In this document: positions 1 to 64,000 of the stretch, piece after piece | Position numbering within the stretch: position 1 is the first letter of the stretch | Layout of the letters: each line of letters starts with the position of its first letter | Assembly (NCBI GenBank): GCA_036397855.1 | Contig: DASWID010000128.1 | Location: forward strand, 10,747-74,746 | Length of the DNA: 64,000 bases | From: Thermodesulfobacteriota bacterium | Lineage (GTDB): Bacteria > Desulfobacterota_D > UBA1144 > Nemesobacterales > CSP1-2 | Direction: 5' to 3' | Translations under genes and position numbers: made by a program | The notes under the pieces: generated by a model | What the model was told of the DNA's origin: nothing | Seen by the model: only the letters and a program-made list of their open reading frames with translations | Databases searched by the model: none

Positions 1-218
1 GAGAAGGTTGCGTTGAGCGTAAAGTTGTGGCCTGGCTTCTCGCTATATGTTTGGTCACCGTCGAAATCATGAATTGCTGTCCGAACTTTTTCACCCGCTT
101 TTTTATCAGGACAAACTGCGTGGACTGTATGTCCCACCATCAATAGCGCCTGAAAAGGAACCATTACCTCGTAATCCTCTACATAATCACCAACGATCAT
201 TAATATTTTTTTAATCAT
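1..218 (-). CDS. DJ-1/PfpI family intracellular protease/amidase (N-terminal part; C-terminus lies beyond the window edge)
   Basis: Reverse-complement translation from the ATG at 218-216 gives [45 protein letters not shown]..., which is typical of the YhbO/PfpI family N-terminus. The frame is open to the window edge. A GGGGG Shine-Dalgarno lies about 12 nt upstream. Not in the ORF track because the gene is truncated. Confidence 0.7.
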
Positions 219-540
219 GCCGTTATTACCCCCTTATTTATTTGGTTATGGTAAGATCAGAGTTTCATTTAAAAATTAATTAGAGCAAACTTCCTTGTTA
301 TACAATTATACCAAATTATAAACCCATCTATCAAAAAGTTATACAACCCTTTAAGCAATACGGCGTCCTTCATCGACTCGAGAAACCAGATCATCAATTT
401 TCTCCTATATTTGTAGGAAATCCTCGTTGACAAGATAAGTTGCTGAATGTATAGATACTATAGGTGGAATGCTTTTCCAACGCTCAGTGACAACTAATGT
501 GCGTAAATAATTAGAATTTGTATTACCTTTCCTAAATAGA

Positions 541-1956
541 GTGGAGGAATTCAAGGTGATAGGGATCACAGAGAGACGTGCTCTTGGAAGTAAGCTTGCA
601 GCATGGTCAAAAGAAGCATGTCCAAGTCTTAAGTTGGACGATGATTCGCGCGTTGCGGTGATTGGTAGTGGGCCTGCGGGGTCATTTTTTAGCTATTTCC
701 TTCTGAACATTTCAAGAATGGTTGATATGGATATCCATGTAGATATCTACGATTCCCGAGACTTTTCCATTCCGGGTCCCACGGGATGCAACATGTGCGG
801 AGGGATAATATCCGAGACTCTAATACAAAATCTGGCCGTTGAAGGGATTATTCTGCCCCCGACGGTAATACAAAGAGGCATTGACTCCTATATCCTGCAC
901 ACGGATGTTGGCAAAGTTCGTATCGATACCCCGCTTCAGGAGAAGAGGATCGGAGCGGTGTACCGTGGCTCTGGTCCACGGGACGTAAAGGAGATAAAGT
1001 GGGGTAGCTTCGATGGCTATTTGCAAAAACTGGCCGTAGAAAAGGGGGCGCATCTGATACGCGGCCGGGTAGTTGATGTCAGTTTGGAGGATGGGAAGCC
1101 CCAAATCAGGACACGGGAGGGGGCGACACATGTATATGACCTGCTGGCAGTTGCGGTAGGGGTGAATTCAGGCACCCTCAAGCTCTTCCAAGGGTTAGGC
1201 CTAAACTACCAACTCCCGCGGACTACTAAAACCTTTATCCGTGAATATTACCTGGGCGAAGAAACGGTGGCGAGGTATGTTGGTAGCTCCATGCATGTCT
1301 TTTTGCTCAACATACCTCGATTAGAATTTGCTGCCCTCGTACCAAAGGGTGACTACGTGTCTCTGTGCCTTTTGGGGGAGGATATAGATTCGTCTCTGAT
1401 ACAATCGGTTCTGGATACCCCTGAGGTGAAGGAGTGTCTGCCTTCGAACATGCACTGGGAGCAAGGTTCTTGTCAGTGTGCGCCATACATAAATATCCAC
1501 GGCGCCGAGAATCCTTATGCCAATCGAATCGTGTTTATTGGGGATAGCGGAGTAACCAGATTATATAAGGATGGAATCGGGGCTGCCTACCGCACCGCTA
1601 AGGCTGCCGCCACGACCGCTGTCTTTCATGGGATATCTGTTAACGATTTCAAGCGGTACTTCAGGCCGACCTGCCAGGCTATCAGTATCGATAACATGAT
1701 CGGGAAGATGGTCTTTGCATTTACCCGCCAGATTCAGAAGAGACAGTTTGCTCGCCGCGCCGTTTTGCGTATGGTCTCCAGCGAACAACAGAAGGAAGGT
1801 CGGAGCCGGCGCATGAGCACCGTGTTGTGGGATATGTTCACAGGAAGCGCACCCTATCGTGAAATCTTAATTCGCACCTTTCACCCCTTCTTTCTGAGTC
1901 GTTTTCTCTGGGACATGGCCATTTCGGTGATACCCTTTAACGAGAGAAGACAATGA
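541..1956 (+). CDS. FAD-dependent oxidoreductase, geranylgeranyl-reductase-like family
   Basis: Dinucleotide-binding motif VAVIGSGPAGSF and a GGR-like P..CGG..I motif (GCNMCGGIIS) in a 471-aa ORF. The likely true start is the GTG at 556, which is preceded by GGAGGA at 543-548. Confidence 0.7.
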   Translation: MEEFKVIGITERRALGSKLAAWSKEACPSLKLDDDSRVAVIGSGPAGSFFSYFLLNISRMVDMDIHVDIYDSRDFSIPGPTGCNMCGGIISETLIQNLAVEGIILPPTVIQRGIDSYILHTDVGKVRIDTPLQEKRIGAVYRGSGPRDVKEIKWGSFDGYLQKLAVEKGAHLIRGRVVDVSLEDGKPQIRTREGATHVYDLLAVAVGVNSGTLKLFQGLGLNYQLPRTTKTFIREYYLGEETVARYVGSSMHVFLLNIPRLEFAALVPKGDYVSLCLLGEDIDSSLIQSVLDTPEVKECLPSNMHWEQGSCQCAPYINIHGAENPYANRIVFIGDSGVTRLYKDGIGAAYRTAKAAATTAVFHGISVNDFKRYFRPTCQAISIDNMIGKMVFAFTRQIQKRQFARRAVLRMVSSEQQKEGRSRRMSTVLWDMFTGSAPYREILIRTFHPFFLSRFLWDMAISVIPFNERRQ

Positions 1957-1968
1957 GTAGAGGATGTT

Positions 1969-2340
1969 ATGGACACAGGTGTTTTGGGCAAGTTGTATCA
2001 TCATGGTGAAAGCATAGTCCGCCAAGGAGAGACAGGAGATTGTATGTATATAGTCCAGGCGGGACAGGTCGAGGTACTTCAAGAGAAGGAAAGCAAGGAG
2101 GTGCGATTGGCGGTTTTAAATGAGGGGGATTTTTTTGGTGAGATGGCTATCTTTGAGCGTGAGGTACGCTCTGCCACTGTTCGTGCCATAGGCGAGGTAC
2201 GGGTGCTCACAGTGGAGAAGAAAAACTTTCTCCGCAGGATCCAAGAGGACCCATCGCTGGCTTACCATATTGTGCAAACCATGTCCCACCGAATCCGGGA
2301 ATTGAGCGCTGAACTGGTTCGGATAAAAACGAGAGGATAG
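1969..2340 (+). CDS. cyclic-nucleotide-binding domain protein (stand-alone cNMP domain, no HTH)
   Basis: CAP-family cNMP-binding signature (GDFFGEMAIF...RSATVRA) in a 123-aa protein with no DNA-binding domain. Confidence 0.65.
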   Translation: MDTGVLGKLYHHGESIVRQGETGDCMYIVQAGQVEVLQEKESKEVRLAVLNEGDFFGEMAIFEREVRSATVRAIGEVRVLTVEKKNFLRRIQEDPSLAYHIVQTMSHRIRELSAELVRIKTRG

Positions 2341-3113
2341 GGGGTCAAGACTAGAAGTGTCAATTGCTCAAAAAAATTTAACTATGGAGAGTTTTGATAA
2401 TGGTTAAGGGCTATAGGGAAGGCGTCCTTTATTTAACTCTGTTTTCATGGTCGGACGTCCCTGTGGTCTGTGATGTAATATCTGAGTTTCCATCCCTCCT
2501 AATATCTTAACGAATTCATCCGAATCACAGGGAAAGCTTTTCTTTGTGTTACTTCTTAATTATTTGACTTTCCGGGGGTCATCACTTTCGGCGGTGCATA
2601 TATATATAGAACATATGAAGCCTGGCACCAAAAGGGTGTGCATCCCCCTTTGAATTTATATAGCAAGATCCTTTTGTTTGCCAGCATATCGCATGATCAT
2701 TTCCAAACAAGGTGTTTCAATAACAAATTATGTGATGGAGTCCCATGATTTTGACTTCTATGAGTTGTTTTTATCATCGATTGCCAACTCATCTAAATTA
2801 AAAAGCTTGCCCAAAGTTTTTAGAACTAATTAAATTTTCAGTATATTTAAAACGATTTCTTGATAATCATTAATATAGCAACTCATAATTACTATAAAGT
2901 AATTAATTATGTGAGTATTGGATGGGGTAGTTTTACTAGAGTCTAAAAAGTTTTCTCTACGATTTTAGACATTGCATTTCTAAAGTCAAAGGGGTCGTGT
3001 CTTCATAAGGGGATAAGAGGGCGGCGATGACAAGATTGGAAAATCTGGTTAGACTTAGAATGGAAATTGATAATTAGATTTCTAAGTACCGACTTAAATT
3101 CAGACTGCTTTCA

Positions 3114-3593
3114 ATGCAAAAATTTCCCAAGCCTATAGTTGTTCTGAGCAAATGCCTTGAGTTCGAAGCATGCAGGTACAACGGGCAGGTGATTCCGGAT
3201 GGTTTTGTGAAGAAAATTGAGCCATACGTTGATTTTAAACCTGTTTGTCCAGAGGTTGAAATAGGTCTCGGGGTCCCTCGAGATCCGATAAGAGTTATAT
3301 CCCAGGGTAAAGAAAAGAGACTACTTCAGCCTGCGACTGGCAGGGATATCTCATCAAAAATGTTGAGTTTTGCCGATAACTATCTGAAATCACTGAAGGA
3401 AGTTGATGGGTTTATATTAAAGAGCAGAACACCATCTTGCGGGATAAAGGATGTCAAGTTATTTCCCAATTCCGAAGATGGCACAGCCATCGGGAAGACT
3501 AAGGGATTTTTTGCCGGTAGAGTCCTAGAGCGTTTCTCAGGGTTGGCTATAGAGGATGAAGGCAGAAGAGGCAGCGAAGATAGCTTTAGGTGA
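3114..3593 (+). CDS. DUF523 family protein (2-thiouracil desulfurase TudS-like)
   Basis: Strong match to the DUF523 pattern: conserved CPEVE, SPSCG and EDEGRRG segments and the N-terminal KCLEFEACRYNG. Confidence 0.7.
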   Translation: MQKFPKPIVVLSKCLEFEACRYNGQVIPDGFVKKIEPYVDFKPVCPEVEIGLGVPRDPIRVISQGKEKRLLQPATGRDISSKMLSFADNYLKSLKEVDGFILKSRTPSCGIKDVKLFPNSEDGTAIGKTKGFFAGRVLERFSGLAIEDEGRRGSEDSFR

Positions 3594-5155
3594 CGTACGA
3601 TTTAATAGCGATAGTTCAAGGAGAAATATTCCTTATGCGTGAAAGAGTCCTGGTACTCGGAGCGTCAGGTTATGTAGGGGCAAGACTTGTGCCTTTTTTA
3701 ATTGAAGATGGTTATTTAGTCCGTTCAGCAGGTAGAACAAAGGGCAATATGCAAAAAAGGCCTTGGTCTAATCACGAATCAGTTGATATTTGTGAAGCCG
3801 ATGCGCTTGATAGAGAAACGTTAAAAAAATCCTGTGAGGGTTGTAGGTACGCATATTATCTTGTTCACTCCATGGATCCCGATCAGAAAAATTTTACCGA
3901 TACGGACAGACAGGCTGCATTGAATATGGTTTGGGCCGCTGAGCAGAGTGGTGTCGAAAGAATTATTTATCTAGGGGGATTGGGAGGGCAAAGTCCACAC
4001 TTGAGTAAACATTTAAAATCACGCGAAGAGGTCGGAAACATTCTTGAATCGGGTAGCGTGCCGGTAACCATCCTGAGGGCAGCCATGATCATAGGTTCTG
4101 GCAGCGCCTCTTTTGAGATTTTACGTTATTTAGTGGAACGTTTATCGATAATGGTAACTCCAAAATGGGTCCATACTCAATGTCAACCTATCGCAATAAG
4201 GAATGTTATCACATACCTCGTTGGCTGTCTAAAAAAACCTGAAACGACTGGAGAGACATATGATGTAGGAGGAGCGGAGATATTAACCTACCGTGATCTG
4301 ATGGATATATACGCCGATGAAGCCCAATTAGGAAAAAGGTTTGTTATTTCGGTACCAGTGCTTACTCCAAAACTCAGCTCCTATTGGATTCATCTCGTCA
4401 CCCCGGTTCCTGCTTCTTTGGGACGTCCGCTTGCAGAGGGGCTGAGTAATAAGGTTATTTGTGAGGAAAACCGGATTAGGGAAATTATCCCCCAAGACCT
4501 TCTGGATTGTCGTGAGGCAGTAAGTTTGGCGCTAGACCAGTCTCAACATAATTTGATAGGGGAAAATCATAATGATATGAGTACAATGTTGAAACATGTA
4601 GAATGGAGTTTCAATGGTGATCCTAAATGGGCTGGTGGAAAGATTTTTGAAGACCACAGAGCTGTTGTACTAGAATCGACCCCTGATAGGATTTGGGAGC
4701 CATTACTCAGGATCGGGGGTAAAAATGGATGGTATTACGCCAACTGGCTCTGGAAGTTAAGGGGATTGTTAGATCTGATCGTGGGTGGAGTAGGGCTGAG
4801 ACCTGGAAGGACCGATCCAAATAAACTAACGCCCGGAGATTATATTGATTTTTGGAATATTTATTTAGTTGAACCTAATAAGCGACTTCTGCTAAAGGCT
4901 GAGATGAAACTGCCGGGTTCGGCAATTTTGGATTTCTATATTAGTCAGATTGACAATAATCATTCAGAACTGCACCAGATAGCTCGTTTTATACCAAGTG
5001 GTCTAGTGGGAATTATCTACTGGTATTCTGTAAAACCACTTCATAATATAATTTTCAGTGGGATGTTAAAAAGAATTGCTGACCAGGTAGGGGAGAGAGT
5101 CATTTCTGAACCCAGGCGTGTTACTAACGATTTGCCTTTAAATAACATTAAATAG
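3590..5155 (+). CDS. NAD(P)H-binding (atypical SDR/NmrA-like) protein with C-terminal DUF2867 domain
   Basis: Glycine-rich NAD(P)-binding motif VLVLGASGYVGARL. The C-terminal part (W..KLRGLLDLIVGGVGLRPGR...GDYIDFW...RLLLKAEMKLPG) is typical of DUF2867. The start overlaps the previous stop, which suggests an operon. Confidence 0.7.
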   Translation: MTYDLIAIVQGEIFLMRERVLVLGASGYVGARLVPFLIEDGYLVRSAGRTKGNMQKRPWSNHESVDICEADALDRETLKKSCEGCRYAYYLVHSMDPDQKNFTDTDRQAALNMVWAAEQSGVERIIYLGGLGGQSPHLSKHLKSREEVGNILESGSVPVTILRAAMIIGSGSASFEILRYLVERLSIMVTPKWVHTQCQPIAIRNVITYLVGCLKKPETTGETYDVGGAEILTYRDLMDIYADEAQLGKRFVISVPVLTPKLSSYWIHLVTPVPASLGRPLAEGLSNKVICEENRIREIIPQDLLDCREAVSLALDQSQHNLIGENHNDMSTMLKHVEWSFNGDPKWAGGKIFEDHRAVVLESTPDRIWEPLLRIGGKNGWYYANWLWKLRGLLDLIVGGVGLRPGRTDPNKLTPGDYIDFWNIYLVEPNKRLLLKAEMKLPGSAILDFYISQIDNNHSELHQIARFIPSGLVGIIYWYSVKPLHNIIFSGMLKRIADQVGERVISEPRRVTNDLPLNNIK

Positions 5156-5175
5156 ATTATTTATTCTCTTAAATC

Positions 5176-5640
5176 ATGACCCTTTTCAGTTTTAACATAA
5201 TTCAGAAACTGCCAATTTCTACAACAAAAGCTTGGGATTTTTTTTCTAATCCCAAGAATTTAGAACTGATAACTCCTCCATGGTTGGCTCTAAAAATTAC
5301 CTCTGAAATACGTGAAGAGATGTATTCAGGCATGATTATGACGTATGATGTAAGTCCGATTCTTGGTATTCCAGTAAAATGGATCACCGAGATCACTCAT
5401 TTAGATAAGCCAAATTTATTCGTAGATGAACAGCGCTTCGGTCCCTATCGTTTCTGGCATCACGAGCACCACTTCCGACCTATTCCCAATGGAATTGAAA
5501 TGCAGGATTCTGTTCATTACGTTATGCCATTTGGATTTTTTGGGAGCCTAGTTGGCAATTTAGTTGTAAATAAAAAGGTAATAGATATATTTAATTACAG
5601 ATATAAAGTATTAGAGGGATTGTTCGGAAGGATTTCCTGA
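5176..5640 (+). CDS. SRPBCC (START/polyketide-cyclase-like) ligand-binding domain protein
   Basis: 154-aa protein, paralogous to the N-terminal domain of the 6304-7680 product (shared ...TPPW... segment and similar length). Confidence 0.6.
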   Translation: MTLFSFNIIQKLPISTTKAWDFFSNPKNLELITPPWLALKITSEIREEMYSGMIMTYDVSPILGIPVKWITEITHLDKPNLFVDEQRFGPYRFWHHEHHFRPIPNGIEMQDSVHYVMPFGFFGSLVGNLVVNKKVIDIFNYRYKVLEGLFGRIS

Positions 5641-5767
5641 TATTTTTGACTGTGCATAGCGTCAAGATTAGATTCTTGAATGACACATGTCAGAGTTGTC
5701 AAGATTGGTGCCTATGAATCATATGTTAGATATTAAATCTGAAAAGTAAATTGGAGGTTTTCCTCAA

Positions 5768-6229
5768 ATGCCTGATAAATTGAAAGTAGGACAAAAGGCA
5801 CCGAACGTTGAGGCCGAGACTTACGGAGGAGAAAAGATAAACCTAAGCGATTATAGAGACAAAAAAATAGTCGCACTTTATTTTTATCCCAAGGACGATA
5901 CGCCGACTTGTACCAAAGAAGCATGTTCAATCAGGGATGGTATGGAGGATCTTGAGAAGTATGGAATTCAGGTATTGGGGGTGAGCACGGATGGAGTTAA
6001 ATCTCATGAGAATTTTAAAAACAAATATGAACTCAATTTCCCGCTCCTGAGTGACAAGGGTAAAAATATAGTTAAGGCATATGGTGTTGAGAGTATGTTC
6101 GGTTCTGCAAAGCGAGAGACATTCTTGATCGATAAATCAGGGAATATCAGGTACATATGGGAGAAGGTTAAAGCTGATTCTCATGCTGCGGAAATCATTG
6201 AAAAAGCGAAGGAACTGGGCTTAGTTTAG
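5768..6229 (+). CDS. bcp: thiol peroxidase / peroxiredoxin Bcp
   Basis: YFYPKDDTPTCTKEA peroxidatic-Cys motif, about 153 aa, AhpC/TSA fold. A GGAGGT RBS precedes the ATG. Confidence 0.85.
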   Translation: MPDKLKVGQKAPNVEAETYGGEKINLSDYRDKKIVALYFYPKDDTPTCTKEACSIRDGMEDLEKYGIQVLGVSTDGVKSHENFKNKYELNFPLLSDKGKNIVKAYGVESMFGSAKRETFLIDKSGNIRYIWEKVKADSHAAEIIEKAKELGLV

Positions 6230-6303
6230 CTAATTTATCAAAAAACTATTTTTTTCTGCTACATTAATCTTTTATTAATCGTTTATATTAATGGAATACA
6301 AAC

Positions 6304-7680
6304 ATGGAAAGCTTTACTTATCGGTCACGTATCAAAACATCTGCTAAAGATCTATTTAAATGGCATACACGCGCAGGGGCATTTGAAAGGCTGACCCCCC
6401 CATGGAAGGTTGTCGAGTTCTTAGAGAGAAGCAATGGAATAGAAGATGGTTCAAGGGTCATTATAAGAACCAAGATAGGACCAGTTCCAATGATTTGGTT
6501 AATCGAGCACAGGGATTATAAAGAAGAAAAGCAATTTTGTGACATACAGATTAAAGGGCCTTTTAGACATTGGGAACATACACACTCATTTGTTCCTGAT
6601 GGCCCAAATGCATGTTTCATGGAGGATAATGTTAAATTTTTATTACCCATTGGGGCGTTGGGTGAACTCTTTGGGAATGAGTTGGTAATCAGAAAGCTTG
6701 AAACCTTTTTTGAATACCGTCATGGTACTCTTATGAAAGATATAAAAATGCATAAGAAGTACGGAGTAAAATCTATGCAAATATTGATAACTGGTTCAAC
6801 GGGACTGATAGGTGCTTCGCTGATTCCGTTTCTCACAACTGGTGGACACAATATATCCTGTCTTAAACGTGATAAATTAAAAATTGGGGAGAATGATTCA
6901 TACTGGAACCCCGAAAAAGGTGAGATCGAGGTACCGAAACTTGAGGGATTCGAAGCGGTAGTACATTTGAGTGGAGAAAATGTCGCCGGCCGATGGTCAG
7001 ATGAAAAAAAGGCCGAAATAGAAGACAGCAGGGTTAAGAGCACAGGGCTTTTATGTAATGCGCTTTCCAAGCTTGAGAAGAAACCAAGTGTGTTGGTGTG
7101 TGCTTCTGCCATCGGGTTTTATGGTAATCGCGGTGAGGAGATTTTAACAGAAGAAAGTAAGCCAGGAAAGGGATTTCTGGCTGACGTCACCAAGAAATGG
7201 GAGGCAGCTACAGGAATAGCGAGGAAAGCCGGTATTCGTGTGGTTAATTTACGGTTGGGAGTTGTCTTAAGCCCACGTGGCGGCGCCTTGGGGAAAATGC
7301 TTTTCCCGTTTCGTATGGGTCTAGGGGGAAAGCTTGGCAGCGGGGGCCAGTACATGAGTTGGATCTCAATTGATGATGTGATTGGAGCGATTTATCATGC
7401 CATCAAAAACGATTCTCTTGAAGGGCCTGTAAATGCAGTTTCACCGAAACCGGTTACAAACCTGCAATTCACAAACACGTTGGGGAATGTGATTAATAGA
7501 CCTACTTTTTTTACGATGCCTTCTCTACTATTAAGAACATTATTCGGTGAAATGGCTGACGAAACCCTGCTTTCAAGTACTCGAGTGATACCATCTAAGT
7601 TGTTGTCGACTGACTATGAGTTTCAATTTACTGATTTAGAAGCATCTCTTAGGAATCTGTTAGGAAAACCGAAGGTCTGA
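6304..7680 (+). CDS. SRPBCC domain fused to TIGR01777/YfcH-type NAD-dependent epimerase family protein (SDR39U1-like)
   Basis: N-terminal roughly 150 aa is SRPBCC-like. The C-terminal part has ILITGSTGLIGASL and the YfcH-family DUF1731-like tail. Confidence 0.7.
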   Translation: MESFTYRSRIKTSAKDLFKWHTRAGAFERLTPPWKVVEFLERSNGIEDGSRVIIRTKIGPVPMIWLIEHRDYKEEKQFCDIQIKGPFRHWEHTHSFVPDGPNACFMEDNVKFLLPIGALGELFGNELVIRKLETFFEYRHGTLMKDIKMHKKYGVKSMQILITGSTGLIGASLIPFLTTGGHNISCLKRDKLKIGENDSYWNPEKGEIEVPKLEGFEAVVHLSGENVAGRWSDEKKAEIEDSRVKSTGLLCNALSKLEKKPSVLVCASAIGFYGNRGEEILTEESKPGKGFLADVTKKWEAATGIARKAGIRVVNLRLGVVLSPRGGALGKMLFPFRMGLGGKLGSGGQYMSWISIDDVIGAIYHAIKNDSLEGPVNAVSPKPVTNLQFTNTLGNVINRPTFFTMPSLLLRTLFGEMADETLLSSTRVIPSKLLSTDYEFQFTDLEASLRNLLGKPKV

Positions 7681-7809
7681 TACAATAGTTGTTTGTGGCG
7701 GATGATTAGTGTAATCCTAAAATGATTATTCGGTCTGTCAAAACATCTTCTCCTCTGTGTTGTATGTTTAATATTTCAAAAACTTCTTATTATTCTTGAA
7801 ATTTATGGC

Positions 7810-8472
7810 TTGAAAATAGGGAGAAGTTTACCAGTGGATAAAGCGAACAAGAAAGGAGCGCATAAACTCGGTGCACTTAGGGAAATAGATATGGATCCGG
7901 ATCCCGTCATTCAGTTTAGGAAATGGTATGAAGACGCATTCAGGTCTAAGTCTATCCAGCCGGATGCTATGACCGTGGCTTCGGCGACAAAAGACGGTAA
8001 GCCTTCCGCGAGAATGATGCTTCTTAAAGATGTTGACAGCGAAGGGTTTGTGTTTTATACGAACCGAGAAAGTAGAAAGGGCGAAAATTTTTCACAAAAC
8101 CCTAAAGCCGCTATTGTATTCTGGTGGCCCTTGTTCGAAAGACAGGTCCGTGTAGAAGGAATTATTGAGAAGATTTCAGATAATGAGGCTGATTCATATT
8201 TTAAGACTAGACCTAGAGGAAGTCGACTTGCGGCATGGGCATCAAATCAAAGTAGGGTCGTTAGCAGCCGAGAGGCTCTCGATCATCGATTTAGTGAATT
8301 AGAGGCCTTATATAAAGGTCGTGATATTTCAAGACCCCCGTATTGGGTTGGTTATCGACTCAGGCATTCTACAATTGAATTCTGGCAGGGTAGGCCAAAT
8401 AGACTCCATGACCGATTGAAGTACAGGCAAGTCGATGGGGAGGGCTGGATTATAGAGCGTCTTTCGCCATAA
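7810..8472 (+). CDS. pdxH: pyridoxamine 5'-phosphate oxidase
   Basis: Conserved PdxH blocks (FRKWYEDA, ATKDGKPSARMMLLKD, FVFYTN, ERQVRVEG, IEFWQGRPNRLHDRL). The track start is a TTG; the N-terminal conservation argues the start lies upstream of the ATG at 7891. Confidence 0.85.
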   Translation: MKIGRSLPVDKANKKGAHKLGALREIDMDPDPVIQFRKWYEDAFRSKSIQPDAMTVASATKDGKPSARMMLLKDVDSEGFVFYTNRESRKGENFSQNPKAAIVFWWPLFERQVRVEGIIEKISDNEADSYFKTRPRGSRLAAWASNQSRVVSSREALDHRFSELEALYKGRDISRPPYWVGYRLRHSTIEFWQGRPNRLHDRLKYRQVDGEGWIIERLSP

Positions 8473-8573
8473 CTAGATTACTCCCGCCGGTTGCTCACAG
8501 GGCCAGAAATTACTTCTCTCATAATCTTGAGATACTGTGATTCACGATCAGATTGTAAAAGGGGAAATATAAA

Positions 8574-9878
8574 GTGTTCTATCAGACAGAAACGAACCAG
8601 CACCATGTAGTAATAATAGGAGGTGGATTTGGTGGATTATACGCTGCAAAGGCTCTTGGAAAAACCGACGTGAGGATAACTCTCGTTGATAAGCGAAATT
8701 TCCATCTGTTTCAACCGTTACTGTACCAAATTGCGATTGGAGGACTATCACCCGGTGATATAGCTTCACCACTCAGAGCGGTATTGCGAAAATATAAGAA
8801 TATCGAGGTCATAAAGGCAGAGGTAATTGATTTAGACCCGGAACACAGAAGAATCACGTTCCGAGACGGCGAGCTAAATTACGATTCACTGATAGTTGCG
8901 ACTGGTTCTACTTACAATTATTTTGGTCATGATGAGTGGGCAGAGATAGCCCCGGGTATAAAGACAATCGAAAACACACTTGATATTCGTCATCGTATAT
9001 TTCTTGCGTTTGAGGCAGCAGAGCGAGAGGCTGATATAGCTCAACAGAAATCGTGGATGCGGTTCGTGATAATAGGAGCGGGGCCGACCGGTGTGGAACT
9101 CGCAGGTGCAATTGGAGAACTGGCTCAAAGTACATTAAGAAATGATTTTAGACATATTGATACATGCGAGACTGAGATAATCTTGTTGGAAGGAACGGAT
9201 AGGATATTGCCTACATACCCGGAGGAGCTTTCGATAAAGGCCCAGGAATCACTCGAACGATTAGGAATTACGGTGAATAAGAATGCGATGGTAACTGGTA
9301 TCAAAAAAAGCTTCGTCACATTCTCTAAAGATGGAAAAGAAGAAACGATTCAGGCTAAGACGATACTATGGGCTGCGGGAGTAAAAGCATCATCTCTGGG
9401 TGAGGTACTTGCCAGACGTACTGGCGGAAAACTGGATAGTGCAGGTCGTGTTATAGTCGAACCGGATCTCAGCATTCCTGGCTTTGACAACATTTTTGTT
9501 ATTGGAGACCTCGCGAATTTCAGCCATGAGGATGGGAGGCCACTTCCGGGAGTAGCGCCCGTCGCCATGCAGGAAGGGCTCTATGTAGCAAAGCTCTTGG
9601 AAAGCCGATTTAGAGGAAGGAACTTACCTCCATTCAAGTATAAAAACAAGGGAAGCCTTGCTGTCATAGGACGAAATGCCGCGGTAGCAGACTTTGGTAG
9701 ATTTCGGTTCAGCGGGTTTTTTGCATGGCTGATCTGGATTTTTATACACATTCAATATCTTATCGAATTTGATAATAAAGTTCTGGTACTTATTCAATGG
9801 GCTTGGAATTACTTTACTCGAAAACGCGGTGCCAGACTTATCACCGGTGAGGATACTAAAGTACTTTCTGAAAAGTAG
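8574..9878 (+). CDS. ndh: type II NADH:quinone oxidoreductase (NDH-2)
   Basis: HVVIIGGGFGGLYAAKAL and a second dinucleotide-binding motif (FVIIGAGPTGVELAG); 434 aa. Confidence 0.85.
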   Translation: MFYQTETNQHHVVIIGGGFGGLYAAKALGKTDVRITLVDKRNFHLFQPLLYQIAIGGLSPGDIASPLRAVLRKYKNIEVIKAEVIDLDPEHRRITFRDGELNYDSLIVATGSTYNYFGHDEWAEIAPGIKTIENTLDIRHRIFLAFEAAEREADIAQQKSWMRFVIIGAGPTGVELAGAIGELAQSTLRNDFRHIDTCETEIILLEGTDRILPTYPEELSIKAQESLERLGITVNKNAMVTGIKKSFVTFSKDGKEETIQAKTILWAAGVKASSLGEVLARRTGGKLDSAGRVIVEPDLSIPGFDNIFVIGDLANFSHEDGRPLPGVAPVAMQEGLYVAKLLESRFRGRNLPPFKYKNKGSLAVIGRNAAVADFGRFRFSGFFAWLIWIFIHIQYLIEFDNKVLVLIQWAWNYFTRKRGARLITGEDTKVLSEK

Positions 9879-10028
9879 GGAGAGGAGATAAAAGAACGGA
9901 AAGCTGACATTCTTATAACTTCCATAACATGATAATCTGAAGATCTTACAGAGGAATAATTGGTATCCTTATGTTTCAGCTATGCTACGCTTTTCCAAGT
10001 ACTTAGGAAGTCAGGTTTAACTAGTGAA

Positions 10029-10052
10029 TTCCCTGTAGCTTGCTGCAGGGAG
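10029..10052 (+). repeat. palindromic hairpin element TCCCTrTAGCTTGCTrCAGGGA (copy 1 of 2; second copy at 58802-58824)
   Basis: Stem of about 9 bp (one G.U pair) with a CTTG loop, lying downstream of ndh in a convergent intergenic region. The same motif recurs downstream of the RNase II/R gene. Confidence 0.5.
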
Positions 10053-10055
10053 TTT

Positions 10056-10126
10056 CATTCCGGAATTACAATCGAAGAGATATGATCCGGAATGTATCTA
10101 TATCAAAAAATACATCCCGGAATTAA
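10056..10126. promoter_or_regulatory. three direct repeats of a TCCGGAAT-type motif (cATTCCGGAATta / gATCCGGAATgta / cATCCCGGAATta) spaced about 28-30 bp apart
   Basis: Read directly from the sequence. The first copy contains the 10-bp perfect palindrome ATTCCGGAAT. Candidate protein-binding array. Confidence 0.4.
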
Positions 10127-10247
10127 GAAAAATAGAAAACGAGAGACTACATGATCCTTTAACGTATGATTTGCAATATTGTAGACCGGTAGTCGATCAT
10201 TATAGTATGAGTGTAATAACAAAAAAGATTTATATGAAATCTTTGAC

Positions 10248-10952
10248 TTAGCTAAAGGCTCGATTCTTTTTAATGCCTATATATATAATTACCGTTCCAA
10301 TCATTAACTCTATTGATTTTTCTAAGAGGAATCCGGCTTCTTTTAAGAGGCCAATAAAGTTGTCTCTGTCCGGAAATTTTGAAATCGAATCACCGAGATA
10401 TTGATACTCCTCTCTTTTATTGAAGACCGATGCTACGAGCGGTAGAACTCGTTTAAGGTAAAACATATATATTGGCCCAAAAATTTTATTGTTTGGGACT
10501 GCAAATTCAAGTATTCCCAATTTACCCGTTGGTTTTAAAACCCTATTCATTTCCTCTAATGATTTCAGAGGGTCTACTGTATTTCTTATTCCAAAGGCTA
10601 TGGTGATCGCATCAAAACTATCATCTCTGAATGGTAGGCTTTCACCAACCGCTCGTATAAAATTTATTTTCTTGTTTAAGCCAATGCAGTTTATTTTCTT
10701 TTGTCCGAGAACTAACATTTGAGCGCTGGGATCCAGACCAATAGCGTTCCTCTGGTTATTATTTTTTAAAATCTCAATCAAAACCTCACCAGTGCCAGTG
10801 GCAATATCAAGGACATAATCAGTACCTTCTATTTCTTTAGCCAATCTCTCTCTCCATCGCTTGTCCCTACCTAGGCTGAAAATTGTATTGAGCAGGTCGT
10901 AGTTTTCTGCTACAGAGTTAAAGATGGACCTAGTATTTGGCATGATATGCAA
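10248..10952 (-). CDS. ubiE: demethylmenaquinone/ubiquinone methyltransferase (UbiE/MenG family)
   Basis: N-terminal FNSVAENYDLLNTIFSLGRDKRWRE and SAM motif VLDIATGTGEV. The likely start is the ATG giving MPNTRS. Confidence 0.85.
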   Translation of the reverse strand: MHIMPNTRSIFNSVAENYDLLNTIFSLGRDKRWRERLAKEIEGTDYVLDIATGTGEVLIEILKNNNQRNAIGLDPSAQMLVLGQKKINCIGLNKKINFIRAVGESLPFRDDSFDAITIAFGIRNTVDPLKSLEEMNRVLKPTGKLGILEFAVPNNKIFGPIYMFYLKRVLPLVASVFNKREEYQYLGDSISKFPDRDNFIGLLKEAGFLLEKSIELMIGTVIIYIGIKKNRAFS

Positions 10953-11237
10953 ATGGTTGTTACTATATTATTTGATTTGGACAATCCCTAAAAGATTTAC
11001 TATTTGTGAAGCCATTTACAAAATTGCCCTTCGTCCCTTATCTCAAATAGTGATTTATCCCTATAAACCTGTTTCAAAATATATAAGAATTTAAGGTTCA
11101 GTCAAACACTATTAAACAGTCTCCTTCATGTTGATCGTTTCTTCCAGATTGCTATAGAGTTTCTAGTGTCATTGATGCGAGCCCATTGATTTTGCTCAGT
11201 AGTAACTCCGCGAAGGAATTCCCTCGTCTACTGTCAA

Positions 11238-11612
11238 TTAAAGATTCAGGATACATTTGAGAATATCCGAGGTGGTTATAATTCCAACCAGATCCCCGGT
11301 ACTCGAAACGACAGGAAGGGCATTGAATTTTTTCTCACATATTATTCGAGCCGCCTTTTCCACCTCCGCATCGTCAGATATTGTGACGAGATCGAAACGC
11401 ATCACATCTCGCACATTTAAACTTGACTCTACATAAGTTTGAACGATTGCCATACGGAGATCTCTGTCTGTAACAATGCCGATTAGTTTTCCATTCTCAA
11501 CCACGGGGGCCTGACGGAAGTGGTGCTTCAAAAGTGTCTGAAAAGCACCGTTGATGCTCTCATCGGGCGAGAGGCTCACGGGATTAAGAGTCATGAGTTC
11601 CTTTATCAACAT
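11238..11612 (-). CDS. CBS domain pair protein
   Basis: Two CBS motifs in a 124-aa ORF. Confidence 0.65.
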   Translation of the reverse strand: MLIKELMTLNPVSLSPDESINGAFQTLLKHHFRQAPVVENGKLIGIVTDRDLRMAIVQTYVESSLNVRDVMRFDLVTISDDAEVEKAARIICEKKFNALPVVSSTGDLVGIITTSDILKCILNL

Positions 11613-12076
11613 ATATTTACTCTATCATTAAATTTAGCATGTATTATACCAAGAGTTAATCTCCAGAAAAGGAAAATAAATTGAAAACCTAATTGACACT
11701 AATCCCATAAGCAAGGGTAGCTACACGATCGTTTTCCGAGTTATCTCCCATTTTGTGATGGAGCCTAAACATTAATTTAAATGTCTCGACAAACGACACC
11801 ACGAATGCGGGATCTTAAGCGATTGAGCATACTCATCGCGATCGCACTTGACAGAAACGTGCTTGAAGGCTGCTGCATTGGTTTTTTTGTGCCTTGATAT
11901 TAAGGTTGTCGCTTATGAAGATTGGCATGGCAAGCCGTTTACTGAAATGAGTGATGGCTAACACAAAAGGATTAAGCGCAAAAATTTAATTGAAGGACAT
12001 TACTTAATTGGAATTATACTTTACATAAATGAGTTGAAAAGGACTTGGTCAATCATTTGAGATTAGGTCTTTGAAT

Positions 12077-15010
12077 TCAAAACTTTACTTCGAATGTCTG
12101 TTCTTTTCCATCTCTTAAAACTCTGACGAAGGCTGTATCTCCCCTTTCTTTATAGAGTAGATTTATCTTAAGGTCCTCTATAGAGTCTATTGGATTGTTA
12201 TCGAAATAGAAAATCTTATCGCCTTTTTGTAAGCCGGATTTTTTTGCTATGCTTTCTTCGTCGAAGCCATTTATTTTAACCTCTTCACTAGCTTTATCTA
12301 CGAGAATTCCCAATTTAGGGGATTCTGTTGCACCTAGCACTTCGGGGAAGATCCGGAAGTCAGCAACATCATCGCCATCTTCCTCGTCATTTAATATTGT
12401 TGAGTATTGAAATCCATTCCTTCTGTATGTTTTTTTTGGTATGCCGTAACCGTATATGAGGTGGCCGTTTCCAGCTAAAACCACCATCTGGTAATCTGGA
12501 TTTTCGTTCAGAAATTCAGAGATGGATTCCGCCATAGTTTCGTCCCAAAGTATTTGAACCTGGTAGAAGAGGTTGAAATCTTTTCCCTCTGATCCCGGAT
12601 GGAACTTGAAGGTTTCTTTTAGCAGCCTCCTGTATTTTCCGTCGGAGAAGTCCATCTCGGCAGGAATCCTTTTGCGATCTTCGTCGGTCAAGGATAGGAC
12701 ACCGTCTTCAGATACCTTTTTTACAATTTCGCTCTCAGCATTCAATGCGACGACAGGGATGTTGTTCTCTCTTGCGAAATCGATAATAGGCCTGTAAAGC
12801 CTATAATCCAAGCCCCATTTCTTGTAATATTCCGTTTTTTTCAGGAATTGTCTTTCGTCTATGTGTCCACTTGAATAGTCGTTCATGAATTGCTGGAACG
12901 GTTTTTCGAACATTTCCATTCCTATGGCTAAGTTTCTATTTATTTTGGCAAGCCTCTTTATTATCTTCACTTGAGTCATATGATGTGCGGGCTGGTCATG
13001 TTCTTCCCCGATATAAATGATCTTTTTATCCTTAATATGATCGACTATGTTCTCCAAATCTAATTCACTTTGTATTGAATTTTCTTTCTCAATTTCATTT
13101 CTATTAACATTAATTCCGTTTTCAGATAGGGCTATTTCTTTCGTCACATTTTTTCCATTTTTAAAATTTAGGATTGAGTAAATGCCGTAATGGGTAATCT
13201 TTTTTGCTGCTGCTTCTACTTCTTCCTTTGATTCCCCGTTGACGAGGGCTATTACCTTTTGCTCATCAAACGGGTTTTCTTTCACGATGACGTTGAAGCC
13301 TTCCTCATCTAGTTCAGTTCCTCCAAATATTCTTTTTATAAGCGGAATGTCCTTTCCTAGTACAATTAAAGTACCGGATTTTAAGTCATCGATATCTATC
13401 TCTTCTGATGCTTTAAATTCTATCTCTTTGTCGTTAAACAAATCAATGAATTTCTGATATATTGCTTTTTCATCTCTTTCCAATACGAAGATAATTCTTT
13501 TCTCGCCCATTATCCTCGATATGACCGGTGGAAATTCAGGCTCTGAAAGCTTTCTTGGCACGTCGTAATCTTCGTCTATAACAACTCTTTGAGGCTCAGT
13601 GTCTAAATTAATTCTAAATGTTTCTGCATCCTTCGTAAGTTTGAGAATTTGCTTTTTCTTTGTATGATCAGCGGAATAGATTGATACCGGTAAATCGAAC
13701 TGATAAACATTTTCATTTTGCGATAGCTCGATCTCAAGCAGGTAGCGACCGTTTTCATGACTAAGTTTTGTGTTCTTTATTTCTAACTCGGGCAATCCTT
13801 TTTTATTTAACCATTGATCGAAAAACCAACCCAGATCTTTGTTATTCATTTTTTCAAAGCTCATTTTTATATCATCCCAGTCTGCTATTTCAAACTGATT
13901 TTCAGAGATGAAGTCTTTTATGGAATTTTGAAAGTTGCGTTTACCTACAGCACGCTTCAGGAGATGAAAAACCATTGCAGATTTGCCATAGCCAATGGCT
14001 CTAGATCTTTTGTCCGAGACTCCTTGGAAATCTTTTAATGGGAAATCGTTATTCTGATCTACGAATGATTGATAATTTATTAAAAGATTTTTCCTATAGT
14101 CGGATCCATTTCCCTTCTGATCCTCATAATAATGGTCTGCTAGATATGTTGTAAGGCCTTCGCTCCAGTTCCCTTTCTCAAAGGCTACATACACATGATT
14201 TCCAAGCCATTGATGAAGGATCTCGTGTCCCAAAGAAGTGTCAACGATAAAAGGAAGCCTTATAACGCTACTGCCAAGGAGGGTAAAGGTTGGCATCGAG
14301 TATCCTGTAGGAAAAGTATTTTCAACAATCGAGAACCTTTTGTATGGGAATTCACCAAATAAATTATCATATAGATCAATGTATCTCTTGGAATAATCGA
14401 GGTATGTTTTTGAATAGCCTTCGTCTTCCACAAAAAAGTATGTGTAGATATCAATGTTCTTGTGCTTTTCCTTATTTGCAACAAATCTATTGGAGGCCAC
14501 AAGATGTACGTGATCGAGGGGATGGGGGAAACTAAATTTAAATGCAGTGTCGTTATCCCCCTTAACTTCGTCGATTTGCTCAGCTTCCGAAACAGCTAAG
14601 TATCCTTTTGGCAGTTTGGCCGACAGTTTATAGTAACAAGGAGTGCCCAAGTGCGGATACCAGTCGCCCACTAGGAATACACCATTGTCAACAACAGAAT
14701 TCTGAGAGGAATTGTATTTAAACGTAGCGGTAAACTCTATGATAATATGATCATTTTTATCGCCTTCTATTCTTATTTCGTCTAGATTTTGCGAATAGGA
14801 AATTTTATCAGTTTCTATAATGTTTAAATTCTTTGTGGTTAATACGAGTGACTGCCTTTTATCTGGAATTATTTTCATTTTCTCAACGATTGTGGAATCT
14901 GAAACATCTATGTTGACATCCAGTTCACATAAAGGGTACGCATATGCCAGATGAGAGCCTAATAGAAGAAAGAATGCAAGGTACTTAAGGTAAGCCATGA
15001 TATTAATCAA
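12077..15010 (-). CDS. secreted multidomain protein: M1-like zinc aminopeptidase domain + ChaN/Tiki-like domain + C-terminal PDZ
   Basis: N-terminal signal peptide. Gluzincin motif HEILH-X18-E (HEILHQWLGN...NWSEGLTTY) at aa 262-284. A ChaN/Tiki-type segment (IYIGEEHDQPAHHMTQ...) follows at about aa 660-870, and a PDZ-like C-terminus (GILVDKASEE...GLQKGDKIFYFDNNPIDSIEDL...) closes the protein. Confidence 0.7.
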   Translation of the reverse strand: MINIMAYLKYLAFFLLLGSHLAYAYPLCELDVNIDVSDSTIVEKMKIIPDKRQSLVLTTKNLNIIETDKISYSQNLDEIRIEGDKNDHIIIEFTATFKYNSSQNSVVDNGVFLVGDWYPHLGTPCYYKLSAKLPKGYLAVSEAEQIDEVKGDNDTAFKFSFPHPLDHVHLVASNRFVANKEKHKNIDIYTYFFVEDEGYSKTYLDYSKRYIDLYDNLFGEFPYKRFSIVENTFPTGYSMPTFTLLGSSVIRLPFIVDTSLGHEILHQWLGNHVYVAFEKGNWSEGLTTYLADHYYEDQKGNGSDYRKNLLINYQSFVDQNNDFPLKDFQGVSDKRSRAIGYGKSAMVFHLLKRAVGKRNFQNSIKDFISENQFEIADWDDIKMSFEKMNNKDLGWFFDQWLNKKGLPELEIKNTKLSHENGRYLLEIELSQNENVYQFDLPVSIYSADHTKKKQILKLTKDAETFRINLDTEPQRVVIDEDYDVPRKLSEPEFPPVISRIMGEKRIIFVLERDEKAIYQKFIDLFNDKEIEFKASEEIDIDDLKSGTLIVLGKDIPLIKRIFGGTELDEEGFNVIVKENPFDEQKVIALVNGESKEEVEAAAKKITHYGIYSILNFKNGKNVTKEIALSENGINVNRNEIEKENSIQSELDLENIVDHIKDKKIIYIGEEHDQPAHHMTQVKIIKRLAKINRNLAIGMEMFEKPFQQFMNDYSSGHIDERQFLKKTEYYKKWGLDYRLYRPIIDFARENNIPVVALNAESEIVKKVSEDGVLSLTDEDRKRIPAEMDFSDGKYRRLLKETFKFHPGSEGKDFNLFYQVQILWDETMAESISEFLNENPDYQMVVLAGNGHLIYGYGIPKKTYRRNGFQYSTILNDEEDGDDVADFRIFPEVLGATESPKLGILVDKASEEVKINGFDEESIAKKSGLQKGDKIFYFDNNPIDSIEDLKINLLYKERGDTAFVRVLRDGKEQTFEVKF

Positions 15011-15505
15011 AACGGTGATGACTAGAATTGGGGATAGTTTTTGAAATTACTCAGTAAGAATTGATATATATTCCTCCTTCTATAATTAATCCCAAACGCA
15101 AATTCCTTCAAGTGTAAATAAAACGTAGCTTTATTAATTGCTCGAAATCTGGCTAACCTCATTTTAGCATGACCCCAAAATCCTTCAATCCGATTGATAT
15201 CAAAGACTTTATGGGAAAACTGTCGGGTTGTCTAAGAATGGTGGTAAAACTTTTGGGGCTCAGAGTAGATCAACCGGTAAAAGCGGGGACTTTAAACCGA
15301 AGTTGAATAAAGCTTTCTCAGCTATTTGGAAATGTAAAACATCACCGCGTACAGTTTTGTTGTAAGATTATCGTACATCTCATATCCTGCTCAATTCTTG
15401 ACTAGTTCCTAACATGCTGAAATTGTTTGGAAAGATTGCTCTTAACATTGGCATGTGCTTTGCAGCGTAAAGGTGTATATAGTTTGTAAAAAGGGATAAC
15501 TCAAG

Positions 15506-16648
15506 ATGAGGACGGAGAACGATTTATTCCGATATGGCGATGACATAGGGCCGCTAAAGATCATCCACGTCTATGAGCCTTCGATTCAGTTGAAGGCGAT
15601 CTTGGTTGTTGACAACGTGGCTAGAGGACCTTCAATCGGTGGCCTACGCCTGGCGCCTGATGTAAGCACCGAGGAGTGTTACCGTCTAGCACGAGCAATG
15701 ACCTTGAAGAATGCCGCTGCTGATCTTCATCACGGGGGCGGCAAATCGGTAATGTTTGGAGATCCGAATATGCCAAAGGCCGAGAAAGAAGAGCTCATAC
15801 GCTGTCTTGCAAAGGCATTGCGCAATGATGAGGAATACATATTCGGACCAGATATGGGGACAGACGAAGAATGCATGGCATGGGTGAATGACGAGATCGG
15901 GAGAGCCGTAGGCTTGCCCCGTGAGATTGGTGGTATACCGCTTGATGAAATAGGTGCAACCGGCTGGGGTCTCATGCATTCCACTGAGGTAGCCCTGGAA
16001 TTCTGCGAGTTAAAATTAGAAGATGCTCGTTTCGCTGTTCAGGGATTTGGTGCAGTGGGCAAACATTCTGCGCGCTTTCTCGCTGAGAGGGGTGCGGTAA
16101 TGGTGGCGGCCGCAGACTCAAAAGGTGCCATTCATAACCCAGATGGTATTGATGTAAATGAATTGATTGAGCTCAAGGCTGAGGGGGTCAGTGTATCGAA
16201 TTATTCACGTGGGTATCCAATTGACCGGGATGCCATTATCGATGTAGAATGCGATGTCTGGATCCCTGCCGCGCGCCCGGATGCTATTAACGAGAACAAT
16301 GTAGAACGCCTCAAGACAAAGCTAGTGATAGCAGGAGCAAATATACCGATAACACTTGGCGCCGAAAAGGTTCTAGCGGAGAAGGACATAGTCTGCGTGC
16401 CCGATTTCATAGCCAACGCTGGGGGGGTGATCTGTGCGGCAATGGAGTACAGGGGTGCGAGTGAGTCGGAGGCGTTCAGTGTCATTGAAGAGAAGTTACG
16501 GCGAAATACTAGACAGGTTTTGGAATATGCTGCAAATAACAGTATATTGCCGCGACAAGCAGCTTTGGAACTGGCGTTGAAAAGAGTTAAGAAGGCGATG
16601 AGTTTCCGGCGTTTTTCATCCTTTTCATCCGCACCCAATTTTGTATAG
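15506..16648 (+). CDS. Glu/Leu/Phe/Val-family amino-acid dehydrogenase (length suggests a Leu/Val/Phe-DH type)
   Basis: GGGKSVMFGDP catalytic-lysine motif and a Rossmann GFGAVG motif; 380 aa. Confidence 0.8.
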   Translation: MRTENDLFRYGDDIGPLKIIHVYEPSIQLKAILVVDNVARGPSIGGLRLAPDVSTEECYRLARAMTLKNAAADLHHGGGKSVMFGDPNMPKAEKEELIRCLAKALRNDEEYIFGPDMGTDEECMAWVNDEIGRAVGLPREIGGIPLDEIGATGWGLMHSTEVALEFCELKLEDARFAVQGFGAVGKHSARFLAERGAVMVAAADSKGAIHNPDGIDVNELIELKAEGVSVSNYSRGYPIDRDAIIDVECDVWIPAARPDAINENNVERLKTKLVIAGANIPITLGAEKVLAEKDIVCVPDFIANAGGVICAAMEYRGASESEAFSVIEEKLRRNTRQVLEYAANNSILPRQAALELALKRVKKAMSFRRFSSFSSAPNFV

Positions 16649-16666
16649 GCAGCAAGGAAAAAGACT

Positions 16667-17035
16667 ATGTTTCAGATTCGATTTCACGGGAGAGGCGGAC
16701 AGGGCATAAAGACGGCTAGTCGTGTTTTGAGCACGGCCTTTTTTCTTGAGGGTTTTGAAGTTCAGGATGCACCGCTCTACGGCGCAGAGAGGCGTGGTGC
16801 CCCCATCTTTGCATACGTTCGCGCTTCAAGACACCCCATTAACGAGCGTGGTATAATTCAGCGCCCCGACCTGGTTATAGTTGCGGATGACACCTTGGTG
16901 CCTGTGCCCGCTGCTGGTGTACTGAGGGGTATTAGCAATAGAACTGTCTTATTGATCAGCAGTCATGAGTCGCCGGAAACCTGGAGTGACCGTCTGAATA
17001 TTCAATCGAAGATATTGATTCTGCCTGGAACGTAA
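16667..17035 (+). CDS. 2-oxoacid:ferredoxin oxidoreductase gamma subunit, N-terminal two-thirds, ending at an in-frame TAA inside the conserved domain
   Basis: MFQIRFHGRGGQGIKTAS...GAERRGAPIFAYVRAS is canonical POR/VOR gamma. The TAA at 17033-17035 falls where homologs continue, and the downstream sequence in the same frame continues the gamma homology. Confidence 0.7.
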   Translation: MFQIRFHGRGGQGIKTASRVLSTAFFLEGFEVQDAPLYGAERRGAPIFAYVRASRHPINERGIIQRPDLVIVADDTLVPVPAAGVLRGISNRTVLLISSHESPETWSDRLNIQSKILILPGT

Positions 17036-17098
17036 AAGGTAGAAGCCCGCGCGGAACAGCCGTTCATTGGAGCGGCCTGCGCGGGAGCTGCGGCTTCT

Positions 17099-17593
17099 TT
17101 GTTAGGGGTAATTTCGCGTGACTCTTTGGCAGAGGCTATCCGTGCCGAACTTGCGACTCTAGGAGCAGAGATCGTCGATAAAAATCTTGAGAGGGCAGAA
17201 TCAGCCTTCCAACTGATGCGTGATCATTCGGGTTGCGTAATGGAGGGCGAAGATGTTTCAGCGGCTAATTATAACCCTCCAGATTGGGTGGATTTGCCAT
17301 TTGAAGAGGCAAGTAAATCTGCTCCGGCGATCCATGCAGGTCTTACCAGTGTGGAGGTCAAAACGGGCTTGTGGCGCACGCTGCGCCCCGTGATCGATTA
17401 CGACCGCTGTAAGCGCTGCTGGTGGGTTTGCAGCACATTCTGTCCGGATAGTGCCATCCTGGTTACTGCGGGTGGCAGCCCACAGATCGATTATGATCAT
17501 TGTAAGGGCTGCATGATATGCGTGGCTCAGTGTCCATCACATGCAATCGAAGCGATTTGGGAACACGAGGTAAAGGAACATCTAGGGGGCTAA
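17099..17593 (+). CDS. gamma-subunit C-terminal segment fused in-frame to the delta (2x[4Fe-4S] ferredoxin) subunit; no ATG start (track start is TTG)
   Basis: Same frame as 16667-17035. The N-terminus (SLLGVISRDSLAEAIRAEL) matches gamma C-terminal conservation. The C-terminus has two CxxCxxCxxxCP ferredoxin motifs (CKRCWWVCSTFCP, CKGCMICVAQCP). Confidence 0.7.
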   Translation: MLGVISRDSLAEAIRAELATLGAEIVDKNLERAESAFQLMRDHSGCVMEGEDVSAANYNPPDWVDLPFEEASKSAPAIHAGLTSVEVKTGLWRTLRPVIDYDRCKRCWWVCSTFCPDSAILVTAGGSPQIDYDHCKGCMICVAQCPSHAIEAIWEHEVKEHLGG

Positions 17594-17597
17594 AATC

Positions 17598-18845
17598 ATG
17601 ACTCGTACATTGCTCACAGGCAACGGGGCCGCAGCGTGGGGGGGGCGTTTGGCAAGGGTAGACTATATACCTGCATTCCCAATCACACCGCAGACAGAGA
17701 TAATTGAGACCCTTTCCAACTGGATAGACAGCGGGGAAATGGCTGGTCGCCTTGTGATGCTCGAATCCGAACACTCCATGCTTACAGCTGCCGGTGGTGC
17801 GGCTGCCACCGGTGTTCGGGTGTTAAGCGCGACATCGAGTCAGGGATTGTTATATGCTATGGAAATGGTTTATACAGTTGCCGGTTGGCGAACACCTTTT
17901 GTGCTGATAAATGTATCCCGTGGCTTGTCTTCACCAATCACCCTTGAACCAGACCATAACGACGTATTGGCGGCGCGCGACTCTGGGTTTCTGCAGATTC
18001 ATTGTGCTACCTGTCAGGAAGTTTTGGACACTACCCTGATGGCTTTCCGCCTGGCAGAAGATAAACGAGTACGCTTACCCGTCATCGTTAATATGGATGG
18101 ATTCTATCTTTCATTTACCCGTGAGCCTGTGGAATTACCGGAAGCCGGTGCTGTGGATGCTTTTCTGCCACCTTTTGATCCTGAGAACATTGTATTTCGT
18201 GCCAGTACGCCTACGAGTCAGGCAGTCGCTGTACTAGGAGGTTCGCCTTACTCTTATTTTCGTTATGAAATGCACCTTGCCGCCTTGAATGCCCTTGAAG
18301 TGTACGACGAAATTTCAAAGGCATTTGCGCAACAATTCGGAAGGAAACATGATTCGATCGAGTCTTATCAATCTGAGGATGCTGATATTTTGTTTGTTAT
18401 GATGGATTCCTTCGCTACCAAAGCGAAAGCCGCCATTGACCGGTTGCGAGACGCTGGAAAAGCAGTAGGGTTGTTACGTCCGCGACTGATACGTCCCTTC
18501 CCGGCGGAGCATATGCAGCGCTTGCTTGCTGGCAAAAGAGGTGTTGCTGTAATTGATCAGAACCTGTCTATTGGCAAAGGTGGAGTATTACATTCCGAGT
18601 TGGCATCTGTCCTCTATGGTCAGAAGGGAGCCCCACCAATACTGGCAAGTTTTATCGGTGGTCTGGGCGGTCGGGATATCTCTGCCGAAGAATTCTTTGA
18701 AATGGCGGAGGTAACACGCAGGGCAGTCGACTCAGGTAAAACGCCTCCACCCAGGTTGCTATATAACCGTGATGAACTCAGGGAGATCAGAAAATTGCAG
18801 GCGGTAGCCCACGTTGAGCGTCAAGAACTTGGAGAAAAACCATGA
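17598..18845 (+). CDS. 2-oxoacid:ferredoxin oxidoreductase alpha subunit
   Basis: Four-subunit POR/VOR alpha-type sequence of 415 aa; overlaps the beta gene start by 4 nt. Confidence 0.8.
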   Translation: MTRTLLTGNGAAAWGGRLARVDYIPAFPITPQTEIIETLSNWIDSGEMAGRLVMLESEHSMLTAAGGAAATGVRVLSATSSQGLLYAMEMVYTVAGWRTPFVLINVSRGLSSPITLEPDHNDVLAARDSGFLQIHCATCQEVLDTTLMAFRLAEDKRVRLPVIVNMDGFYLSFTREPVELPEAGAVDAFLPPFDPENIVFRASTPTSQAVAVLGGSPYSYFRYEMHLAALNALEVYDEISKAFAQQFGRKHDSIESYQSEDADILFVMMDSFATKAKAAIDRLRDAGKAVGLLRPRLIRPFPAEHMQRLLAGKRGVAVIDQNLSIGKGGVLHSELASVLYGQKGAPPILASFIGGLGGRDISAEEFFEMAEVTRRAVDSGKTPPPRLLYNRDELREIRKLQAVAHVERQELGEKP

Positions 18846-19783
18846 GCGAAACCGAAACTGCATTTAGACGGATGAAGGATTTGCCCTCCACACACCTGCT
18901 GGGTACTGGAACCCCTATGTGCGCCGGTTGCGGTGGGTTACAGGCGCTTCACGTGATCTATGACATCCTGGGTGGAAAGACTGTATTTGTAAATGCCGCA
19001 GGCTGCATGACACTACTATCCGTTTATCCATTCACACCGTTTAGGGGCTCCTGGCTATACACGTCTATGGCTTCTGCGCCCGCTGGAGCGCAGGGGATTC
19101 GTGATGCGTTGGATATTCTGTTGGAACAAAATCGTATTACGCCCGAAGAGGATCTGGATGTCGTGGTGCTGACAGGTGATGGTGCTGCCTATGGAATGGG
19201 ACTCTCTGCCACATCAGGCGCTATGGAACGGGATCTGGATTTTATTTACATCTGTTACGACAATGAGGGATATGGCAACACTGGGCAACAGTACTCTGGT
19301 GCAACACCGCATGCGGCAAGGACGGCAACAAGCAAAGGTCCCCGCGGTTTTGTCGGATACAAGAAGGACTTGTTTTCCATATGGGCTGCGCATAAGCCTG
19401 CCTACTTGGCAACTGTAATAGGCAGCGAGCCAGTTGACCTTGCGCGTAAAATTGAAAAGGTTAAGGACTTAAGAGGCCCTCGTATGATAATTACCCTTGC
19501 ACCTTGCCCAACAGGTTGGGATTTCGATCCGAGCGAGAGTATAGAGATTGGAAAGCTTGCTGTAAAAACAGGCGTGTGGCCTTTAAAAGAATACGTGAAT
19601 GGTAAAGTGGTACACACGAAAAAGCCCTATCCGAGAATACCTATTGAAGAGTATTTGAGGAGACAGGGGAGGTTTGCCCACCTGTTTAAACCAGAGCGAA
19701 ACGAGAGATTGCTCGCAGAGCTTCAGGCAAAGGTAGATGAGTATTGGGAAGACTTAGAGAGAAGCTCATTCGGTACCAGTTGA
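18842..19783 (+). CDS. 2-oxoacid:ferredoxin oxidoreductase beta subunit (TPP-binding)
   Basis: Cys cluster CAGCGG...C and TPP motif TGDGAAYGMG. Confidence 0.8.
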   Translation: MSETETAFRRMKDLPSTHLLGTGTPMCAGCGGLQALHVIYDILGGKTVFVNAAGCMTLLSVYPFTPFRGSWLYTSMASAPAGAQGIRDALDILLEQNRITPEEDLDVVVLTGDGAAYGMGLSATSGAMERDLDFIYICYDNEGYGNTGQQYSGATPHAARTATSKGPRGFVGYKKDLFSIWAAHKPAYLATVIGSEPVDLARKIEKVKDLRGPRMIITLAPCPTGWDFDPSESIEIGKLAVKTGVWPLKEYVNGKVVHTKKPYPRIPIEEYLRRQGRFAHLFKPERNERLLAELQAKVDEYWEDLERSSFGTS

Positions 19784-21531
19784 CAAAGGGGATTGCCAGA
19801 CAATTATCTACAACCCATATGACAGGTACGCTAAAAAGCTATTTCCATCGAGGCGGTCTTGAGCCGCTGCTCGGTGCCACCATCCCTGAGCATTTTGCAG
19901 ATGTGGTGAAACGATTTTCAGATCGAGAAGCAGTCGTCTCGATACTCCAGAATCAACGATTAACCTATGCACAGCTTGCAAACGCTGTAGATAACCTAGC
20001 GCGTGGGCTTTTGGGCATTGGTTTCAATAAAGGTGATCGAATTGGCATCTGGTCTACCAACAATATTGAATGGTTGTTGTTACAAATGGCTACCGCGAGC
20101 ATAGGTGCTATCCTGGTCAACATAAATCCGGCCAATCGTAGCCGAGAATTGGCCCATGCCCTTAAGCTTGCTAATGTGCAGGGTCTATTTCTGATCCCAA
20201 AATTTCGCACCAGTGATTACGTGTCCATGATTATAGAGCTTATCCCGGAACTTGAATCCAAGACTCCCGGGAAGTGGAAGAACGAGGATTTCCCAGCTAT
20301 GAGAAGTGTAGTTATTTACAACCCGGATGACGCCGATGGAACAGAGCGCCCATACGCCGGTTTTCTCACCTGGTGGGAAGTGCTTGCCGAGGGCGGAAAG
20401 GTAACAATTGAGAGGCTTCGGGCGGCGACAGAATTACTTGACCGCGACGACCCAATTAATATCCAGTATACATCGGGTACCACCGGTTTCCCCAAGGCTG
20501 TTGTCCTGACCCATCACAACATCCTTAATAATGCTTATTTCTCCTCTCTTGCGATGCATTTTACCGAGACTGACCGTCTCGTGGTACCCATTCCATTCTA
20601 TCATTGCTTTGGCATGGTACTTGCCAATTTGCTTTGTTTGTCTGTAGGCGGCTGCATCGTGATCCCCAGTGAGCATTTTGATGCGCTATCTGTACTCAGA
20701 GGGGTAGAACAGGAGAGGTGTACGGCCATACACGGGGTACCGACCATGTTCATCGCCGAACTGGAGGATCCCCAATTCAAAGAGTTTGATCTATCTAGCC
20801 TCAGAACTGGAATAATGGCGGGTGCCCCTTGCCAGCCGGCCCTTATGAAGCGTGTTATGGAGGATATGCATTGCAGTGAAATACTTATAGGTTATGGAGA
20901 AACCGAGGCTTCACCGATCACGCATTTAACCACACGTGATGATACATTAGAGCGGCGCACTGAGACCGTAGGTAGAAACTTGCCGCATCAGGAGGTCAAG
21001 GTGGTAGATCTTGATACTGGACGGACCCTGCCACTTGGTGAGGTTGGTGAGATCTGTTTCCGCGGGTACCACGTTATGCTCGGGTATTATGGAGATGAGG
21101 AATCAACCCGTAAAGCCATTGACGATCATGGTTGGCTGCATTCCGGTGATCTGGGTACACTGGATTCCGAGGGTTACGTGCAAATTACAGGAAGGTTGAA
21201 GGAAATGATTATTCGCGGGGGGGAAAATATCTATCCAAGAGAGATTGAAGACTATATCTTTACTCACCCAAAAGTGGCGGAAGTTGCTGTGTTTGGGGTG
21301 CCGGATGAATATTACGGCGAAGAGGTGATGGCATGGATTAAGCTACACGAGGGACAAACGGCAACCGAGAATGAACTGAGGGGATTTTGCAAGGGTAAGA
21401 TTGCTCACTTCAAGATACCTAAATATATCTGGTTTGTGGAGGAATTTCCCATGACAGTAACCGGTAAGCTCCAAAAGTTTCGCATGCGAGAAATCGCGAT
21501 GGAAAAACTGGAGAAACGGAAAATGAAATGA
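19744..21531 (+). CDS. AMP-forming acyl-CoA synthetase / fatty-acid CoA ligase
   Basis: AMP-binding signature YTSGTTGFPKAV and the GYGETE and GWLHSGDLG motifs. The true start is probably the ATG near 19819. Confidence 0.8.
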   Translation: MGRLREKLIRYQLTKGIARQLSTTHMTGTLKSYFHRGGLEPLLGATIPEHFADVVKRFSDREAVVSILQNQRLTYAQLANAVDNLARGLLGIGFNKGDRIGIWSTNNIEWLLLQMATASIGAILVNINPANRSRELAHALKLANVQGLFLIPKFRTSDYVSMIIELIPELESKTPGKWKNEDFPAMRSVVIYNPDDADGTERPYAGFLTWWEVLAEGGKVTIERLRAATELLDRDDPINIQYTSGTTGFPKAVVLTHHNILNNAYFSSLAMHFTETDRLVVPIPFYHCFGMVLANLLCLSVGGCIVIPSEHFDALSVLRGVEQERCTAIHGVPTMFIAELEDPQFKEFDLSSLRTGIMAGAPCQPALMKRVMEDMHCSEILIGYGETEASPITHLTTRDDTLERRTETVGRNLPHQEVKVVDLDTGRTLPLGEVGEICFRGYHVMLGYYGDEESTRKAIDDHGWLHSGDLGTLDSEGYVQITGRLKEMIIRGGENIYPREIEDYIFTHPKVAEVAVFGVPDEYYGEEVMAWIKLHEGQTATENELRGFCKGKIAHFKIPKYIWFVEEFPMTVTGKLQKFRMREIAMEKLEKRKMK

Positions 21532-21775
21532 AACGTTGTAACACAAGAACAGATTGATTTGGCAATAACTGATAACACGACTGAACTCCCATACTACCTT
21601 AGATCAACTTCGTAAGAGGAGCGGGAATAGGCTTAATTTTCGGCAGGAATAGGGTTACCTTGGGATGAAGTCTATATACGGATATAGGCAAGTATTAGAG
21701 TGCCCTTAGTGAATGATGAAATTATTCAGGCAACTGCCAATCAAAATTCTGACCTAATTCAATTACTTTAGACCC

Positions 21776-22915
21776 TTACGCTCTAGCAACACGATCGTAA
21801 TCTGTAACAGATGGAATGTTTGCCTTCTCAATCTTAACCTTTGAAAATGCTTGTATTCTCTTAAACTCGGTATATTGCCAGTGAGTAATAAAGGTGATGG
21901 CCATGCCTTCCTTACCGGCTCTACCTGTTCTTCCTATTCTGTGTATATAGCTTTCGGGATCTTGAGGAATATCATAGTTTACTACGTGCGTAATACCACT
22001 AACGTCGAGCCCTCTTGCAGCGACATCGGTGGCAATTAGAATATCAACCTGTCCGTTTCTAAAGAGCCTCATAACCTTTTCTCGCTCTCTTTGAGAATAA
22101 TCCCCATGAAGCCCTCGGACTTTATAACCCTTTCTGTTAAGTGCAGTCGCCAGATCATCTACACCTGTCTTAGTCTTACGGAATACAAGAAGTAACCCGT
22201 CCAATTCTGAATCAATTAATCTGCAGAGGACATTAAACTTATCGAACTCCGTAACAACATAAAACTTATGACTGGTTTGGGGAACCGTAGGCGTATCTTT
22301 TGAGATCTTTACCTCTACCGGGTCCTTCATATAACGTTTTGCCAGCCAAGAGATCTCTGCTGGAATTGTGGCCGAGAACATCATTCTCTGACAGTTTTTC
22401 GGGATTTGGGCAAGGATAAACTTCATGTCGTCGATAAATCCCATATCGAGCATCCGGTCCGCTTCATCCAGTACAGCAAAACGTACGGACTGGAGGTTTA
22501 ACGTACCGCGCCTTATATGATCAATGACCCTCCCGGGGGTTCCCACCACGATATGAACTCCTTTCCTGAGCTGAGCCAGCTGTTTACCTATAGGCTGACC
22601 ACCATAAACGGGAATTACATACGTCTTCTTATGTTTTCCTATTTTTTCAAATTCCTTTGCGACCTGAAGCGCTAGCTCTCTGGTCGGAGTGAGCACTATT
22701 GCCTGAACCACCTTTTCCGAAGGATTGATCTTTTCAACAATCGGTATGGCAAAGGCGAACGTCTTGCCGGTGCCAGTCTGAGCCTGGCCTATTAAATCCC
22801 TTCCACTTAGAAGCTGTGGAATTGATTCCTGCTGAACAGGGGTGGGAGTGCTTAGTCCAATCTCCCTTATTGCCTTGGAAACGCCTTCTGATAAATAAAA
22901 TTCTTCAAACTTCAA
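21776..22915 (-). CDS. DEAD-box ATP-dependent RNA helicase
   Basis: Q-motif, Walker A AQTGTGKT, DEAD (VLDEADRM), SAT and HRIGRTGR motifs. Confidence 0.85.
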   Translation of the reverse strand: MKFEEFYLSEGVSKAIREIGLSTPTPVQQESIPQLLSGRDLIGQAQTGTGKTFAFAIPIVEKINPSEKVVQAIVLTPTRELALQVAKEFEKIGKHKKTYVIPVYGGQPIGKQLAQLRKGVHIVVGTPGRVIDHIRRGTLNLQSVRFAVLDEADRMLDMGFIDDMKFILAQIPKNCQRMMFSATIPAEISWLAKRYMKDPVEVKISKDTPTVPQTSHKFYVVTEFDKFNVLCRLIDSELDGLLLVFRKTKTGVDDLATALNRKGYKVRGLHGDYSQREREKVMRLFRNGQVDILIATDVAARGLDVSGITHVVNYDIPQDPESYIHRIGRTGRAGKEGMAITFITHWQYTEFKRIQAFSKVKIEKANIPSVTDYDRVARA

Positions 22916-23189
22916 CTTAAACCTCCAACTTGGTCCAATAACTGGACACTTATGATTTTTTTGTCTTTTCAGTTATTCGTCCAAGGAGGGGAAAATAAGT
23001 CTTCTTTTTGTTTGGAGAGTAATGCCGGTTACCCTAGAAGAAGAAACTATTTACCTACGAAGCCGACAACTTTATATAGACTTTAGACATAAAGTGTACC
23101 TAAGAACCTGTAGATTTACAAATGGAGGGTTTAAAAAAGAGGGGAAAGACATCATCTTTGCTAAAATGTCTGGAACCTATCTATGATAT

Positions 23190-23477
23190 TTAACGATTAT
23201 TGAAAAAATGAAGTCTCCGGTTGTGAGGATTATTGAAATGATTTTTTTGAAAATGATGTCCGTGATGTCCCTGATTTAATTTGTGTACAAAGAGATGATT
23301 GCCATGTTGCTGTATTATGTAGTGGCCGTGGTTGAGGCTATAGTGGATTGCGCTGGGACTTGTACTGAAACCCCATTGACTACCGTTAGAAAATAGAAAA
23401 TCATCCGCAAAGCTGAAAAGTGGAATTGAGAGCATCGGGAAGAAGCTAACTATCGGAATTGCTATCAATCTCTTCAT
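23190..23477 (-). CDS. small secreted His-rich protein (putative periplasmic metal-binding)
   Basis: Signal peptide MKRLIAIPIVSFFPMLSIPLFSFA followed by a tail with about 14 His in 45 aa (HGHYIIQQHGNHLFVHKLNQGHHGHHFQKNHF...). GGAGGT RBS. Confidence 0.55.
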   Translation of the reverse strand: MKRLIAIPIVSFFPMLSIPLFSFADDFLFSNGSQWGFSTSPSAIHYSLNHGHYIIQQHGNHLFVHKLNQGHHGHHFQKNHFNNPHNRRLHFFNNR

Positions 23478-23595
23478 ATTCGCCTACCTCCAAATTTGAT
23501 CTTTATATATATTAATTTTGTGTTACAAAAATAGTTTCACGTTTGAAGTTTTAATCATAAAAAAGCTAGCTACCGACTCCAATAGCCATTATACT

Positions 23596-24597
23596 TCATC
23601 TCCACAAGTCTACTACAACTCTTCCTTTTTGCTTTCCCTGCAACATGAGTTCTATATTAGTGCCCAATTCCTCCAATGAAATCTCAGAAGTCAGCTGACT
23701 AAGCTTCTCCAGTTTCCATTCGTTTGCAATTTTTTGCCACACTTTCTTGCGCAAATCTATCGGACAGTTCGCAGAATCTATACCCACGAGGCTAATACCT
23801 CTCAGAATAAAAGGGTACACATTCGTATTCAGTTCATGAGAAGCAACATTGCCGCAACACGTGACAATCCCTCCAGGTTTAGTAGATTTAATTGCAGTTG
23901 CTAAAATGTCTCCACCCACAGCGTCGATGACTCCCGCCCAGCGACCCTTCAGAAGCGGTCTACTCGTCGTATCTCTTGCTTCATCTCTACTTATTACTTC
24001 TTTTGCTCCCAGGTCCATAAGAAAATTCCTTTCGTCTAACTTACCTGTTGATGCAACCGCCTGATAACCGACTTTAGCAAGGATGGCAACTGCGATACTA
24101 CCAACTCCACCCGTTGCGCCTGTAACCAATATTTCCCCACTTTCGGGATCGATCCCATGTTCTTGAATCTTAAAAACGGAAAGGGCTGCGGTGAATCCGG
24201 CCGTACCATAAACCATACTTTCTTTTAAAGTTAGCCCGCTTGGAAGTTTCACAATCCAATCAGCCGGAACTCTTATGTATTGCCCGAACCCCCCCGACGT
24301 ATCCATGCCCAAGTCGTAGCCATGTACAATGACTTCTTCACCAGGCTCAAAATCAGTTCTCTTACTCTTCTCGACGATTCCAGAAGCATCAACCCCCGGC
24401 GTGTGTGGATAATTTTTTGTAACACCTTTATTCCCAATCGCAGAAAGCGCATCTTTATAATTCAAAGACGAATATTTAACCTGGATCAATACATCTCCTT
24501 CAGGTAGTTCATCTATAGACTTTTCGGTGATTTCTCTTATATACTTTTTATCATGAGTTTCTCTAACGACCATAGCCTTGAATTTTTGTATACTCAA
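23596..24597 (-). CDS. YhdH/AcuI-type quinone oxidoreductase (MDR superfamily)
   Basis: N-terminal MSIQKFKAMVV...GDVLIQVKYSSLNYKDAL and the GATGGVGS NADPH motif. Confidence 0.8.
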   Translation of the reverse strand: MSIQKFKAMVVRETHDKKYIREITEKSIDELPEGDVLIQVKYSSLNYKDALSAIGNKGVTKNYPHTPGVDASGIVEKSKRTDFEPGEEVIVHGYDLGMDTSGGFGQYIRVPADWIVKLPSGLTLKESMVYGTAGFTAALSVFKIQEHGIDPESGEILVTGATGGVGSIAVAILAKVGYQAVASTGKLDERNFLMDLGAKEVISRDEARDTTSRPLLKGRWAGVIDAVGGDILATAIKSTKPGGIVTCCGNVASHELNTNVYPFILRGISLVGIDSANCPIDLRKKVWQKIANEWKLEKLSQLTSEISLEELGTNIELMLQGKQKGRVVVDLWR

Positions 24598-25097
24598 CTC
24601 ACATGTCCTCCTTCAGATATTTTTGAAATTAAAATTCTATTTACTATCAGGGAATTTTAGCATAAAATGAAAAAATAATAGGTAATACTTCATTTTGTTT
24701 GTTGCATCCGCCGGTTGATTGGTAGAATTTAAATTATAAATTTAAATGTGGTAAGTAATGAGAATAAAAGCTCATTATATAACCACTTCAGCGTTTGACA
24801 GAGTTAGTCCTGAACCTTAGGGTCTTCAGTAATTAAGTGATATTTAAATTTAACGGATTAAAAGAGGGTAGGGTGGAGAACAGAAAAGCTTGTTTTATAA
24901 ATTACTTTATCCATAGTGATCGATTTTGTTTTCACTTCTTTTTATGCATGGTTTTTGGTTATCTTTTCTTACAAAATAAACCAGATGTATGGGTTGGGAA
25001 GAATATTGATCTGGATTCGTGGTAGAGGATGGTATCCATTTATGGCTAAGTTAACTATGCAGTGATAAACTAGAATTAAAGATAAGGAGGTGTTATC

Positions 25098-25619
25098 ATG
25101 GCAGGAAAAGAAAACCTTAATAATCCAAGGAGAAAAGTTAAATTAGATAGAAGCACTCTTCATGAAATGATCGAGAAAAAGGCATACGAGATTTATGAAA
25201 AAAGAGGTAAAGAACATGGCAAAGCTCTGGATGACTGGGTCGAGGCAGAGATGGAAGTTAAAAATAACATGGTGTGTGATCCCAAAACAATGGAGAACAT
25301 TAGTGGAGAAGTGATAAGCATTGAGAGAATTACTCTAATTAAGAAAATGTTCCATGGGGTACATATGACAGTAAAAACGGATAACGAAATAATCTCTGTT
25401 CACTTGGGTCCTGGATGGTATATTGATAGGCAAGATATCAAGATTGAACCAAAAGGTAAAGTTGAGGTTAAAGGTTCCAGAATTAATTGTGAAGGAAGGA
25501 CGTCTATAATTGCAACCGAGGTGAAAAGGGGCAAGGAGTTTTTAAGACTTTGTAATGAAAATGGATTTCCGGTTTGGGTTGGCGCAAAAAAACATAAATT
25601 TGTAAGGCCATCGGACTAA
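25098..25619 (+). CDS. DUF2934 domain protein with an uncharacterised C-terminal domain
   Basis: KAYEIYEKRGKEHGKALDDWVEAE matches the DUF2934 signature. AAGGAGG RBS. Confidence 0.55.
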   Translation: MAGKENLNNPRRKVKLDRSTLHEMIEKKAYEIYEKRGKEHGKALDDWVEAEMEVKNNMVCDPKTMENISGEVISIERITLIKKMFHGVHMTVKTDNEIISVHLGPGWYIDRQDIKIEPKGKVEVKGSRINCEGRTSIIATEVKRGKEFLRLCNENGFPVWVGAKKHKFVRPSD

Positions 25620-25813
25620 GAAGCAATTATGCTTAAACAATCCAGACAGCCTTGTTCTACTCCCGAAAACTTGATTTGATGCCTTAGCTCTGCTTATCGC
25701 ATAGATTCCTTATTTCCTATGTTCAACTGATTCCAGACGTTATTTCAAGTAACAATAAGTCCGAATTTAGATTTTCAAGATTTGAAACTCAAGGTAGGTT
25801 TGTGTGTTTATAA

Positions 25814-26212
25814 CTAAGAACAACTGGATTTAGGCGAAATAGCTGCCGCAAAATCAAACCCCAAGATGCTGCTGATTAGGTTATTATATTCTAGAAGCTC
25901 GGCCATTAATTTTTGCTGTGATTGAGCCTGACGTTGTGTGACGGGGTGGGAATTTATCTTCTGCCTAAGATCTCTGATCCTATCGATATCTTCCTGAGCG
26001 AGAGTTTTCTGTGCTTGCTTAGAATGGAACTCTTGTGATAACCGTGCAAACTCCTTGCTCAGTCGGAGGAGCGCTGGGTTTGTTTCGAATTCCCTTTTTG
26101 AGTTATTAAATACCTTAACTGAATCAGAGTTATCCAGGTAGACAATCAATTCTTCGACAACTGATTTTAGGCGTTCGTCAATCATAGTCTTTCTCCCTGA
26201 TTTTAACAACAT
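25814..26212 (-). CDS. YlbF/YmcA (RicF/RicA)-like helical protein with Cys-containing C-terminus
   Basis: Paralog of 26203-26574: both end ...LGFDFA + Cys tail (SPKSSCS here). Overlaps its neighbour by about 10 nt. Confidence 0.55.
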   Translation of the reverse strand: MLLKSGRKTMIDERLKSVVEELIVYLDNSDSVKVFNNSKREFETNPALLRLSKEFARLSQEFHSKQAQKTLAQEDIDRIRDLRQKINSHPVTQRQAQSQQKLMAELLEYNNLISSILGFDFAAAISPKSSCS

Positions 26213-26574
26213 CCGCCTCCCGATTGCATCATACTGGCAAAATCAAAGCCTAGTCTACGGCTTATCAAGGCGTTTAACTCTCGAAGCATATGAAGCAATT
26301 CTTCCTGTGCCTGGAAATACTCTCTTAAGGTAGGATTACTAAGAAGCTCAACTCTCACTTGCTCAATAACTTTAAGGTCATCACTAGAGGCTCCGTTCCA
26401 CAAACTGATCATCTGATAAGATTGAAGCTTTTTATCATACTCTGTAAGCATGCGCCAGGCATTCTTATCATTGCGAATCTGATTCATCGCTTCTTCATAT
26501 CTCCGAAACTGAGTGGAATCCCCTACCGATATTGCAAACTCTTTTACAAGATTAAATCTTCTTGTTTCACTCAT
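26203..26574 (-). CDS. YlbF/YmcA (RicF/RicA)-like helical protein with Gly/Cys C-terminal tail
   Basis: About 120-aa helical protein ending RRLGFDFASMMQSGGGCC, resembling the B. subtilis YlbF Cys-rich C-terminus. Confidence 0.55.
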   Translation of the reverse strand: MSETRRFNLVKEFAISVGDSTQFRRYEEAMNQIRNDKNAWRMLTEYDKKLQSYQMISLWNGASSDDLKVIEQVRVELLSNPTLREYFQAQEELLHMLRELNALISRRLGFDFASMMQSGGGCC

Positions 26575-26600
26575 GATAAGTCGTCCTCTCTAAACTCAAT

Positions 26601-26978
26601 TTAACCTCTACTCCCAATCGGCATAACCTGAGAAATTCCCAGTTTCTCAAGCCCTTCTCTGATCACTCTTTCCGATAGCTTTCCACCGCTATGAATAAGC
26701 TTGCCATTTATTGTGATAATGGGTGGAGTAATCTGTTCTTTCCGTATTAATTCAAGAATCTCGGGAAATTCGAAGGATTCAGGAGAAAATATCTCAATAA
26801 ACTCTGTTTCCACACGGTGTCCGTATCTTTTATCCAGGCGCCTCGCAAGCATCTCAGAAGCGGCTTTCCACGTTTTGGATTCATCACATCCCTCGATAGG
26901 AAAAGCGAAAATACGAACCTTTACAATCCTGTCATTCTCCACAACTAGCAGCACCCCGCACCCGATAATGGCCCACAA
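26601..26978 (-). CDS. ArsD-like thioredoxin-fold protein (lacks the ArsD Cys12-Cys13 pair)
   Basis: The C-terminal half aligns with ArsD (VETEFIEIFSPESFEFPEILELI...ITINGKLIHSGGKL vs the ArsD VERYLLSQQGPKFIQNPQIL...VTLVNGKVV). The real start is probably the GTG just after the upstream stop at about 26950. Confidence 0.45.
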   Translation of the reverse strand: MWAIIGCGVLLVVENDRIVKVRIFAFPIEGCDESKTWKAASEMLARRLDKRYGHRVETEFIEIFSPESFEFPEILELIRKEQITPPIITINGKLIHSGGKLSERVIREGLEKLGISQVMPIGSRG

Positions 26979-27166
26979 CCGGGAGGCACGCCCCCTCTAG
27001 CTCCAGATTTACTGCCAATTCCAACGTTCACACTTCCCAATACCTGATAAGTATCGTCAGAATTGCACTTCGGACATACCGGTTTGATTCCTTTTTCCTT
27101 CTCCGCGAGTGTAGCCCACACGTCGAATGTTTCTCCGCAATTATTACATTCATATTCGTAAATCAC
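26945..27166 (-). CDS. FmdB-family zinc-ribbon protein with Gly/Cys-rich C-terminal tail
   Basis: CNNCG...CPKC zinc ribbon, with a tail ending ...GCGPLSGAGCC. Start overlaps the arsA stop. Confidence 0.6.
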   Translation of the reverse strand: MIYEYECNNCGETFDVWATLAEKEKGIKPVCPKCNSDDTYQVLGSVNVGIGSKSGARGGVPPGCGPLSGAGCC

Positions 27167-29046
27167 TTTGCTGCCTCCTTGTCTCTTTTAACTGGCTTTG
27201 ATCCAAATAATTCCTCGGCAGCACGCTTAATACTGTCAATCCCTCTTATCTCATCATCGGCAAGCGGCATTATTATCATAGGCAAATTGAAGAGCTCCTC
27301 TGCATGGAAAATATATTTTTCCTGCATCATACGGCGCCGAGTGAAGTATTCGTTCGTGCAGTATTCAGGCATTAGAACCTGATTGGCAACAACAAACTGA
27401 GTCGGTATGCCCGCTTCTTTTAAATCCTTCATTGCACGATAGGCTTCAATAACAGGAGTGGACTCAGGATAAAACACAAAAGCGAAGACCGAACGCTTCG
27501 GATCCTTCATCCTGTTTATGATGCGATTGAGACGCTTCTGTGTCTCTCCTTTTACCCCTTCGCTTTTCTCTGTTGTCGCCACCATCAAACCTACCTGCTC
27601 GCTGTAATCAAATGGAAGCTCAAGAAGCCTCAATGTATGACCGGTCGGAGCGGTATCAAATACGATTACATCGTACTCGTCGCTCTCTGCATAAGTCATG
27701 AACTTATCAAATGCAGCCATCTCTTCCGTACAGGGTGATTCCAGCTCCTCGCGAATTGCGACCAACATATCATCCGAGTATTTCGTACTTGCGTCTTCGA
27801 GAATTTTTTCCTTGTATTCTTCTACGGCCCTTTCCTGGTCAATGATAACAGCCCAGAGATTACCAACACCTTCCACCTTCTTGACAGTGTCCTCAATTTT
27901 CTGCTCAAGAACTTCGCCAATGTGCGAAGCGGGATCAGTAGTAAGGAGAAGTGTTTTATGTCCCCTGCTTGCCAGATGGAAAGCAGTTACGCACGATATA
28001 GTAGTTTTACCTACACCTCCCTTACCCGTAAAAAAGATCGATTTAGTCTGGCCTTGAGGAGTAATCAAATTCATCACCGATTCTGAATCCAAAGTATCAA
28101 AGCCTGTTTTTAACTCTGATCCGCTTTCATGCCCAAAGGAAAATCCGCCTACATCCCTATCATACTCGTAGAGGGAGTTTGAAATATTTTTAAGTCTTGC
28201 AATTCCCTTTATCTCACCATCTCTCTGATAAACGTGCTTTTTTGGCACAGGGAAAATCTCATTGATTTTTTTGAGGTGTTTTTGTTGCATTTCATAACGT
28301 TTATTAAAAAAGACATTCTCACAGACTTCCTCTGGAAGGATTCCGTTAACAATAAGCTCGATATTTTTAACACCGATTGTATTCAGCTCATCGGAGGACC
28401 TTATTGTCTCGTAAATTGATGTTTTATCTGGCTGCAAGACAAAAACGAATTTAGTTCGGCTCGGGTCAGCGAGAAGATTTATTGCCTCATCATACTTCTT
28501 TTTGTTTGCCTGAATATTCGCAACAGGTCCTACACACGTATTACCGCTTCCTTTGGCACTCTCCTCGATGTGCCTGCTCCAATCCAAAGGAAGCTCAAGC
28601 AAACGGATGGTGTGACCGGTAGGAGCAGTATCAAAAATCACAACATCATATTTCCCATTTCCCTCAGACGAGTCACCAGCTATAAAGTCAACGAAACGGT
28701 CAAACGAGGCTATCTCCGTAGTACAGGGTGAGTTGAACTGCTCTTCCAGGACTTTCATAACATCGTCAGGCATTACCCGACGCATAGGAGCGAGGATACG
28801 CTCGCGGTATTCTTCTGTCGCTTTGTCCGGGTCAATTTCCATTCCCCAAACATTTGGTATTCCAAGTGGTGTTATTTTATGTCCGATTTCCCTTTCAAAT
28901 ACATCAGCCAGATTCGAAGCGGGGTCGGTCGTAATGATCAGGGTTTTGAGACCGCTTTCTGCATAATGGACTGCTGTAGCGCAGGCCATCGTTGTCTTTC
29001 CAACACCTCCCTTGCCTGAAAAAAAGATATATTCCGTATTACGCAT
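27163..29046 (-). CDS. arsA: arsenical pump-driving ATPase ArsA (two-domain)
   Basis: Two P-loops (GKGGVGKTT), two DTAPTGHT signature motifs, and Cys residues matching the E. coli ArsA C113/C172/C422 positions (SPCTTEIASFD, NTCVGP, SPCTEEMAAFD). Confidence 0.85.
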   Translation of the reverse strand: MRNTEYIFFSGKGGVGKTTMACATAVHYAESGLKTLIITTDPASNLADVFEREIGHKITPLGIPNVWGMEIDPDKATEEYRERILAPMRRVMPDDVMKVLEEQFNSPCTTEIASFDRFVDFIAGDSSEGNGKYDVVIFDTAPTGHTIRLLELPLDWSRHIEESAKGSGNTCVGPVANIQANKKKYDEAINLLADPSRTKFVFVLQPDKTSIYETIRSSDELNTIGVKNIELIVNGILPEEVCENVFFNKRYEMQQKHLKKINEIFPVPKKHVYQRDGEIKGIARLKNISNSLYEYDRDVGGFSFGHESGSELKTGFDTLDSESVMNLITPQGQTKSIFFTGKGGVGKTTISCVTAFHLASRGHKTLLLTTDPASHIGEVLEQKIEDTVKKVEGVGNLWAVIIDQERAVEEYKEKILEDASTKYSDDMLVAIREELESPCTEEMAAFDKFMTYAESDEYDVIVFDTAPTGHTLRLLELPFDYSEQVGLMVATTEKSEGVKGETQKRLNRIINRMKDPKRSVFAFVFYPESTPVIEAYRAMKDLKEAGIPTQFVVANQVLMPEYCTNEYFTRRRMMQEKYIFHAEELFNLPMIIMPLADDEIRGIDSIKRAAEELFGSKPVKRDKEAAK

Positions 29047-29050
29047 TCAA

Positions 29051-29401
29051 TTACCCTCCAACATACTCGACTAGCTCGTCATAGGAAGGATACTCCTTTT
29101 GCTTTACCACCTTTCCGTTCACCAAAGTCACAGGTAAAACATTAACTCCTCCAGATTTTAGCAATGAAAGAATCTGCGGGTTCTGTATGAACTTCGGTCC
29201 TTGCTGCGAGAGCAGATAACGTTCTACCTCTATCTTTCCGTTAAACTTTTTATAAATATTCAGAATGGCTTCATTCATATCGAGTAACGCCGGATCGATA
29301 GTCGGCCCGCAAAGACCGCCCGGGCAGCACATAGGGGGATCGAAAATCTCTATCAAAATCGATTTATTTTCAGTCATGACTAACCCTCCTTGAATATTCA
29401 A
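29051..29401 (-). CDS. arsD: arsenic metallochaperone ArsD
   Basis: FDPPMCCPGGLCG matches the ArsD Cys12-Cys13-Cys18 motif; length of about 116 aa. Confidence 0.8.
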   Translation of the reverse strand: MNIQGGLVMTENKSILIEIFDPPMCCPGGLCGPTIDPALLDMNEAILNIYKKFNGKIEVERYLLSQQGPKFIQNPQILSLLKSGGVNVLPVTLVNGKVVKQKEYPSYDELVEYVGG

Positions 29402-29529
29402 TTAGCTTATTATTTCTGAGCCTTACCATTTACTGAAATACATGCAATCACAAGACCATGAACTTTACTTTCAAGACATATTTGATTCATAATGACATTA
29501 TGGATACAAAACAAAATCACTATACATCC

Positions 29530-29997
29530 TTAGGTTTTCAGAAGAATTCTCCTTTTATTATCGATCATTCGCGATAGTTCTTTCTGAGCAACAAAACCAA
29601 CAACACACTTTCCCTCCTCACGTATCAACAGTCGAAACTCAAGATTAGATTTATCTTTTTCCAGGTCTTCACTATTTAAGAACTTTTTCAGGAAGGAGAA
29701 AAGCATCTTGTTTAACCCACCGTCTCTTTTTAGACAATAATATGACCAGGTGCCTCTCCTTCTTACATCAACCACACCGGAATTCTTAAGAATCATGAGA
29801 TGCTTGGATATTTGATATTGAGGAATTTTTAAAGTATCTACCATTTCGCAAACACAAAGTGAATCACATGCAAGTAGAAGATTAACGATCCTCAATCTGG
29901 TTTCGTCCCCCAATGATTTAAAAATATCAGCGTGAATCATTTTATATATCCCTATCCCCAACTTATATGCCTGTATGCCAATATAAGCATATGCCAA
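29530..29997 (-). CDS. arsR: ArsR/SmtB-family metalloregulator
   Basis: Winged HTH plus the metal(loid)-binding ...SLCVCEM... site. The likely start is the internal ATG (MIHADIFKSLGD). Confidence 0.75.
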   Translation of the reverse strand: MAYAYIGIQAYKLGIGIYKMIHADIFKSLGDETRLRIVNLLLACDSLCVCEMVDTLKIPQYQISKHLMILKNSGVVDVRRRGTWSYYCLKRDGGLNKMLFSFLKKFLNSEDLEKDKSNLEFRLLIREEGKCVVGFVAQKELSRMIDNKRRILLKT

Positions 29998-30045
29998 TTA
30001 TAATTACGCTTCCTAAATTGTCAAGTCCTCGCATTGACTCATCAG

Positions 30046-31437
30046 AAATCTATTTGAAGAAGAATCGTTGCCTCATCTAAGAATCTATTCAAAATAGTCT
30101 CCCCCTAGAAAGATAACGGGAGGCATAGATGAGGCTAACCATGGAAGAAAGAAGATCGGTCACTGCAGTAGTGGCGAAGAGGTATCAGAAAGCCACTAAA
30201 AAGGAGAAAGGCACCATCCTTGGAGAGTACACACAACTGACCGTGTATAATCGCTGTTACGCCGCTTTTTTGTTAAGGAATCATGGCCGGAGAGTGAGGA
30301 TCAATAATAACACTGTTTTGGTGGGGGACTGTAGAAAGAGGGTTAAGAGGACCAGGGACAGGACCTACGATGAGCAGGTAGTTAGGGTTTTGAAGAGGGT
30401 ATGGCTGATCATGGGTTTTATATGCGGTAAGAGACTTAAGCCAGCCTTGAAGGAGGTCATTCCCGTCTTGGAGAAGTATAAGGAGATAGAGCTGGATAAG
30501 ACCGTCAGAGAGAAATTGTCTAAGATCTCTGCCGCCACTATAGACAGAGTATTAGCTCCGGAGCGTAAGAAAAGGTCCCTTCGCCAAAGAGCCAGGACTA
30601 AGCCGGGCACATTACTCAAGCATCAGATACCGATAAGGACCTTCTCTGAGTGGGATGAGCAAAGACCGGGTTTTGTAGAGATAGACCTGGTGGGGCACGA
30701 GGGAGGAGACCCCAGTGGGGATTATATCCAGACCCTGGATATGACCGATGTATGCACCGGTTGGACTGAGACCCAGGCGGTTAAGAACAAGGCCCGGGTG
30801 TGGGTGTTTGAGGCACTTAAGGAAATAAGAAAGCGCTTACCTTTTAAGCTCTTGGGAATAGATTCAGACAATGGGTCAGAGTTTATAAACGATCATCTCT
30901 ATCGTTATTGCGAGGAGGAGAAGATCACTTTTACCAGGGCCCGAGCTTATCGGAAGAATGATAACTGCTACGTAGAGCAAAAGAACTACTCAGTGGTCAG
31001 GCGTGGGGTGGGTTATCATCGTTACGATACTCCCCAGCAACTACGACTGTTAAACCAACTGTATTCCCGCTTAAGGCTATATACTAACTACTTCCAGCCG
31101 GTGATGAAACTGGAGGAAAAGATTCGGGTGGGAAGCAAGGTGAAAAAGAGGTATGACCAGCCAAGGACACCATACCAGAGGGTGTTAGAAGCACCCCTGG
31201 GGGAGAAAGAAAAAAAGGAAAAGTTAAACCAAGAGTATGCTAAACTAAATCCGGCAGAACTGAGAAGACAGATAACCACACTACAAATTAAACTCAGAAA
31301 GTTGGCAGCAAAAGAAAATTTAAAAAAAAGAAATCACAAACAGAATTACAAAAATGAAGAAAATGAAAAGGATTTAGAGTATATTTCTGGTGAGGCAACG
31401 AATTAACTTTCAAATAGATTTTTATGTGAGGCAATAG
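30046..31437 (+). mobile_element. insertion sequence (about 1.4 kb) with composite imperfect terminal inverted repeats
   Basis: Left end AAATCTATTTGAAGAAGAATCGTTGCCTCA (30046-30075) matches the reverse complement of the right end (31391-31421) at about 26/30 positions. Extra half-sites lie at 30081-30096 and 31425-31437, so exact boundaries are uncertain by roughly 20 bp. The element encloses a single DDE transposase gene. Confidence 0.7.
30129..31406 (+). CDS. DDE-type (rve integrase-core) transposase; IS family not assigned
   Basis: N-terminal HTH; D (VEIDLVGHEGG), D (GIDSDNGSEF) and E (CYVEQKN) catalytic triad of the rve family. The stop codon lies inside the right terminal repeat. Confidence 0.8.
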   Translation: MRLTMEERRSVTAVVAKRYQKATKKEKGTILGEYTQLTVYNRCYAAFLLRNHGRRVRINNNTVLVGDCRKRVKRTRDRTYDEQVVRVLKRVWLIMGFICGKRLKPALKEVIPVLEKYKEIELDKTVREKLSKISAATIDRVLAPERKKRSLRQRARTKPGTLLKHQIPIRTFSEWDEQRPGFVEIDLVGHEGGDPSGDYIQTLDMTDVCTGWTETQAVKNKARVWVFEALKEIRKRLPFKLLGIDSDNGSEFINDHLYRYCEEEKITFTRARAYRKNDNCYVEQKNYSVVRRGVGYHRYDTPQQLRLLNQLYSRLRLYTNYFQPVMKLEEKIRVGSKVKKRYDQPRTPYQRVLEAPLGEKEKKEKLNQEYAKLNPAELRRQITTLQIKLRKLAAKENLKKRNHKQNYKNEENEKDLEYISGEATN

Positions 31438-31852
31438 TGTCCTTATGTTACTTGGTTATGCTTAACCTCCCTCAAGCAAAGGCTGAAACTATATTTTAAA
31501 AATTTTCGATATAAGAAGGAAATTAAAAAGGAATCAGATCAGATCGGAAATACCTACCGTCAGGAAATCATACATTCTGACACACGAAAAAAAACTTATG
31601 TGCGTAACTTACTCTAATAATAGGGACATTCTCTGGTATGATTGTTGTCGTTTTAGATATGCAATGATAATGAATATCCTTTCTGGAAACATATCGATTA
31701 TCAATCTATCCCCGAAACAATCACACAACTTATCCTCCGGGTCCAAGATTATAAAAATTTTTCAATATCAACTCTTTAATATCAGAAGGTTATGTTTATT
31801 AAGATGAGTTTTCAGATTATTTTAGACAGCGGTAGCATAGGAGGTTCAAAAT

Positions 31853-32293
31853 ATGGGTATGGAATATGAAGTAAAAGCAGAGCAGGTGGTGCCAAACGTC
31901 TCTACGGTGCGAACTAAGGAGGCACAAATCTACTTCGATTCATCACCCGGACAAAGCGAGTATCTCTTTAACCCTGCTGAGTTATTTCTGAGCGCATTTG
32001 CCGCATGTATTTTGAAGAACGTCGAGCGTTTCTCGGAGAGGCTAAAATTTGCCTATAACAAAGCTTCTATAAAGGTACACGGTGTACGAGAGGAACCTCC
32101 GCCACGTCTGACTACGATTAAATATGAACTGACTCTATATACAAATGAATCACCACAAAGAATAGATCTTCTCCGCCGCAATCTCGAAAAATATGGAACA
32201 ATCTACAATACAGTAGCAAATACTTGTGAGATTTCAGGAGAAATAATCCCGGTTAATCCGGTGGATCAATCGGACATCCATACACCGATCTAA
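31853..32293 (+). CDS. OsmC/Ohr-family peroxiredoxin-like protein
   Basis: 146 aa with an OsmC-like pattern (FNPAELFLSAFAACILKN...). A GGAGG RBS precedes the ATG. Confidence 0.6.
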   Translation: MGMEYEVKAEQVVPNVSTVRTKEAQIYFDSSPGQSEYLFNPAELFLSAFAACILKNVERFSERLKFAYNKASIKVHGVREEPPPRLTTIKYELTLYTNESPQRIDLLRRNLEKYGTIYNTVANTCEISGEIIPVNPVDQSDIHTPI

Positions 32294-32482
32294 GAACTAA
32301 ATACCGCATTTTCTCTCCCTGAAGTAAGCTGTTTACAAGACAAGTATCTGATCATCCTGAGTTCATCGAAGGATAATCACGTTCACACCGACCTAAAAGT
32401 GCCCTTCGACAAAGCTCAGGGCTTCAGGACGAACAGGTCTGACTAAACTTTAACCACTATAGATAAAAGGCAAGCATGCGAG

Positions 32483-32692
32483 CTACTCCTTCCTGAGGCT
32501 GGGCCACGCTGAGAAAGCAACAACATACAGCGTGATGATATTAACGACAGGTACCACCATCAGAAGGCTTAGCCACTTGGAGTAACCTGCTTTGCCAAAG
32601 ATGAACCAAAACGGGATCACGATTAAGACTGCAAAAATTAGCATCATAAATGGCCCGAATGGCCACATGGGAGCACCAGACATATCAGGCAT
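32483..32692 (-). CDS. small hydrophobic membrane protein (two predicted TM segments)
   Basis: Strong RBS (AAAGGAGGTG) 5 nt upstream of the ATG on the minus strand; a 69-aa hydrophobic product. Confidence 0.5.
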   Translation of the reverse strand: MPDMSGAPMWPFGPFMMLIFAVLIVIPFWFIFGKAGYSKWLSLLMVVPVVNIITLYVVAFSAWPSLRKE

Positions 32693-33148
32693 TACGCACC
32701 TCCTTTCAGTAGAGACAGCTAACTAACAATTAGACAGCAAAAATGCAGTATAATTTTCCTGTACTGCTAACCATCTTTTCTTCTAGCTATATTATGTTAC
32801 TTAATACAACAGTAGTAGCTATCATGAAAGCGTCTACCTTGCATTAAGCACAAGAACCAATACAAAAGCCATAACGAAGAAACAGAAAAAAAAGGGAGCC
32901 AATATTTCCATTTGCCTATACCATTTAAAATACCTTCAGATAGACTAAAAGCAAGATTCGACGCAAAAGGCGACGAGGAAAAATCGTTTTGAATTTAAGA
33001 AGATGGAATTTCGGCTAAGCCTGTTTCAGACTTCAGTGATCATATGGCAATCGTGATTTATAAAGGGTCAGGTGCATGACCGTATATTTACCAAAAAAGA
33101 TCGGGTGAATATAGTCATTGGATCTAGGTCTTATGATTTTTTGAGGTA

Positions 33149-33427
33149 CTAATTTGATGAAGAACCAGTCCAAACCCTCTTAATTAATCCGATGATTAGC
33201 CTTGAATATGTCTCATCCGTAAGGAAGCCGTAAATCCCTAGAACTATGAATTGGATACCTACGCAAACCAATAAAGAACCCATGGTACGGTTTAATACAT
33301 TGATTCCAGTCGTTACTAAGGGCGAAACTATCTTAGAGTGCCCTTTCAATGCCAAAAACGATAGTAAAGGAACTATTGCGATGCCGATAGTTGTTTGATA
33401 CGATAGCGAAAGAATATCTTTGATCAA
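33149..33427 (-). pseudogene. membrane-protein fragment (possible remnant), TTG start, no clear RBS
   Basis: Hydrophobic 92-aa ORF in a gene-poor region next to another gene remnant. Weak call. Confidence 0.25.
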
Positions 33428-33598
33428 TCATGGCTTATGCCTTCTCTTTTCAAATAAATAGTTGCAAACGGTAAACCTTGATCGTTGATTAACATATCTT
33501 ATATTCCGTCGTAGGGACTTGATGAATCTAATTTTTTCAAAATCTAGAGTATGGAGGAAGGTGATTTTTTTATAGTGGAGGTGAGGTTTGATCTTAAT

Positions 33599-33793
33599 GT
33601 AATGGACATGAAATTAGTTGAAGATGAACGCGGTGGAATCGAAGCCTCAGATGCTTTTATTCCAGCAGTTTTATCAATTATTTTGATTGTGGTTCGGACT
33701 GCCTTAGAGGACAGTACGCTTCAAAAGGAACTTCCTGGATATTTGGAATATGTATCCAGGGTAGGTTACAAACTTATCCCGTGGGTTTGGTAG
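33599..33793 (+). pseudogene. C-terminal remnant of an ICMT/phospholipid-methyltransferase-family membrane protein
   Basis: The tail ...EDSTLQKELPGYLEYVSRVGYKLIPWVW resembles the conserved C-terminus (EE..L...FG..Y.EY...VPR.IP) of the isoprenylcysteine carboxyl methyltransferase family. No N-terminal catalytic part is present. Confidence 0.35.
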
Positions 33794-34117
33794 AGGTGAA
33801 TGAATTTCGTGCATATCAAGTCCTCCATGCAAAATTGTACCCTATGAGTGATAAATAATATGAGGATTTAAAATTGTTAATAACGCCGAAGTAATGTTCT
33901 TGTGGAACTTAAATGAATATTCGCTGTTTCAGTCAAATTTGATAGTAAAAAAATAATATCGTAGACAATCGATTCCTCTTAAAAATGTGCACAAACTATT
34001 TTGTACCTGATTTAATAAAAATACTGTTTAGGACTGGAAATTAGTTGAAGAAGGACTATATTATTATTGGGTATGGGGTTAAAAGCGGCAAGAACCTTCT
34101 CAAGATTGAGAGGTTGC

Positions 34118-34150
34118 CCAAAAGGCCAGAAAAACTGGCCTTTTATTTTA
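34118..34150. terminator. rho-independent terminator-like hairpin (AAAAGGCCAG-aaaaa-CTGGCCTTTT followed by a T-run); bidirectional potential
   Basis: 10-bp stem, 5-nt loop and TTTTATTTTA on the plus strand; an A-run on the other side gives a U-run for the minus strand. Confidence 0.5.
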
Positions 34151-34323
34151 TGGAGTAACACGTAGTTGTTGCATGGATAATTAGAAAAACCCGATAATCA
34201 GGTTGTTTGAAATTTTTCTCTTGAATTTTTCCGCTTCCAGGTAAAAAAGGATTAAACGCTTTTAGCTCTAATGCCTAATACCCCACGTGAAGTCACTTCA
34301 CTGAGCGAATATTTGTATTATTA

Positions 34324-34584
34324 TCAATGGTGGTAGTAAATTTTGTTTATGCGATTTAGATGCTCTTCTTCATCTTGTATCACATTCCCACAACCTTCAC
34401 AGTAAACGACATCGACGAAAGGGCTATGTTCACTGTGAGCCCTTCTTATGGCTTCCACATAAACAAGATTGTTTGTGTTTGGACATCTGATGGCCAATTT
34501 TTCTGCTATTTCATCGAAGAAATACTCCATGTGAGGAATGTTACCATGTTTTTTTTCTATCATTAATCTGGTCATTATTATCAC
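34324..34584 (-). CDS. small Cys-containing hypothetical protein (possible zinc-binding, CEGCG motif)
   Basis: Strong RBS AGGAGGTGAT 4 nt upstream of the ATG; 86 aa. Confidence 0.5.
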   Translation of the reverse strand: MIIMTRLMIEKKHGNIPHMEYFFDEIAEKLAIRCPNTNNLVYVEAIRRAHSEHSPFVDVVYCEGCGNVIQDEEEHLNRINKIYYHH

Positions 34585-34784
34585 CTCCTATCTATTTTTA
34601 ATATAAACACAGTTGACTTGAATTAAAGGTCTTATAACCCCTTTTCACCATGGAAATAGTGTCAAGATGGATTAGCCTATCCTTATTCGATTAGATTAAA
34701 GCGATTTTCCAGCTAAGCCCGTCTAAGCTTGAGCTCACCGATCCCTTCTTGGGTTACAATAATAATATAGAAATAGAAATCGTA

Positions 34785-35138
34785 TCATCCTTCCAAACCC
34801 GCAAGAAATTTAATTTTCTCTTTCAGATCATCTTTTGTCACTTCATAGATGTTAAAGGCCTTATTCAATGTAACCATCATGATGTTTTCAGCAACGATCT
34901 TGTCATGCCCTTCAACCCAATAAAGGCAAACAATCATCTCCATTCCGTCGGGATGCTTAATCATAATGGACTTGTGCTTTTTTATGCCCATTATTGCGGG
35001 TCTATCGGGTACGACCTTTACTTCAAATCCATTTTCTCCGTTATACTCCTCGATAAGCTCTTTGAAAATAGGCGTGATAAGATTTTCAAACAGCTCGTTT
35101 GCTTTCTCGTTAAGTTGACTTGTTAAATCTTCGCTCAA
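34785..35138 (-). CDS. hypothetical protein
   Basis: Coherent 117-aa translation on the minus strand (TTG start). Preferred over the overlapping low-complexity plus-strand ORF at 34749-35126. Confidence 0.35.
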   Translation of the reverse strand: MSEDLTSQLNEKANELFENLITPIFKELIEEYNGENGFEVKVVPDRPAIMGIKKHKSIMIKHPDGMEMIVCLYWVEGHDKIVAENIMMVTLNKAFNIYEVTKDDLKEKIKFLAGLEG

Positions 35139-35247
35139 TACATTCGCCTTTAATTTCGTATAGTCTATAACATTGCTTCTCCATTGTATATTTTTAGCAT
35201 CGATTTATGTTTCGGATTTCATAGCTTTTTTGAACTACTTCTTCAAT

Positions 35248-36075
35248 CTACTGTGAAAAGAACTTTTTCCTGCGTATATGCTCAAGACATGGGAGTCTTT
35301 TTCTAATGTTATCTAAAAAATCAAAATCTATCTCGCAAGTAATGACATCTTCCCTATCCTGGCACTGTGATAGAATCTGTCCCCAAGGATCTATGATCAT
35401 TGTTCTGCCATAAGATATACGACGCGAGCTATGTTTACCATATTGTGCTGGGGCAACGACATAACATTGGTTTTCTATGGCACGGGCACGTAGAAGGCCT
35501 TCCCAGTGGTCCTTACCTGTATACAGGGTGAATGCGGAAGGTACGAATAGAATTTCTGCACCCCGTAACACCAAAGCGCGATATAGTTCTGGAAATCTCA
35601 GGTCGTAGCAGATACTAAGACCCATAATCCGACCAAACAATTCTACAGTTACTTCACTATCACCGCATTTTATATATTGAGATTCTTCAAATGTGTTCTC
35701 ATCATCCAGTGAGACGTCAAAAAGATGTAACTTATCGTAGCGAGCTACGGCACGCCCCTTCGTATCAAATACTATACACGTATTTGTAACCCTTGACTTA
35801 CTAGCTGTCTTTAAGGGGATACTGCCTCCAATTATTGCTACACCATGCTCGATGGCGAATTTCTCAAGAAACTTAACACTGGGTCCATTCTTGTAATTCT
35901 CGGCCATTTTGATCTTCTCCGATTCACTTCCTATGAACGAGAAATTCTCGGGTAACGCAATTAGTTGAGCGCCATCTATTACGGCTTGCCCCATAAGTTT
36001 TAAAGCGGATTCTAGATTCTTATTACGATCCTGTTTCGAGCACATCTGGACCGCAGCGATTCTTATTTTTTTCAT
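35248..36075 (-). CDS. carbon-nitrogen hydrolase (nitrilase superfamily; omega-amidase/N-carbamoylputrescine-amidase-like)
   Basis: MKKIRIAAVQM..., catalytic E/K/C pattern and 275 aa. Confidence 0.8.
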   Translation of the reverse strand: MKKIRIAAVQMCSKQDRNKNLESALKLMGQAVIDGAQLIALPENFSFIGSESEKIKMAENYKNGPSVKFLEKFAIEHGVAIIGGSIPLKTASKSRVTNTCIVFDTKGRAVARYDKLHLFDVSLDDENTFEESQYIKCGDSEVTVELFGRIMGLSICYDLRFPELYRALVLRGAEILFVPSAFTLYTGKDHWEGLLRARAIENQCYVVAPAQYGKHSSRRISYGRTMIIDPWGQILSQCQDREDVITCEIDFDFLDNIRKRLPCLEHIRRKKFFSQ

Positions 36076-36398
36076 TTCAGTGGTTTTCTAGAATGAACAA
36101 CATGATTGAGCTACACAATTTATTGACCATGTTTGATTAAGAAAACTTTAACGTTAATTTCATTTTTTCACATTTTCTTTAAGTTAACGACAAGTTAAAA
36201 GGAGTAGTAATTCAGTCAGATTCCAAAATTTTCGTCATGCACTAGTTAATTTACGGGTGCCATCACCTTAAGCTCACGATTTCAAACCAATGTTGTTGTT
36301 GAAGAGGTTCTATTTTATAAATATATAATGAGGGAAGTATAAACCAAACTATTTTAGCAAAGCTTTCCTCCACCAAATAATGATTTTAAAGTACACGA

Positions 36399-36770
36399 CT
36401 ATTGAACTTCAATGACTTTTACGTCATAACTCTTCACCTTGTAGTGCCCAGGACCTGTTATATCAAGGAATTCAAGATCAAATTGGGCAGACTTTCCCGG
36501 CAAAATGCTGTCGCTCATCACCCACGAAGTAGTTGACGAAATAACGTTTCCATTTTTATCATACGCTCTACCTTCTACTTTTACTTTCCCTATAGCTTTA
36601 TCTGATTTGTTTTCAACCTTTCCTGGAATATGAAGGTGATCTGCTGCGCAATGAAACGTGGGCTCTAAAACAACTTCTAGATTAGATGAATAGTCGTGGT
36701 GTGAATACACAGACGTTACCATAAGAATAACCGAGATCATTACAAATGAAATAATTTTTACTGTTTTCAT
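36399..36770 (-). CDS. small secreted hypothetical protein (signal peptide, beta-rich)
   Basis: N-terminal signal peptide MKTVKIISFVMISVILMVTSVYS; 123 aa. Confidence 0.45.
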   Translation of the reverse strand: MKTVKIISFVMISVILMVTSVYSHHDYSSNLEVVLEPTFHCAADHLHIPGKVENKSDKAIGKVKVEGRAYDKNGNVISSTTSWVMSDSILPGKSAQFDLEFLDITGPGHYKVKSYDVKVIEVQ

Positions 36771-37101
36771 TCTATGTTATATTACTCCTCGATTTATTCA
36801 CATATTTGAACGACTGACTTCATAAGTATATCAACAAAATCCTTTTAATTTCAACACATTGTATATCCGCAAATGTTACCTTTTAAAGCTTTTTGCATCC
36901 CATATCCTTTTAAAATTCGAATGAATTTAATCAGAAATCCTTAATATTCTTGAGATGACAGTCGCGCCGGGACTTCCAGGTTGAAAGTACAAGACAAGTT
37001 GAAAGATATAGATGAGAGCCGTGGGGAATATGGTGTGTTGAATATAGTTATTTGAATTGACTGTATATTATCTATCTATTGTTTTTTAGAGCTTTAAAGG
37101 A

Positions 37102-38034
37102 TCAGTTGAATTCTAATGAATCTGGAAAGGGGAATCTTGTATGTTCTTCCTTCCCATCGAGTTCTCTAATACTATCAGCACCGAATTCCACCAAACGCTC
37201 AATGACCTCCTGGACAACCGTTTCAGGGGTTGAAGCCCCTGAGCTTAGACCGACAACCATATCATCTCGAAACATGTCCTGTTTAAGATTATTCGCCCCT
37301 TCGATCAAATATGCTTCTTTGACTCCAGTTGACTTTGCCACTTCGACGAGTCGATTGGAATTGGAGCTCTCAGGAGAACCCATAATGAAAATTATATCGG
37401 CGAGTTTTGAAAGCTCTTTTACAGCATCCTGTCTATTCTGAGTTGCGTAACATATATCAAGTTTGGACGGACTTATTATATAAGGAAACCTTCTCTTGAG
37501 TGCTTCAACAATATCCTTTGTGTCATCTACACTCAATGTCGTTTGTGTGACATAAGCAACTTTATCGGGATCGGGTACCGAAAGGTCTTCTGCTTCCTCT
37601 AATGAATCCACAACTACAACTTTGTCAGGGGCCTCACCGCTTGTTCCAATAACCTCAACATGATTTCTATGTCCAATCAGGATAATCGTGTATCCCAAGT
37701 CCGCATAGTGTTTTACTTCATTGTGAACTTTTGTCACCAATGGACAGACTGCGTCAACGACCTCCAGTCGTCTTTCTTTTGCCTCCTCTAATATGGAGGG
37801 ACTAACACCGTGGGCGCTAAATATAACTCGCGCGTCTTCGTCCTCAATCTCGTCGAGGTCTTCGACAAACCTGACTCCTTTTTCTTTAAGAGATTCTACT
37901 ACCCTCTTGTTATGGACTATTGCATGACGCACATATATAGGAGGACCGTATATATCGAGTGCCTGCTCTACTATTTCAATTGCCCGATCTACCCCCGCGC
38001 AGAATCCCCTAGGCTTTGCTACTATCACGCGCAT
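37102..38034 (-). CDS. ispH: 4-hydroxy-3-methylbut-2-enyl diphosphate reductase
   Basis: MRVIVAKPRGFCAGVDRAIEIVE and conserved Cys/His positions; 310 aa. Confidence 0.9.
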   Translation of the reverse strand: MRVIVAKPRGFCAGVDRAIEIVEQALDIYGPPIYVRHAIVHNKRVVESLKEKGVRFVEDLDEIEDEDARVIFSAHGVSPSILEEAKERRLEVVDAVCPLVTKVHNEVKHYADLGYTIILIGHRNHVEVIGTSGEAPDKVVVVDSLEEAEDLSVPDPDKVAYVTQTTLSVDDTKDIVEALKRRFPYIISPSKLDICYATQNRQDAVKELSKLADIIFIMGSPESSNSNRLVEVAKSTGVKEAYLIEGANNLKQDMFRDDMVVGLSSGASTPETVVQEVIERLVEFGADSIRELDGKEEHTRFPFPDSLEFN

Positions 38035-38376
38035 ATATCGTGTTTTATCTTAAGTGTTATGGAAAAACATTAACATAATTAATGAAAAACTCTACCTCAT
38101 AATCCGATTACCGATATTATTTCTCCTTTTGCTGTTCATAAAAGAGGTGTTTTGATAATCGGTATTTATCGAGTATTGGAATCCAAAATGTTAAATATAG
38201 CAAACGTACAGCAATTTCATTCCGATGAATATGAATTAGTTTATCGACGGAGTAACGAGATCCGAGAATGTATTTCCGGTCCTTTTAAGCATTGACAATT
38301 AGGTGTATTATGATAACGTGATTTTGATAATGATTATCAATATAAGTATGGAGAATCATGGTAAGCGTTCATATAA

Positions 38377-39786
38377 TTGGATATGAATACGCAATTTTCT
38401 AAGGTTATTACTCTTTTTATTGCTTTGTTATTCCTTTTTTCCTTGGATCTCATTGCCGAGGATTCGTCACAGAATCAAAGAATAAAAGAGCTTGAGGAGA
38501 AGCTCAAGTCCGTTACAGAGGAAGTTCAAAAACTCAAGTCTACGGGGGAAAGTGATGCCAATCTAAAGGAGATTGAAGAGAGATTAAATGTATTAGCCGA
38601 GGAAATAGATAACATCAAATCCGCTGCTATTGTCGAGGAGCCTACTTATGAGCAGGTGTTTGGAATGGGGCCTGCCGCTTCTAAGGTTTATAAAGCAAAT
38701 CAGGGAATTTCAATCGGCGGTTATGGTGAAATAATTGGTCAATTCCCGGGAGACGGGGATAACACACTCGATGCCCTAAGGGCCGTGCTCTATTTCGGTT
38801 ATAAATTTAATGACAGAATCATATTTAACTCAGAGATAGAGTTTGAGCATGGTAGCACAGAAGAAAACCTAAACGGTCAGGCCGGTGAAGTTTCAGTTGA
38901 ATTTTCCTATCTGGATTTTCTCCTTACTGAGCAGGCGAATCTAAGGGGAGGTTTAGTATTAGCTCCTTTTGGTATAATCAATGAGGTTCACGAGCCAACG
39001 ACTTTTTACGGGGTATTAAGGCCAGACGTCGAGAGGTTTATAATCCCAACTACCTGGAGGGAGGTGGGAGTTGGTCTCTTTGGTGGATTGAGCGAGTTTG
39101 TACCAGGGAGTTTAACATATAAGGCCTATGTAATGAACAGCTTCGATTCCAGGGGTTTTACCGCTTCGAGCAACAGGGATGCAAGACAGAATGGTAACAG
39201 GGCCCTTGCGAATAATGTGGCGTTCGTAAGCAGGATTGAATATGATCCATTTCCTGGATTGAAGTTTGGTGGGTCAATATTTCTCGGAAATACAGGTCAG
39301 AATCAGACGGTCAATAATCCCGATTCTCCCTTTAATGGAAGGGAAATTAAAGGGTTTTTCCAGATGTATGAAGGGGATGTGCAAGTCCAATATAGAGGAT
39401 TTGAGGGAAGAAGCCTCCTGGTTTGGACTTTTCTAGATGATGCGGCTCTAATCAATGCAAACAATGGTTTTGTGGGCGATGAATCCGTTGGAAGCCAACA
39501 ATGGGGTTGGTACATAGTAGGGGCATACAATATTTTATCCCTTGCCGATTTTGGGCAATATTTCCAATACTTCGCCCCTTTTATCAGATATGAAAAACTA
39601 AATACCCAATTTAGAGTTCCTAACGAATTCTTCAACGACCCTGCCAATGACCGTCAGAATGTAACCTTTGGGATCAATTATAAGGCAATACCACGGGTTG
39701 TCATCAAAGCTGACTATAAATGGAATGATAACGAGGCAGGTACGGCCAATAACCAATTTAATATAGGACTTGGATATGTTTTCTAA
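38377..39786 (+). CDS. outer-membrane porin with N-terminal coiled coil (DcaP/OprO-P-like)
   Basis: Signal peptide, an N-terminal coiled-coil (ELEEKLKSVTEEVQKLKS...), an amphipathic beta-rich body and a C-terminal ...IGLGYVF ending in aromatic Phe (OMP signature). Confidence 0.65.
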   Translation: MDMNTQFSKVITLFIALLFLFSLDLIAEDSSQNQRIKELEEKLKSVTEEVQKLKSTGESDANLKEIEERLNVLAEEIDNIKSAAIVEEPTYEQVFGMGPAASKVYKANQGISIGGYGEIIGQFPGDGDNTLDALRAVLYFGYKFNDRIIFNSEIEFEHGSTEENLNGQAGEVSVEFSYLDFLLTEQANLRGGLVLAPFGIINEVHEPTTFYGVLRPDVERFIIPTTWREVGVGLFGGLSEFVPGSLTYKAYVMNSFDSRGFTASSNRDARQNGNRALANNVAFVSRIEYDPFPGLKFGGSIFLGNTGQNQTVNNPDSPFNGREIKGFFQMYEGDVQVQYRGFEGRSLLVWTFLDDAALINANNGFVGDESVGSQQWGWYIVGAYNILSLADFGQYFQYFAPFIRYEKLNTQFRVPNEFFNDPANDRQNVTFGINYKAIPRVVIKADYKWNDNEAGTANNQFNIGLGYVF

Positions 39787-39863
39787 TTCAGGTTAAATTA
39801 AGCGGGTGTTAAGAGAGAAATAGATCATAGGCCAATCCTCCTAAAATCCTGAACATTGATTAA

Positions 39864-40412
39864 ATGTTAAACACTCTTCTACCACTTTCGATCCTATTTA
39901 CCTTTTTAATTAATTCCTTTGTAATTGCCAAGGTTTTTATGAAAAGAGAGGAGGCCTTAAAACTGGCCTTTCCGGCCGCAGACCGGATAATTAAAAAAAA
40001 CATCTTTATAAATAAGGAACAGACTTTGGAAATCGAGTCAATTGCAAAGACAAAACTGGAATCGAAACTTTATGTCTTTTATGTGGGGAAAATGGGGGAT
40101 GAAACCCTAGGGTATGCCGTAATAGATACCCATCGCTTAAGGACAATGACAGAGACTGTTCTAATTGTTATTAATCCCGACGGAACTCACAGAATGACTG
40201 AGATATTGGCCTTTTTTGAACCACCTGATTACATGCCTGGAAAAAATTGGATCGATCTCTTCCAAGATAAACCTCTTAATGACTCCCTTAGGATTGGAAA
40301 GGGCATACCTAATATTACCGGAGCAACTATAACATCGAATTCGCTCCTCAATTCGATTAGGAGGGTTTTAGCAGTCTTCGAGGTGGCTGTTAAGCGAAAG
40401 GAATTAAAATGA
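39864..40412 (+). CDS. FMN-binding domain protein (exported)
   Basis: N-terminal signal/anchor and the FMN_bind motif ...GKGIPNITGATITSNSL... Overlaps the next gene by 4 nt. Confidence 0.6.
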   Translation: MLNTLLPLSILFTFLINSFVIAKVFMKREEALKLAFPAADRIIKKNIFINKEQTLEIESIAKTKLESKLYVFYVGKMGDETLGYAVIDTHRLRTMTETVLIVINPDGTHRMTEILAFFEPPDYMPGKNWIDLFQDKPLNDSLRIGKGIPNITGATITSNSLLNSIRRVLAVFEVAVKRKELK

Positions 40413-40909
40413 AATTTTTTATTTCCAACGACATAAGAAATAACACGTTATTGAAGCTGATTGTAGTTCTAACCTTGGTCTTCTTTCTCTTTCTCTGGCT
40501 AACCAATCTTCTTCTGTATCTTAAAATCGGGTTTAGTTATGAATCGATAGTTGATTATTATAGAGGATCAGAAGAGAGTTTCAGACAACCAAAGAGCTAT
40601 TTGGGGTTATTAGAGGAGTCTCATTTCCATTTCTTTTCGATGGCTATTATTCTGGTTACTCTCAATCATCTAATACTCTTTTCGAAAATTAATAATTTGT
40701 GGAAATTAATCATTATCGTGGCATCGTATATTTCAGCCTTTGGCGATATAGCTGCTGGGTGGCTTATTCGGTACATCAGTCCATTATTTGCCTATCTCAA
40801 ATTAGGTTCAGTAATAGTCCTTCAGATCTCTTTCGCAACCTTACTTGTATTGGTATTGGTTTTTCTCTATAGTGAGAAGGATAACAATCTAAGACAATTT
40901 AAAGCTTGA
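40409..40909 (+). CDS. small integral membrane protein (about 4 TM) with His residues in the TM helices; possibly DUF4405-like
   Basis: Hydrophobic profile, ESHFHFF and LNHL motifs, and translational coupling to the FMN-binding protein. Confidence 0.45.
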   Translation: MKFFISNDIRNNTLLKLIVVLTLVFFLFLWLTNLLLYLKIGFSYESIVDYYRGSEESFRQPKSYLGLLEESHFHFFSMAIILVTLNHLILFSKINNLWKLIIIVASYISAFGDIAAGWLIRYISPLFAYLKLGSVIVLQISFATLLVLVLVFLYSEKDNNLRQFKA

Positions 40910-42182
40910 GTTTATTTCGTAGTTTTTTAACATCGTAGTAAGGTTCACCCATCTTTTTCGCATGTTGATACAGTTTTTCGAGTTCAGATAATATTGAGAT
41001 TAATTTGTTTCTTCCATATTTTGTTTTTAATGCTTCTCTTGGGGACTCGCCATTGAGGGCATCAATAGGTTCATCAATCCAATCTTCGTAGTATTCGTCG
41101 AGAATTCTATCCATTTTCTTCTTGTTTCTGACTCCGAATGGTAATTTTTTAAGCTTAGCTGTCACCAACCAGCTATCATTTATTAATGAATCTGGATGTT
41201 TCGTTGAATCACCTTTATGCGTAATTAGCCCCTTTAATTTTTTTTCTATGAATGTTTTTGCTCTGTCTAAAGAATCTACAGAGTGTGCTTGAATTGCGAG
41301 TTTTCCAACTTCAACCTCGATTATCGTATTCACATTTTTTTTCTCTATGTTAGATAAAACGAAAACTCTTAGTTCGTCTGACCCGCCACTAATTTCTTGT
41401 ATCGTCATGACTTTCCTGATCTTTGATACAACGAGATTAAAATCAGCAAAACTGTAATCCGCCCGTGCAAAAACCAGCTCGTCTCCATCAGTGGTTAGAA
41501 AACGAGAATGCTCCAATATATGCTCTAAATAGTTTCCAATGAGAAAGCCCCAATTTTTTAAGAAATCATAATGGCTAGATTTTTTTCCAAATGTTTCTTT
41601 AAACTCTTTAAATTCTCGATTATAAAAGTCAATAATGAACGATTTAAATGTTTGGCGATAAACTGATAATACACCCGAAAAATAAGTATTTTTGTCGGTC
41701 GTTATAAGTCTTGCCCCGACTATGTCGGAGATCTTAACCTGCTTGGAAGCAGAATTATCAATTACAAATATAACTTCATCAGTAAATATGTCTCTTATGT
41801 TACATCCTTCATTTGTAGCTATCTGTTCTACATCATAATAACTAAATGCGCTTTTTGACCAATCTCTCAGTATGGATTTTTCAAAATTGGATAGCGAATC
41901 ACCCTCCTGTTCATAGAAAAGCTCGATTACGCTTTTACCAATATCTATTAGTTTGAAATCGTATATGAACCAATCAAAGAACTTAGTGAATGTGATGTCG
42001 CTGATATCTTCTTCTTCGTAATCTTGTTCAATAAGCTCGGGGTCATTCTTCCAGATGTAGAAAGCCTCACCGATCTGAGCCTGTATCTGAGTACGATGAG
42101 AAAAATCTATTAGCTTTAATCTCAAATCTCTTGCAGCTTGTTCGAATTTATATTGTTTGAGATTGATGATTGAATCTGTCAT
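40899..42182 (-). CDS. hypothetical protein (427 aa), no recognised domain
   Basis: Long, coherent ORF on the minus strand. Confidence 0.5.
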   Translation of the reverse strand: MTDSIINLKQYKFEQAARDLRLKLIDFSHRTQIQAQIGEAFYIWKNDPELIEQDYEEEDISDITFTKFFDWFIYDFKLIDIGKSVIELFYEQEGDSLSNFEKSILRDWSKSAFSYYDVEQIATNEGCNIRDIFTDEVIFVIDNSASKQVKISDIVGARLITTDKNTYFSGVLSVYRQTFKSFIIDFYNREFKEFKETFGKKSSHYDFLKNWGFLIGNYLEHILEHSRFLTTDGDELVFARADYSFADFNLVVSKIRKVMTIQEISGGSDELRVFVLSNIEKKNVNTIIEVEVGKLAIQAHSVDSLDRAKTFIEKKLKGLITHKGDSTKHPDSLINDSWLVTAKLKKLPFGVRNKKKMDRILDEYYEDWIDEPIDALNGESPREALKTKYGRNKLISILSELEKLYQHAKKMGEPYYDVKKLRNKLKL

Positions 42183-42408
42183 ATTATGAATACGAGTAAA
42201 ATGTAGGCTTTAATCAGGAAATTAGACTTTAAGGATTCGCATCTTGAATGTTAGTTTAATTGGATAATATAAGGTGTCAATTAAGCATCAGCCAATCATA
42301 GCTAAGATCTTATTAATCCATTATACCGTGATTTTGTTAAAGGCGAATGCAGTTTCAAAACTAATGAATAATCCATGCTCTCGAAAATTAAAAAATTAAA
42401 TGTCAAAT

Positions 42409-43572
42409 CTAATCCTTCATTTTAGACGGTTGGTTGGGCAACCCAATATATCCCCATAGTAATATAATCAGTAAACCAAGAACCAATGGTATGTACTGAC
42501 TCATATGGTAAAGATATCCGACGAGCATTCCTCCTAGGGATGCTCCAAAAAAATTTGATAGATTGTAAAACCCGCTTGCTGCGCCACGGTTAGACGGAGC
42601 TGCTCTCATTGTTAAAAAGGCGGGAAGAACAGACTGATAAAGTGTATATCCAAAAAAAAGTGCTGTGCCTGAAACGAACAGTATCCAGTTATGATTTCCA
42701 GCGAATAGGTATAATAAGAAGCTAATTAGCAATATGGCCCATCCGAGTCTCGTGGGTAGTTGTAATTTGCCTTTTTTCTCAGCATGCCTGATATATGGGA
42801 AGATTATTAGAACACTTGGCAGAAGGATCAAAAGATAAATCTTCCACAGTTTTAATTTTTCTAGACCAAGTGAGATCCAACTCAGTGGGTAAATAAAAAA
42901 GAAAAAATTTAAAATAAGCGAATTAACAAATGAAGCAAGGTAAATTCTTTGCAGCTCTATTTCGTTAATAAGTGTTAAAATACTTGGTTTTTGTTTATTT
43001 TCAGGATGGTCATCGATTTTAGGAAAATAATAGACTGTAACTATCAGAGCAATAAGACCTAACAGTGTAAGCGTGTAAAAAAGACTCTTAAAGCCGAGTT
43101 TAGCGGCAACAAAAGGGCCACATATCAGACCAACGATAAAGGAGGCCCCGATTATGATTGAAGTGATTGTAAAAGCCTCGGCTCGAATTTGAGGCCGTGT
43201 CGAATCACCTAGCGCAGCGATTGCTACAGCTCCAATTGCACCACTTCCCTGTATCACACGCGCCAGAATCAACTGATTTATGCTTGCAGCCATAGCACAC
43301 AAAAGACTACCAAAAGAAAACAATAAGAGTCCTATTATGATAATGGGTTTTCTCCCGAAAATATCGCTGGCCCAACCAAAGGGTATTTGCAAAAGGCTCT
43401 GCGAAAGTGCATATATGCCAAATGCAATACCTGTAAGAGTTAAGGTTGCTTCCGGATAGTTTATGGTGTATACGCTAAAAACGGGTAGAATGAAGAAAAT
43501 CCCCAAAAGCCGGAGTCCCATTATCATGCTGATAACGGTTACAGCCTTTATTTCTGTGTTACTTATTTCCAT
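42409..43572 (-). CDS. MFS transporter
   Basis: Twelve hydrophobic segments; motif-A-like GRKPIII and the D..GRK loop. Confidence 0.75.
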   Translation of the reverse strand: MEISNTEIKAVTVISMIMGLRLLGIFFILPVFSVYTINYPEATLTLTGIAFGIYALSQSLLQIPFGWASDIFGRKPIIIIGLLLFSFGSLLCAMAASINQLILARVIQGSGAIGAVAIAALGDSTRPQIRAEAFTITSIIIGASFIVGLICGPFVAAKLGFKSLFYTLTLLGLIALIVTVYYFPKIDDHPENKQKPSILTLINEIELQRIYLASFVNSLILNFFFFIYPLSWISLGLEKLKLWKIYLLILLPSVLIIFPYIRHAEKKGKLQLPTRLGWAILLISFLLYLFAGNHNWILFVSGTALFFGYTLYQSVLPAFLTMRAAPSNRGAASGFYNLSNFFGASLGGMLVGYLYHMSQYIPLVLGLLIILLWGYIGLPNQPSKMKD

Positions 43573-43634
43573 GAAAATTCAAACAAATATCGGATTTATC
43601 GATCGACGCATTATTTTATCATGATTAATTTTTA

Positions 43635-45203
43635 TTGATACATCTAGGCTGCCGTGTTACCTTACTTCAAGTGAATAATCTTACGTCATCGCAAATAATA
43701 GAAACCGACTCATATGATAGAAGATTATTTTCAGAGCTTGAGGGTACATCTAAAGAACTAAAAAATCTGATTGATCGTGGTTCAAATCTCTTACCTGACT
43801 TTCGATCCCTGGTTTTGGATCTGTTTGCTAGCTTCTTCAAACTAAATGTACTCACAATACCGCGAGACGTGGATAATGAACGTTTTACATTGGGAAGAAT
43901 GATAATTGAAATAGCTCATTCGAGTGAAGCTTATAAAAATCTGAGGGAGGAAACAGTGCTTGACGGATTTAAGTCTGCAGCTGCGACCTTAATACTAGGT
44001 GAGGAATTGATTAAATGGATTAAATCTGATGAAGGCATTTCAAAAAATACACTCCTCCGAGAGTGGGAAATTAGTAGAGCTGTACAAAGCCATAATGATT
44101 ATGAAGAACAGGTGAAGACATGGGAAGAAATTGAAAAAGCCAAATCTCTAAAAAACATAAATAATAAGAAATTAAAGGATGAAAAAAAGAATGCCGATTT
44201 TAAGGTCAATGCTATAGAGGGAGAGCTTAAAGACCTCATTAAAGAGCAAAAGGATATACTTGCTAAGCTCGATAAGAAAATTGAAAAACAAATACAATCC
44301 TCTCTGGTTATTGCCAGCGATAGGGTCGAAGAGGCTGAAGATGAAATAAAAGGGTGGGGGTCTTCGATGGGGATTCCGGTAGAAAAAGCCTTAGGGGAAA
44401 AAATTGATCTCGCATCCAAATTAATTAAAAGTGAGAAATTAAGAAAGCTTTCAAATATGGTTGGTAGCCTTAAGGAGGAAATGTTGACCTCTAGAACTAA
44501 GGTTTGGTCAAAAACAGGTAGTGAAGTCTATAATGTTTCCAACGGGTATGATCTTGGTCGTATAATACCTTCCGAATTATTAACATTAAGTCATAAGCAT
44601 CTCAGGAAAGATTTTATGAAAAGATTTATTGAACAAAAGCTCCTTCAATATTATCTCAGATTAGAAAAAGGCAGGGGGCCTCTCATAGTCTGTTTAGACG
44701 GGAGCTCGTCAATGTCTGGAGACAAGGAGATTTGGTCAAAGGCTGTATGCGTGACACTTCTCTACTTTGCAAAGAGGCAGAGGAGAAAGTTCAGAGTAAT
44801 AGTATATTCATCGAAGGGATCGCCACTAAGGTATTTCGAGTCAAGGGCGAGAGATGGCTGGGCAATGTCGGAAAATGATATAATTGAACTAGCTGAATAT
44901 TTTCCTGGAGGGGGAACTGATTTTCAGGACCCACTCGATAAGGCGTCAGAGCTTTTAAATCTATCGAAATTCAAAAGAGGTGATGTTGTCTTTATTACGG
45001 ATGGGGAGTGTGATGTTGGTGAGGACTGGTTAAAGGGATTCTTAGAATTAAAGCATAAGCTTAAATTTAAGATATATTCTGTACTGATAGATTTAACGGG
45101 GAGGGAATCTCCAAAGACGCTCAAGAGATTCAGTGATCTTATTACCACAGTATCAAGACTTACATCAAAAGACGCTAAGGAAGTTTTTATTAGCCTTGAC
45201 TGA
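43635..45203 (+). CDS. von Willebrand factor A domain protein with N-terminal coiled coil
   Basis: MIDAS motif CLDGSSSMSG, GGGTDF and ITDGECD in the C-terminal third; Lys/Glu-rich coiled-coil N-terminal half. Confidence 0.65.
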   Translation: MIHLGCRVTLLQVNNLTSSQIIETDSYDRRLFSELEGTSKELKNLIDRGSNLLPDFRSLVLDLFASFFKLNVLTIPRDVDNERFTLGRMIIEIAHSSEAYKNLREETVLDGFKSAAATLILGEELIKWIKSDEGISKNTLLREWEISRAVQSHNDYEEQVKTWEEIEKAKSLKNINNKKLKDEKKNADFKVNAIEGELKDLIKEQKDILAKLDKKIEKQIQSSLVIASDRVEEAEDEIKGWGSSMGIPVEKALGEKIDLASKLIKSEKLRKLSNMVGSLKEEMLTSRTKVWSKTGSEVYNVSNGYDLGRIIPSELLTLSHKHLRKDFMKRFIEQKLLQYYLRLEKGRGPLIVCLDGSSSMSGDKEIWSKAVCVTLLYFAKRQRRKFRVIVYSSKGSPLRYFESRARDGWAMSENDIIELAEYFPGGGTDFQDPLDKASELLNLSKFKRGDVVFITDGECDVGEDWLKGFLELKHKLKFKIYSVLIDLTGRESPKTLKRFSDLITTVSRLTSKDAKEVFISLD

Positions 45204-45249
45204 TAACAAACTTATTAAGAGTGGAATTGGTGTATACCGATAATACTTT

Positions 45250-46341
45250 ATGAGACCGACCTGGGCTGAAATTGATATTAATTCACTCAAATCAAATTTT
45301 CTTCATGTTAAAAAGCTTATTGGTAACGGGACCAGTATCGTGTCAATTGTCAAAGCCGATGCTTATGGACATGGTGCGATAGCAGTGAGTAAAGCTCTGT
45401 TCGAATTGTGTGGTTCCCAAATGTTTGGTGTGGCAACGGTCGATGAGGCTCTAGAGCTTAGGGAATCGGGTATAAGAGCACCCATATTAGTCTTGGCTGG
45501 AATCGATCCAAACGAAGCTGAAAACGTCGTTAAGAGTGAATTAACGCCTACTATCTATTCACTCCAAATTGCATCTATCCTTAATGAGTACGCAAGCAAG
45601 CTAGGTATACGATTGGGCTATCATCTAAAGATAGATACAGGAATGACGAGGCTCGGAGTAAGGATTGACGAGCTTCATGGCTTCATGGATGAAATTCTTC
45701 GCTTGAAGAATTTAAAGATGGAAGGGCTATTTAGCCACTTTTCAAATGCCGATATGGAACTGGTCGAGTACACTCTGAGACAGATACGAATTTTTAAGGA
45801 TATTCATTCCATCATAAATCAGGCAGGTGTTTTTCCGAAGTACCTTCATATAGCGAATAGTTCGGCTATTCAGAGATTCCCTGCATCGCACTTGAATCTT
45901 GTGCGGCCGGGAATAATGCTATATGGTTCCGGCATTAATCAAAAGGTTAAATTAAGCCCTGTCATGAAGTTAAAGACGAGGGTGATGCAGATAAAACAGG
46001 TTCCACCTGGCGTCCCTATAAGCTACGGTGGTACATTTGTTACAAAGAGGCCTACAGTTATTGCCATATTACCAATTGGTTATGCCGATGGTTATATGAG
46101 GGCCCTTTCTAATCGTGCTAAGGTATCAACAAAAGGCTATAGTGCCCCTGTGGTGGGGAAGGTATGTATGGATCTCACAATCATAGATGTAACGGATGTA
46201 CCTGGAATCAAAGAAGACGATGAAGTCATTCTTTTTGGAGATGAGTCGGTAACGGTTGAAGACGTGGCACGGTGGGCTGGGACAATTTCATATGAAATTT
46301 TGTCAATAACTGGTAAAAGAGTCCCTCGTGTTTATGTATAA
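45250..46341 (+). CDS. alr: alanine racemase
   Basis: PLP-lysine motif SIVKADAYGHGA; 363 aa. Confidence 0.85.
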   Translation: MRPTWAEIDINSLKSNFLHVKKLIGNGTSIVSIVKADAYGHGAIAVSKALFELCGSQMFGVATVDEALELRESGIRAPILVLAGIDPNEAENVVKSELTPTIYSLQIASILNEYASKLGIRLGYHLKIDTGMTRLGVRIDELHGFMDEILRLKNLKMEGLFSHFSNADMELVEYTLRQIRIFKDIHSIINQAGVFPKYLHIANSSAIQRFPASHLNLVRPGIMLYGSGINQKVKLSPVMKLKTRVMQIKQVPPGVPISYGGTFVTKRPTVIAILPIGYADGYMRALSNRAKVSTKGYSAPVVGKVCMDLTIIDVTDVPGIKEDDEVILFGDESVTVEDVARWAGTISYEILSITGKRVPRVYV

Positions 46342-46385
46342 ATTTTTTTGATGGGGATTATCTTACAAATTAACACAATTTTAAA

Positions 46386-47984
46386 ATGCCGAGGGTTAAT
46401 AAAGTTTTCGAACGGTTTATCATTCTATCATTGCAATTGTTATCCTTATCTGTTTTTGCTGATATTTCTTTTTGTGTTGAAGGCATTCATTTAGGTCCGT
46501 TATTAAGTATCGAAAGTGATCCAGAAACTCATACCCAAGAGACAAATGCTCTAGGACCGTTTATAACATCAAGGCAAAATGAAGAAGCGACAGAGTTTGG
46601 ATTTCGTCCCTTTTTTTATTCTATTAACAATAGAGAAAAGAATTCAAGCGAGTTTGATATAGTTTATCCCATCGCAACATATGATAGGAGGGACGATAAT
46701 TGGAGATTCCAGCTTCTTGTGTACTTGTTTTATCTCGAATCTGAAAAAACAAAGAATGGATTTAATGAGAAAGAATTTAATCTATTCCCATTTATATTCT
46801 CAAAGTGGGCTGAAAATAAAGAGAATAGTTACTTTGCATTTTTCCCATTTTTTGGAAATATGAAAAACAAATTTTATAAGGATGAGATCAGATTTGTTCT
46901 CTTCCCTTTATTTCTGCAGACCAGAGAGGGTGAGGAGATTAACAGTAGTTTTCTTTGGCCTTTTTTTGCCTATTATAAAGGTGGCGGACAAAGCGGGTTC
47001 AGATTCTGGCCTCTTTTTGGTTATAGAAAAAAGGAGGAAAAGCTGGACGAGAAGTTTGCACTTTGGCCCTTCATTATCTCTAGAAAAAGGGTTTTTTATG
47101 GCGAGGAGAGAAATACATTTTCAATCTTTCCTTTTTATACAAGCTTTGAATCACCTGATTTCACGAATAAGACTTACTTTTGGCCTTTTTTCAATTATGT
47201 TGAAGATAAAAAAAAGGGGTTCACACAATTAAGTGCACCTTGGCCATTTATCGGGTTCACAAGGGGTACAAGGGAGGGGAATAGATTCTTCCCCTTTTAT
47301 GCCAATTACATTGGAGAAAGAGGGAGTGGAAGAGTAGTTCCGTTCTATTCGGAGAACAAAAAGGAATCAAGAGCCGAAGGTTATCAGGACAGTGATGGAT
47401 TTATACTTTGGCCACTTTATAGGTACAGTTCGGTAACACTTGAAGATTATAGAAGAGACAGTAAATCCGTTTTATTGATTCTTTACAAGGATATTAAAGA
47501 TGAGCCAATAATTGAGGGTGGTACGGGTGGTAGGAGAATCGATCTCTGGCCCCTTTTCAGCTATAGAAGAGATAAAGACGGAAATCGATCACTCCAGATT
47601 ATTTCACTATTGGAACCCTTGGTTTTTGGTGTCGACGGGCTGGAAAGAAATTATTCACGTCTCTGGCGCTTTTTTGAATGGAGAAAATATAGTGATGGGA
47701 GGACTGTCACTTCTTTTCTGTGGAATACGTTCAGAACAGAATACAACAAGGAAAGTACTAACGTAATTTTACAGCCAATCATCCCGATATTCTCTTATAC
47801 TCGTGCAGTAGAAGGATCTAAAACACATTTTTTTGGCGGTCTTTTTGGCTATCAAAATATGGGTCTGAAAAGGAAATTAAAGTTTCTATTCGTTCCAATC
47901 ACTATTAGTTCAGGGGAGAAAGAGGAAAATAAATCGGAGGAAATAAGTGAACAGTATAACTACCTTTTTTCAAACCACAGGTGA
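46386..47984 (+). CDS. secreted tandem-repeat protein (at least 15 repeats of about 20-24 aa with [LF][WF]P[FL][FY].Y motif)
   Basis: Signal peptide, then repeats such as LWPFFAYYKGGG, FWPLFGYRKKEE, LWPFIISRKRV, FWPFFNYVEDKKKG, PWPFIGFTRG, LWPLYRYSS and LWPLFSYRRDKDG, read directly from the translation. Confidence 0.6.
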   Translation: MPRVNKVFERFIILSLQLLSLSVFADISFCVEGIHLGPLLSIESDPETHTQETNALGPFITSRQNEEATEFGFRPFFYSINNREKNSSEFDIVYPIATYDRRDDNWRFQLLVYLFYLESEKTKNGFNEKEFNLFPFIFSKWAENKENSYFAFFPFFGNMKNKFYKDEIRFVLFPLFLQTREGEEINSSFLWPFFAYYKGGGQSGFRFWPLFGYRKKEEKLDEKFALWPFIISRKRVFYGEERNTFSIFPFYTSFESPDFTNKTYFWPFFNYVEDKKKGFTQLSAPWPFIGFTRGTREGNRFFPFYANYIGERGSGRVVPFYSENKKESRAEGYQDSDGFILWPLYRYSSVTLEDYRRDSKSVLLILYKDIKDEPIIEGGTGGRRIDLWPLFSYRRDKDGNRSLQIISLLEPLVFGVDGLERNYSRLWRFFEWRKYSDGRTVTSFLWNTFRTEYNKESTNVILQPIIPIFSYTRAVEGSKTHFFGGLFGYQNMGLKRKLKFLFVPITISSGEKEENKSEEISEQYNYLFSNHR

Positions 47985-48714
47985 AATTCTCACACTTTTT
48001 ATAGAAAGCCTCTTTTGGTGCAAAGCTGCTATAGGTAATCGTGAAAAGGTATTCGCTCAAATTCGCGAGATAGGAAATCATACCCTTCCCGTAGCAGCGC
48101 TAATTGCCCTTTTTATTGGGGCTGTTCTCGCTTTACAAACAGGACCAACCCTGGCGCAGTTTGGTGTTCAAGAAAACATCGGCGGTTTGGTTGGTCTGTC
48201 ACTGGTGAAGGAATTGGGGCCAGTAATGGCTTCAATTCTCGTAGCGGGTAGAGTCGGATCCGCTATGACTGCAGAGATAGGTTCTATGAGTGTTTACGAA
48301 GAAATTGACGCCCTCAAAACCATGGACATTAACCCCGTGCGTTTTCTAGTGATGCCGAGATTTCTTGCGAGTATGATCGCTCTTCCCATATTAGTGATAT
48401 ATATGGATCTTATAGGCTGGTTTGGTGGAGCCATAGTTGCGGCAGTAAATCCAGAGATAAACATTTCTTTCAAGATCTATTATAGAAATCTTTCTGAACT
48501 AATAGAACCGTTAGATATATTTAATGGCTTAATTAAGGCAATGATATTTGGAGTAATTATATCTATTGTATGTTGTTATGTTGGACTTAAGACAAAGGGT
48601 GGGCCCAGGGAAATCGGGACTTCGGTTACCAAAGCAGTAGTGTTATCGTTTATATCAATCTTGGTTTCTGATTATTTTATTTCGAGGCTTTTAATCGCAG
48701 TTGGATTAGATTAA
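47947..48714 (+). CDS. mlaE: Mla-type ABC transporter permease
   Basis: MlaE/YrbE-family sequence (about 255 aa, 5 TM, conserved EIDALK..G..P...LV.PR). Confidence 0.8.
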   Translation: MNSITTFFQTTGEILTLFIESLFWCKAAIGNREKVFAQIREIGNHTLPVAALIALFIGAVLALQTGPTLAQFGVQENIGGLVGLSLVKELGPVMASILVAGRVGSAMTAEIGSMSVYEEIDALKTMDINPVRFLVMPRFLASMIALPILVIYMDLIGWFGGAIVAAVNPEINISFKIYYRNLSELIEPLDIFNGLIKAMIFGVIISIVCCYVGLKTKGGPREIGTSVTKAVVLSFISILVSDYFISRLLIAVGLD

Positions 48715-48726
48715 CATTAAAAGACA

Positions 48727-49557
48727 ATGGTAATAAAACAACAGCTTCCTGATGCTGAAGAATTGAACGAGAATGAAAATTTTCTACATCAATATTTAGG
48801 AAGCATAGCTGTAGGTGTGAAAATAGCAAAGTTAGAAAAATCGTTTGCGGATAACCATGTTTTAAAGGGGATAGACCTCGATATAAAACCAGGAGAAACT
48901 ATTGTTATCCTGGGTAAGAGTGGGGCGGGGAAAACTATATTGCTCAGGCATATTATCGGACTGGAGAAACCCGACTCTGGAAACATCTACATCAATGGCG
49001 AGGATATTAATAGCCCAGATTTCAGTAAAAAACACAGGATAGCGATGGTTTTTCAGTCTTCTGCACTTTTTAATTCACTTTCGGTAAAAGAGAATGTTGC
49101 CCTTTATCTTAGGGAACATAAGATATTCAGGGATGAGGACAAGATAGATAAAATCGTTTCTGATTCTCTATCAATTGTTGGTTTAGACGGTAAGGAAACC
49201 AGTATGCCTAATGAGTTAAGTGGGGGTATGAAAAGAAGGGTTGCTATAGCTCGAGCTTTAGTGATGAATCCTGAACTTATTCTATATGATGAACCTACGA
49301 CTGGGCTTGACCCGATGATGACCAGAACCATTGGTGATGTTATTTTGAATCTTAGAGAGCACGTGGAGGTTACTCAGATAGTTGTCACACATAATATTGA
49401 TTTAGCTTTTCATATCGCGGATAGAATCGCTCTCATAAGTGAAGGGCAGATAATAGCGGTGGGGTCACCTGAGGATATAGAAAAGAGTACAAATCCGATA
49501 GTTCAAACATTTACAAGAGAGCAGTTTGAAAGACCACAGGGAGGTAATAAGTCATGA
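48727..49557 (+). CDS. mlaF: Mla-type ABC transporter ATP-binding protein
   Basis: Walker A GKSGAGKT, ABC signature LSGGMKRRVAIARAL and Walker B LILYDEPT. Confidence 0.8.
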   Translation: MVIKQQLPDAEELNENENFLHQYLGSIAVGVKIAKLEKSFADNHVLKGIDLDIKPGETIVILGKSGAGKTILLRHIIGLEKPDSGNIYINGEDINSPDFSKKHRIAMVFQSSALFNSLSVKENVALYLREHKIFRDEDKIDKIVSDSLSIVGLDGKETSMPNELSGGMKRRVAIARALVMNPELILYDEPTTGLDPMMTRTIGDVILNLREHVEVTQIVVTHNIDLAFHIADRIALISEGQIIAVGSPEDIEKSTNPIVQTFTREQFERPQGGNKS

Positions 49558-50546
49558 GTACAGAGTTTAAGGTGGGCGTCTTTTTCGTAGTAGGTTTGCT
49601 GATTCTTCTAGCAGTATTTGAATTCATTGGAGGGATACCGTTTCTGGGCGGTGAGTACACACTCAAAACATATTTTCAATCGGTAGACGAGCTCAGGGAA
49701 GATAATCCTGTTAAGCTTAACGGGGTTGACATCGGTACTGTCTCAAAGATCAAAATAGCAGATAACAGGATAGAGGTTATTATGAGTGTTAAAAAAGGGG
49801 TTGTTATTAAAGAAGATTCTGTAGCGACAATAAGACTCACAGGTCTTCTTGGAACTAGCTATGTTAACGTTTCATTCGGGTCTCCCGAAAGCCCTGTGGC
49901 CGTCCCTGGATCAGTTATAGCGAGTCAGGAACCGGCAGATATCAATGAGATCCTCGTAAAGGTGGAGTCCGCTGTTAGCTCTTTGGATTCGGCATTTGCA
50001 GCGTTTGATGTATTAGGTGAAAACAAGGAACAGATTACCAAGATCATAAATAATGTTGATTCAGTCCTCGCAGATCTGTCAGAGGGGAAAGGAACACTTG
50101 GGAAGCTCTTGAAAGATGATTCCCTTTATGAAGAAGCGAAAGGGGCTTTAGCTAATATCAATGACATTTCATCATCCGTAAAGGAAGGAAAGGGGACTTT
50201 GGGAAAACTTGTGACTGACCCATCTCTCTTTGATGAAACCAAGTCAGCAATGTCAAACCTCGCCAAGCTCAGTGATAGCTTGAGCACTTCAAAGGGTACG
50301 TTAGGGAAATTGCTCAATGACGACTCGCTCTATAATCAGGCTAATGAAGCTGCTACGAATCTTAACTCAGTTTTGAAAAAGATTAATAGTGGACAGGGGA
50401 CGTTGGGTAAGCTTGTAAACGACGAATCCCTGTACTTTGATGCGCAGAATACACTTAAAAAGGTTGATAAGGGAGTAGACACTGCCGTAGATTTGGCTCC
50501 GCTGAGTATAATAGGAACTTCTATAGGTGTCATCACACTCTTTTAA
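49554..50546 (+). CDS. mlaD: MCE-domain protein MlaD with extended C-terminal region of four 34-aa repeats (GxGTLGKL[LV].D.SL[YF]...)
   Basis: N-terminal TM, an MCE domain, then four tandem repeats between about 50085 and 50470. Confidence 0.8.
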   Translation: MSTEFKVGVFFVVGLLILLAVFEFIGGIPFLGGEYTLKTYFQSVDELREDNPVKLNGVDIGTVSKIKIADNRIEVIMSVKKGVVIKEDSVATIRLTGLLGTSYVNVSFGSPESPVAVPGSVIASQEPADINEILVKVESAVSSLDSAFAAFDVLGENKEQITKIINNVDSVLADLSEGKGTLGKLLKDDSLYEEAKGALANINDISSSVKEGKGTLGKLVTDPSLFDETKSAMSNLAKLSDSLSTSKGTLGKLLNDDSLYNQANEAATNLNSVLKKINSGQGTLGKLVNDESLYFDAQNTLKKVDKGVDTAVDLAPLSIIGTSIGVITLF

Positions 50547-51500
50547 ATGAAGTTTGAAGCCGTCCAATTAACAGCGTTAGACTTTCACGATAAGACGTTC
50601 TGGATTGGTTCTTCAGAAGATCACACAAATATCCAACATTCAATTAAGGAACTTCGGGTAATAAATCCGCCGTCATTAAGAAGGAATGGGGACAAATATC
50701 AAATTATATGCGGATGGAAAAGGATTAACGTTTGTAAGCGGCTTGGATATGATGAAATTCCATCCGGTGTATATGAGATGGATGAATTGTCCTGTGAGGA
50801 TTGTCTAAAATTTGTGTTTTATGACAATCAACAAAGATTCACTGATATCGATAAAGCCGAATTAATTTTCAAATTTAAATACTTGTGCGGTTTGAATGAT
50901 GATTACATAATTCGGAAAGTCCTTCCAATGATCGGAATCGGAGCTACAAGGAAAAATCTAGAAGGATACATGTCTTTGACTGGGCTAGAGAGTGAAATTA
51001 GGGAAGCTTACTATGCGCAAAAGGTCTCTTTAGAGCAGGTAGTCTTGCTGACTGAAGTGGAGGGGAATCAAAGACTAGAAATTTTTGGGAGTATTTTCGA
51101 TAGGTTTAAACTTAACAACAATGAGACGAGAGAAATAATTCGAGAGCTACTGGCGGTGGCTTCAAGGGACAAAACGTCCGTAGGTGACGTAATTGACCAC
51201 ATCTTATCTGAAATAGGCGGATCCGGAGGAAAGAACGAGTTTAGGCATGTACTTAGATCATTGAGATACCCTACCTTGAGTAAGGTTGAAGAAAACTATA
51301 AGACATGTTTATCGGGATTTAATCTTCCTAAGGATATCGGAATATTTCATTCACCATTTTATGAGGGTAATGATCTAGAAATTCGATTGAGGTTTAAAAG
51401 TTCAGATAGGCTTTCCGAAATATTATCTTATCTATCATCTGTAGCGACTGATGGAAGCGTTGAGAAACTATTAAATATCGTTAGAGAGGGCGAACAATAG
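50547..51500 (+). CDS. ParB/sulfiredoxin-like nuclease-domain protein
   Basis: The ParB N-terminal domain pattern (INPPSLRRNGDKYQIICGWKRINVCKRLGYDEIPSGVYE) resembles the ParB box (I.VRP...YE.I.GERRWRA....G...IP..V). Confidence 0.55.
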   Translation: MKFEAVQLTALDFHDKTFWIGSSEDHTNIQHSIKELRVINPPSLRRNGDKYQIICGWKRINVCKRLGYDEIPSGVYEMDELSCEDCLKFVFYDNQQRFTDIDKAELIFKFKYLCGLNDDYIIRKVLPMIGIGATRKNLEGYMSLTGLESEIREAYYAQKVSLEQVVLLTEVEGNQRLEIFGSIFDRFKLNNNETREIIRELLAVASRDKTSVGDVIDHILSEIGGSGGKNEFRHVLRSLRYPTLSKVEENYKTCLSGFNLPKDIGIFHSPFYEGNDLEIRLRFKSSDRLSEILSYLSSVATDGSVEKLLNIVREGEQ

Positions 51501-51589
51501 ATATGAAAATATCGTGAAACTGATATCTTATGTGCTAATTAAGCTTTCTTATCTGGATATTCTACTCCTATTCAATCAGGTGTAACTAC

Positions 51590-52039
51590 ATGCGACTGGT
51601 TGTTCAGAGGGTTAAACAGGCTCGAGTAGAAGTCGGCGGGGAACTAGTGGGAAAGATCAGGGAGGGATTACTTCTGCTATTGGGGGTTAAGAGTAGTGAT
51701 TCAATTGAGGACGTCGAATACCTGGTCGAGAAGGTTTTGGGTTTAAGGATTTTTGAAGATCATGCGGGAAAAATGAACCTGTCAATTATGGATAAAGGGG
51801 GTGAGATTTTGGTGGTCTCCCAATTTACGTTGTATGGTGACTGCAGGAAGGGGAGGAGACCATCTTTTGATGAAGCCGCTCCTATGGGACTGGCAATGAA
51901 TCTCTATGATCTTTTTGTAGAAAAAATAAAAGAAAAGGGGTTGAGGGTCGAAACAGGTAGATTCGGGGCGGTTATGGATGTAAATCTGATAAATTCAGGG
52001 CCCGTCACGTTGTTATTGGATAGTAACAAGGTTTTTTGA
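51590..52039 (+). CDS. dtd: D-aminoacyl-tRNA deacylase
   Basis: [15 protein letters not shown]... and the SGP motif near the C-terminus; 149 aa. Confidence 0.85.
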
Positions 52040-52075
52040 TTCGACTAATATCTAAGAATATACATTAGTTTATAT

Positions 52076-52104
52076 TTGTAACTCGCTGTTAATATTGCTA
52101 TACT
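52076..52104 (+). promoter_or_regulatory. near-consensus sigma70-type promoter (TTGTAA-N17-TATACT)
   Basis: Read directly: TTGTAA at 52076-52081, a 17-nt spacer, then TATACT at 52099-52104. It lies about 235 nt upstream of smpB. Confidence 0.3.
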
Positions 52105-52337
52105 AGCAAATGGAGTGGCTGATCCTTGTATGGGCTGTTATGTAATGAATCAGGAATGAAACATTACCATTTTTAATGAAAAGGCCGTTTAGTACGTTCC
52201 GGGAACACATCTGCATTTTAACTCTGGCTTTTAAAAACCGGTCTTTCATAGATAGTATTTTTCTCGATAGGTGTGATATTCAAGTCGCCGAAAAATCGAT
52301 AAATTGAATTCAAGAATCCAATCATTATATTAGTGTT

Positions 52338-52787
52338 ATGCAAAAAATTGTTTGTAAGAATCCCAAAGCGCATAGAGATTTCTTTCTTGAGGAAAGCTAT
52401 GAAACCGGAATAGAACTAAAGGGTTCAGAGGTCAAATCTCTACGCGATGGAAAGGCGAGTATTAAGGAGAGCTTTGCAATCGTAAGGGGCGAAGAATTGT
52501 TTTTAATCAACAGTTATATAGCTCCCTACGAAAGTGCAAACAGATTTAATCACGAACCGGAGAGGGATAGGAAATTGCTACTTCATAGAGGCGAGATCAA
52601 TCGTCTCATCGGAAAAACACAGATAAGAGGTTATACATTGATACCGGTTAAGATGTATTTTACTAATGGTCTTGCTAAGGTAGAATTAGCCCTTGCAAAA
52701 GGGAAAAAATCGTTTGACAGACGTGAGGATATAAAACGCCGCGACGCAGAAAGAGAAGTTGAAAAAGCTTTAAAGAGACGCTACTGA
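52338..52787 (+). CDS. smpB: SsrA-binding protein
   Basis: Canonical SmpB sequence (KNPKAHRDFFLEESYETGIELKGSEVKSLR...). Confidence 0.9.
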   Translation: MQKIVCKNPKAHRDFFLEESYETGIELKGSEVKSLRDGKASIKESFAIVRGEELFLINSYIAPYESANRFNHEPERDRKLLLHRGEINRLIGKTQIRGYTLIPVKMYFTNGLAKVELALAKGKKSFDRREDIKRRDAEREVEKALKRRY

Positions 52788-52917
52788 AGTTGTTTATTCT
52801 TCAAGTAATTAGGTAGAATATTAATTAGCATAAATGGAAATATTTTGATGCAGGATGCTCGATACAAGATGTAAGATTAGTTAAGGTTTCTTGTCCTGTA
52901 TCATGGATCATTGAAAT

Positions 52918-53274
52918 GGGGGCGAAATGGCTTCGACGGGGAATGGGATAGCTTGAGCTGCATGTCGAGCTTCTGTTAACTCGTAAAACTGGCAGAGCAC
53001 GTAAAAGTGCCGAACCAATTAATGCACTCGCAGCCTAAATAGAGCTGTGACGTCTCTAAAAACCTCACCCGTTGGGTTTTTATGAGGCGCCGAATAGACG
53101 GGTTAGTTGGTTGTTGGTGCTTGAGACATAAACTGACGAAACAAATTCTCAAGCTGGAAGTGAAAATCCTGCCCATCGGAGATTTCACTTTGAGAATATA
53201 AGGCTGGGCTAAACATGTAGAAGCTGGGTGAAGCTCTTTCTCGGACCTGGGTTCGATTCCCAGCGCCTCCACCA
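52918..53274 (+). ncRNA. ssrA: transfer-messenger RNA (tmRNA, SsrA)
   Basis: 5' end GGGGGCGAAAUGGCUUCGACGGG; 3' tRNA-like end GGACCUGGGUUCGAUUCCCAGCGCCUCCACCA. The internal tag reading frame GCC GAA CCA ATT AAT GCA CTC GCA GCC TAA reads (A)AEPINALAA-stop. Positioned immediately downstream of smpB. Confidence 0.9.
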
Positions 53275-53477
53275 GCACTAATCTCGTACTTTTATCTATT
53301 TATTAGAAGTTCCCAGGGGCATGATTATTATATTAATTAATCTCTTGTAGAGACGCGAAATCGTGCGTCTGTGCCTTGATTACGAATACTACAAACACAC
53401 AGATATTATGATGTGTGCCAGACTAATATGTTATGATTTAGAACAAGTTATATCGTGTAAAAGGGAATATAGAATCA

Positions 53478-54193
53478 TGCGGCCAGATAAAAGAAAGTGG
53501 AATGAAATAAGGCCCTTAAGAATAACTAGAGGAAATATGAAGTACGCAGAAGGTGAGGTATTTATCGAAATGGGAGATACAAAGGTGTTGTGTTCGGCAT
53601 CTGTAGAGGAAGGGGTTCCAAATTTTCTCAAAGGAACGGGTACCGGGTGGATAACTACCGAATACTCGATGTTGCCTAGAGCCACAAAAACGAGGACAAT
53701 CCGGGATTCTGTTAGGGGCAGGGTGGGTGGTAGATCACAGGAGATTCAGAGGATAATAGGAAGGTCGATCAGAGCGGTCGTAGATCTTAATAAGCTCGGA
53801 GAAAGATCGATTATACTCGATTGCGACGTGGTTCAGGCTGACGGCGGAACACGAACTGCTTCGATAAACGGTGCCTTTGTTGCTCTCACATATGCAATTT
53901 TTCATTTATTAAAACAGGGTCTCATAAGTGAAAACCCAATTAATGATTTTATGGCTGCCGTAAGTGTGGGTTTGCTGAATAGTAAACCTATACTAGATCT
54001 TTGCTATGAGGAAGATTCAATTGCTGAGGTAGATATGAATATCGTAATGACTGGCTCGGGGGAAATAGTCGAGATTCAGGGTACAGCAGAAAAAGGCCCA
54101 TTTAGCAAAGAGCAGTTGGATATAATGTTGAATCTTGCAGGAAAGGGTATTAAAAGGATCATTACAAGACAGAAAGAGGTTATTTCTCAGTAG
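53478..54193 (+). CDS. rph: ribonuclease PH
   Basis: MRPDKR...[26 protein letters not shown]...; the track ORF has a spurious N-terminal extension from 53363. Confidence 0.85.
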
Positions 54194-54226
54194 AGAGAGA
54201 AATCTTTCGGATAAATTTGCAATCAT

Positions 54227-54809
54227 GCTGGATGAGGTCATACTTGCATCTAGAAACGCAGGAAAGATCAAAGAATTCAAAATACTACTAAGAGGCCTCG
54301 TGAAGAAAATGTCCTCATTGTGTGAGTTGGATTCTGTATCCGATATAATCGAAAATGGGAACACATACTCGGAGAATGCCCTTAAGAAAGCGCGTCATAT
54401 AAGTATACTCACGAATAAAATATGTCTGGCCGATGATTCCGGACTTGAAGTCGACGCCCTTGAGGGTAAGCCGGGGATTTTTTCGTCAAGATTTGCAGGA
54501 GACAGATCAAGCGATGAAGAAAACATTGGGAAACTGCTCTCGGAACTGGTCAATAAACCCAATAGAAAGGCCTGGTTCGTATGTAGCCTTGCTCTGGTGT
54601 TCCCAGATGGAAGACAGGCGATAGCTGAAGGCAAGTGCGAAGGAATGATTCTTCATAAGCCTAGAGGCACTGGCGGGTTTGGCTACGATCCTGTCTTCTT
54701 CTTATCAGATTTAAATAAAACCATGGCTGAACTCACCTTAGATGAAAAAAATCAGATAAGCCACAGGGCTCAGGCTGTAAGAGAACTCAAGAAGCTTTTA
54801 TGTACATAG
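54227..54809 (+). CDS. rdgB: non-canonical purine NTP pyrophosphatase (RdgB/HAM1)
   Basis: MLDEVILASRNAGKIKEFK matches the Ham1 N-terminus. The rph-rdgB adjacency is conserved. Confidence 0.8.
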
Positions 54810-54947
54810 TCTCTAATCTCCAATCCTGTTTTGAATATATCGTGATTTGATTCAGGTCAAATATACCGATTTGCAAGATTTTTTAGTATTGAATATATTA
54901 ATGTTAGTTACTCTATACGGTGGCGGTTTACTTCACTATTTGCATAA

Positions 54948-56567
<1,620 letters not shown>

Positions 56568-56646
56568 GATTTGAAGTGCAACATGTTCTATGCACAAGAA
56601 TCTTCTTAGTTCAATAAGCAAGAAATGATTGTTATGAGATTGGAAG

Positions 56647-58671
56647 ATGATTAGAAAGATGCCTGTTGTTAATGAAGTGATTATATTCAGAAAAAGAAAG
56701 GATCTCTCATTGGGGTTGGCAAGGAAAAACGTTGCCGAGAAGCTATCAGTACTTACAGAAGACGGAAATGAGTTGGATCTTGATATGAAAAGGGTAGTAC
56801 TATCAACCGGGATTAAGTGTGAGAATGAATCGAGTCTTTCAGAAAAAAAACTCAGACTTAGGGCAATCAGGAAACAGCTCGATGATCACAAAGCAACAGT
56901 AGATTTAAGAACACTCTGGGAATTTGTTTATGAATCATCAAATCCTTTAACCTTGGAGGAAATCATCCATATTTATTTCGGTGAAAGTAACAGTGGTAAC
57001 ATTGGTGACGATGAGGTACTTCTGCTTTTTTGGGCACTCGAAAAAGATGACATTTATTTCAGTAATAATGACAGCGGCGGTTATACGCCCAGAACAGCTG
57101 GGGAAGTAGAAGATACGGTTCAGCGTAAGGAGACCGAGAAGAAGAAGCTTGTTGAACGTGAAGTCGCCGTAAAATGGGCAAGGAGTATCATAAAAGGCTT
57201 AGATGGTGAAAGGGCGGAACCGAAATATATTGAAAGATACCTTGAGCTGATCAAGGGATATGTAGTGTATCTTGACAGATACGAAAAATCTGCCGACGCC
57301 AAATCATTTCTTTCCGAGATAGGTATAAGAAGTATAGAAGACGCAGTCGAATTTCTAATAAAAGCCGGAAAGTGGAATGAAGATGAAGATCCTTTGATTG
57401 AGAGACTGGGTCTCAAGTCCGGTTTTTCAGAACGGATAGCTGATGAAGTTTCAGCGATAATAAATCATAATACCGGTTTTGAAGGAAGAGAGGATCTAAC
57501 TAGTCTTGAAACATTCACTATTGATGATGAGGGTACGCTTGATATAGACGACGCTATTTCAATACAGAGAGTCTCTGAAGGATTTATTGTTGGAGTTCAC
57601 ATTTCTGACGTTGCTAGTTATGTGCCCAGGTGGAGTCGTTTAGATGAAGAGGCAAAGGGTAGAGGTGAAACAATTTATCTTCCTGAAGGAGATATACACA
57701 TGTTCCCGCTTGAATTGGTGAGAACTAAATTCAGCCTTACAGAGGGATCCCCGAAAAAAGCAATTTCACTCCTAGTCTTATTTGACGAAAATTTAAAAAT
57801 TAAGCATTACAGGTTTACCAAATCGAAAATCCGTGTAAAACGGAATCTCAGTTACAAAAACGCGGAAGAAACCTTATCCGGATATGAGCATGGTTCCAAA
57901 CTAATCGATATAGCCTTTAAACTCAGAAAAAGAAGAGTGGAATCGGGTGCCTTTATACTGGAGCTTCCCGATCTGAAAATTAAGTTATATGAGAATGGTA
58001 ATATAGAAATCAGAAAGAATTATATGAATACGACAGCCCATAGAGTTGTAACCGAGTTTATGATTCTTATGAATTGGTTTGCGGCGAGGTTCTTCAAGAT
58101 AAATGACATCCCTGCGATCTTTCGCTCGCAACCAGATCCTATATCTCAAGAAGCTAGGGAACTTGACGAAGAAGATCCATTGTTTCCTTTGAAGGCGGTG
58201 AGATTTCTCAGGTCCTCAAGAATTGGAAACTCACCGGAGCCGCACATGTTACTGGGGTTAGACGTCTATGTGCAGGTAACCTCTCCCATCAGGAGATATC
58301 TCGATTTGGTTTTGCAAAGGCAATTATCGAGCTATCTCGACGGGAATGGGTTGTATTACACAATAGAAGAGCTCGAGAGCGTATTCCATTTCATCGAGTT
58401 TGGGCTTCGTGAAAAAAAGATGGTTGAAAAATCAAGAGAAAGGTACTGGGTATTTAAACACATAAGAAGCCTTCAGGGAGAAAATATAAAGGGGATAATT
58501 AGCTCTGTGACTGGCTCCGGTGCTTCTGTTTATCTTCCGGATTACCTTATGGAAGTACCGATCTCTCTTAGTTCGGAGTTCGTTTTAAACGAAGGAGAGC
58601 CGTTGAAGCTAACGGTAGTTAAGGCCGATCCGATAAGGAAGCAAGTTTTTTTGCTCCCGAAGATAGTATGA
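56647..58671 (+). CDS. RNase II/R-family 3'-5' exoribonuclease (RNB domain + C-terminal S1-like)
   Basis: RNB catalytic motif TFTIDDEGTLDIDDAIS and a C-terminal S1-like region. Confidence 0.7.
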   Translation: MIRKMPVVNEVIIFRKRKDLSLGLARKNVAEKLSVLTEDGNELDLDMKRVVLSTGIKCENESSLSEKKLRLRAIRKQLDDHKATVDLRTLWEFVYESSNPLTLEEIIHIYFGESNSGNIGDDEVLLLFWALEKDDIYFSNNDSGGYTPRTAGEVEDTVQRKETEKKKLVEREVAVKWARSIIKGLDGERAEPKYIERYLELIKGYVVYLDRYEKSADAKSFLSEIGIRSIEDAVEFLIKAGKWNEDEDPLIERLGLKSGFSERIADEVSAIINHNTGFEGREDLTSLETFTIDDEGTLDIDDAISIQRVSEGFIVGVHISDVASYVPRWSRLDEEAKGRGETIYLPEGDIHMFPLELVRTKFSLTEGSPKKAISLLVLFDENLKIKHYRFTKSKIRVKRNLSYKNAEETLSGYEHGSKLIDIAFKLRKRRVESGAFILELPDLKIKLYENGNIEIRKNYMNTTAHRVVTEFMILMNWFAARFFKINDIPAIFRSQPDPISQEARELDEEDPLFPLKAVRFLRSSRIGNSPEPHMLLGLDVYVQVTSPIRRYLDLVLQRQLSSYLDGNGLYYTIEELESVFHFIEFGLREKKMVEKSRERYWVFKHIRSLQGENIKGIISSVTGSGASVYLPDYLMEVPISLSSEFVLNEGEPLKLTVVKADPIRKQVFLLPKIV

Positions 58672-58801
58672 TTAACGGAAAGCAATTATGATAGTTTTTC
58701 TGAATTATTTACTGTTGTTTCGATAAGTGTGTTGCTTAAACTTGCATCAATTAGTATGGTAATCAATGGGAAATTGGTGATTATCAAATTCAACTTGATG
58801 A

Positions 58802-58832
58802 TTCCCTATAGCTTGCTACAGGGATATTTATT
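58802..58832 (+). terminator. hairpin CCCTATAGC-ttgc-TACAGGG followed by ATATTTATTTT; second copy of the palindromic element seen at 10029-10052
   Basis: Stem-loop plus T-run about 130 nt downstream of the RNase II/R-family gene stop. Confidence 0.5.
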
Positions 58833-58882
58833 TTAAATCTTTAACTTATTAGTGAATTCCTCAAGATGTTAATAATCAGTAA

Positions 58883-59596
58883 TTAATCCCTCCAGTATTT
58901 CTCCTCTTTGAACCTGAATCCTATCTCCCTTGCCTGTGCCTTAACATCCTCTATCATTCCGGGGTGCCCGCAGGCGTATATTACCGTATTCTCATGATCG
59001 AGAGAAAATTTATCTATGTATTTATAAAAAATGGTATTAACCCTGCCTGTCTCACCCTGCCAACGATTATTTTCGGGATCATGGGGTCTGCTAAGTGTAG
59101 GTATATAAAAGATATTATCGTGTATCCTTGATAGGTTCTCCAGTTCACTCCTGTATGCAAGTTCTTTTTCGAAACTTGCTCCATGAATTATATAAAATCT
59201 ATGTGAATTCAAGCCATGGTGTAATGAATCTCTTATCATACTTAGTATGGGAGCTACTCCAGTAACTGTTGCTAGCATGAAATGGTTGTCATAATTGTTT
59301 TCAAGGGTAAATATTCCCTTTGCCCTTGGTCGGATGTTAATCATGTCCCCAGAGTTGACGTTCCATAAATTTGGGGTCAGAGTGCCGTCTGGTACTAACT
59401 CAACAAATAACTCTAGGTATTCTTCATATGGTGCTGAAACTATAGAATATGGTCTTTCGGTTCCGTTAACACCAACCGTACAATATTGGCCTGGTCTATA
59501 AACAAACGAAGAATTCGGTTTAATCTTAATCACCATGAGAACATCTGTAATGATCGTTTTCTCAATTACTATTGCTGTTAATTTATTGATGAACAT
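58883..59596 (-). CDS. ferredoxin-NADP+ reductase-like FAD/NAD(P)-binding oxidoreductase
   Basis: FAD motif RPYS and NAD(P) motif ...ACGHPGMIEDV... Confidence 0.7.
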   Translation of the reverse strand: MFINKLTAIVIEKTIITDVLMVIKIKPNSSFVYRPGQYCTVGVNGTERPYSIVSAPYEEYLELFVELVPDGTLTPNLWNVNSGDMINIRPRAKGIFTLENNYDNHFMLATVTGVAPILSMIRDSLHHGLNSHRFYIIHGASFEKELAYRSELENLSRIHDNIFYIPTLSRPHDPENNRWQGETGRVNTIFYKYIDKFSLDHENTVIYACGHPGMIEDVKAQAREIGFRFKEEKYWRD

Positions 59597-59884
59597 ACTA
59601 TACTCCCTGCTGATATATAATTGATCACCGTTCTTGTACGAGTTAAATTTATTTAGTGAATCTTACAACGGTGTATTAATCAATAGATAAAAGAGGTTTG
59701 TTAATTATAACACCTATTAAAATATGTCAATGCTTTTTACAACTTTCTCTTGAGTATCAGATTTTTGTTATCTCCATCTTTTAGCACTTTAGTTAATTAT
59801 TATTGTGTGCACTCCCAGTGGTTTTGGATGTGATACATTAAATAAATCTTTTCGGTATAATATTTTTGTAGAATCGCAGATTAC

Positions 59885-62212
59885 TTGTCATCGGGTCTTA
59901 TTTTGGGTCACAGTCTTATGAAAGAAAACATAGCAATCGAGAGGGCAGATTACCATCTTAAAATTGTTCATGAAATCAGCGATCTCGTAAATCAAGCGGT
60001 TGGACTGAACACCATACTAAATGGTGTCGTCAATAAGATTAGCGATTCGCTTCACTTCGATGTTGTCTCGGTTTACATTTGGGATGATAACAACAGAGAA
60101 CTATTATTACGATCTACCAGAGGTTTGAATATAGATCCTGGGAATCCCGTAAGTTTAAAGCCCGAAGAGGGCCTTACAGGACTGGTCTACGAAACACGAA
60201 GAACATTGATTGCCATGCCGGCCTCTGGACACCCTCGTTATAAATATTTTGAAGAAATTGGCGAGGAAGAATTTGAAAGTTTCATAGGTGTTCCGATCAT
60301 TCTTCAAAACAAGTGTTTGGGTGTTTTAGTGGGTCAGACAAAAGAGAAGAGGCTAATAAATCCAGCGGAAGAGACACTATTTCAGATCATCGCTTCAAGG
60401 CTTGCGGGACTCCTAGAAGTTGCCGATAGACTCGAAAGGATTAAACCACCTTCCATGATTAAACATGAAACGATCACTTATCAGGGGAAGGGTGTTTCCG
60501 GTGGATTCGCTTATGGGAAAGCGTACATTTTTAGAGGCCTTTTTCAACATTTACAAACCGATAAGCTACCCTCTTCTTCCGTACGAGAAGAAAGATCACG
60601 TCTGCTAAAAGCGTTTTTAAATGTAGAGAATGATTTGAAGACCCTCATAAACGATCTTAAAGCAAAAAGCATATTATCTGATAGTGAGATAGATATATTC
60701 AAGGCTCAGTTATTGATACTGAAGGATTCTAAATTTAGAAACACTATCTTAGAAAAGCTCGAGGGGAAACAGATCACAGCCGAGCAAGCTGTTGTAGAAG
60801 GAATAGAATCGATAGCAGAGCACTTTGAAAAGCTTGACGATAGATACCTAAAGGAACGAGCTCAAGACTTTCGTGACATCGGAGAAAAGATTCTACATGA
60901 TCTTATGAAGTCAAAGGGAGAAGAACATTTATCACATGGAATCAGTGATGGTTCTATAATCGTTGCACATGATCTCGGTCCCTCATTCCTGGCAATGCTA
61001 GGTAAAGATAAGGTTTCGGCAATAATCACTGAAAAGGGAGGGGAGACTTCCCATGCTGTTATTATTGCAAAGTCTTTTGGGATTCCCGCCGTCGTGGGGA
61101 TTGACAATATCTGTAACCTGCTAAAACCGGGCGACAGGCTCATTGTGGACGGAAAAACGGGATTTATCTTCTCAAACCCTGACGATAGTCTCATAACTGA
61201 ATATGAGAACAATTATCGAAAGCTCATCAGCTTAAAACAATTAATTGAAAGGGAGGGGGCAAGCAGTGATAGTGATCATTTCCCCATAAAACTTTCTGCG
61301 AATATAGCGTTTCCGATTGATGTAGAAATAGCCAAGCAGCACAAAATGCGAGATGTTGGTCTTTATAGAACAGAATTTACATTTGCCCAGTTTAAAAAAT
61401 GGCCAATGGTGGAGGAGCAGATAGGTATCTATGAAAATATAGCAAAACATTTTGAGGGTTACATAACGATCAGAACACTTGATATCGGTGCTGATAAGAC
61501 CGTATCATATTTTGATTTTCCAAAAGAAGAAAACCCGCTGCTTGGTCTTAGAGCGATAAGATTCTCAATGGAATACCTTGAACATTTTCGCGAACAGATC
61601 AGAGCGATTTTATTAACTGCAAAAAAAGGTCACGTCATCAAAATTCTTCTTCCCATGATATCTAACATATGGGAGGTCGAAACAGCAAGGAGTCTGATTG
61701 AAGAGATAGGCAGTGAAGTTGGAATAATTAGTTCGGAATTACCTAAGCTGGGGGTGATGATGGAAGTACCCGGCATGCTTTATCAATTTAATGATTACAA
61801 AGACTTGATTGATTTTGTGTCTGTTGGCACTAACGATTTAATCCAATACCTTTTGGCCGTAGACAGAAACTCGAATGTAGTTGGCCACTTGTATTCTGAA
61901 TTTCATCCTTCAGTTCTGAGGATGCTCGACGATATTTTTCAGAACTTGGCGTCCATGGGAAAGGAGACCTCAATCTGCGGAGAGATGGCAGGAACGCCTA
62001 CCGGTGCACTGGCATTGGTTTCGCTCGGTTATAGTAATCTCAGCGTTTCTCCTTCTCGTGCACCGGTCATAAGATTTTTATCTAAAGGAATAAATAAAGG
62101 TCTTTTAGTGGATGTGCGATCTAAGATACTAGGCGAGAGGAAATTAAGTGAGATTAAGGGTTACTTGAGTGATATAGTTGAATCGATCGATCCAGCCTTG
62201 TTGGAGTTTTAG
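59885..62212 (+). CDS. ptsP: phosphoenolpyruvate-protein phosphotransferase with N-terminal GAF domain (EI-Ntr, PtsP)
   Basis: N-terminal GAF; PEP-utilising phosphohistidine domain (GGETSHAVIIAKSFGIPAVVG); C-terminal PEP-binding TIM-barrel. Confidence 0.8.
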   Translation: MSSGLILGHSLMKENIAIERADYHLKIVHEISDLVNQAVGLNTILNGVVNKISDSLHFDVVSVYIWDDNNRELLLRSTRGLNIDPGNPVSLKPEEGLTGLVYETRRTLIAMPASGHPRYKYFEEIGEEEFESFIGVPIILQNKCLGVLVGQTKEKRLINPAEETLFQIIASRLAGLLEVADRLERIKPPSMIKHETITYQGKGVSGGFAYGKAYIFRGLFQHLQTDKLPSSSVREERSRLLKAFLNVENDLKTLINDLKAKSILSDSEIDIFKAQLLILKDSKFRNTILEKLEGKQITAEQAVVEGIESIAEHFEKLDDRYLKERAQDFRDIGEKILHDLMKSKGEEHLSHGISDGSIIVAHDLGPSFLAMLGKDKVSAIITEKGGETSHAVIIAKSFGIPAVVGIDNICNLLKPGDRLIVDGKTGFIFSNPDDSLITEYENNYRKLISLKQLIEREGASSDSDHFPIKLSANIAFPIDVEIAKQHKMRDVGLYRTEFTFAQFKKWPMVEEQIGIYENIAKHFEGYITIRTLDIGADKTVSYFDFPKEENPLLGLRAIRFSMEYLEHFREQIRAILLTAKKGHVIKILLPMISNIWEVETARSLIEEIGSEVGIISSELPKLGVMMEVPGMLYQFNDYKDLIDFVSVGTNDLIQYLLAVDRNSNVVGHLYSEFHPSVLRMLDDIFQNLASMGKETSICGEMAGTPTGALALVSLGYSNLSVSPSRAPVIRFLSKGINKGLLVDVRSKILGERKLSEIKGYLSDIVESIDPALLEF

Positions 62213-62327
62213 TATTCTTTAATTAAAATTTCATTTTATACAGTATGTATCTTTAAAATTTGAAACGATTTAGTTATATTTACGACCAGTAAATTTTCAA
62301 ACTCTCATCACTTCTTAAAATAAAATC

Positions 62328-63227
62328 ATGATCAAGAAAGTACATGTAATATTGTTTTTTGTAACCCTTGTTACGACTTTCATTTCCGGATTTTTTCAGG
62401 GTGGAAGTATATCTAGCGGGATATCGTTTTCTGCAGCCCTTATTTTCATTCTTGGTACACATGAGATGGGGCACTTTTTGTATGGAAGGAAATATGGAGT
62501 CAATATCACCCCGCCTTATTTTATCCCTGCTCCGCCCTTTATATCTCCCATCGGTACATTTGGTGCTTTCATAAAGATCAAATCTCCTATATCTACAAAA
62601 AGAGCATTGTTTGATATAGGAATAGCCGGACCGCTGGCTGGAATAATCGCGGCTATTCCCATTATTATTGTCGGCATAAAGCTATCAACAGTGGTTGAGA
62701 CAACCAGCAAATCGTTAGACCATGGACTTACGCTTGGTTCTCCTCTGATATTTTCTTTAATTTCAGACAGTATAATCGGTAAAATTCCGGAGGGTTATGA
62801 TCTTCTTCTTCATCCGGTGGCCTTTGCGGGTTGGATCGGTCTATTTGTAACTGCGCTTAATTTAATACCTGCCGGACAGCTTGACGGTGGACATATTATG
62901 TACTCTATTTTCTCGAAAAAGTGGCACCAGAGAACCTCGATCATTATTATCCTAGTCCTTCTTTTGTTCGGTATAGGCACAAAGCCGATAATTCAATATT
63001 TTCAGTCTGATTTAAATGCTACAACTCTGTATAACTACAAAGATATATTTGACTTCGAGGGATGGGCGGGATGGTTAATGTGGGCGGTTCTTTTGACGTT
63101 CATGGGCACAAAGCATCCTCCGACAATGTATGACGACATTCAGCTTGATGGAAAGAGAAAGTTTTTCAGCCTGATTGCTTTGTTTATATTCATTGGCTGT
63201 TTTACTCCTATGCCTATAAGGATTTAG
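62328..63227 (+). CDS. membrane-embedded zinc metalloprotease, peptidase M50 (site-2 protease) family
   Basis: HEMGH zinc motif in a TM helix and a downstream NLIPAGQLDGGH (LDG) motif; multiple TM segments. Confidence 0.7.
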   Translation: MIKKVHVILFFVTLVTTFISGFFQGGSISSGISFSAALIFILGTHEMGHFLYGRKYGVNITPPYFIPAPPFISPIGTFGAFIKIKSPISTKRALFDIGIAGPLAGIIAAIPIIIVGIKLSTVVETTSKSLDHGLTLGSPLIFSLISDSIIGKIPEGYDLLLHPVAFAGWIGLFVTALNLIPAGQLDGGHIMYSIFSKKWHQRTSIIIILVLLLFGIGTKPIIQYFQSDLNATTLYNYKDIFDFEGWAGWLMWAVLLTFMGTKHPPTMYDDIQLDGKRKFFSLIALFIFIGCFTPMPIRI

Positions 63228-63416
63228 TGGCTAGTTGCTTGATGAATTGAATGACTTAAAGTTTTTTTGAAAGGATTGAAAATTCAATAATTTTAGGTAT
63301 TTTCTTTACTTCATTAGTCAGCTGGCATTCGTATCAATTTTCATGACGACATGGGTGTTGAGTCAGTGGATATGTGATTTCAGTTAATAAATCGCACGTC
63401 AGAAGGAGGAAGACAA

Positions 63417-64000
63417 GTGTCTAAAGAAACTCTAACTATCACCGATAATAGGACGGGTCAAACTTACGAGATTCCCATAGAACAGGATACTATTAGGGCA
63501 ATCGATCTTCGCCAAATTAAGGTTTCAGAGGGGGACTTTGGCATGATGAGTTACGATCCGGCTTTTAGTAATACCGCCTCTTGTAAGAGCACGATAACTT
63601 TCATAGATGGAGATAGAGGAATTCTATCATATCGTGGGTATCCGATTGAGCAACTGGCGGAAAAAAGCAATTATTTGGAGGTCGCATATTTGCTTCTTCA
63701 CGGGGAGCTTCCTTCGACGTCAGAATACGAAGAGTGGGTCTATAACATAACACATCACACGTTCATACATGAAAATATAAAGAAATTCATGGATGGTTTC
63801 CGCTACGACGCGCATCCTATGGGCATGCTCTTGGGAACGGTTGGCGGACTTTCAACCTTTTATCCTGAGGCAAAAGAAATATTCGATCCTAAATTGAGGG
63901 AGATCCAGCTTCACAGATTAATTGCAAAGATGCCGACGATTGCTGCATTCTGCTATCGACACACAGTAGGCCAACCATACGTGTATCCAGACAACGACCT
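63417..64000 (+). CDS. gltA: citrate synthase (N-terminal part; continues beyond the window)
   Basis: GTG start 8 nt after AGGAGGA. The translation VSKETLTITDNRTGQTYEIPI...GILSYRGYPIEQLAEKSNYLEVAYLLLHGELP... is canonical for type II citrate synthase. Confidence 0.8.
   Translation, partial: MSKETLTITDNRTGQTYEIPIEQDTIRAIDLRQIKVSEGDFGMMSYDPAFSNTASCKSTITFIDGDRGILSYRGYPIEQLAEKSNYLEVAYLLLHGELPSTSEYEEWVYNITHHTFIHENIKKFMDGFRYDAHPMGMLLGTVGGLSTFYPEAKEIFDPKLREIQLHRLIAKMPTIAAFCYRHTVGQPYVYPDND

Follow-up and report, generated by a model that had tools for sequence, protein, structure and literature searches.

An amino-acid dehydrogenase, a 2-oxoacid:ferredoxin oxidoreductase (OFOR) and an AMP-forming acyl-CoA ligase are encoded by a five-gene operon in the window, the whole 64-kb stretch of DNA analysed here (Table 1). 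The OFOR gene for a fused gamma-delta subunit, 308 codons in length, is interrupted at codon 123 by an in-frame TAA at 17033-17035. The ORFs on either side of the stop (16667-17035 and 17099-17593) lie 432 nt apart and share a common frame, as a sequence-only reading of this DNA had claimed and as coordinates and translation bear out. Gene callers and the NCBI annotation place two proteins at the interrupted locus, and the public protein records of this Thermodesulfobacteriota metagenome-assembled genome (MAG) list a 122-aa product (HEX9666910.1) and a 164-aa product (HEX9666911.1). Another 185 codons, with conserved residues among them, follow the stop in open frame, and the downstream ORF closes with a normal TAA 4 nt ahead of the alpha ATG. 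The 21 codons between the two ORFs include residues that are invariant in an alignment of relatives (G135, C138, A139, G140, A141 and A143), and without readthrough their product would be missing. No start-type codon occurs 3' of the stop before the TTG, 21 codons away. The sequence-only reading had found neither an ATG nor a ribosome-binding site for a separate downstream gene; the first part stands, the nearest ATG lying 60 codons on, but 'no RBS' was too strong because the TTG at 17099 is preceded, at a distance of 11 nt, by an SD-like GGGAG (17083-17087).

Table 1. Coordinates of the operon genes and of the features around the premature stop.
Feature	Position	Strand	Remarks
Compositional island	15500..21500		About 47-53% GC, genome about 36-40%; extent exactly that of the five-gene operon
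Glu/Leu/Phe/Val-family (ELFV) amino-acid dehydrogenase	15506..16648	+	Leading gene in the island
5' part of the fused OFOR gamma-delta gene	16667..17035	+	122 codons, then the premature TAA; first two-thirds or so of the gamma (domain III / POR) fold only
Premature ochre codon TAA	17033..17035	+	GAA (Glu123) in all intact conspecific alleles and the outgroup; derived G>T transversion
Block of five linked derived substitutions, TAA haplotype	17033..17089	+	Polarised on L015
Stretch between the ORFs	17036..17098	+	21 in-frame codons, KVEARAEQPFIGAACAGAAAS; homologous to conserved gamma residues; no ATG, GTG or TTG
GC-rich interrupted hairpin	17046..17085	+	Found by folding; begins 11 nt 3' of the stop; equally stable in the GAA allele
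SD-like GGGAG	17083..17087	+	Read from the sequence; buried in the 3' arm of the hairpin; putative, the only candidate for reinitiation
Downstream ORF, TTG start	17099..17593	+	164 codons: last 40 or so aa of gamma, linker, 2x[4Fe-4S] delta domain
OFOR alpha subunit, intact	17598..18845	+	POR_N and PFOR_II matches
OFOR beta (TPP-binding) subunit, intact	18842..19783	+	TPP_enzyme_C match
AMP-forming fatty-acid/acyl-CoA ligase	19744..21531	+	PRK12583 family, above the curated cut-off

The interrupted subunit and its operon

With the stop read through, the 308-aa conceptual product gives one continuous match to Pfam POR (PF01558) over residues 10-182, covering profile positions 1-173 of 173. Taken alone, the N-terminal fragment covers positions 1-96 of this profile and the C-terminal fragment positions 122-173. 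The PorC/KorC family TIGR02175 is matched over residues 1-184 (126.7 bits against a cut-off of 81.1), only when the stop is read through, and PorD/KorD (TIGR02179) over residues 226-299 (87.4 bits, cut-off 60.05). These matches confirm the earlier proposal that gamma homology continues for some 60 aa past the stop and then runs into a two-cluster ferredoxin domain, and that the TAA falls inside the conserved gamma domain, the POR match spanning it at residue 123. The N-terminal GxGGQG motif is present as GRGGQG at residues 8-13, and the delta domain carries two CxxCxxCxxxCP [4Fe-4S] motifs, CKRCWWVCSTFCP and CKGCMICVAQCP. As expected of an OFOR, genes for the alpha and the TPP-binding beta subunits adjoin the gamma-delta gene; the uninterrupted frame of a gamma(-delta) subunit is absent, with the TAA at codon 123.

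The closest solved relatives are the gamma subunit (9bt4_E) and delta subunit (9bt4_G) of a PFOR, PorC (2raa) and the fused delta subunit of oxalate oxidoreductase (5c4i_B). The last of these, from Moorella thermoacetica (5c4i chain B; NF045790), has the same gamma(POR)-linker-2x[4Fe-4S] architecture, with alpha and beta genes adjoining. However, the conceptual product scores only 82 bits against the equivalog NF045790, for which the cut-off is 230, and the gene in the window is interrupted; its best family matches are to the generic pyruvate/2-ketoisovalerate subfamilies. The domains are also homologous to those of the four-subunit POR/VOR enzymes (9bt4 chains E and G), in which delta is a polypeptide of its own. 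There the natural split falls between the domains, whereas the break here falls at about residue 123 of a gamma domain of about 185 residues.

The operon stands at 50% GC in a genome of 38% GC, and the same GC island is found in the relative L015. Homologues at 70-75% identity are scattered among Gammaproteobacteria, Nitrospinota, Spirochaetia and an archaeon. Because of this GC island and the spread of homologues across phyla the operon looks accessory, and the presence in it of an amino-acid dehydrogenase and an AMP-forming acyl-CoA ligase suggests an accessory pathway. It is probably a horizontally acquired pathway connecting a carboxylic acid, its acyl-CoA, a 2-oxoacid and an amino acid, in either direction, and its loss is therefore plausibly tolerated. 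The description of this OFOR as a central catabolic enzyme, given in the earlier reading, is doubtful for an operon that forms a compositionally foreign island. No second OFOR copy that might serve as a compensating paralogue was found in the 64-kb window.

The stop codon is genuine and derived

The identical TAA is present in seven further contigs from seven other samples, produced by three pipelines (Logan, ENA/MEGAHIT and JGI), in addition to the MAG from which the window is taken. Alleles were counted by exact-protein look-ups, which found the 122-aa product encoded on eight contigs; five of the 122-aa contigs were fetched (SRR9005073, SRR10376053, ERZ27256953, JGI 3300033407 and JGI 3300031965). 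Two more variants with the same stop were found in JGI 3300048613 and ERZ27254861. All of the TAA contigs share the identical stretch ...GGAACGTAAAAGGTAGAAGCCCGC... around the stop. The T at 17033 is genuine, because three assembly pipelines agree on it. An artefact of sequencing or assembly, one of the explanations that had been offered at the outset, could be entertained for a metagenome-assembled genome in which a single base difference makes the stop, but with the same base and the same linked block recovered in seven other contigs, from different samples and assemblers, it is extremely unlikely and we reject it. A Logan contig (L007, from SRR12682491) terminates exactly at 17032, as expected of a de Bruijn bubble at a single-nucleotide polymorphism, and both alleles are probably present within that sample. 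Neighbouring accessions (ERZ27254795, ERZ27254861 and ERZ27256953; SRR12682491 and SRR12684493) suggest that some of the samples share a site. The literature yielded nothing under the run and sample accessions. When the JGI metagenome collection was scanned with a degenerate 41-nt pattern that matches either allele, there were no hits; the collection therefore does not contain these samples.

In contrast to the window, eight conspecific contigs with 95.7-99% nucleotide identity (L001, L012, L013, L014, L095, L096, L097 and L098) have GAA at this codon, and so does an outgroup contig that is 85% identical (L015), such that GAA is found in 9/9 relatives read as DNA. Because the intact conspecific contigs and the outgroup all have GAA, the stop is a derived G>T change that converted a glutamate codon to TAA. 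A protein search returned 5588 significant homologues, and the 120 listed are all fused, uninterrupted proteins of 296-322 aa. Among 20 aligned relatives the residue at the stop position is glutamate in 15, the others having D, K, G, A and G. The gene is free of in-frame stops in 79 of 80 species-representative genomes, the exception (L024) being broken at a different codon; in-frame stops in this gene are thus uncommon but not unheard of (1/80). The possibility of a recent nonsense mutation, raised in the earlier reading, is supported by the GAA of the eight conspecifics and the outgroup and by listed homologues that are full-length, at about 308 aa. Separately initiated gamma and delta genes, which would have told against programmed readthrough, were not seen in the relatives; the gene is instead continuous and fused, and this too argues against programmed readthrough, by another route. 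Gene calls of 288 aa and 368 aa in L096-L098 were considered as further disruptions, but the frames are intact and the calls reflect only the gene caller's choice of start codon.

The stop belongs to a block of five changes within 57 nt that is fully linked in every contig examined. Apart from 17033 G>T, which makes the stop, three of the changes are synonymous (17041 G>A, 17050 T>C and 17089 C>T) and one, 17046 A>C, replaces Asp127, the state in nearly all homologues, with alanine. The TAA belongs to a single strain-level haplotype in an uncultured Thermodesulfobacteriota population, where the intact allele coexists with it. Over 4-6 kb, identity to the window is 99.87-100% for TAA-type contigs, the GAA-type ones being about 1.2% different, and the TAA allele is present in about half of the conspecific contigs. 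Three contigs look mosaic: in L008 the TAA block has GAA-type polymorphisms upstream of it, in L009 it gives way to GAA-type sequence and, further on, to sequence of greater divergence, and L012 has a GAA block within TAA-type flanks. These are either true recombinants or assembly chimeras. Clusters of polymorphisms are frequent between the haplotypes (16208/16214/16217, 16305/16306, 18406/18409/18416 and 20333-20343), so the cluster at the stop is not unique; they point to short recombination tracts or to a general clustering of changes. A quasipalindrome template switch was considered as a single source of the cluster at the stop and rejected: the changes in the 5' arm make for better pairing, but the patch falls short of a perfect, unbroken copy of the 3' arm's complement.

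No additional disabling mutation was found in the downstream ORF, alpha or beta in any TAA contig. On the TAA lineage gamma-delta has 2-3 non-synonymous changes (one unpolarised) and 4 synonymous ones; alpha has 3 and 4, and beta has 0 and 2. These are too few substitutions to inform on purifying selection downstream of the stop, and at such small counts there is no non-synonymous excess. The absence of further decay counts against a null allele, yet it would be equally expected if the mutation is very young, and a very young mutation would fit because only about 1.2% separates the haplotypes. Also counting against it, the allele is more common, and occurs on more backgrounds (the apparent mosaics L008 and L009), than a strongly deleterious one should, unless the gene is dispensable or the mosaics are chimeric.

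A stable hairpin downstream of the stop

A GC-rich imperfect inverted repeat just 3' of the stop had been pointed out in the sequence-only reading, and on folding this region gives the hairpin at 17046-17085. Its minimum free energy (MFE) is -33.1 kcal/mol, with a z-score of about -2.3; an exact-seed repeat finder did not report it. No 65-nt local fold elsewhere in the 6-kb operon is more stable: the hairpin ranks 4th among 1192 windows, and the three better ones overlap it. It exceeds the homologous segment in 70 other species (-24.7 +/- 5.7 kcal/mol) in stability by about 1.5 SD. Its stability is the same whether or not the stop is present. The TAA and GAA alleles have MFEs of -33.1 and -33.4 kcal/mol over 76 nt, and of -41.4 and -40.9 kcal/mol over 90 nt. 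A fold that might stimulate readthrough, for which the earlier reading had proposed a check, does exist, but since it is equally stable in the intact, sense-codon allele it pre-dates the stop and did not evolve as a stop-specific readthrough signal.

Four of the linked substitutions bear on this fold. Positions 17041 and 17089 pair with one another in the outer stem, where a G-C pair has become A-U, and the fold gains 1.6-1.9 kcal/mol in stability from each of the changes at 17046 and 17050. When 4-5 substitutions are placed at random, about 6 kcal/mol of stability is lost; in the TAA haplotype the net effect is -0.5 kcal/mol if the stop change is counted (p ~0.06) and -1.9 kcal/mol if it is left out (p ~0.03). 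The comparison hints weakly that the fold, whether in RNA or in DNA, matters or shapes mutation, and is not evidence for recoding. The non-random look of the hairpin changes (p ~0.03-0.06) is counted against a plain nonsense mutation. The region was also considered as an intragenic intrinsic terminator and this was rejected, with only weak consensus matches at 17077-17093 and a total of 9 against 6.0 +/- 2.8 in shuffled sequences, which is within expectation.

Interpretation of the interrupted allele

The stop is real, derived, limited to one haplotype block and positioned inside a conserved domain. We consider it likely that it represents a genuine recent nonsense mutation that has left a null or strongly hypomorphic allele of the gamma-delta OFOR gene. 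The best reading is of an ordinary segregating knock-out mutation, with programmed recoding unsupported. Under this reading ribosomes would end at codon 123 and release a 122-aa gamma fragment without the last third of domain III, which would be unable to form the domain. Reinitiation at TTG 17099, which would be weak, might at best yield a delta-containing fragment in which domain III is incomplete, with 22 conserved residues missing, six of them invariant. About 560 nt would be left untranslated, uncoupling translation from transcription, and polarity may also lower the expression of alpha and beta. Judged from the truncation in domain III and the lost invariant residues, the enzyme would be null or strongly hypomorphic in TAA strains. 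Such a loss could be tolerated because the dehydrogenase-OFOR-ligase operon appears to be accessory and horizontally acquired.

UAA is the stop codon least prone to readthrough. Selenocysteine (Sec) recoding needs UGA with a SECIS hairpin, pyrrolysine (Pyl) recoding needs UAG, and the A1 protein of phage Q-beta is made by readthrough of UGA. The site shares with these systems an in-frame stop, a stable hairpin close behind it and an open, conserved frame downstream, but differs from them in that the codon is UAA, is not conserved and is followed by a hairpin that is also present in sense alleles, with no recoding machinery seen. Functional readthrough, in which a near-cognate or an ochre suppressor tRNA decodes the UAA, possibly aided by the hairpin, and full-length gamma-delta is made, could draw on the 185 conserved codons after the stop, on the operon's strongest local fold beginning 11 nt past it, on linked substitutions that maintain this fold (the 17041/17089 pair, and the stabilising changes at 17046 and 17050), on a residue 123 that tolerates E, D, K, G and A in homologues, and on the allele being common. 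Against these, the stop is confined to one haplotype and is not conserved, the hairpin is as stable in the GAA allele and so did not evolve for the stop, and TAA ends ordinary genes in the window, where no tRNA gene was found, only a tmRNA. Nor is a UAA with A as the next base known as a leaky context. Low-level translation through nonsense pseudogenes, documented in Salmonella, also speaks for readthrough, but there it is low and predominantly affects UAG codons with a neighbouring C (Feng et al. 2022, PMC9122581). A conserved stop, a stimulatory structure specific to the allele and a leaky codon and context, which mark recoding sites, are all lacking, and programmed readthrough, which the sequence-only reading had listed among its options, is not supported; functional readthrough is judged improbable. 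A related suggestion is that the TAA allele is not null, the pre-existing hairpin, with its covarying 17041/17089 pair and its strengthening changes at 17046 and 17050, promoting appreciable UAA readthrough or reinitiation; it would be quite surprising if this were so, and the data lend it no support. Bypassing of the T4 gene-60 type, or frameshifting, was considered and rejected, as the homology runs on in one frame directly across the stop and there is no matching landing codon.

It is very unlikely that the locus is instead a functional split gene, in which an active enzyme is built from alpha, beta, the 122-aa N-fragment and a C-fragment reinitiated at TTG 17099 or AUU 17066. Gamma and delta are indeed separate polypeptides in the classical four-subunit enzymes (9bt4 chains E and G), which makes a delta-containing product on its own conceivable, GGGAG precedes the TTG by 11 nt, and gene callers and NCBI annotate two proteins. 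However, the break is within domain III and not at the gamma/delta boundary, initiation at the TTG leaves out 22 residues, of which six are invariant, the SD-like motif is tied up in the hairpin and its spacing is long, and no split occurs at this point in the listed homologues or in the 80 species-representative loci. A change of genetic code, with TAA reassigned as a sense codon, has nothing in its favour but the in-frame TAA itself, and its probability is practically negligible: TAA ends 11 of the 34 long ORFs in the window and ends this same gene where homologues also end, the gene is the only one split by a stop in 64 kb, and strains that are 99% identical have GAA at the site.

The nonsense mutation that we prefer gives the locus a close counterpart in the bacterial nonsense pseudogenes, or 'pseudo-pseudogenes' (PMC9122581), with which it shares a single derived in-frame stop, intact alleles in close relatives and the absence of other lesions; here an intact allele is found in conspecifics and the lesion is independently supported. 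As in those genes leaky expression is possible, and is expected to be low. The two differ in that the codon here is UAA-A and is known from metagenome assemblies alone, whereas readthrough there is mainly at UAG with an adjacent C. The site is thus real but ordinary, another instance of nonsense polymorphism.

For this organism, the public record lists two proteins (HEX9666910.1 and HEX9666911.1) for what is one interrupted gene, and metabolic reconstructions of the MAG should not count the OFOR as functional without evidence. If readthrough proved true, structure-assisted UAA readthrough would be unusual for bacteria; and if the TAA allele is not null, a common 'broken' haplotype would be a down-tuned functional expression variant, and bacterial structure-assisted ochre readthrough would be maintained in a wild population. 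As an ordinary nonsense polymorphism, the locus provides a clean, multiply sampled knock-out allele of an accessory redox operon beside an intact allele in a natural population, and the TAA allele could be used to mark strains or to put ideas on the dynamics of gene loss to the test.

The hairpin beside the premature stop

Several substitutions linked to the premature TAA in the oxidoreductase (OFOR) gamma-delta gene fall in the GC-rich hairpin 3' of it. Positions 17041 and 17089 form a covarying pair in the outer stem (17039-17042 with 17088-17091), changing from G-C to A-U together with the stop, and two further stop-linked changes, at 17046 and 17050, make the main stem more stable. Substitutions placed at random would weaken the fold (p about 0.03-0.06 for the observed set). 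Among the local folds of the operon this hairpin is the most stable, in TAA and GAA alleles alike.

A homologous gamma-delta gene on L024 (6001-6912), from the unrelated Gammaproteobacteria MAG MFD09779.bin.2.64, carries an independent in-frame stop as assembled. There the stop replaces a Trp of relatives (...ALAA*DLMQ...); the contig names suggest a long-read assembly.

Mosaic contigs and contig ends

Differences between the two main haplotypes, TAA-type and GAA-type, are grouped in tight clusters (Table), and several contigs, L008, L009, L012 and L002, are mosaics of the two. Together these suggest either that short tracts often recombine within the population or that the assemblies contain chimeras. 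Other contigs end at polymorphic positions: L007 (SRR12682491) stops at window position 17032, one base short of the G/T polymorphism, and L001 and L014 both begin directly after the SNP at 16645. Such ends are consistent with assembly-graph bubbles, with both alleles present within one sample.

Annotation and genomic setting of the operon

The NCBI record gives the interrupted gene as two proteins and not as a single pseudogene. It lists the alpha subunit (HEX9666912.1) at 398 aa, versus 415 aa from the ORF and relatives. With its listed TTG start, the acyl-CoA ligase ORF shares its first 40 nt with the end of the beta gene; because gene callers picked later starts on related contigs, giving 583- and 570-aa products, this TTG is a candidate start only. 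No tRNA genes were found across the 64-kb window.

Features of the window discussed in the text
Feature	Position	Strand	Detail
Five-gene operon	15500-21500		amino-acid dehydrogenase, OFOR gamma-delta/alpha/beta, acyl-CoA ligase
Gamma-delta gene	16667-17593		HEX9666910.1 (122 aa), HEX9666911.1 (164 aa)
Alpha subunit gene	17598-18845
Beta/ligase overlap	19744-19783
Difference clusters	16208-16217, 16305-16306, 18406-18416, 20333-20343, 20420-20443
tmRNA gene	52918-53274	+	tag peptide AEPINALAA

The operon has a GC content of 47-53%, against 36-40% in its flanks, and the edges of this GC island are sharp and match the operon limits. The same island is present in the relative L015. The five-gene island is probably a horizontally acquired accessory pathway.

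What the first reader, a model, noticed from the sequence alone, without database searches (positions are those of the whole stretch)
25814..29997. Atypical arsRDA operon extended by four small Cys-rich accessory genes and lacking any pump or reductase
**Observation.** Seven tightly coupled minus-strand genes (overlaps or gaps of 10 nt or less) run in this order:
- ArsR, with its CVC metalloid site
- ArsD, with the CC..C motif
- a bona fide two-domain ArsA, with all three metalloid-binding Cys positions conserved
- an FmdB-type zinc ribbon ending ...GCGPLSGAGCC
- an ArsD-like thioredoxin-fold protein without the CC pair
- two paralogous YlbF/YmcA (RicF/RicA)-like helical proteins, ending ...LGFDFA...GGGCC and ...LGFDFA...SSCS

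**Inference from established knowledge.** In B. subtilis, YlbF and YmcA pair with YaaT to hold [4Fe-4S] clusters through their Cys-rich tails. The conserved Cys and TGHT residues imply ArsA and ArsD are a functional As(III)/Sb(III)-activated ATPase plus metallochaperone. Canonical ars operons pair them with an ArsB/Acr3 pump and usually ArsC. No pump or ArsC is encoded in this window; the nearest membrane transporter is an MFS gene 12 kb away on the other side of an IS. I infer that the four thiol-rich proteins are a novel ArsA-associated relay or sensor module. It could be an Fe-S-based or thiolate-based metalloid-handling complex, or a pump-independent ArsA function.
Basis: partly seen in the sequence, partly recalled or inferred. 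Interest (0 to 1): 0.75.

Follow-up and report, generated by a model that had tools for sequence, protein, structure and literature searches.

The report
ArsA operon with cysteine-tailed helper proteins
An arsenic-resistance operon carries four small proteins with cysteine-rich tail ends that recur beside a special form of the ArsA ATPase in bacteria of several phyla and in salt-loving archaea, so they are probably untested arsenite-handling helpers rather than chance neighbours.

Summary
The seven minus-strand genes are real: arsR, arsD, arsA, a zinc ribbon ending GCC*, a one-Cys thioredoxin-fold protein, and two YlbF-like paralogs ending GGGCC* and SSCS*. No Acr3, ArsB, ArsP or ArsC lies in the 64-kb window.

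The four small genes form a conserved module. More than 50 loci from Desulfobacterota, Ignavibacteriota/Bacteroidota, Spirochaetota, KSB1 and KSB3 carry it beside arsD-arsA.

NCBI already names the haloarchaeal counterpart arsD-arsA-hcsL-hcsS ("halo-CC-star"). I found no paper on it.

Three patterns found here:
- ArsA next to these genes has two extra conserved Cys in the segment homologous to the Get3 CxxC hinge. Six control ArsAs lack them.
- ArsD in these loci never has the C-terminal Cys-Cys tail that five of six control ArsDs carry. The tail sits on separate proteins instead.
- A CoaC-like flavoprotein follows the YlbF pair only where both proteins end exactly in Cys.

Best reading: thiolate-tail As(III)/Sb(III) carriers working with ArsD and ArsA. 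This is inferred, not shown. Pump independence is not general, because most relatives carry Acr3 or ArsB in the same cluster. Pump-less cassettes do recur, including pNRC100 of Halobacterium NRC-1.

The parts
29997..30024 (-). Promoter of the operon: TTGACA-16 nt-TATAAT, 12 of 12 consensus matches. It is followed by repeated TTGGCATA motifs that may be the ArsR operator.
   Evidence: only 12/12 site in the region; sequence. Function is inferred, not tested.
29530..29940 (-). arsR: ArsR/SmtB metalloregulator with LCVCE. It has a C-terminal extension (..REEGKCVVGFV) shared with the ArsR of related loci. The listed ORF runs to the TTG at 29997, but the likely start is the ATG at 29940.
   Evidence: (NF033788 83.9 bits, cut-off 55).
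29051..29377 (-). arsD: metallochaperone with the N-terminal CCx4C site and no C-terminal Cys tail. The ATG at 29377 follows AAGGAGG; the listed ORF starts at the TTG at 29401.
   Evidence: (NF033727 101 bits, cut-off 90).
27163..29046 (-). arsA: two-domain ATPase of the haloarchaeal-type clade. The three metalloid cysteines are C108, C171 and C439. Two clade-specific cysteines are C242 (LPEEVCENVFF) and C563 (EYCTNEYF).
   Evidence: (ArsA_halo 677 bits, TIGR04291 508 bits).
26945..27166 (-). FmdB-type zinc ribbon (CxxC...CxxC) with a Gly-rich tail ending CGPLSGAGCC*.
   Evidence: (TIGR02605 42.9 bits, cut-off 31.3).
26601..26942 (-). Thioredoxin-fold protein (YuzD/ArsD-like) with one conserved Cys (EGCD) in the beta1-alpha1 loop and a conserved SGGKLSER motif. 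The likely start is the GTG at 26942; the listed ORF starts at the TTG at 26978.
26203..26574 (-). YlbF-like protein 'a' (HcsL-like), ending LGFDFASMMQSGGGCC*.
   Evidence: PF06133 54.4 bits; HcsL 66 bits, E 3.5e-18.
25814..26185 (-). YlbF-like protein 'b', ending LGFDFAAAISPKSSCS*. The likely start is the ATG at 26185, after GGGAG; the listed ORF starts at 26212.
   Evidence: (PF06133 45.8 bits).

Best explanation
This is an As(III)/Sb(III)-inducible arsRDA cassette of a distinct, haloarchaeal-type ArsA clade. In this clade the Cys-Cys tail that classical ArsD carries on its own C-terminus has moved onto four separate small proteins.

**Proposed mechanism (inferred).**
- ArsR releases the strong promoter when it binds metalloid.
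- The two YlbF-like paralogs form a RicA/RicF-type heterodimer. Their flexible tails offer 2+1 thiolates.
- The zinc ribbon offers a C-x(n)-CC tail, and the thioredoxin-fold protein offers one loop Cys.
- Three thiolates is the geometry As(III) prefers, so these tails capture As(III).
- They pass it by thiol exchange to the ArsD CCx4C site and the ArsA Cys108/171/439 site. They may dock at the extra Cys242/Cys563 pair of this ArsA clade.
- ArsA then spends ATP to hand the metalloid to an Acr3 or ArsB pump. That pump lies in the same cluster in most relatives and would be encoded elsewhere in this genome.

**Shown here:** gene content, conservation of the module, the tail motifs, the ArsA and ArsD co-variation, and homology to RicA/RicF.

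**Inferred:** heterodimer formation, metalloid binding, transfer to ArsD or ArsA, and the existence of a distal pump.
For: **Linkage to ArsA.** The module sits beside arsD-arsA in loci from at least five bacterial phyla. In six of six haloarchaeal plasmids inspected it appears as arsD-arsA-hcsL-hcsS.

**Tail conservation.** The zinc ribbon ends GCC*, YlbFa ends GGCC*, and YlbFb ends C* or CC*. Of the 150 closest family representatives, 142 carry a terminal Cys motif.

**Complementary distribution with ArsD.** None of 27 ArsDs in these loci has a Cys in its last 15 residues. Five of six control ArsDs end in Cys tails, for example SCCGGNTSCC* and GGCCGGDGGCC*. Those tails resemble zinc-ribbon tails such as GGGCCGGSGSGCC*. 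The R773 ArsD C-terminal vicinal pairs are implicated in metalloid sensing (PMC4562236, citing Li et al. 2001).

**A distinct ArsA clade.** C242 is present in 27 of 27 module-linked ArsAs and C563 in 24 of 26. Neither is present in six of six control ArsAs, nor in the E. coli or L. ferriphilum structures. The closest plasmid ArsAs are all haloarchaeal.

**Heterodimer.** The two genes are always an adjacent paralogous pair. About ten independent natural tandem fusions exist. The family profile matches RicF and RicA at E about 1e-11. RicAF is a heterodimer that uses 2+1 tail cysteines (PMC6751060).

**Vicinal Cys chemistry.** Adjacent cysteines suit As(III) better than a single Fe-S cluster. In RicT, the adjacent C166 and C167 ligate different clusters.

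**Same theme on another scaffold.** An Alicyclobacillus ars plasmid has a CMD protein ending SSCGCGSGSCCS* before arsD.
Against: - No binding or transfer has been measured for any member.
- The module occurs once without ArsA (L030, with ArsP) and once outside any ars context (L029, next to Fe-S flavoproteins).
- Fe-S-related neighbours appear in some loci: DUF59, and a SufBD-core protein with an ABC ATPase (SufCD-like).
- No pump is visible in the 64-kb window, so the last step is unsupported for this genome.
- The correlation with the CoaC-like flavoprotein hints that in many lineages the tails are chemically modified. The model does not explain this.
- All controls for the ArsA and ArsD co-variation come from six plasmid loci.
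Confidence: 0.5

Rival explanations
1. Ric-like iron-sulfur module. The YlbFa/YlbFb tails (2+1 Cys), with a fourth ligand from the thioredoxin-fold Cys or the zinc-ribbon tail, hold a [4Fe-4S] or [2Fe-2S] cluster. The complex would sense As(III) damage, protect or repair Fe-S proteins, or act as a redox partner. It would not carry arsenite.
For: - The family is homologous to RicF, RicA and YheA.
- RicAFT cluster 2 is ligated by RicF C134 and C146, RicA C141 and RicT C167. That is the same 2+1 tail pattern.
- DUF59 (FeS_assembly_P) recurs in related loci, and a SufBD-core protein with an ABC ATPase appears in L002.
- In L029 the pair sits next to Fe-S flavoproteins.
Against: - No RicT/PSP1 gene appears in any inspected locus.
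- Vicinal CC pairs are atypical ligands for one cluster.
- The tails mirror the ArsD C-terminal tails and are distributed complementarily to them.
- Linkage is to arsD-arsA, not to suf or isc genes.
- The window itself has no Fe-S assembly gene nearby.
Confidence: 0.2
2. Pump-independent ArsA function. In this clade ArsA uses ATP to load As(III) onto, or strip it from, the Cys-tailed carrier proteins. This would be sequestration or hand-off to an unknown exporter, so the seven-gene cassette would confer resistance without Acr3 or ArsB.
For: - Self-contained pump-less cassettes recur: the window, L009 with unrelated flanks, L031, L042, L047 and L049, and the plasmids pNRC100, L074 and L076.
- In Halobacterium NRC-1 the arsADRC region confers arsenite resistance, while knockout of the chromosomal arsB homolog had no phenotype (PMC1447603; PMC3600143).
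- hcsL and hcsS lie directly after arsA there.
Against: - Most related loci include Acr3 or ArsB inside the cluster.
- All three canonical ArsA metalloid cysteines and both DTAPTGHT motifs are kept, as expected for a pump-coupled ArsA.
- A distal pump cannot be excluded for any pump-less locus.
- Stoichiometric sequestration is a poor resistance strategy.
Confidence: 0.15
3. The tails are substrates for C-terminal cysteine modification. A CoaC/EpiD-type flavoprotein would carry out oxidative decarboxylation to an aminoenethiol or cysteamine end. The modified end, not plain thiolates, would be the functional group. The window would then hold a degenerate version that lacks the enzyme.
For: - A 188-aa stand-alone CoaC-like HFCD flavoprotein (TIGR00521 N-terminal half, about 210 bits; weak CypD hit) follows YlbFb directly in about 20 loci.
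- In 19 of the 20 loci that have it, YlbFa ends GGCC* and YlbFb ends A[SA]C*. The one exception (L016) is a split YlbFb ORF whose real end is APAASC*. In 12 of 23 loci without it, a G or S follows the last Cys. Fisher p = 8.5e-4, not corrected for phylogeny.
Against: - The enzyme is absent from the window, from L009 and from all haloarchaeal loci.
- Natural fusions keep the first Cys cluster internal, so a free C-terminus is not required there.
- No dehydratase or cyclase of RiPP type is nearby.
- The flavoprotein could serve CoA synthesis.
Confidence: 0.08

Closest known systems
Haloarchaeal 'halo-CC-star' genes hcsL and hcsS beside ArsA_halo (NCBIfam NF041416, NF041415, NF041417). They are annotation only, with no published function found.
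   Same: - The order arsD-arsA is followed at once by a YlbF-like protein ending GGGCC* and a second protein with a CC* tail.
- YlbFa aligns end to end with HcsL at 31% identity, E 3e-19.
- The window ArsA is closest to haloarchaeal ArsA at 45% identity and shares Cys242.
- ArsD lacks a Cys tail in both systems.
   Different: - The organism is bacterial (Thermodesulfobacteriota MAG).
- Scores fall below the equivalog cut-offs: 66 and 31 bits against 140, and ArsA 677 against 800.
- The second partner is a full-length YlbF paralog, not the truncated 62-74-aa HcsS.
- There are two extra members, the zinc ribbon and the thioredoxin-fold protein.
- ArsA also has the second extra Cys (C563), which haloarchaeal ArsA lacks.
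Classical arsRDABC operon (E. coli R773 type; the Salmonella pSGI4 copy was inspected here)
   Same: ArsR with CVC, ArsD with the Cys12/13/18 site, and two-domain ArsA with Cys113/172/422 and DTAPTGHT.
   Different: - No arsB or arsC.
- ArsD lacks the C-terminal CC pairs.
- ArsA has two extra cysteines and is only about 36% identical to classical bacterial ArsA.
- Four extra genes follow arsA.
B. subtilis RicA (YmcA) / RicF (YlbF) / RicT (YaaT) complex
   Same: - The Com_YlbF helical fold family.
- A paralogous pair.
- Ligand cysteines in the C-terminal tails in a 2+1 pattern.
   Different: - No RicT partner is seen nearby.
- The tails are much shorter and end in CC* or C*, after a conserved LGFDFA motif.
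- The context is an ars operon, not RNase Y or development.
- The Firmicute equivalog score is far below cut-off: 20.7 and 15 bits against 130.
C-terminal vicinal cysteine pairs of R773-type ArsD (Cys112-113, Cys119-120)
   Same: Gly-rich tails ending CC* in an ars operon. The zinc-ribbon tails GGGCCGGSGSGCC* and GGGCCGGGNCC* resemble the ArsD tails SCCGGNTSCC* and GGCCGGDGGCC*.
   Different: The tail is carried in trans on other scaffolds (zinc ribbon, YlbF-like). The resemblance is at motif level, and common descent is not shown.
Get3/TRC40 zinc hinge (CxxC from each monomer)
   Same: The clade-specific Cys242 and Cys563 lie in the segment that aligns with the Get3 CxxC motif, one in each ArsA half.
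   Different: - There is one Cys per half, not CxxC.
- The exact column differs by 0-3 residues between alignments.
- Metal binding and spatial proximity were not tested.

Membership tests
ArsA arsenite-stimulated ATPase (TIGR04291 / ArsA_halo NF041417) | Two tandem ArsA/Get3 P-loop halves, each with a DTAPTGHT signal-transduction motif | tested here: met
   PF02374 scores 502 bits in two stretches. DTAPTGHTIRLL and DTAPTGHTLRLL are both in the translation.
ArsA arsenite-stimulated ATPase (TIGR04291 / ArsA_halo NF041417) | Metalloid-site cysteines equivalent to E. coli Cys113, Cys172 and Cys422 | tested here: met
   The alignment to 1f48 places C108, C171 and C439 opposite C113, C172 and C422. 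They are conserved in 96-100% of related ArsAs.
ArsA arsenite-stimulated ATPase (TIGR04291 / ArsA_halo NF041417) | Score above the curated equivalog cut-off | tested here: not met
   TIGR04291 scores 508 bits against 650. ArsA_halo scores 677 against 800. Only the subfamily model TIGR00345 is passed, at 501 against 135.
ArsA arsenite-stimulated ATPase (TIGR04291 / ArsA_halo NF041417) | Partner membrane pump (ArsB or Acr3) | tested here: not met
   None in the 64-kb window. The rest of the genome could not be searched.
ArsD metallochaperone | ArsD domain above cut-off with the Cys12-Cys13-x4-Cys18 site | tested here: met
   NF033727 scores 101 bits against 90, and PF06953 scores 101 bits. The motif is MCCPGGLC.
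ArsR/SmtB As(III) repressor | Winged HTH with the CVC metalloid site | tested here: met
   NF033788 scores 83.9 bits against 55. The motif is SLCVCEMV. DNA and metalloid binding were not tested.
halo-CC-star HcsL/HcsS (NCBIfam equivalogs) | Score above the equivalog cut-off | tested here: not met
   HcsL scores 66.1 bits (YlbFa) and 31 bits (YlbFb) against 140. HcsS scores 14.7 against 55.
halo-CC-star HcsL/HcsS (NCBIfam equivalogs) | YlbF-like body with a C-terminal CC, encoded just after an ArsA_halo-type arsA | tested here: met
   In the window the zinc-ribbon and thioredoxin-fold genes lie between arsA and the pair.
RicA/RicF (YmcA/YlbF) Fe-S complex | Com_YlbF domain | tested here: met
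   PF06133 scores 54.4 and 45.8 bits against 23.9. The family profile hits 6prk RicF and 6prh RicA at E about 1e-11.
RicA/RicF (YmcA/YlbF) Fe-S complex | RicT (YaaT, PSP1) third subunit supplying cluster ligands | tested here: not met
   No PSP1-family gene appears in any locus with precomputed Pfam calls. This was not searched genome-wide.
RicA/RicF (YmcA/YlbF) Fe-S complex | Bound [4Fe-4S] cluster | not testable with these tools
   This needs anaerobic purification and spectroscopy.
FmdB-type zinc ribbon (TIGR02605 / PF09723) | Two CxxC motifs in an N-terminal ribbon of about 40 aa, above cut-off | tested here: met
   TIGR02605 scores 42.9 bits against 31.3, and PF09723 scores 42.6 against 34.4. 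The motifs are CNNC and CPKC.
YuzD/DUF1462 and ArsD thioredoxin-fold proteins | Sequence membership: Pfam cut-off, or the ArsD CCx4C site | tested here: not met
   PF07315 scores 16 bits against 25, and there is no ArsD hit. Only one conserved Cys is present.
YuzD/DUF1462 and ArsD thioredoxin-fold proteins | Thioredoxin fold resembling YuzD or ArsD | tested here: met
   The model has pLDDT 84. The best PDB hit is 1xg8 (E 9e-5), with ArsD 3mwh and 3kgk at ranks 18 and 24. hhalign to ArsD gives 70% probability, E 4e-5.

The most novel reading that the evidence does not exclude
The Cys-Cys tails of the carrier proteins insert at the A1-A2 hinge of this ArsA clade. There they complete an intermolecular thiolate site with the clade-specific Cys242 and Cys563, at the position of the Get3 zinc hinge. 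ArsA would then be an ATP-driven loader or unloader of protein-bound As(III). The arsDA plus CC-tail cassette would work without ArsB or Acr3. That would explain the long-standing observation that arsenite resistance in Halobacterium NRC-1 needs the arsA region but not arsB. In lineages with the CoaC-like flavoprotein, the terminal Cys would additionally be decarboxylated.
Probability: 0.12. Interest if true: 0.85.

Novelty: new variant of a known kind. Interest (0 to 1): 0.68.

Why it matters
ArsA and ArsD are the textbook example of a metallochaperone feeding a pump ATPase. This work defines a second, widespread architecture across at least five bacterial phyla and the haloarchaea.

- ArsA carries two extra cysteines.
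- ArsD has lost its Cys-Cys tail.
- Up to four small Cys-tailed proteins take that tail's place.

None of these proteins has been studied experimentally, and the only trace I found is an NCBI family name.

The finding gives concrete candidates for the unknown partner inferred in 2004 for Halobacterium NRC-1, where arsB is dispensable. It also links the YlbF/RicAF fold to metalloid handling.

Last, it suggests a possible new protein C-terminal cysteine modification by a CoaC paralog. All of these ideas can be tested with simple genetics and metal-binding assays.

Tried and rejected
- **Literature.** Searches for 'halo-CC-star', HcsL/HcsS, YlbF with arsenic or ArsA, and FmdB with arsA found nothing relevant. 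The one YlbF-plus-arsenic paper concerns ordinary Firmicute YlbF. Castillo & Saier 2010 on ArsA operons does not mention these genes. The primary Halobacterium paper (PMC400623) is not held, so I cite two reviews instead.
- **Word-indexed homology search.** The search with YlbFa alone found only four near-identical proteins. The exhaustive HMMER search was needed to see the family.
- **Metagenome scan.** A narrower alignment worked, but it biases YlbFa tails towards KPAGGCC.
- **Profile search for the thioredoxin-fold family.** A profile search against PDB sequences gave nothing. Only the fold comparison was informative.
- **'YlbF regulators hitch-hiking by chance' rejected.** The conservation and tail motifs rule it out.
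- **'The IS removed a pump' rejected as the sole explanation.** L009, L031, L042, L047 and L049 have the same pump-less cassette without that IS.
- **The MFS gene 12 kb away rejected as the partner pump.** It is a Bcr/Tet-type transporter and is unlinked in relatives.
- **No terminator.** No convincing intrinsic terminator was found after the last gene.
- **No multimer model.** The tools could not make one, and model coordinates are not returned. The Cys242-Cys563 distance could therefore not be measured.

Full report
**1. What is in the window**

ORF listing confirms seven consecutive minus-strand genes between 25814 and 29997. Pfam and NCBIfam identify them as follows:
- ArsR: NF033788, 83.9 bits; LCVCE.
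- ArsD: NF033727, 101 bits against a cut-off of 90; MCCPGGLC.
- A two-domain ArsA: PF02374, 502 bits.
- An FmdB-type zinc ribbon: TIGR02605, 42.9 bits against 31.3; it ends GCGPLSGAGCC*.
- A 113-125-aa protein with no family above cut-off.
- Two Com_YlbF proteins: 54.4 and 45.8 bits against 23.9; they end LGFDFASMMQSGGGCC* and LGFDFAAAISPKSSCS*.

Alignment to E. coli ArsA (1f48) places window C108, C171 and C439 opposite Cys113, Cys172 and Cys422. Both DTAPTGHT motifs are present.

A 12/12 consensus sigma-70 promoter (TTGACA-16-TATAAT) lies at 30024-29997. It overlaps the listed TTG start of arsR. The true starts are probably the ATG at 29940 (arsR), the ATG at 29377 (arsD, after AAGGAGG), the GTG at 26942 (thioredoxin-fold gene) and the ATG at 26185 (second YlbF gene). 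With these starts the junctions are 152, 4, -4, 2, 26 and 17 nt. The operon is compact, but not 'gaps of 10 nt or less' throughout.

A tmRNA gene shows that the organism is a bacterium. An identical protein is labelled Thermodesulfobacteriota MAG.

**2. No pump or reductase in the window**

A hydropathy scan found only four multi-TM ORFs. They are a Bcr/Tet-type MFS transporter 12 kb away, MlaE and two unassigned ORFs.

I ran tblastn against all 64 kb with Acr3, ArsB, ArsP, LMW-ArsC, partial Grx-ArsC, ArsM-like, CoaC-like, CMD, DUF59 and Usp seeds taken from related loci. Only the seven operon genes were hit.

**3. The four small genes are a conserved ArsA-linked module**

Homologs of the thioredoxin-fold protein sit in clusters that also hold the zinc ribbon, the YlbF pair, ArsA and ArsD. 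This holds in Ca. Vecturithrix and in several metagenomic lineages.

A genome-collection scan with the thioredoxin-fold alignment returned 20 loci. They come from Desulfobacterota, Bacteroidota, Ignavibacteriota/Melioribacter, Spirochaetota (including cultured Rectinema subterraneum) and KSB3.

Mapping seed proteins onto stop-to-stop ORFs showed arsR-arsD-arsA plus the module in nearly all of them.

An independent metagenome scan keyed only on the YlbFa tail returned 32 loci. Wherever at least 2 kb of upstream sequence was present, ArsA preceded the module in 20 of 22.

Tails are conserved across phyla:
- The zinc ribbon ends ...C(GP)x(n)GCC*.
- YlbFa ends GFDFAx(5-6)GGCC*.
- YlbFb ends GFDFx(7-8)[SA]C* or CC*.
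- In some lineages a G or S follows the last Cys.

An exhaustive HMMER search found 522 clusters at 50% identity. Of the best 150, 142 end in C*, CC*, Cx* or CCx*. About ten are tandem fusions of two YlbF domains that keep both Cys clusters.

**4. Relation to known things**

*halo-CC-star.* The best NCBIfam hit of both YlbF-like proteins is 'halo-CC-star protein HcsL', below cut-off. The best hit of ArsA is 'ArsA_halo'. Among 72,556 plasmids, tblastn with YlbFa hits only haloarchaeal hcsL. Of 2,126 plasmid ArsA records, the 25 closest to the window ArsA are all haloarchaeal at 43-45% identity. Classical bacterial ArsA is about 36% identical.

Six haloarchaeal plasmids all show overlapping arsD-arsA-hcsL-hcsS. 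HcsL ends GGGCC*. HcsS is a truncated YlbFb-like protein ending CC*. One of the six is pNRC100 of Halobacterium NRC-1. There the arsADRC region confers arsenite resistance, while knockout of the chromosomal arsB homolog had no phenotype (PMC1447603; PMC3600143).

I found no paper that mentions these genes.

*RicA/RicF.* The family profile matches solved YheA, RicF, RicA and YmcA structures at E 1e-10 to 1e-13. RicAF is a heterodimer. RicF C134 and C146 and RicA C141, all in C-terminal tails, ligate a [4Fe-4S] cluster together with RicT C167 (PMC6751060).

*The thioredoxin-fold protein.* The model has pLDDT 84. It best matches the YuzD-type protein 1xg8, then thioredoxins, and ArsD at ranks 18 and 24. 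hhalign to an ArsD alignment gives 70% probability over the C-terminal 43 columns. Only one Cys is conserved, in the beta1-alpha1 loop.

**5. Co-variation patterns found here**

*(a) ArsA.* In an alignment of 27 ArsAs from module-bearing loci and six controls (Clostridium, B. cereus, L. plantarum, E. faecalis, Listeria, Salmonella):
- Every module-linked ArsA has Cys at window position 242 (LPxEVCExPFF).
- 24 of 26 have Cys at position 563 (EYCTNEYF); the haloarchaeal ArsAs have Gly.
- No control has either Cys.
- The E. coli and L. ferriphilum ArsA structures also lack them.
- These two pseudo-symmetric positions fall in the segment that aligns with the Get3 CxxC zinc-hinge motif. The alignment is exact for S. 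pombe Get3 in the A1 half and offset by 1-3 residues in others.

*(b) ArsD.* None of 27 distinct ArsDs from module-bearing loci has a Cys in the last 15 residues. Five of six control ArsDs end in Cys tails: SCCGGNTSCC*, GGCCGGDGGCC*, RCCGGEGCC*, SCCSPSSGCC and GCGTSGKKGSC*. Zinc-ribbon tails such as GGGCCGGSGSGCC* look like these ArsD tails. The R773 ArsD C-terminal vicinal pairs are implicated in metalloid sensing (PMC4562236). An Alicyclobacillus ars plasmid puts a similar tail (SSCGCGSGSCCS*) on a CMD protein.

*(c) The CoaC-like flavoprotein.* A 188-aa stand-alone CoaC-like flavoprotein matches the CoaBC N-terminal half at about 210 bits. It follows YlbFb in about 20 loci. In 19 of the 20 loci that have it, YlbFa ends GGCC* and YlbFb ends A[SA]C*; the one exception (L016) is a split YlbFb ORF whose real end is APAASC*. 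In 12 of 23 loci without it, a residue follows the last Cys, as in the window (SSCS*). Fisher p = 8.5e-4, not corrected for phylogeny.

**6. Pump or no pump**

Most relatives carry Acr3 or ArsB, often with LMW ArsC, ArsP, Usp and a small thioredoxin, in the same cluster. The module is therefore not a substitute for a pump in general.

The bare cassette arsR-arsD-arsA-Zn-(Trx)-Ya-Yb(-CoaC-like) nevertheless recurs:
- L009, the closest relative. Its ArsA, Zn and Trx proteins are 82-88% identical to the window's, but its flanks are unrelated. Those flanks hold a molybdopterin oxidoreductase and a porin.
- L031 from a soda-lake sediment.
- L042, L047 and L049.
- Three of the six haloarchaeal plasmids.

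The cassette thus behaves as a self-contained, mobile unit. The IS next to arsR in the window is not needed to explain the missing pump.

Exceptions to ArsA linkage also exist. L030 has the module with ArsP and ArsC but no ArsA. L029 has a YlbF-CC pair next to Fe-S flavoproteins and no ars genes within 10 kb.

**7. Most likely mechanism**

Shown: the module is genetically tied to arsD and to a distinct ArsA clade. Its conserved feature is the terminal Cys motif. The Cys tail is present either on ArsD or on these proteins, not both.

Inferred:
- YlbFa and YlbFb form a RicAF-like heterodimer that offers 2+1 thiolates.
- The zinc-ribbon tail and the single thioredoxin-fold Cys offer further thiolates.
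- These bind As(III)/Sb(III) in three-sulfur sites and exchange it with ArsD and ArsA.
- ArsA then energises export by a pump encoded nearby or elsewhere.

I give this about 0.5. The rivals are:
- A Ric-like Fe-S sensor or repair module (0.2). It is favoured by the homology and by DUF59 and SufCD-like neighbours. It is disfavoured by the absence of RicT, by the vicinal CC chemistry and by the ArsD-tail complementarity.
- A truly pump-independent ArsA cycle (0.15).
- A modification-centred function involving the CoaC-like enzyme (0.08). This does not apply directly to the window, which lacks that gene.

**8. Verdict**

The inference of an ArsA-associated thiol module is well supported and can be made much sharper. 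The claim of complete novelty is tempered by the existing NCBI 'halo-CC-star' names. Pump independence remains a minority possibility.

The bacterial four-protein version, the ArsA hinge-cysteine clade, the cis/trans switch of the ArsD tail and the CoaC-like link appear undescribed in the literature I could search.

Noticed in passing
L002:4424-4990, L006:11154-11720, L030:10394-10972, L031:10376-10882 and about 16 further loci (not in the window): A stand-alone CoaC-like HFCD flavoprotein sits directly after the second YlbF-like gene. Its presence goes with tails that end exactly in Cys (GGCC* and A[SA]C*). This suggests C-terminal cysteine decarboxylation of these proteins.
   Followed up: partly
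window 30129-31406 (+): A 425-aa transposase with a weak rve integrase-core hit lies divergently, about 100 nt upstream of the arsR promoter. No convincing terminal inverted repeats were found. Related pump-less cassettes lack this IS.
   Followed up: partly
window 25098-25619 (+): A convergent 173-aa gene has a DUF2934 N-terminus. In the syntenic contig L001 it has a precomputed MamS_MamX hit. It is conserved next to the operon in the closest relative but absent from other module loci.
   Followed up: no
L009:2041-6156 and L009:11686-13071: In the closest relative the cassette is flanked by a 1089-aa molybdopterin oxidoreductase with a 4Fe-4S dicluster subunit, and by a phosphate-selective porin O/P. 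This may be an arsenate or arsenite redox enzyme (Arr/Arx-like). It was not classified.
   Followed up: no
L029:9590-10384: A Cys-tailed YlbF pair (GGCC* and SSCCG*) sits outside any ars context. It lies between an FGE-sulfatase-family gene and two Fe-S/FAD oxidoreductase genes. The family is therefore broader than arsenic islands.
   Followed up: no
L030:6480-11525: A KSB1 locus has ArsR, ArsP, an ArsD-like protein, the zinc ribbon, the YlbF pair, the CoaC-like gene and ArsC but no ArsA. The module can therefore occur without the ATPase.
   Followed up: no
L006:5094-7301, L007 and L041: ArsD and ArsA are fused into one 735-aa protein in one lineage that carries the module.
   Followed up: no
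L073:4393-4668 (Alicyclobacillus sp. SO9 plasmid): A CMD/AhpD-like protein ends in SSCGCGSGSCCS*. It sits directly before a tail-less arsD and a split arsA. This is another scaffold carrying a Cys tail in an ars operon.
   Followed up: no
L002:6802-7023, L030:6887-7311: Small 68-73-aa paralogous proteins (..F[DH]ALSPE..K..L...GP..C.EFM..) recur near arsR in two distant module loci. No family was assigned.
   Followed up: no
window 52918-53274 (+): A tmRNA gene with tag peptide AEPINALAA. It was used only to establish that the organism is a bacterium.
   Followed up: no
window 26601-29046 versus L009: ArsA, the zinc ribbon and the thioredoxin-fold protein are 82-88% identical between the window and L009. 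ArsR and the two YlbF-like proteins are only 46-59% identical. This may reflect recombination within the cassette.
   Followed up: no

Follow-up and report, generated by a model that had tools for sequence, protein, structure and literature searches.

By what route does an MlaEFD transporter with a long MlaD, and with neither MlaA nor MlaC, reach the outer membrane? MlaEFD-only systems have been argued to be the common, ancestral form (Grasekamp et al., PMC10665443); long MlaD proteins often have no barrel but terminate in a short beta or hydrophobic element, leaving their outer-membrane connection unexplained (PMC10665443), and the way in which needle-type MCE proteins engage or cross the outer membrane has been stated to be unresolved (Giacometti et al., PMC13631591). 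In the window, by which we mean the whole 64-kb stretch of DNA analysed here, genes for such a transporter directly follow a gene for a protein of aromatic-turn beta-hairpin repeats, which we call REP (Table 1). We found that the REP family is almost always encoded beside needle-type MlaEFD and is therefore a strong candidate for the missing outer-membrane-side partner. Our preferred reading, to which we give a probability of about one half, is that REP is exported and serves as the accessory subunit in a needle-type MlaEFD (MCE) lipid transporter of four parts, with a rim in the inner leaflet of the outer membrane, and that it receives the MlaD needle.

Table 1. Features of the REP–mlaEFD locus (positions in the window).
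Feature	Position	Strand	Basis
Alanine racemase gene (alr), conserved upstream neighbour of the module	45250..46341	+	Pfam
REP gene, 532 aa, aromatic-turn beta-hairpin repeats	46386..47984	+	ORF
REP signal peptide, aa 1–30; probable signal peptidase I cleavage after ..SFC	46386..46475	+	Sequence; AF2 helix 3–27
Predicted unbroken run of 45 short beta-strands, aa 34–509, about 22 hairpins; odd turns aromatic/hydrophobic, even turns charged/Gly	46485..47912	+	AF2
Best-conserved repeats, aa 127–399, consensus F-x-[LF]-[WF]-P-[LF]-[FY]-G-Y-[RK]-[KR]	46764..47582	+	Motif and shuffle test; repeat HMM and logo
GGAGG Shine–Dalgarno-like site and GTG start of mlaE, within the REP 3' end	47936..47949	+	Sequence
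mlaE permease gene, 255 aa	47947..48714	+	PF02405 9.9e-78; TIGR00056 9.1e-71
mlaF-type ABC ATPase gene, 276 aa	48727..49557	+	PF00005 4.5e-36; MlaF NF008809 5.7e-50, below its cut-off
Long needle-type mlaD/MCE gene, 330 aa: transmembrane helix aa 3–22, MCE domain aa 34–125, helical repeats aa 130–311	49554..50546	+	PF02470 4.2e-17; AF2 secondary structure
Hydrophobic C-terminal tail of MlaD, aa 313–330, DLAPLSIIGTSIGVITLF	50490..50543	+	Conservation

Gene order and its conservation

The overlap between the REP gene and mlaE that an earlier note on this DNA had described is real: the mlaE GTG at 47947 lies 38 nt inside the REP ORF, preceded by GGAGG at 47936–47940, and the 255-aa MlaE read from this start agrees with homologue lengths. 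At the corresponding junctions in homologues, the distance between the REP and mla genes ranges from −34 to +187 nt, with an overlap of 4 nt in Trichloromonas. Scanning for promoters and terminators revealed nothing beyond the level of shuffled sequences and yields no operon boundaries.

Related loci were searched for with a 14-sequence REP alignment as the query. The synteny of REP with mlaEFD, which the earlier note had seen at this one locus, recurs across reference genomes, where 46 of the 54 REP loci are linked to mla genes, five are uninformative and three are unlinked. The 46 linked loci show three gene orders (24 REP-E-F-D, 18 E-F-D-REP and four F-REP-E-D), and linkage to mla, which extends over several phyla, is also kept in Planctomycetota and in three loci whose flanks are unrelated. 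The unlinked loci (L041, L054 and L059) hold distant members of the family, and the position of these three away from mla genes is a point against our preferred reading. The alr gene precedes the module whether the order is REP-E-F-D or E-F-D-REP, and is probably context rather than a component of the module.

REP might also be an envelope protein with some other function, for example in the peptidoglycan or a surface layer, the gene of which merely rides in the alr–mla neighbourhood. The conservation of alr as a neighbour is consistent with such an arrangement, as are the three unlinked members, but the adjacency to mla is kept although the REP gene may precede mlaE, follow mlaD or stand between mlaF and mlaE, it persists where alr and all other flanks differ, and the REP and mla reading frames overlap or abut; we consider this explanation improbable. 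[quoted passage not shown]

The REP family and its export signal

A word-index search returned 1148 REP homologues and a profile search 2481 clusters at 50% identity, none of them annotated. The length of the family is close to 490 aa (5–95%: 461–547 aa) and the alignments are collinear over the 2481 clusters, a narrow range and a regularity that, at the level of sequence, suggest a fixed architecture. REP had not been recognised as belonging to any repeat family in the earlier note, and this is borne out: REP has no Pfam, NCBIfam or PDB-sequence match (for Pfam, none at E ≤ 0.01 with the window protein), and a comparison of 47 members with Pfam gave nothing recurrent at E ≤ 1. In particular, PF03886, the family of PqiC, PA3214 and MpcA, does not match the window protein and does not recur among the 47 members, REP matches neither PF04333 (MlaA) nor PF05494 (MlaC), the MORN (PF02493) and YD/RHS repeat profiles are unmatched by the 47 members even at E ≤ 1, and the Pfam searches revealed no sequence relation to the Lpt or AsmA families. 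Fused Pfam domains were not found in the eight longer members, and a literature search found no description of the family, which in our view deserves its own database entry.

The N-terminus of REP has a basic n-region, then a hydrophobic core and a small-residue cleavage region, MPRVNKVFERFIILSLQLLSLSVFADISFC, directly before VEG; homologues with SFG followed by EE at the cleavage position point to signal peptidase I. Similar N-termini occur in 199 of the 249 full-length family members, which agrees with the signal peptide proposed in the earlier note. A lipobox is present in 17 of the 249 (~7%), where the +2 residue is A, S, L or K and never Asp (n = 17); the +2 rule for lipoprotein sorting is established for enterobacteria only. 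For the window protein itself, we considered and rejected lipoprotein status, because Phe occupies position −1 in its ..ISFC and the Cys is replaced by Gly in homologues. At the other end, the protein finishes in ..YLFSNHR within a tail that AF2 predicts to be disordered, the C-terminal tail varies across the family, and the final residue is F, W or Y in only 6.4% of members (n = 250). The fact that most members have neither a lipid anchor nor an outer-membrane-protein beta-signal is a point against the retention at the outer membrane that our preferred reading entails.

The aromatic repeat

We counted the strict motif [LFIVWY][WFY]P[FLIVY][FYILV] in REP and in 5000 shuffles of its sequence. 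The protein contains 11 copies, whereas the shuffles average 0.25 and never exceed 3, so the aromatic repeat reported in the earlier note is genuine. A repeat HMM finds 11 strong and about six degenerate copies in the window protein and a median of nine copies per homologue, and none in shuffled sequences. The earlier estimate of at least 15 repeats is a fair one, because these 11 strong and about six degenerate copies are accompanied by about 22 hairpins in the AF2 model; the period, however, is 17–21 aa with a median of 19, rather than the 20–24 aa given previously.

The repeat logo has aromatic residues at −4, −2, −1, +1, +2 and +4, basic residues at +5/+6 and acidic residues at −8 to −6. 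The repeats had been described as centred on the aromatic motif and as having a basic or acidic turn after it. The motif is present, but it corresponds to the hairpin turn and not to the centre of a strand, and although the basic residues do follow it, the acidic ones precede it. These acidic residues lie near the proposed interface belt (see below), which is a further point against our preferred reading.

Predicted fold and chemistry of the turns

The AF2 model of REP has a pLDDT of 85.2 and a pTM of 0.69, and its 45 strands are 4–8 aa long and mostly polar. The turns fall into two alternating classes. Odd turns have a Wimley–White value of −0.58 and are 1% charged, whereas even turns have a value of +0.54 and are 43% charged (p = 3e-8); 22 of 22 odd turns are interfacially favourable on the Wimley–White scale and 22 of 22 even turns are polar, an asymmetry that is conserved in 46 homologues. 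All the aromatic turns probably lie on one edge of the sheet, where they would constitute a hydrophobic rim. Hydrophobicity is polarised along the strand axis rather than between the two sheet faces. In the distal half of the sheet both faces carry polar residues, and there are opposite-charge pairs at +6/−6, as in solvent-exposed single-layer sheets.

These features bear on the possibility that REP handles lipids within the periplasm, with the aromatic turns lining an internal greasy core or tunnel, either as a soluble carrier like MlaC or stacked on the needle so as to extend the conduit. The polarisation along the strand axis, in place of one across the faces, the ion-paired polar distal half, and strands that are too short for the U-shaped grooves of Lpt/AsmA-type proteins all argue against such a core, and so do the lack of a sequence relation to the MlaC, Lpt or AsmA families and the ~7% of members that are lipoproteins; we regard it as unlikely.

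The structural neighbours of the REP model are exclusively antiparallel meander sheets, and Foldseek gave no global match among solved chains, every TM value being ≤0.20, barrels included. A beta-solenoid or beta-roll was rejected, all structural neighbours being antiparallel. The earlier note had found the repeats compatible with a large beta-barrel or beta-solenoid, and its leading idea, an outer-membrane barrel, would make REP a BAM-assembled integral protein forming the outer-membrane pore of the system, a reading consistent with the Sec signal peptide. However, the 45 polar strands are too short for a bilayer, which requires about nine residues or more for spanning, the hydrophobic residues are gathered in alternate turns, probably along one edge, rather than in a belt along the strands, and a C-terminal beta-signal is absent, the tail being variable and disordered. 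A classical transmembrane barrel is thus unsupported and, in our judgement, very improbable. Of the earlier proposal that REP is a novel outer-membrane or periplasmic partner of the MCE transporter, the coupling to MlaEFD is upheld by the synteny, and the transmembrane barrel form is not.

Mean-field DCA of 251 members (effective depth ~201) was uninformative, giving gap and alignment artefacts and a spurious 142/367/414 clique. Several known single-layer or meander beta-hairpin repeat folds, namely OspA, the CPAP/SAS-4 G-box, MORN repeats and the YD shells of teneurin/RHS proteins, have no sequence relation to REP and no global match to its model (TM ≤ 0.20), and none of them has its strict alternation of aromatic, uncharged turns with charged ones.

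MlaD and the PA3211–PA3214 system

The model TIGR00996 spans aa 7–276 of the window MlaD, PF02470 together with PF28544 (Helical_needle) is found in 120 of 120 close relatives, and Mce1B in the PDB matches the protein up to aa 256. Its AF2 monomer has a pLDDT of 52, a low confidence that is to be expected when a hexameric needle is modelled as a monomer, and was used for secondary structure only. A hydrophobic C-terminal tail is present in nearly all MlaD proteins linked to REP; D313, L314, A315, P316, L317, G321, G325 and F330 are invariant in it, and the final residue is Phe in 120 of 120 close relatives.

The best PDB relative of the window MlaD is PA3213 of P. aeruginosa (13HR chain I, E = 2.7e-11). 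The PA3211–PA3214 system (PMC13631591; PDB 13HQ, 13HR and 13HS) has the same parts, namely an MlaF-like ATPase, an MlaE-like permease, a single-MCE helical-needle protein of ~310–330 aa and an exported fourth component. The C-terminal peptide of PA3213 confers specificity by binding to a hydrophobic groove on the outer-membrane lipoprotein PA3214 (PMC13631591), and the tail of the window MlaD is likewise hydrophobic and strongly conserved, although it comprises ~14–18 hydrophobic residues ending in Phe, compared with seven residues in PA3213. The fourth components differ: PA3214, a PqiC-like lipoprotein, has ~200 aa and assembles into an octameric ring, whereas REP is a single chain of 532 aa made of all-beta hairpin repeats, without a PF03886 match, usually without a lipobox and with an unrelated predicted fold.

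Proposed role of REP

REP is probably an envelope-side partner of the transporter close to the outer membrane, taking the role of PqiC, PA3214 and MpcA with an unrelated fold. On our preferred reading, the aromatic edge would form a hydrophobic rim ~10–15 Å deep, with a belt of Tyr, Arg and Lys above it, and this rim would be inserted into one leaflet of a membrane, most likely the inner one of the outer membrane, while the ion-paired charged half of the sheet would remain periplasmic. REP would receive or surround the tip of the MlaD needle, probably by way of the MlaD C-terminal tail, in the role that the PqiC-type lipoproteins PA3214 and MpcA or the C-terminal barrel of Veillonella MlaD fill in related systems, and would thereby complete the lipid path between both membranes. 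REP is a concrete, widespread and unannotated candidate for the outer-membrane connection of MlaEFD-only transporters, supported by an unusually clean synteny and by a predicted architecture without a solved counterpart, the chemistry of which suggests insertion into one leaflet; through a four-gene operon, the question of this connection becomes experimentally testable.

The rim chemistry would fit either membrane, and REP might alternatively be placed near the inner membrane, with its rim in the periplasmic leaflet around the MlaE2F2D6 base, for example in lipid loading or scaffolding. The absence of a Lol-type lipid anchor from most members is in keeping with this placement. On the other hand, the known four-gene relatives have their extra exported component at the outer-membrane end, in MlaD it is the C-terminal tail, located at the distal tip of the needle, that is conserved but has no partner assigned to it, and the lipoprotein members never have Asp at +2, which is a weak argument. 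An inner-membrane site seems to us very improbable.

A more specific form of the preferred reading can be offered tentatively, at somewhat less than even odds: REP may belong to a class of envelope component not described before, in which one chain with a set number of beta-hairpins makes up a ‘crown’ or collar. With its aromatic rim anchored in the outer membrane's inner leaflet, it would capture the hydrophobic tails at the C-termini of the MlaD hexamer that forms the needle. REP would thus supply the outer-membrane port that ‘minimal’ MlaEFD systems lack in Thermodesulfobacteriota, Planctomycetota and other phyla, and would have arisen independently to do what PqiC-type rings, MlaA or a fused MlaD barrel do elsewhere.

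Relation to other envelope transport systems

The chimeric Mla–Pqi system MpcEFDA of Brucella abortus (PMC12436622) also combines an MlaE/MlaF-type transporter with one outer-membrane-side partner, MpcA, and has no MlaA or MlaC; MpcA co-purifies with MpcEFD (PMC12436622). The Brucella MlaD, of 331 aa and with a repeated coiled-coil needle, matches the 330-aa window protein in size and repeat character. Unlike REP, MpcA is a PqiC-homologous lipoprotein, and MpcE carries a fused STAS (MlaB-like) domain that the 255-aa MlaE of the window lacks. The ‘minimal’ MlaEFD of Veillonella parvula (PMC10665443) shares with the present system an MlaEFD-only core and a long MlaD proposed to bridge the envelope, and the window MlaD belongs to the barrel-less class of long MlaD proteins described in the same study. 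The Veillonella MlaD carries its outer-membrane element as a C-terminally fused beta-barrel, whereas here MlaD ends in a short tail and the candidate element is encoded by a separate conserved gene.

In the classical Mla pathway of E. coli, the ABC/MCE core is the same and is served by MlaA–OmpC/F and MlaC, of which MlaA lies within the inner leaflet of the outer membrane. MlaA, however, is an alpha-helical lipoprotein, and REP shows no sequence relation to MlaA or MlaC; moreover, the classical MlaD is short and dependent on a soluble shuttle, whereas the MlaD of the window is long and of the needle type.

The REP gene and protein family

REP, the 532-aa aromatic-turn β-hairpin repeat protein, had been noted from its sequence to carry a signal peptide and a repeat array, and both are borne out. 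On inspection, the N-terminus (MPRVNKVFERFIILSLQLLSLSVFADISFC/VEG) shows the elements of a Sec signal peptide, which indicates that the protein is exported, and because homologues read ..SFG/EE.. at the position aligned with the cleavage site, REP is probably cleaved by signal peptidase I rather than lipidated. The strict motif [LFIVWY][WFY]P[FLIVY][FYILV] occurs 11 times, whereas 5000 shuffled versions of REP contained it 0.25 times on average and three times at most; its spacing is 17–21 aa from aa 133 to 265. A repeat HMM recognized 11 strong and approximately six degenerate copies in REP and a median of nine per homologue, but had no matches when the family sequences were shuffled. The measured period is ~19 aa, instead of the 20–24 aa first estimated. 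The reported overlap of the 3′ end of the gene with the start of mlaE was also confirmed and amounts to 38 nt, the GTG start codon being preceded by a GGAGG sequence, and by Pfam and NCBIfam models the genes that follow directly encode MlaE, an ABC ATPase and an MlaD/MCE protein.

REP has no match at E ≤ 0.01 in Pfam or NCBIfam, and neither database has a model for its family; relaxing the Pfam threshold to E ≤ 1 for 47 family members produced nothing recurrent. With the threshold at E ≤ 10, the family profile still matched nothing among PDB sequences, and literature searches returned no description of the family. A word-indexed search gave 1148 matches, every named one of them ‘hypothetical’, and an exhaustive profile search gave 2481 clusters at 50% identity (E ≤ 1e-3), 879 of these at E ≤ 1e-30. 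The nearest relatives are in metagenome bins of Candidatus Dadabacteria and Thermodesulfobacteriota, with 81% identity at two loci (L006 and L007), and the window itself probably belongs to this lineage. Open-ended repeat arrays usually vary in repeat number among proteins; here, the alignments are full-length and collinear, with a median length of 493 aa (5–95%, 461–547 aa), and this narrow range suggests an architecture that is fixed and possibly closed. One member found in the profile search (P0247, 1767 aa, without a Pfam domain) has 11 separate matched stretches and appears to carry the hairpin-repeat module several times in tandem.

Linkage to the mla genes

The synteny of REP with mlaEFD was followed across genomes, using one genome per species, and the resulting 54 REP loci were classed by tblastn with ORF and Pfam checks. 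The gene adjoins mla genes at 46 of these, in the orders REP-E-F-D (24 loci), E-F-D-REP (18) and F-REP-E-D (four), where E, F and D are the permease, ATPase and MCE genes; five loci, cut by contig ends, are uninformative, and the three that are unlinked (L041, L054 and L059) are all distant, at 22–28% identity. REP lies directly 5′ of mlaE-mlaF-mlaD, with differing flanks, on a Trichloromonas contig, a 2.67-Mb Thermodesulfobacteriota chromosome and a high-GC contig. By record title, although bin labels may be unreliable, the loci come from Dadabacteria, Desulfobacterales, Thermodesulfobacteria (Thermosulfurimonas and Thermodesulfatator), Ca. Abyssobacteria and Planctomycetota.

REP is thus strongly tied to the MCE transporter, and the preservation of its adjacency in three different arrangements points to a function in common rather than mere neighbourhood, so that an envelope protein with a function unrelated to MCE transport is an improbable reading. 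In the earlier note, REP was proposed as an MCE partner at the outer membrane or in the periplasm; adjacency supports the partnership, whereas the outer-membrane placement is one that we infer.

Predicted structure and turn asymmetry

An AlphaFold2 model of REP built on a 47-sequence alignment (pLDDT 85.2, pTM 0.69) has an N-terminal helix, corresponding to the signal peptide, and then 45 β-strands of 4–8 residues that follow one another in a continuous run; aa 311–334 and 511–532 are disordered, and a short helix is inserted at aa 410–427. Foldseek found no solved chain with a query TM-score > 0.20, and the structural neighbours of sheet type are single-layer or meander antiparallel proteins (OspA, the CPAP/SAS-4 G-box, MORN arrays and teneurin/RHS YD shells), alongside phage spikes. 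This places REP, by prediction, in the class of antiparallel β-hairpin meanders, without a globally similar solved structure.

When the predicted strands were mapped on the sequence, [LF][WF]P[FL] fell at every second turn, and the intervening turns were charged or Gly-rich; the aromatic motif, originally taken as the centre of the unit, is instead the predicted turn of each hairpin. The 22 odd-numbered turns have a mean Wimley–White interfacial energy of −0.58 kcal/mol per residue, with 45% aromatic and 1% charged residues, compared with +0.54 kcal/mol per residue, 11% and 43% for the 22 even-numbered turns (P = 3e-8; one long loop excluded from the means of each set), and values were equal in 46 homologues. 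In the family-wide logo, the invariant Pro (position 0) is preceded by Phe (−4), Leu/Phe (−2) and Trp/Phe (−1) and followed by Leu/Phe (+1), Phe/Tyr (+2), Gly (+3) and Tyr (+4), with basic residues at +5 and +6 and acidic residues at −8 to −6.

Successive turns of an antiparallel meander fall alternately on its two edges. With this geometry, one edge of the REP sheet would form an essentially uncharged rim of ~100 hydrophobic residues, with a Tyr/Arg/Lys belt beneath it, and in the distal half of the sheet both faces would be polar, oppositely charged residues being paired across the hairpin. Hydrophobicity would then be polarized along the strands, not between faces, a pattern expected for one edge inserted in a lipid leaflet and not for a transmembrane barrel or a two-layer soluble core. 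Burial of the rim in a soluble protein that binds lipid or serves as a conduit is an unlikely but not negligible alternative to such insertion. The large β-barrel suggested in the earlier note is disfavoured: the modelled strands are short and polar, the β-signal is absent (aromatic C-termini in 6.4% of the family) and the model has no barrel-like global similarity, so that we regard a true outer-membrane barrel as very unlikely.

The partner MlaD and a possible role for REP

The window MlaD (330 aa) has a transmembrane helix (aa 3–22), an MCE domain (aa 34–125, pLDDT ~80) and ~180 residues of helices with four G-x-G-T-L-G-K-L..D-x-S-L-Y repeats, ending in the tail DLAPLSIIGTSIGVITLF. All 120 close relatives (P0263–P0382) match PF02470 and PF28544 (Helical_needle) and have an invariant D-L-A-P-L..G...G....F tail with a terminal Phe; an acidic-Pro-hydrophobic tail is present on nearly every REP-adjacent MlaD, including the distant E-F-D-REP and F-REP-E-D clades. 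The partner is thus a needle-type MlaD with a conserved tail. Its top solved relative is PDB 13HR chain I (E 2.7e-11), which is P. aeruginosa PA3213 (PMC13631591), and an Mce1B match extends through aa 256. The tail partly resembles an OMP β-signal (Gly at −5 and terminal Phe), and it could be inserted as a β-strand instead of docking as a peptide.

The PA3213 needle, ~35 Å thick and 170 Å long, threads an octameric ring of the PqiC-like outer-membrane lipoprotein PA3214 (PMC13631591). Brucella MpcEFDA has the layout of PA3211–PA3214, and MpcA co-purifies with MpcE, MpcF and MpcD (PMC12436622). In Veillonella, an outer-membrane barrel is fused to MlaD; according to the authors of that study, such a barrel is missing from most long MlaD proteins, which terminate in short elements whose connection they leave unexplained (PMC10665443). 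The window module follows the same plan as PA3211–PA3214 and MpcEFDA, with an ABC core (E and F), an MlaD of the needle type whose C-terminal tail is conserved, and a single additional protein that is exported. REP, however, shares neither sequence, size nor predicted fold with PqiC, and usually lacks a lipid anchor. A lipobox occurs in ~7% of family members, never with Asp at +2, which is weakly consistent with an outer-membrane location; a role close to the inner membrane seems most improbable.

REP would be a new type of accessory component in a trans-envelope MCE lipid transporter of an otherwise known kind. We give a probability of about 0.5 to the complete mechanism, in which the aromatic rim would be seated in the inner leaflet of the outer membrane and REP would dock or encircle the needle tip by way of the MlaD tail, thereby standing in for PqiC, MlaA or a fused barrel. 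Such a mechanism would explain, concretely and in a form open to testing, how needle-type MlaEFD-only systems reach the outer membrane.

Neighbouring genes

Features of the window, with positions and strands
Feature	Position	Strand	Remarks
977-aa protein	12077–15010	−	Peptidase M1, ChaN/Tiki haem-binding-type domain and C-terminal PDZ; unusual combination
High-GC stretch	16001–21500		GC 0.49–0.51, ~0.40 elsewhere
Integrase-core (rve) ORF	30129–31406	+	Weak match, under gathering score
ORF-poor stretch	31400–35200		~3.5 kb, few ORFs ≥ 120 aa
Divergent ORF, 427 aa	40899–42182	−	No Pfam match; counterpart at locus L003 recorded as DUF7986
VWA-domain protein, 522 aa	43635–45203	+	PF13519; conserved upstream of alr in Dadabacteria-type loci
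Alanine racemase (alr)	45250–46341	+	Immediately upstream of mla module
REP gene	46386–47984	+	532 aa
GGAGG ahead of mlaE	47936–47940		
mlaE GTG start	47947		
Conserved MlaD tail	50490–50543		MlaD aa 313–330
ParB-like protein, 317 aa	50547–51500	+	Weak N-terminal domain, PF02195 at 2.1e-05, under gathering score
smpB	52338–52787		PF01668; tmRNA gene directly downstream
tmRNA gene, complete	52918–53274	+	Rfam RF00023, 190 bits
Spurious ORF, 100 aa	52976–53278	−	Overlaps tmRNA gene

The alr gene lies directly 5′ of the mla module whether the order is REP-E-F-D or E-F-D-REP (L022, L024, L029, L031, L033 and L043), so the alr–mla neighbourhood appears to predate the place of REP within it. The ParB-like ORF begins one base past the mlaD stop codon, and such a gene follows mlaD in Dadabacteria-type loci and not in other clades; it may be a lineage-specific member of the operon. 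The high-GC stretch encodes a 2-oxoacid:ferredoxin oxidoreductase (POR_N/PFOR_II, TPP_enzyme_C) and an AMP-binding enzyme; the DNA may have been acquired, or these genes may simply differ in composition. An Rfam scan of the ORF-poor stretch found no RNA family, and this stretch, together with the integrase-like ORF, may represent a degraded mobile element.
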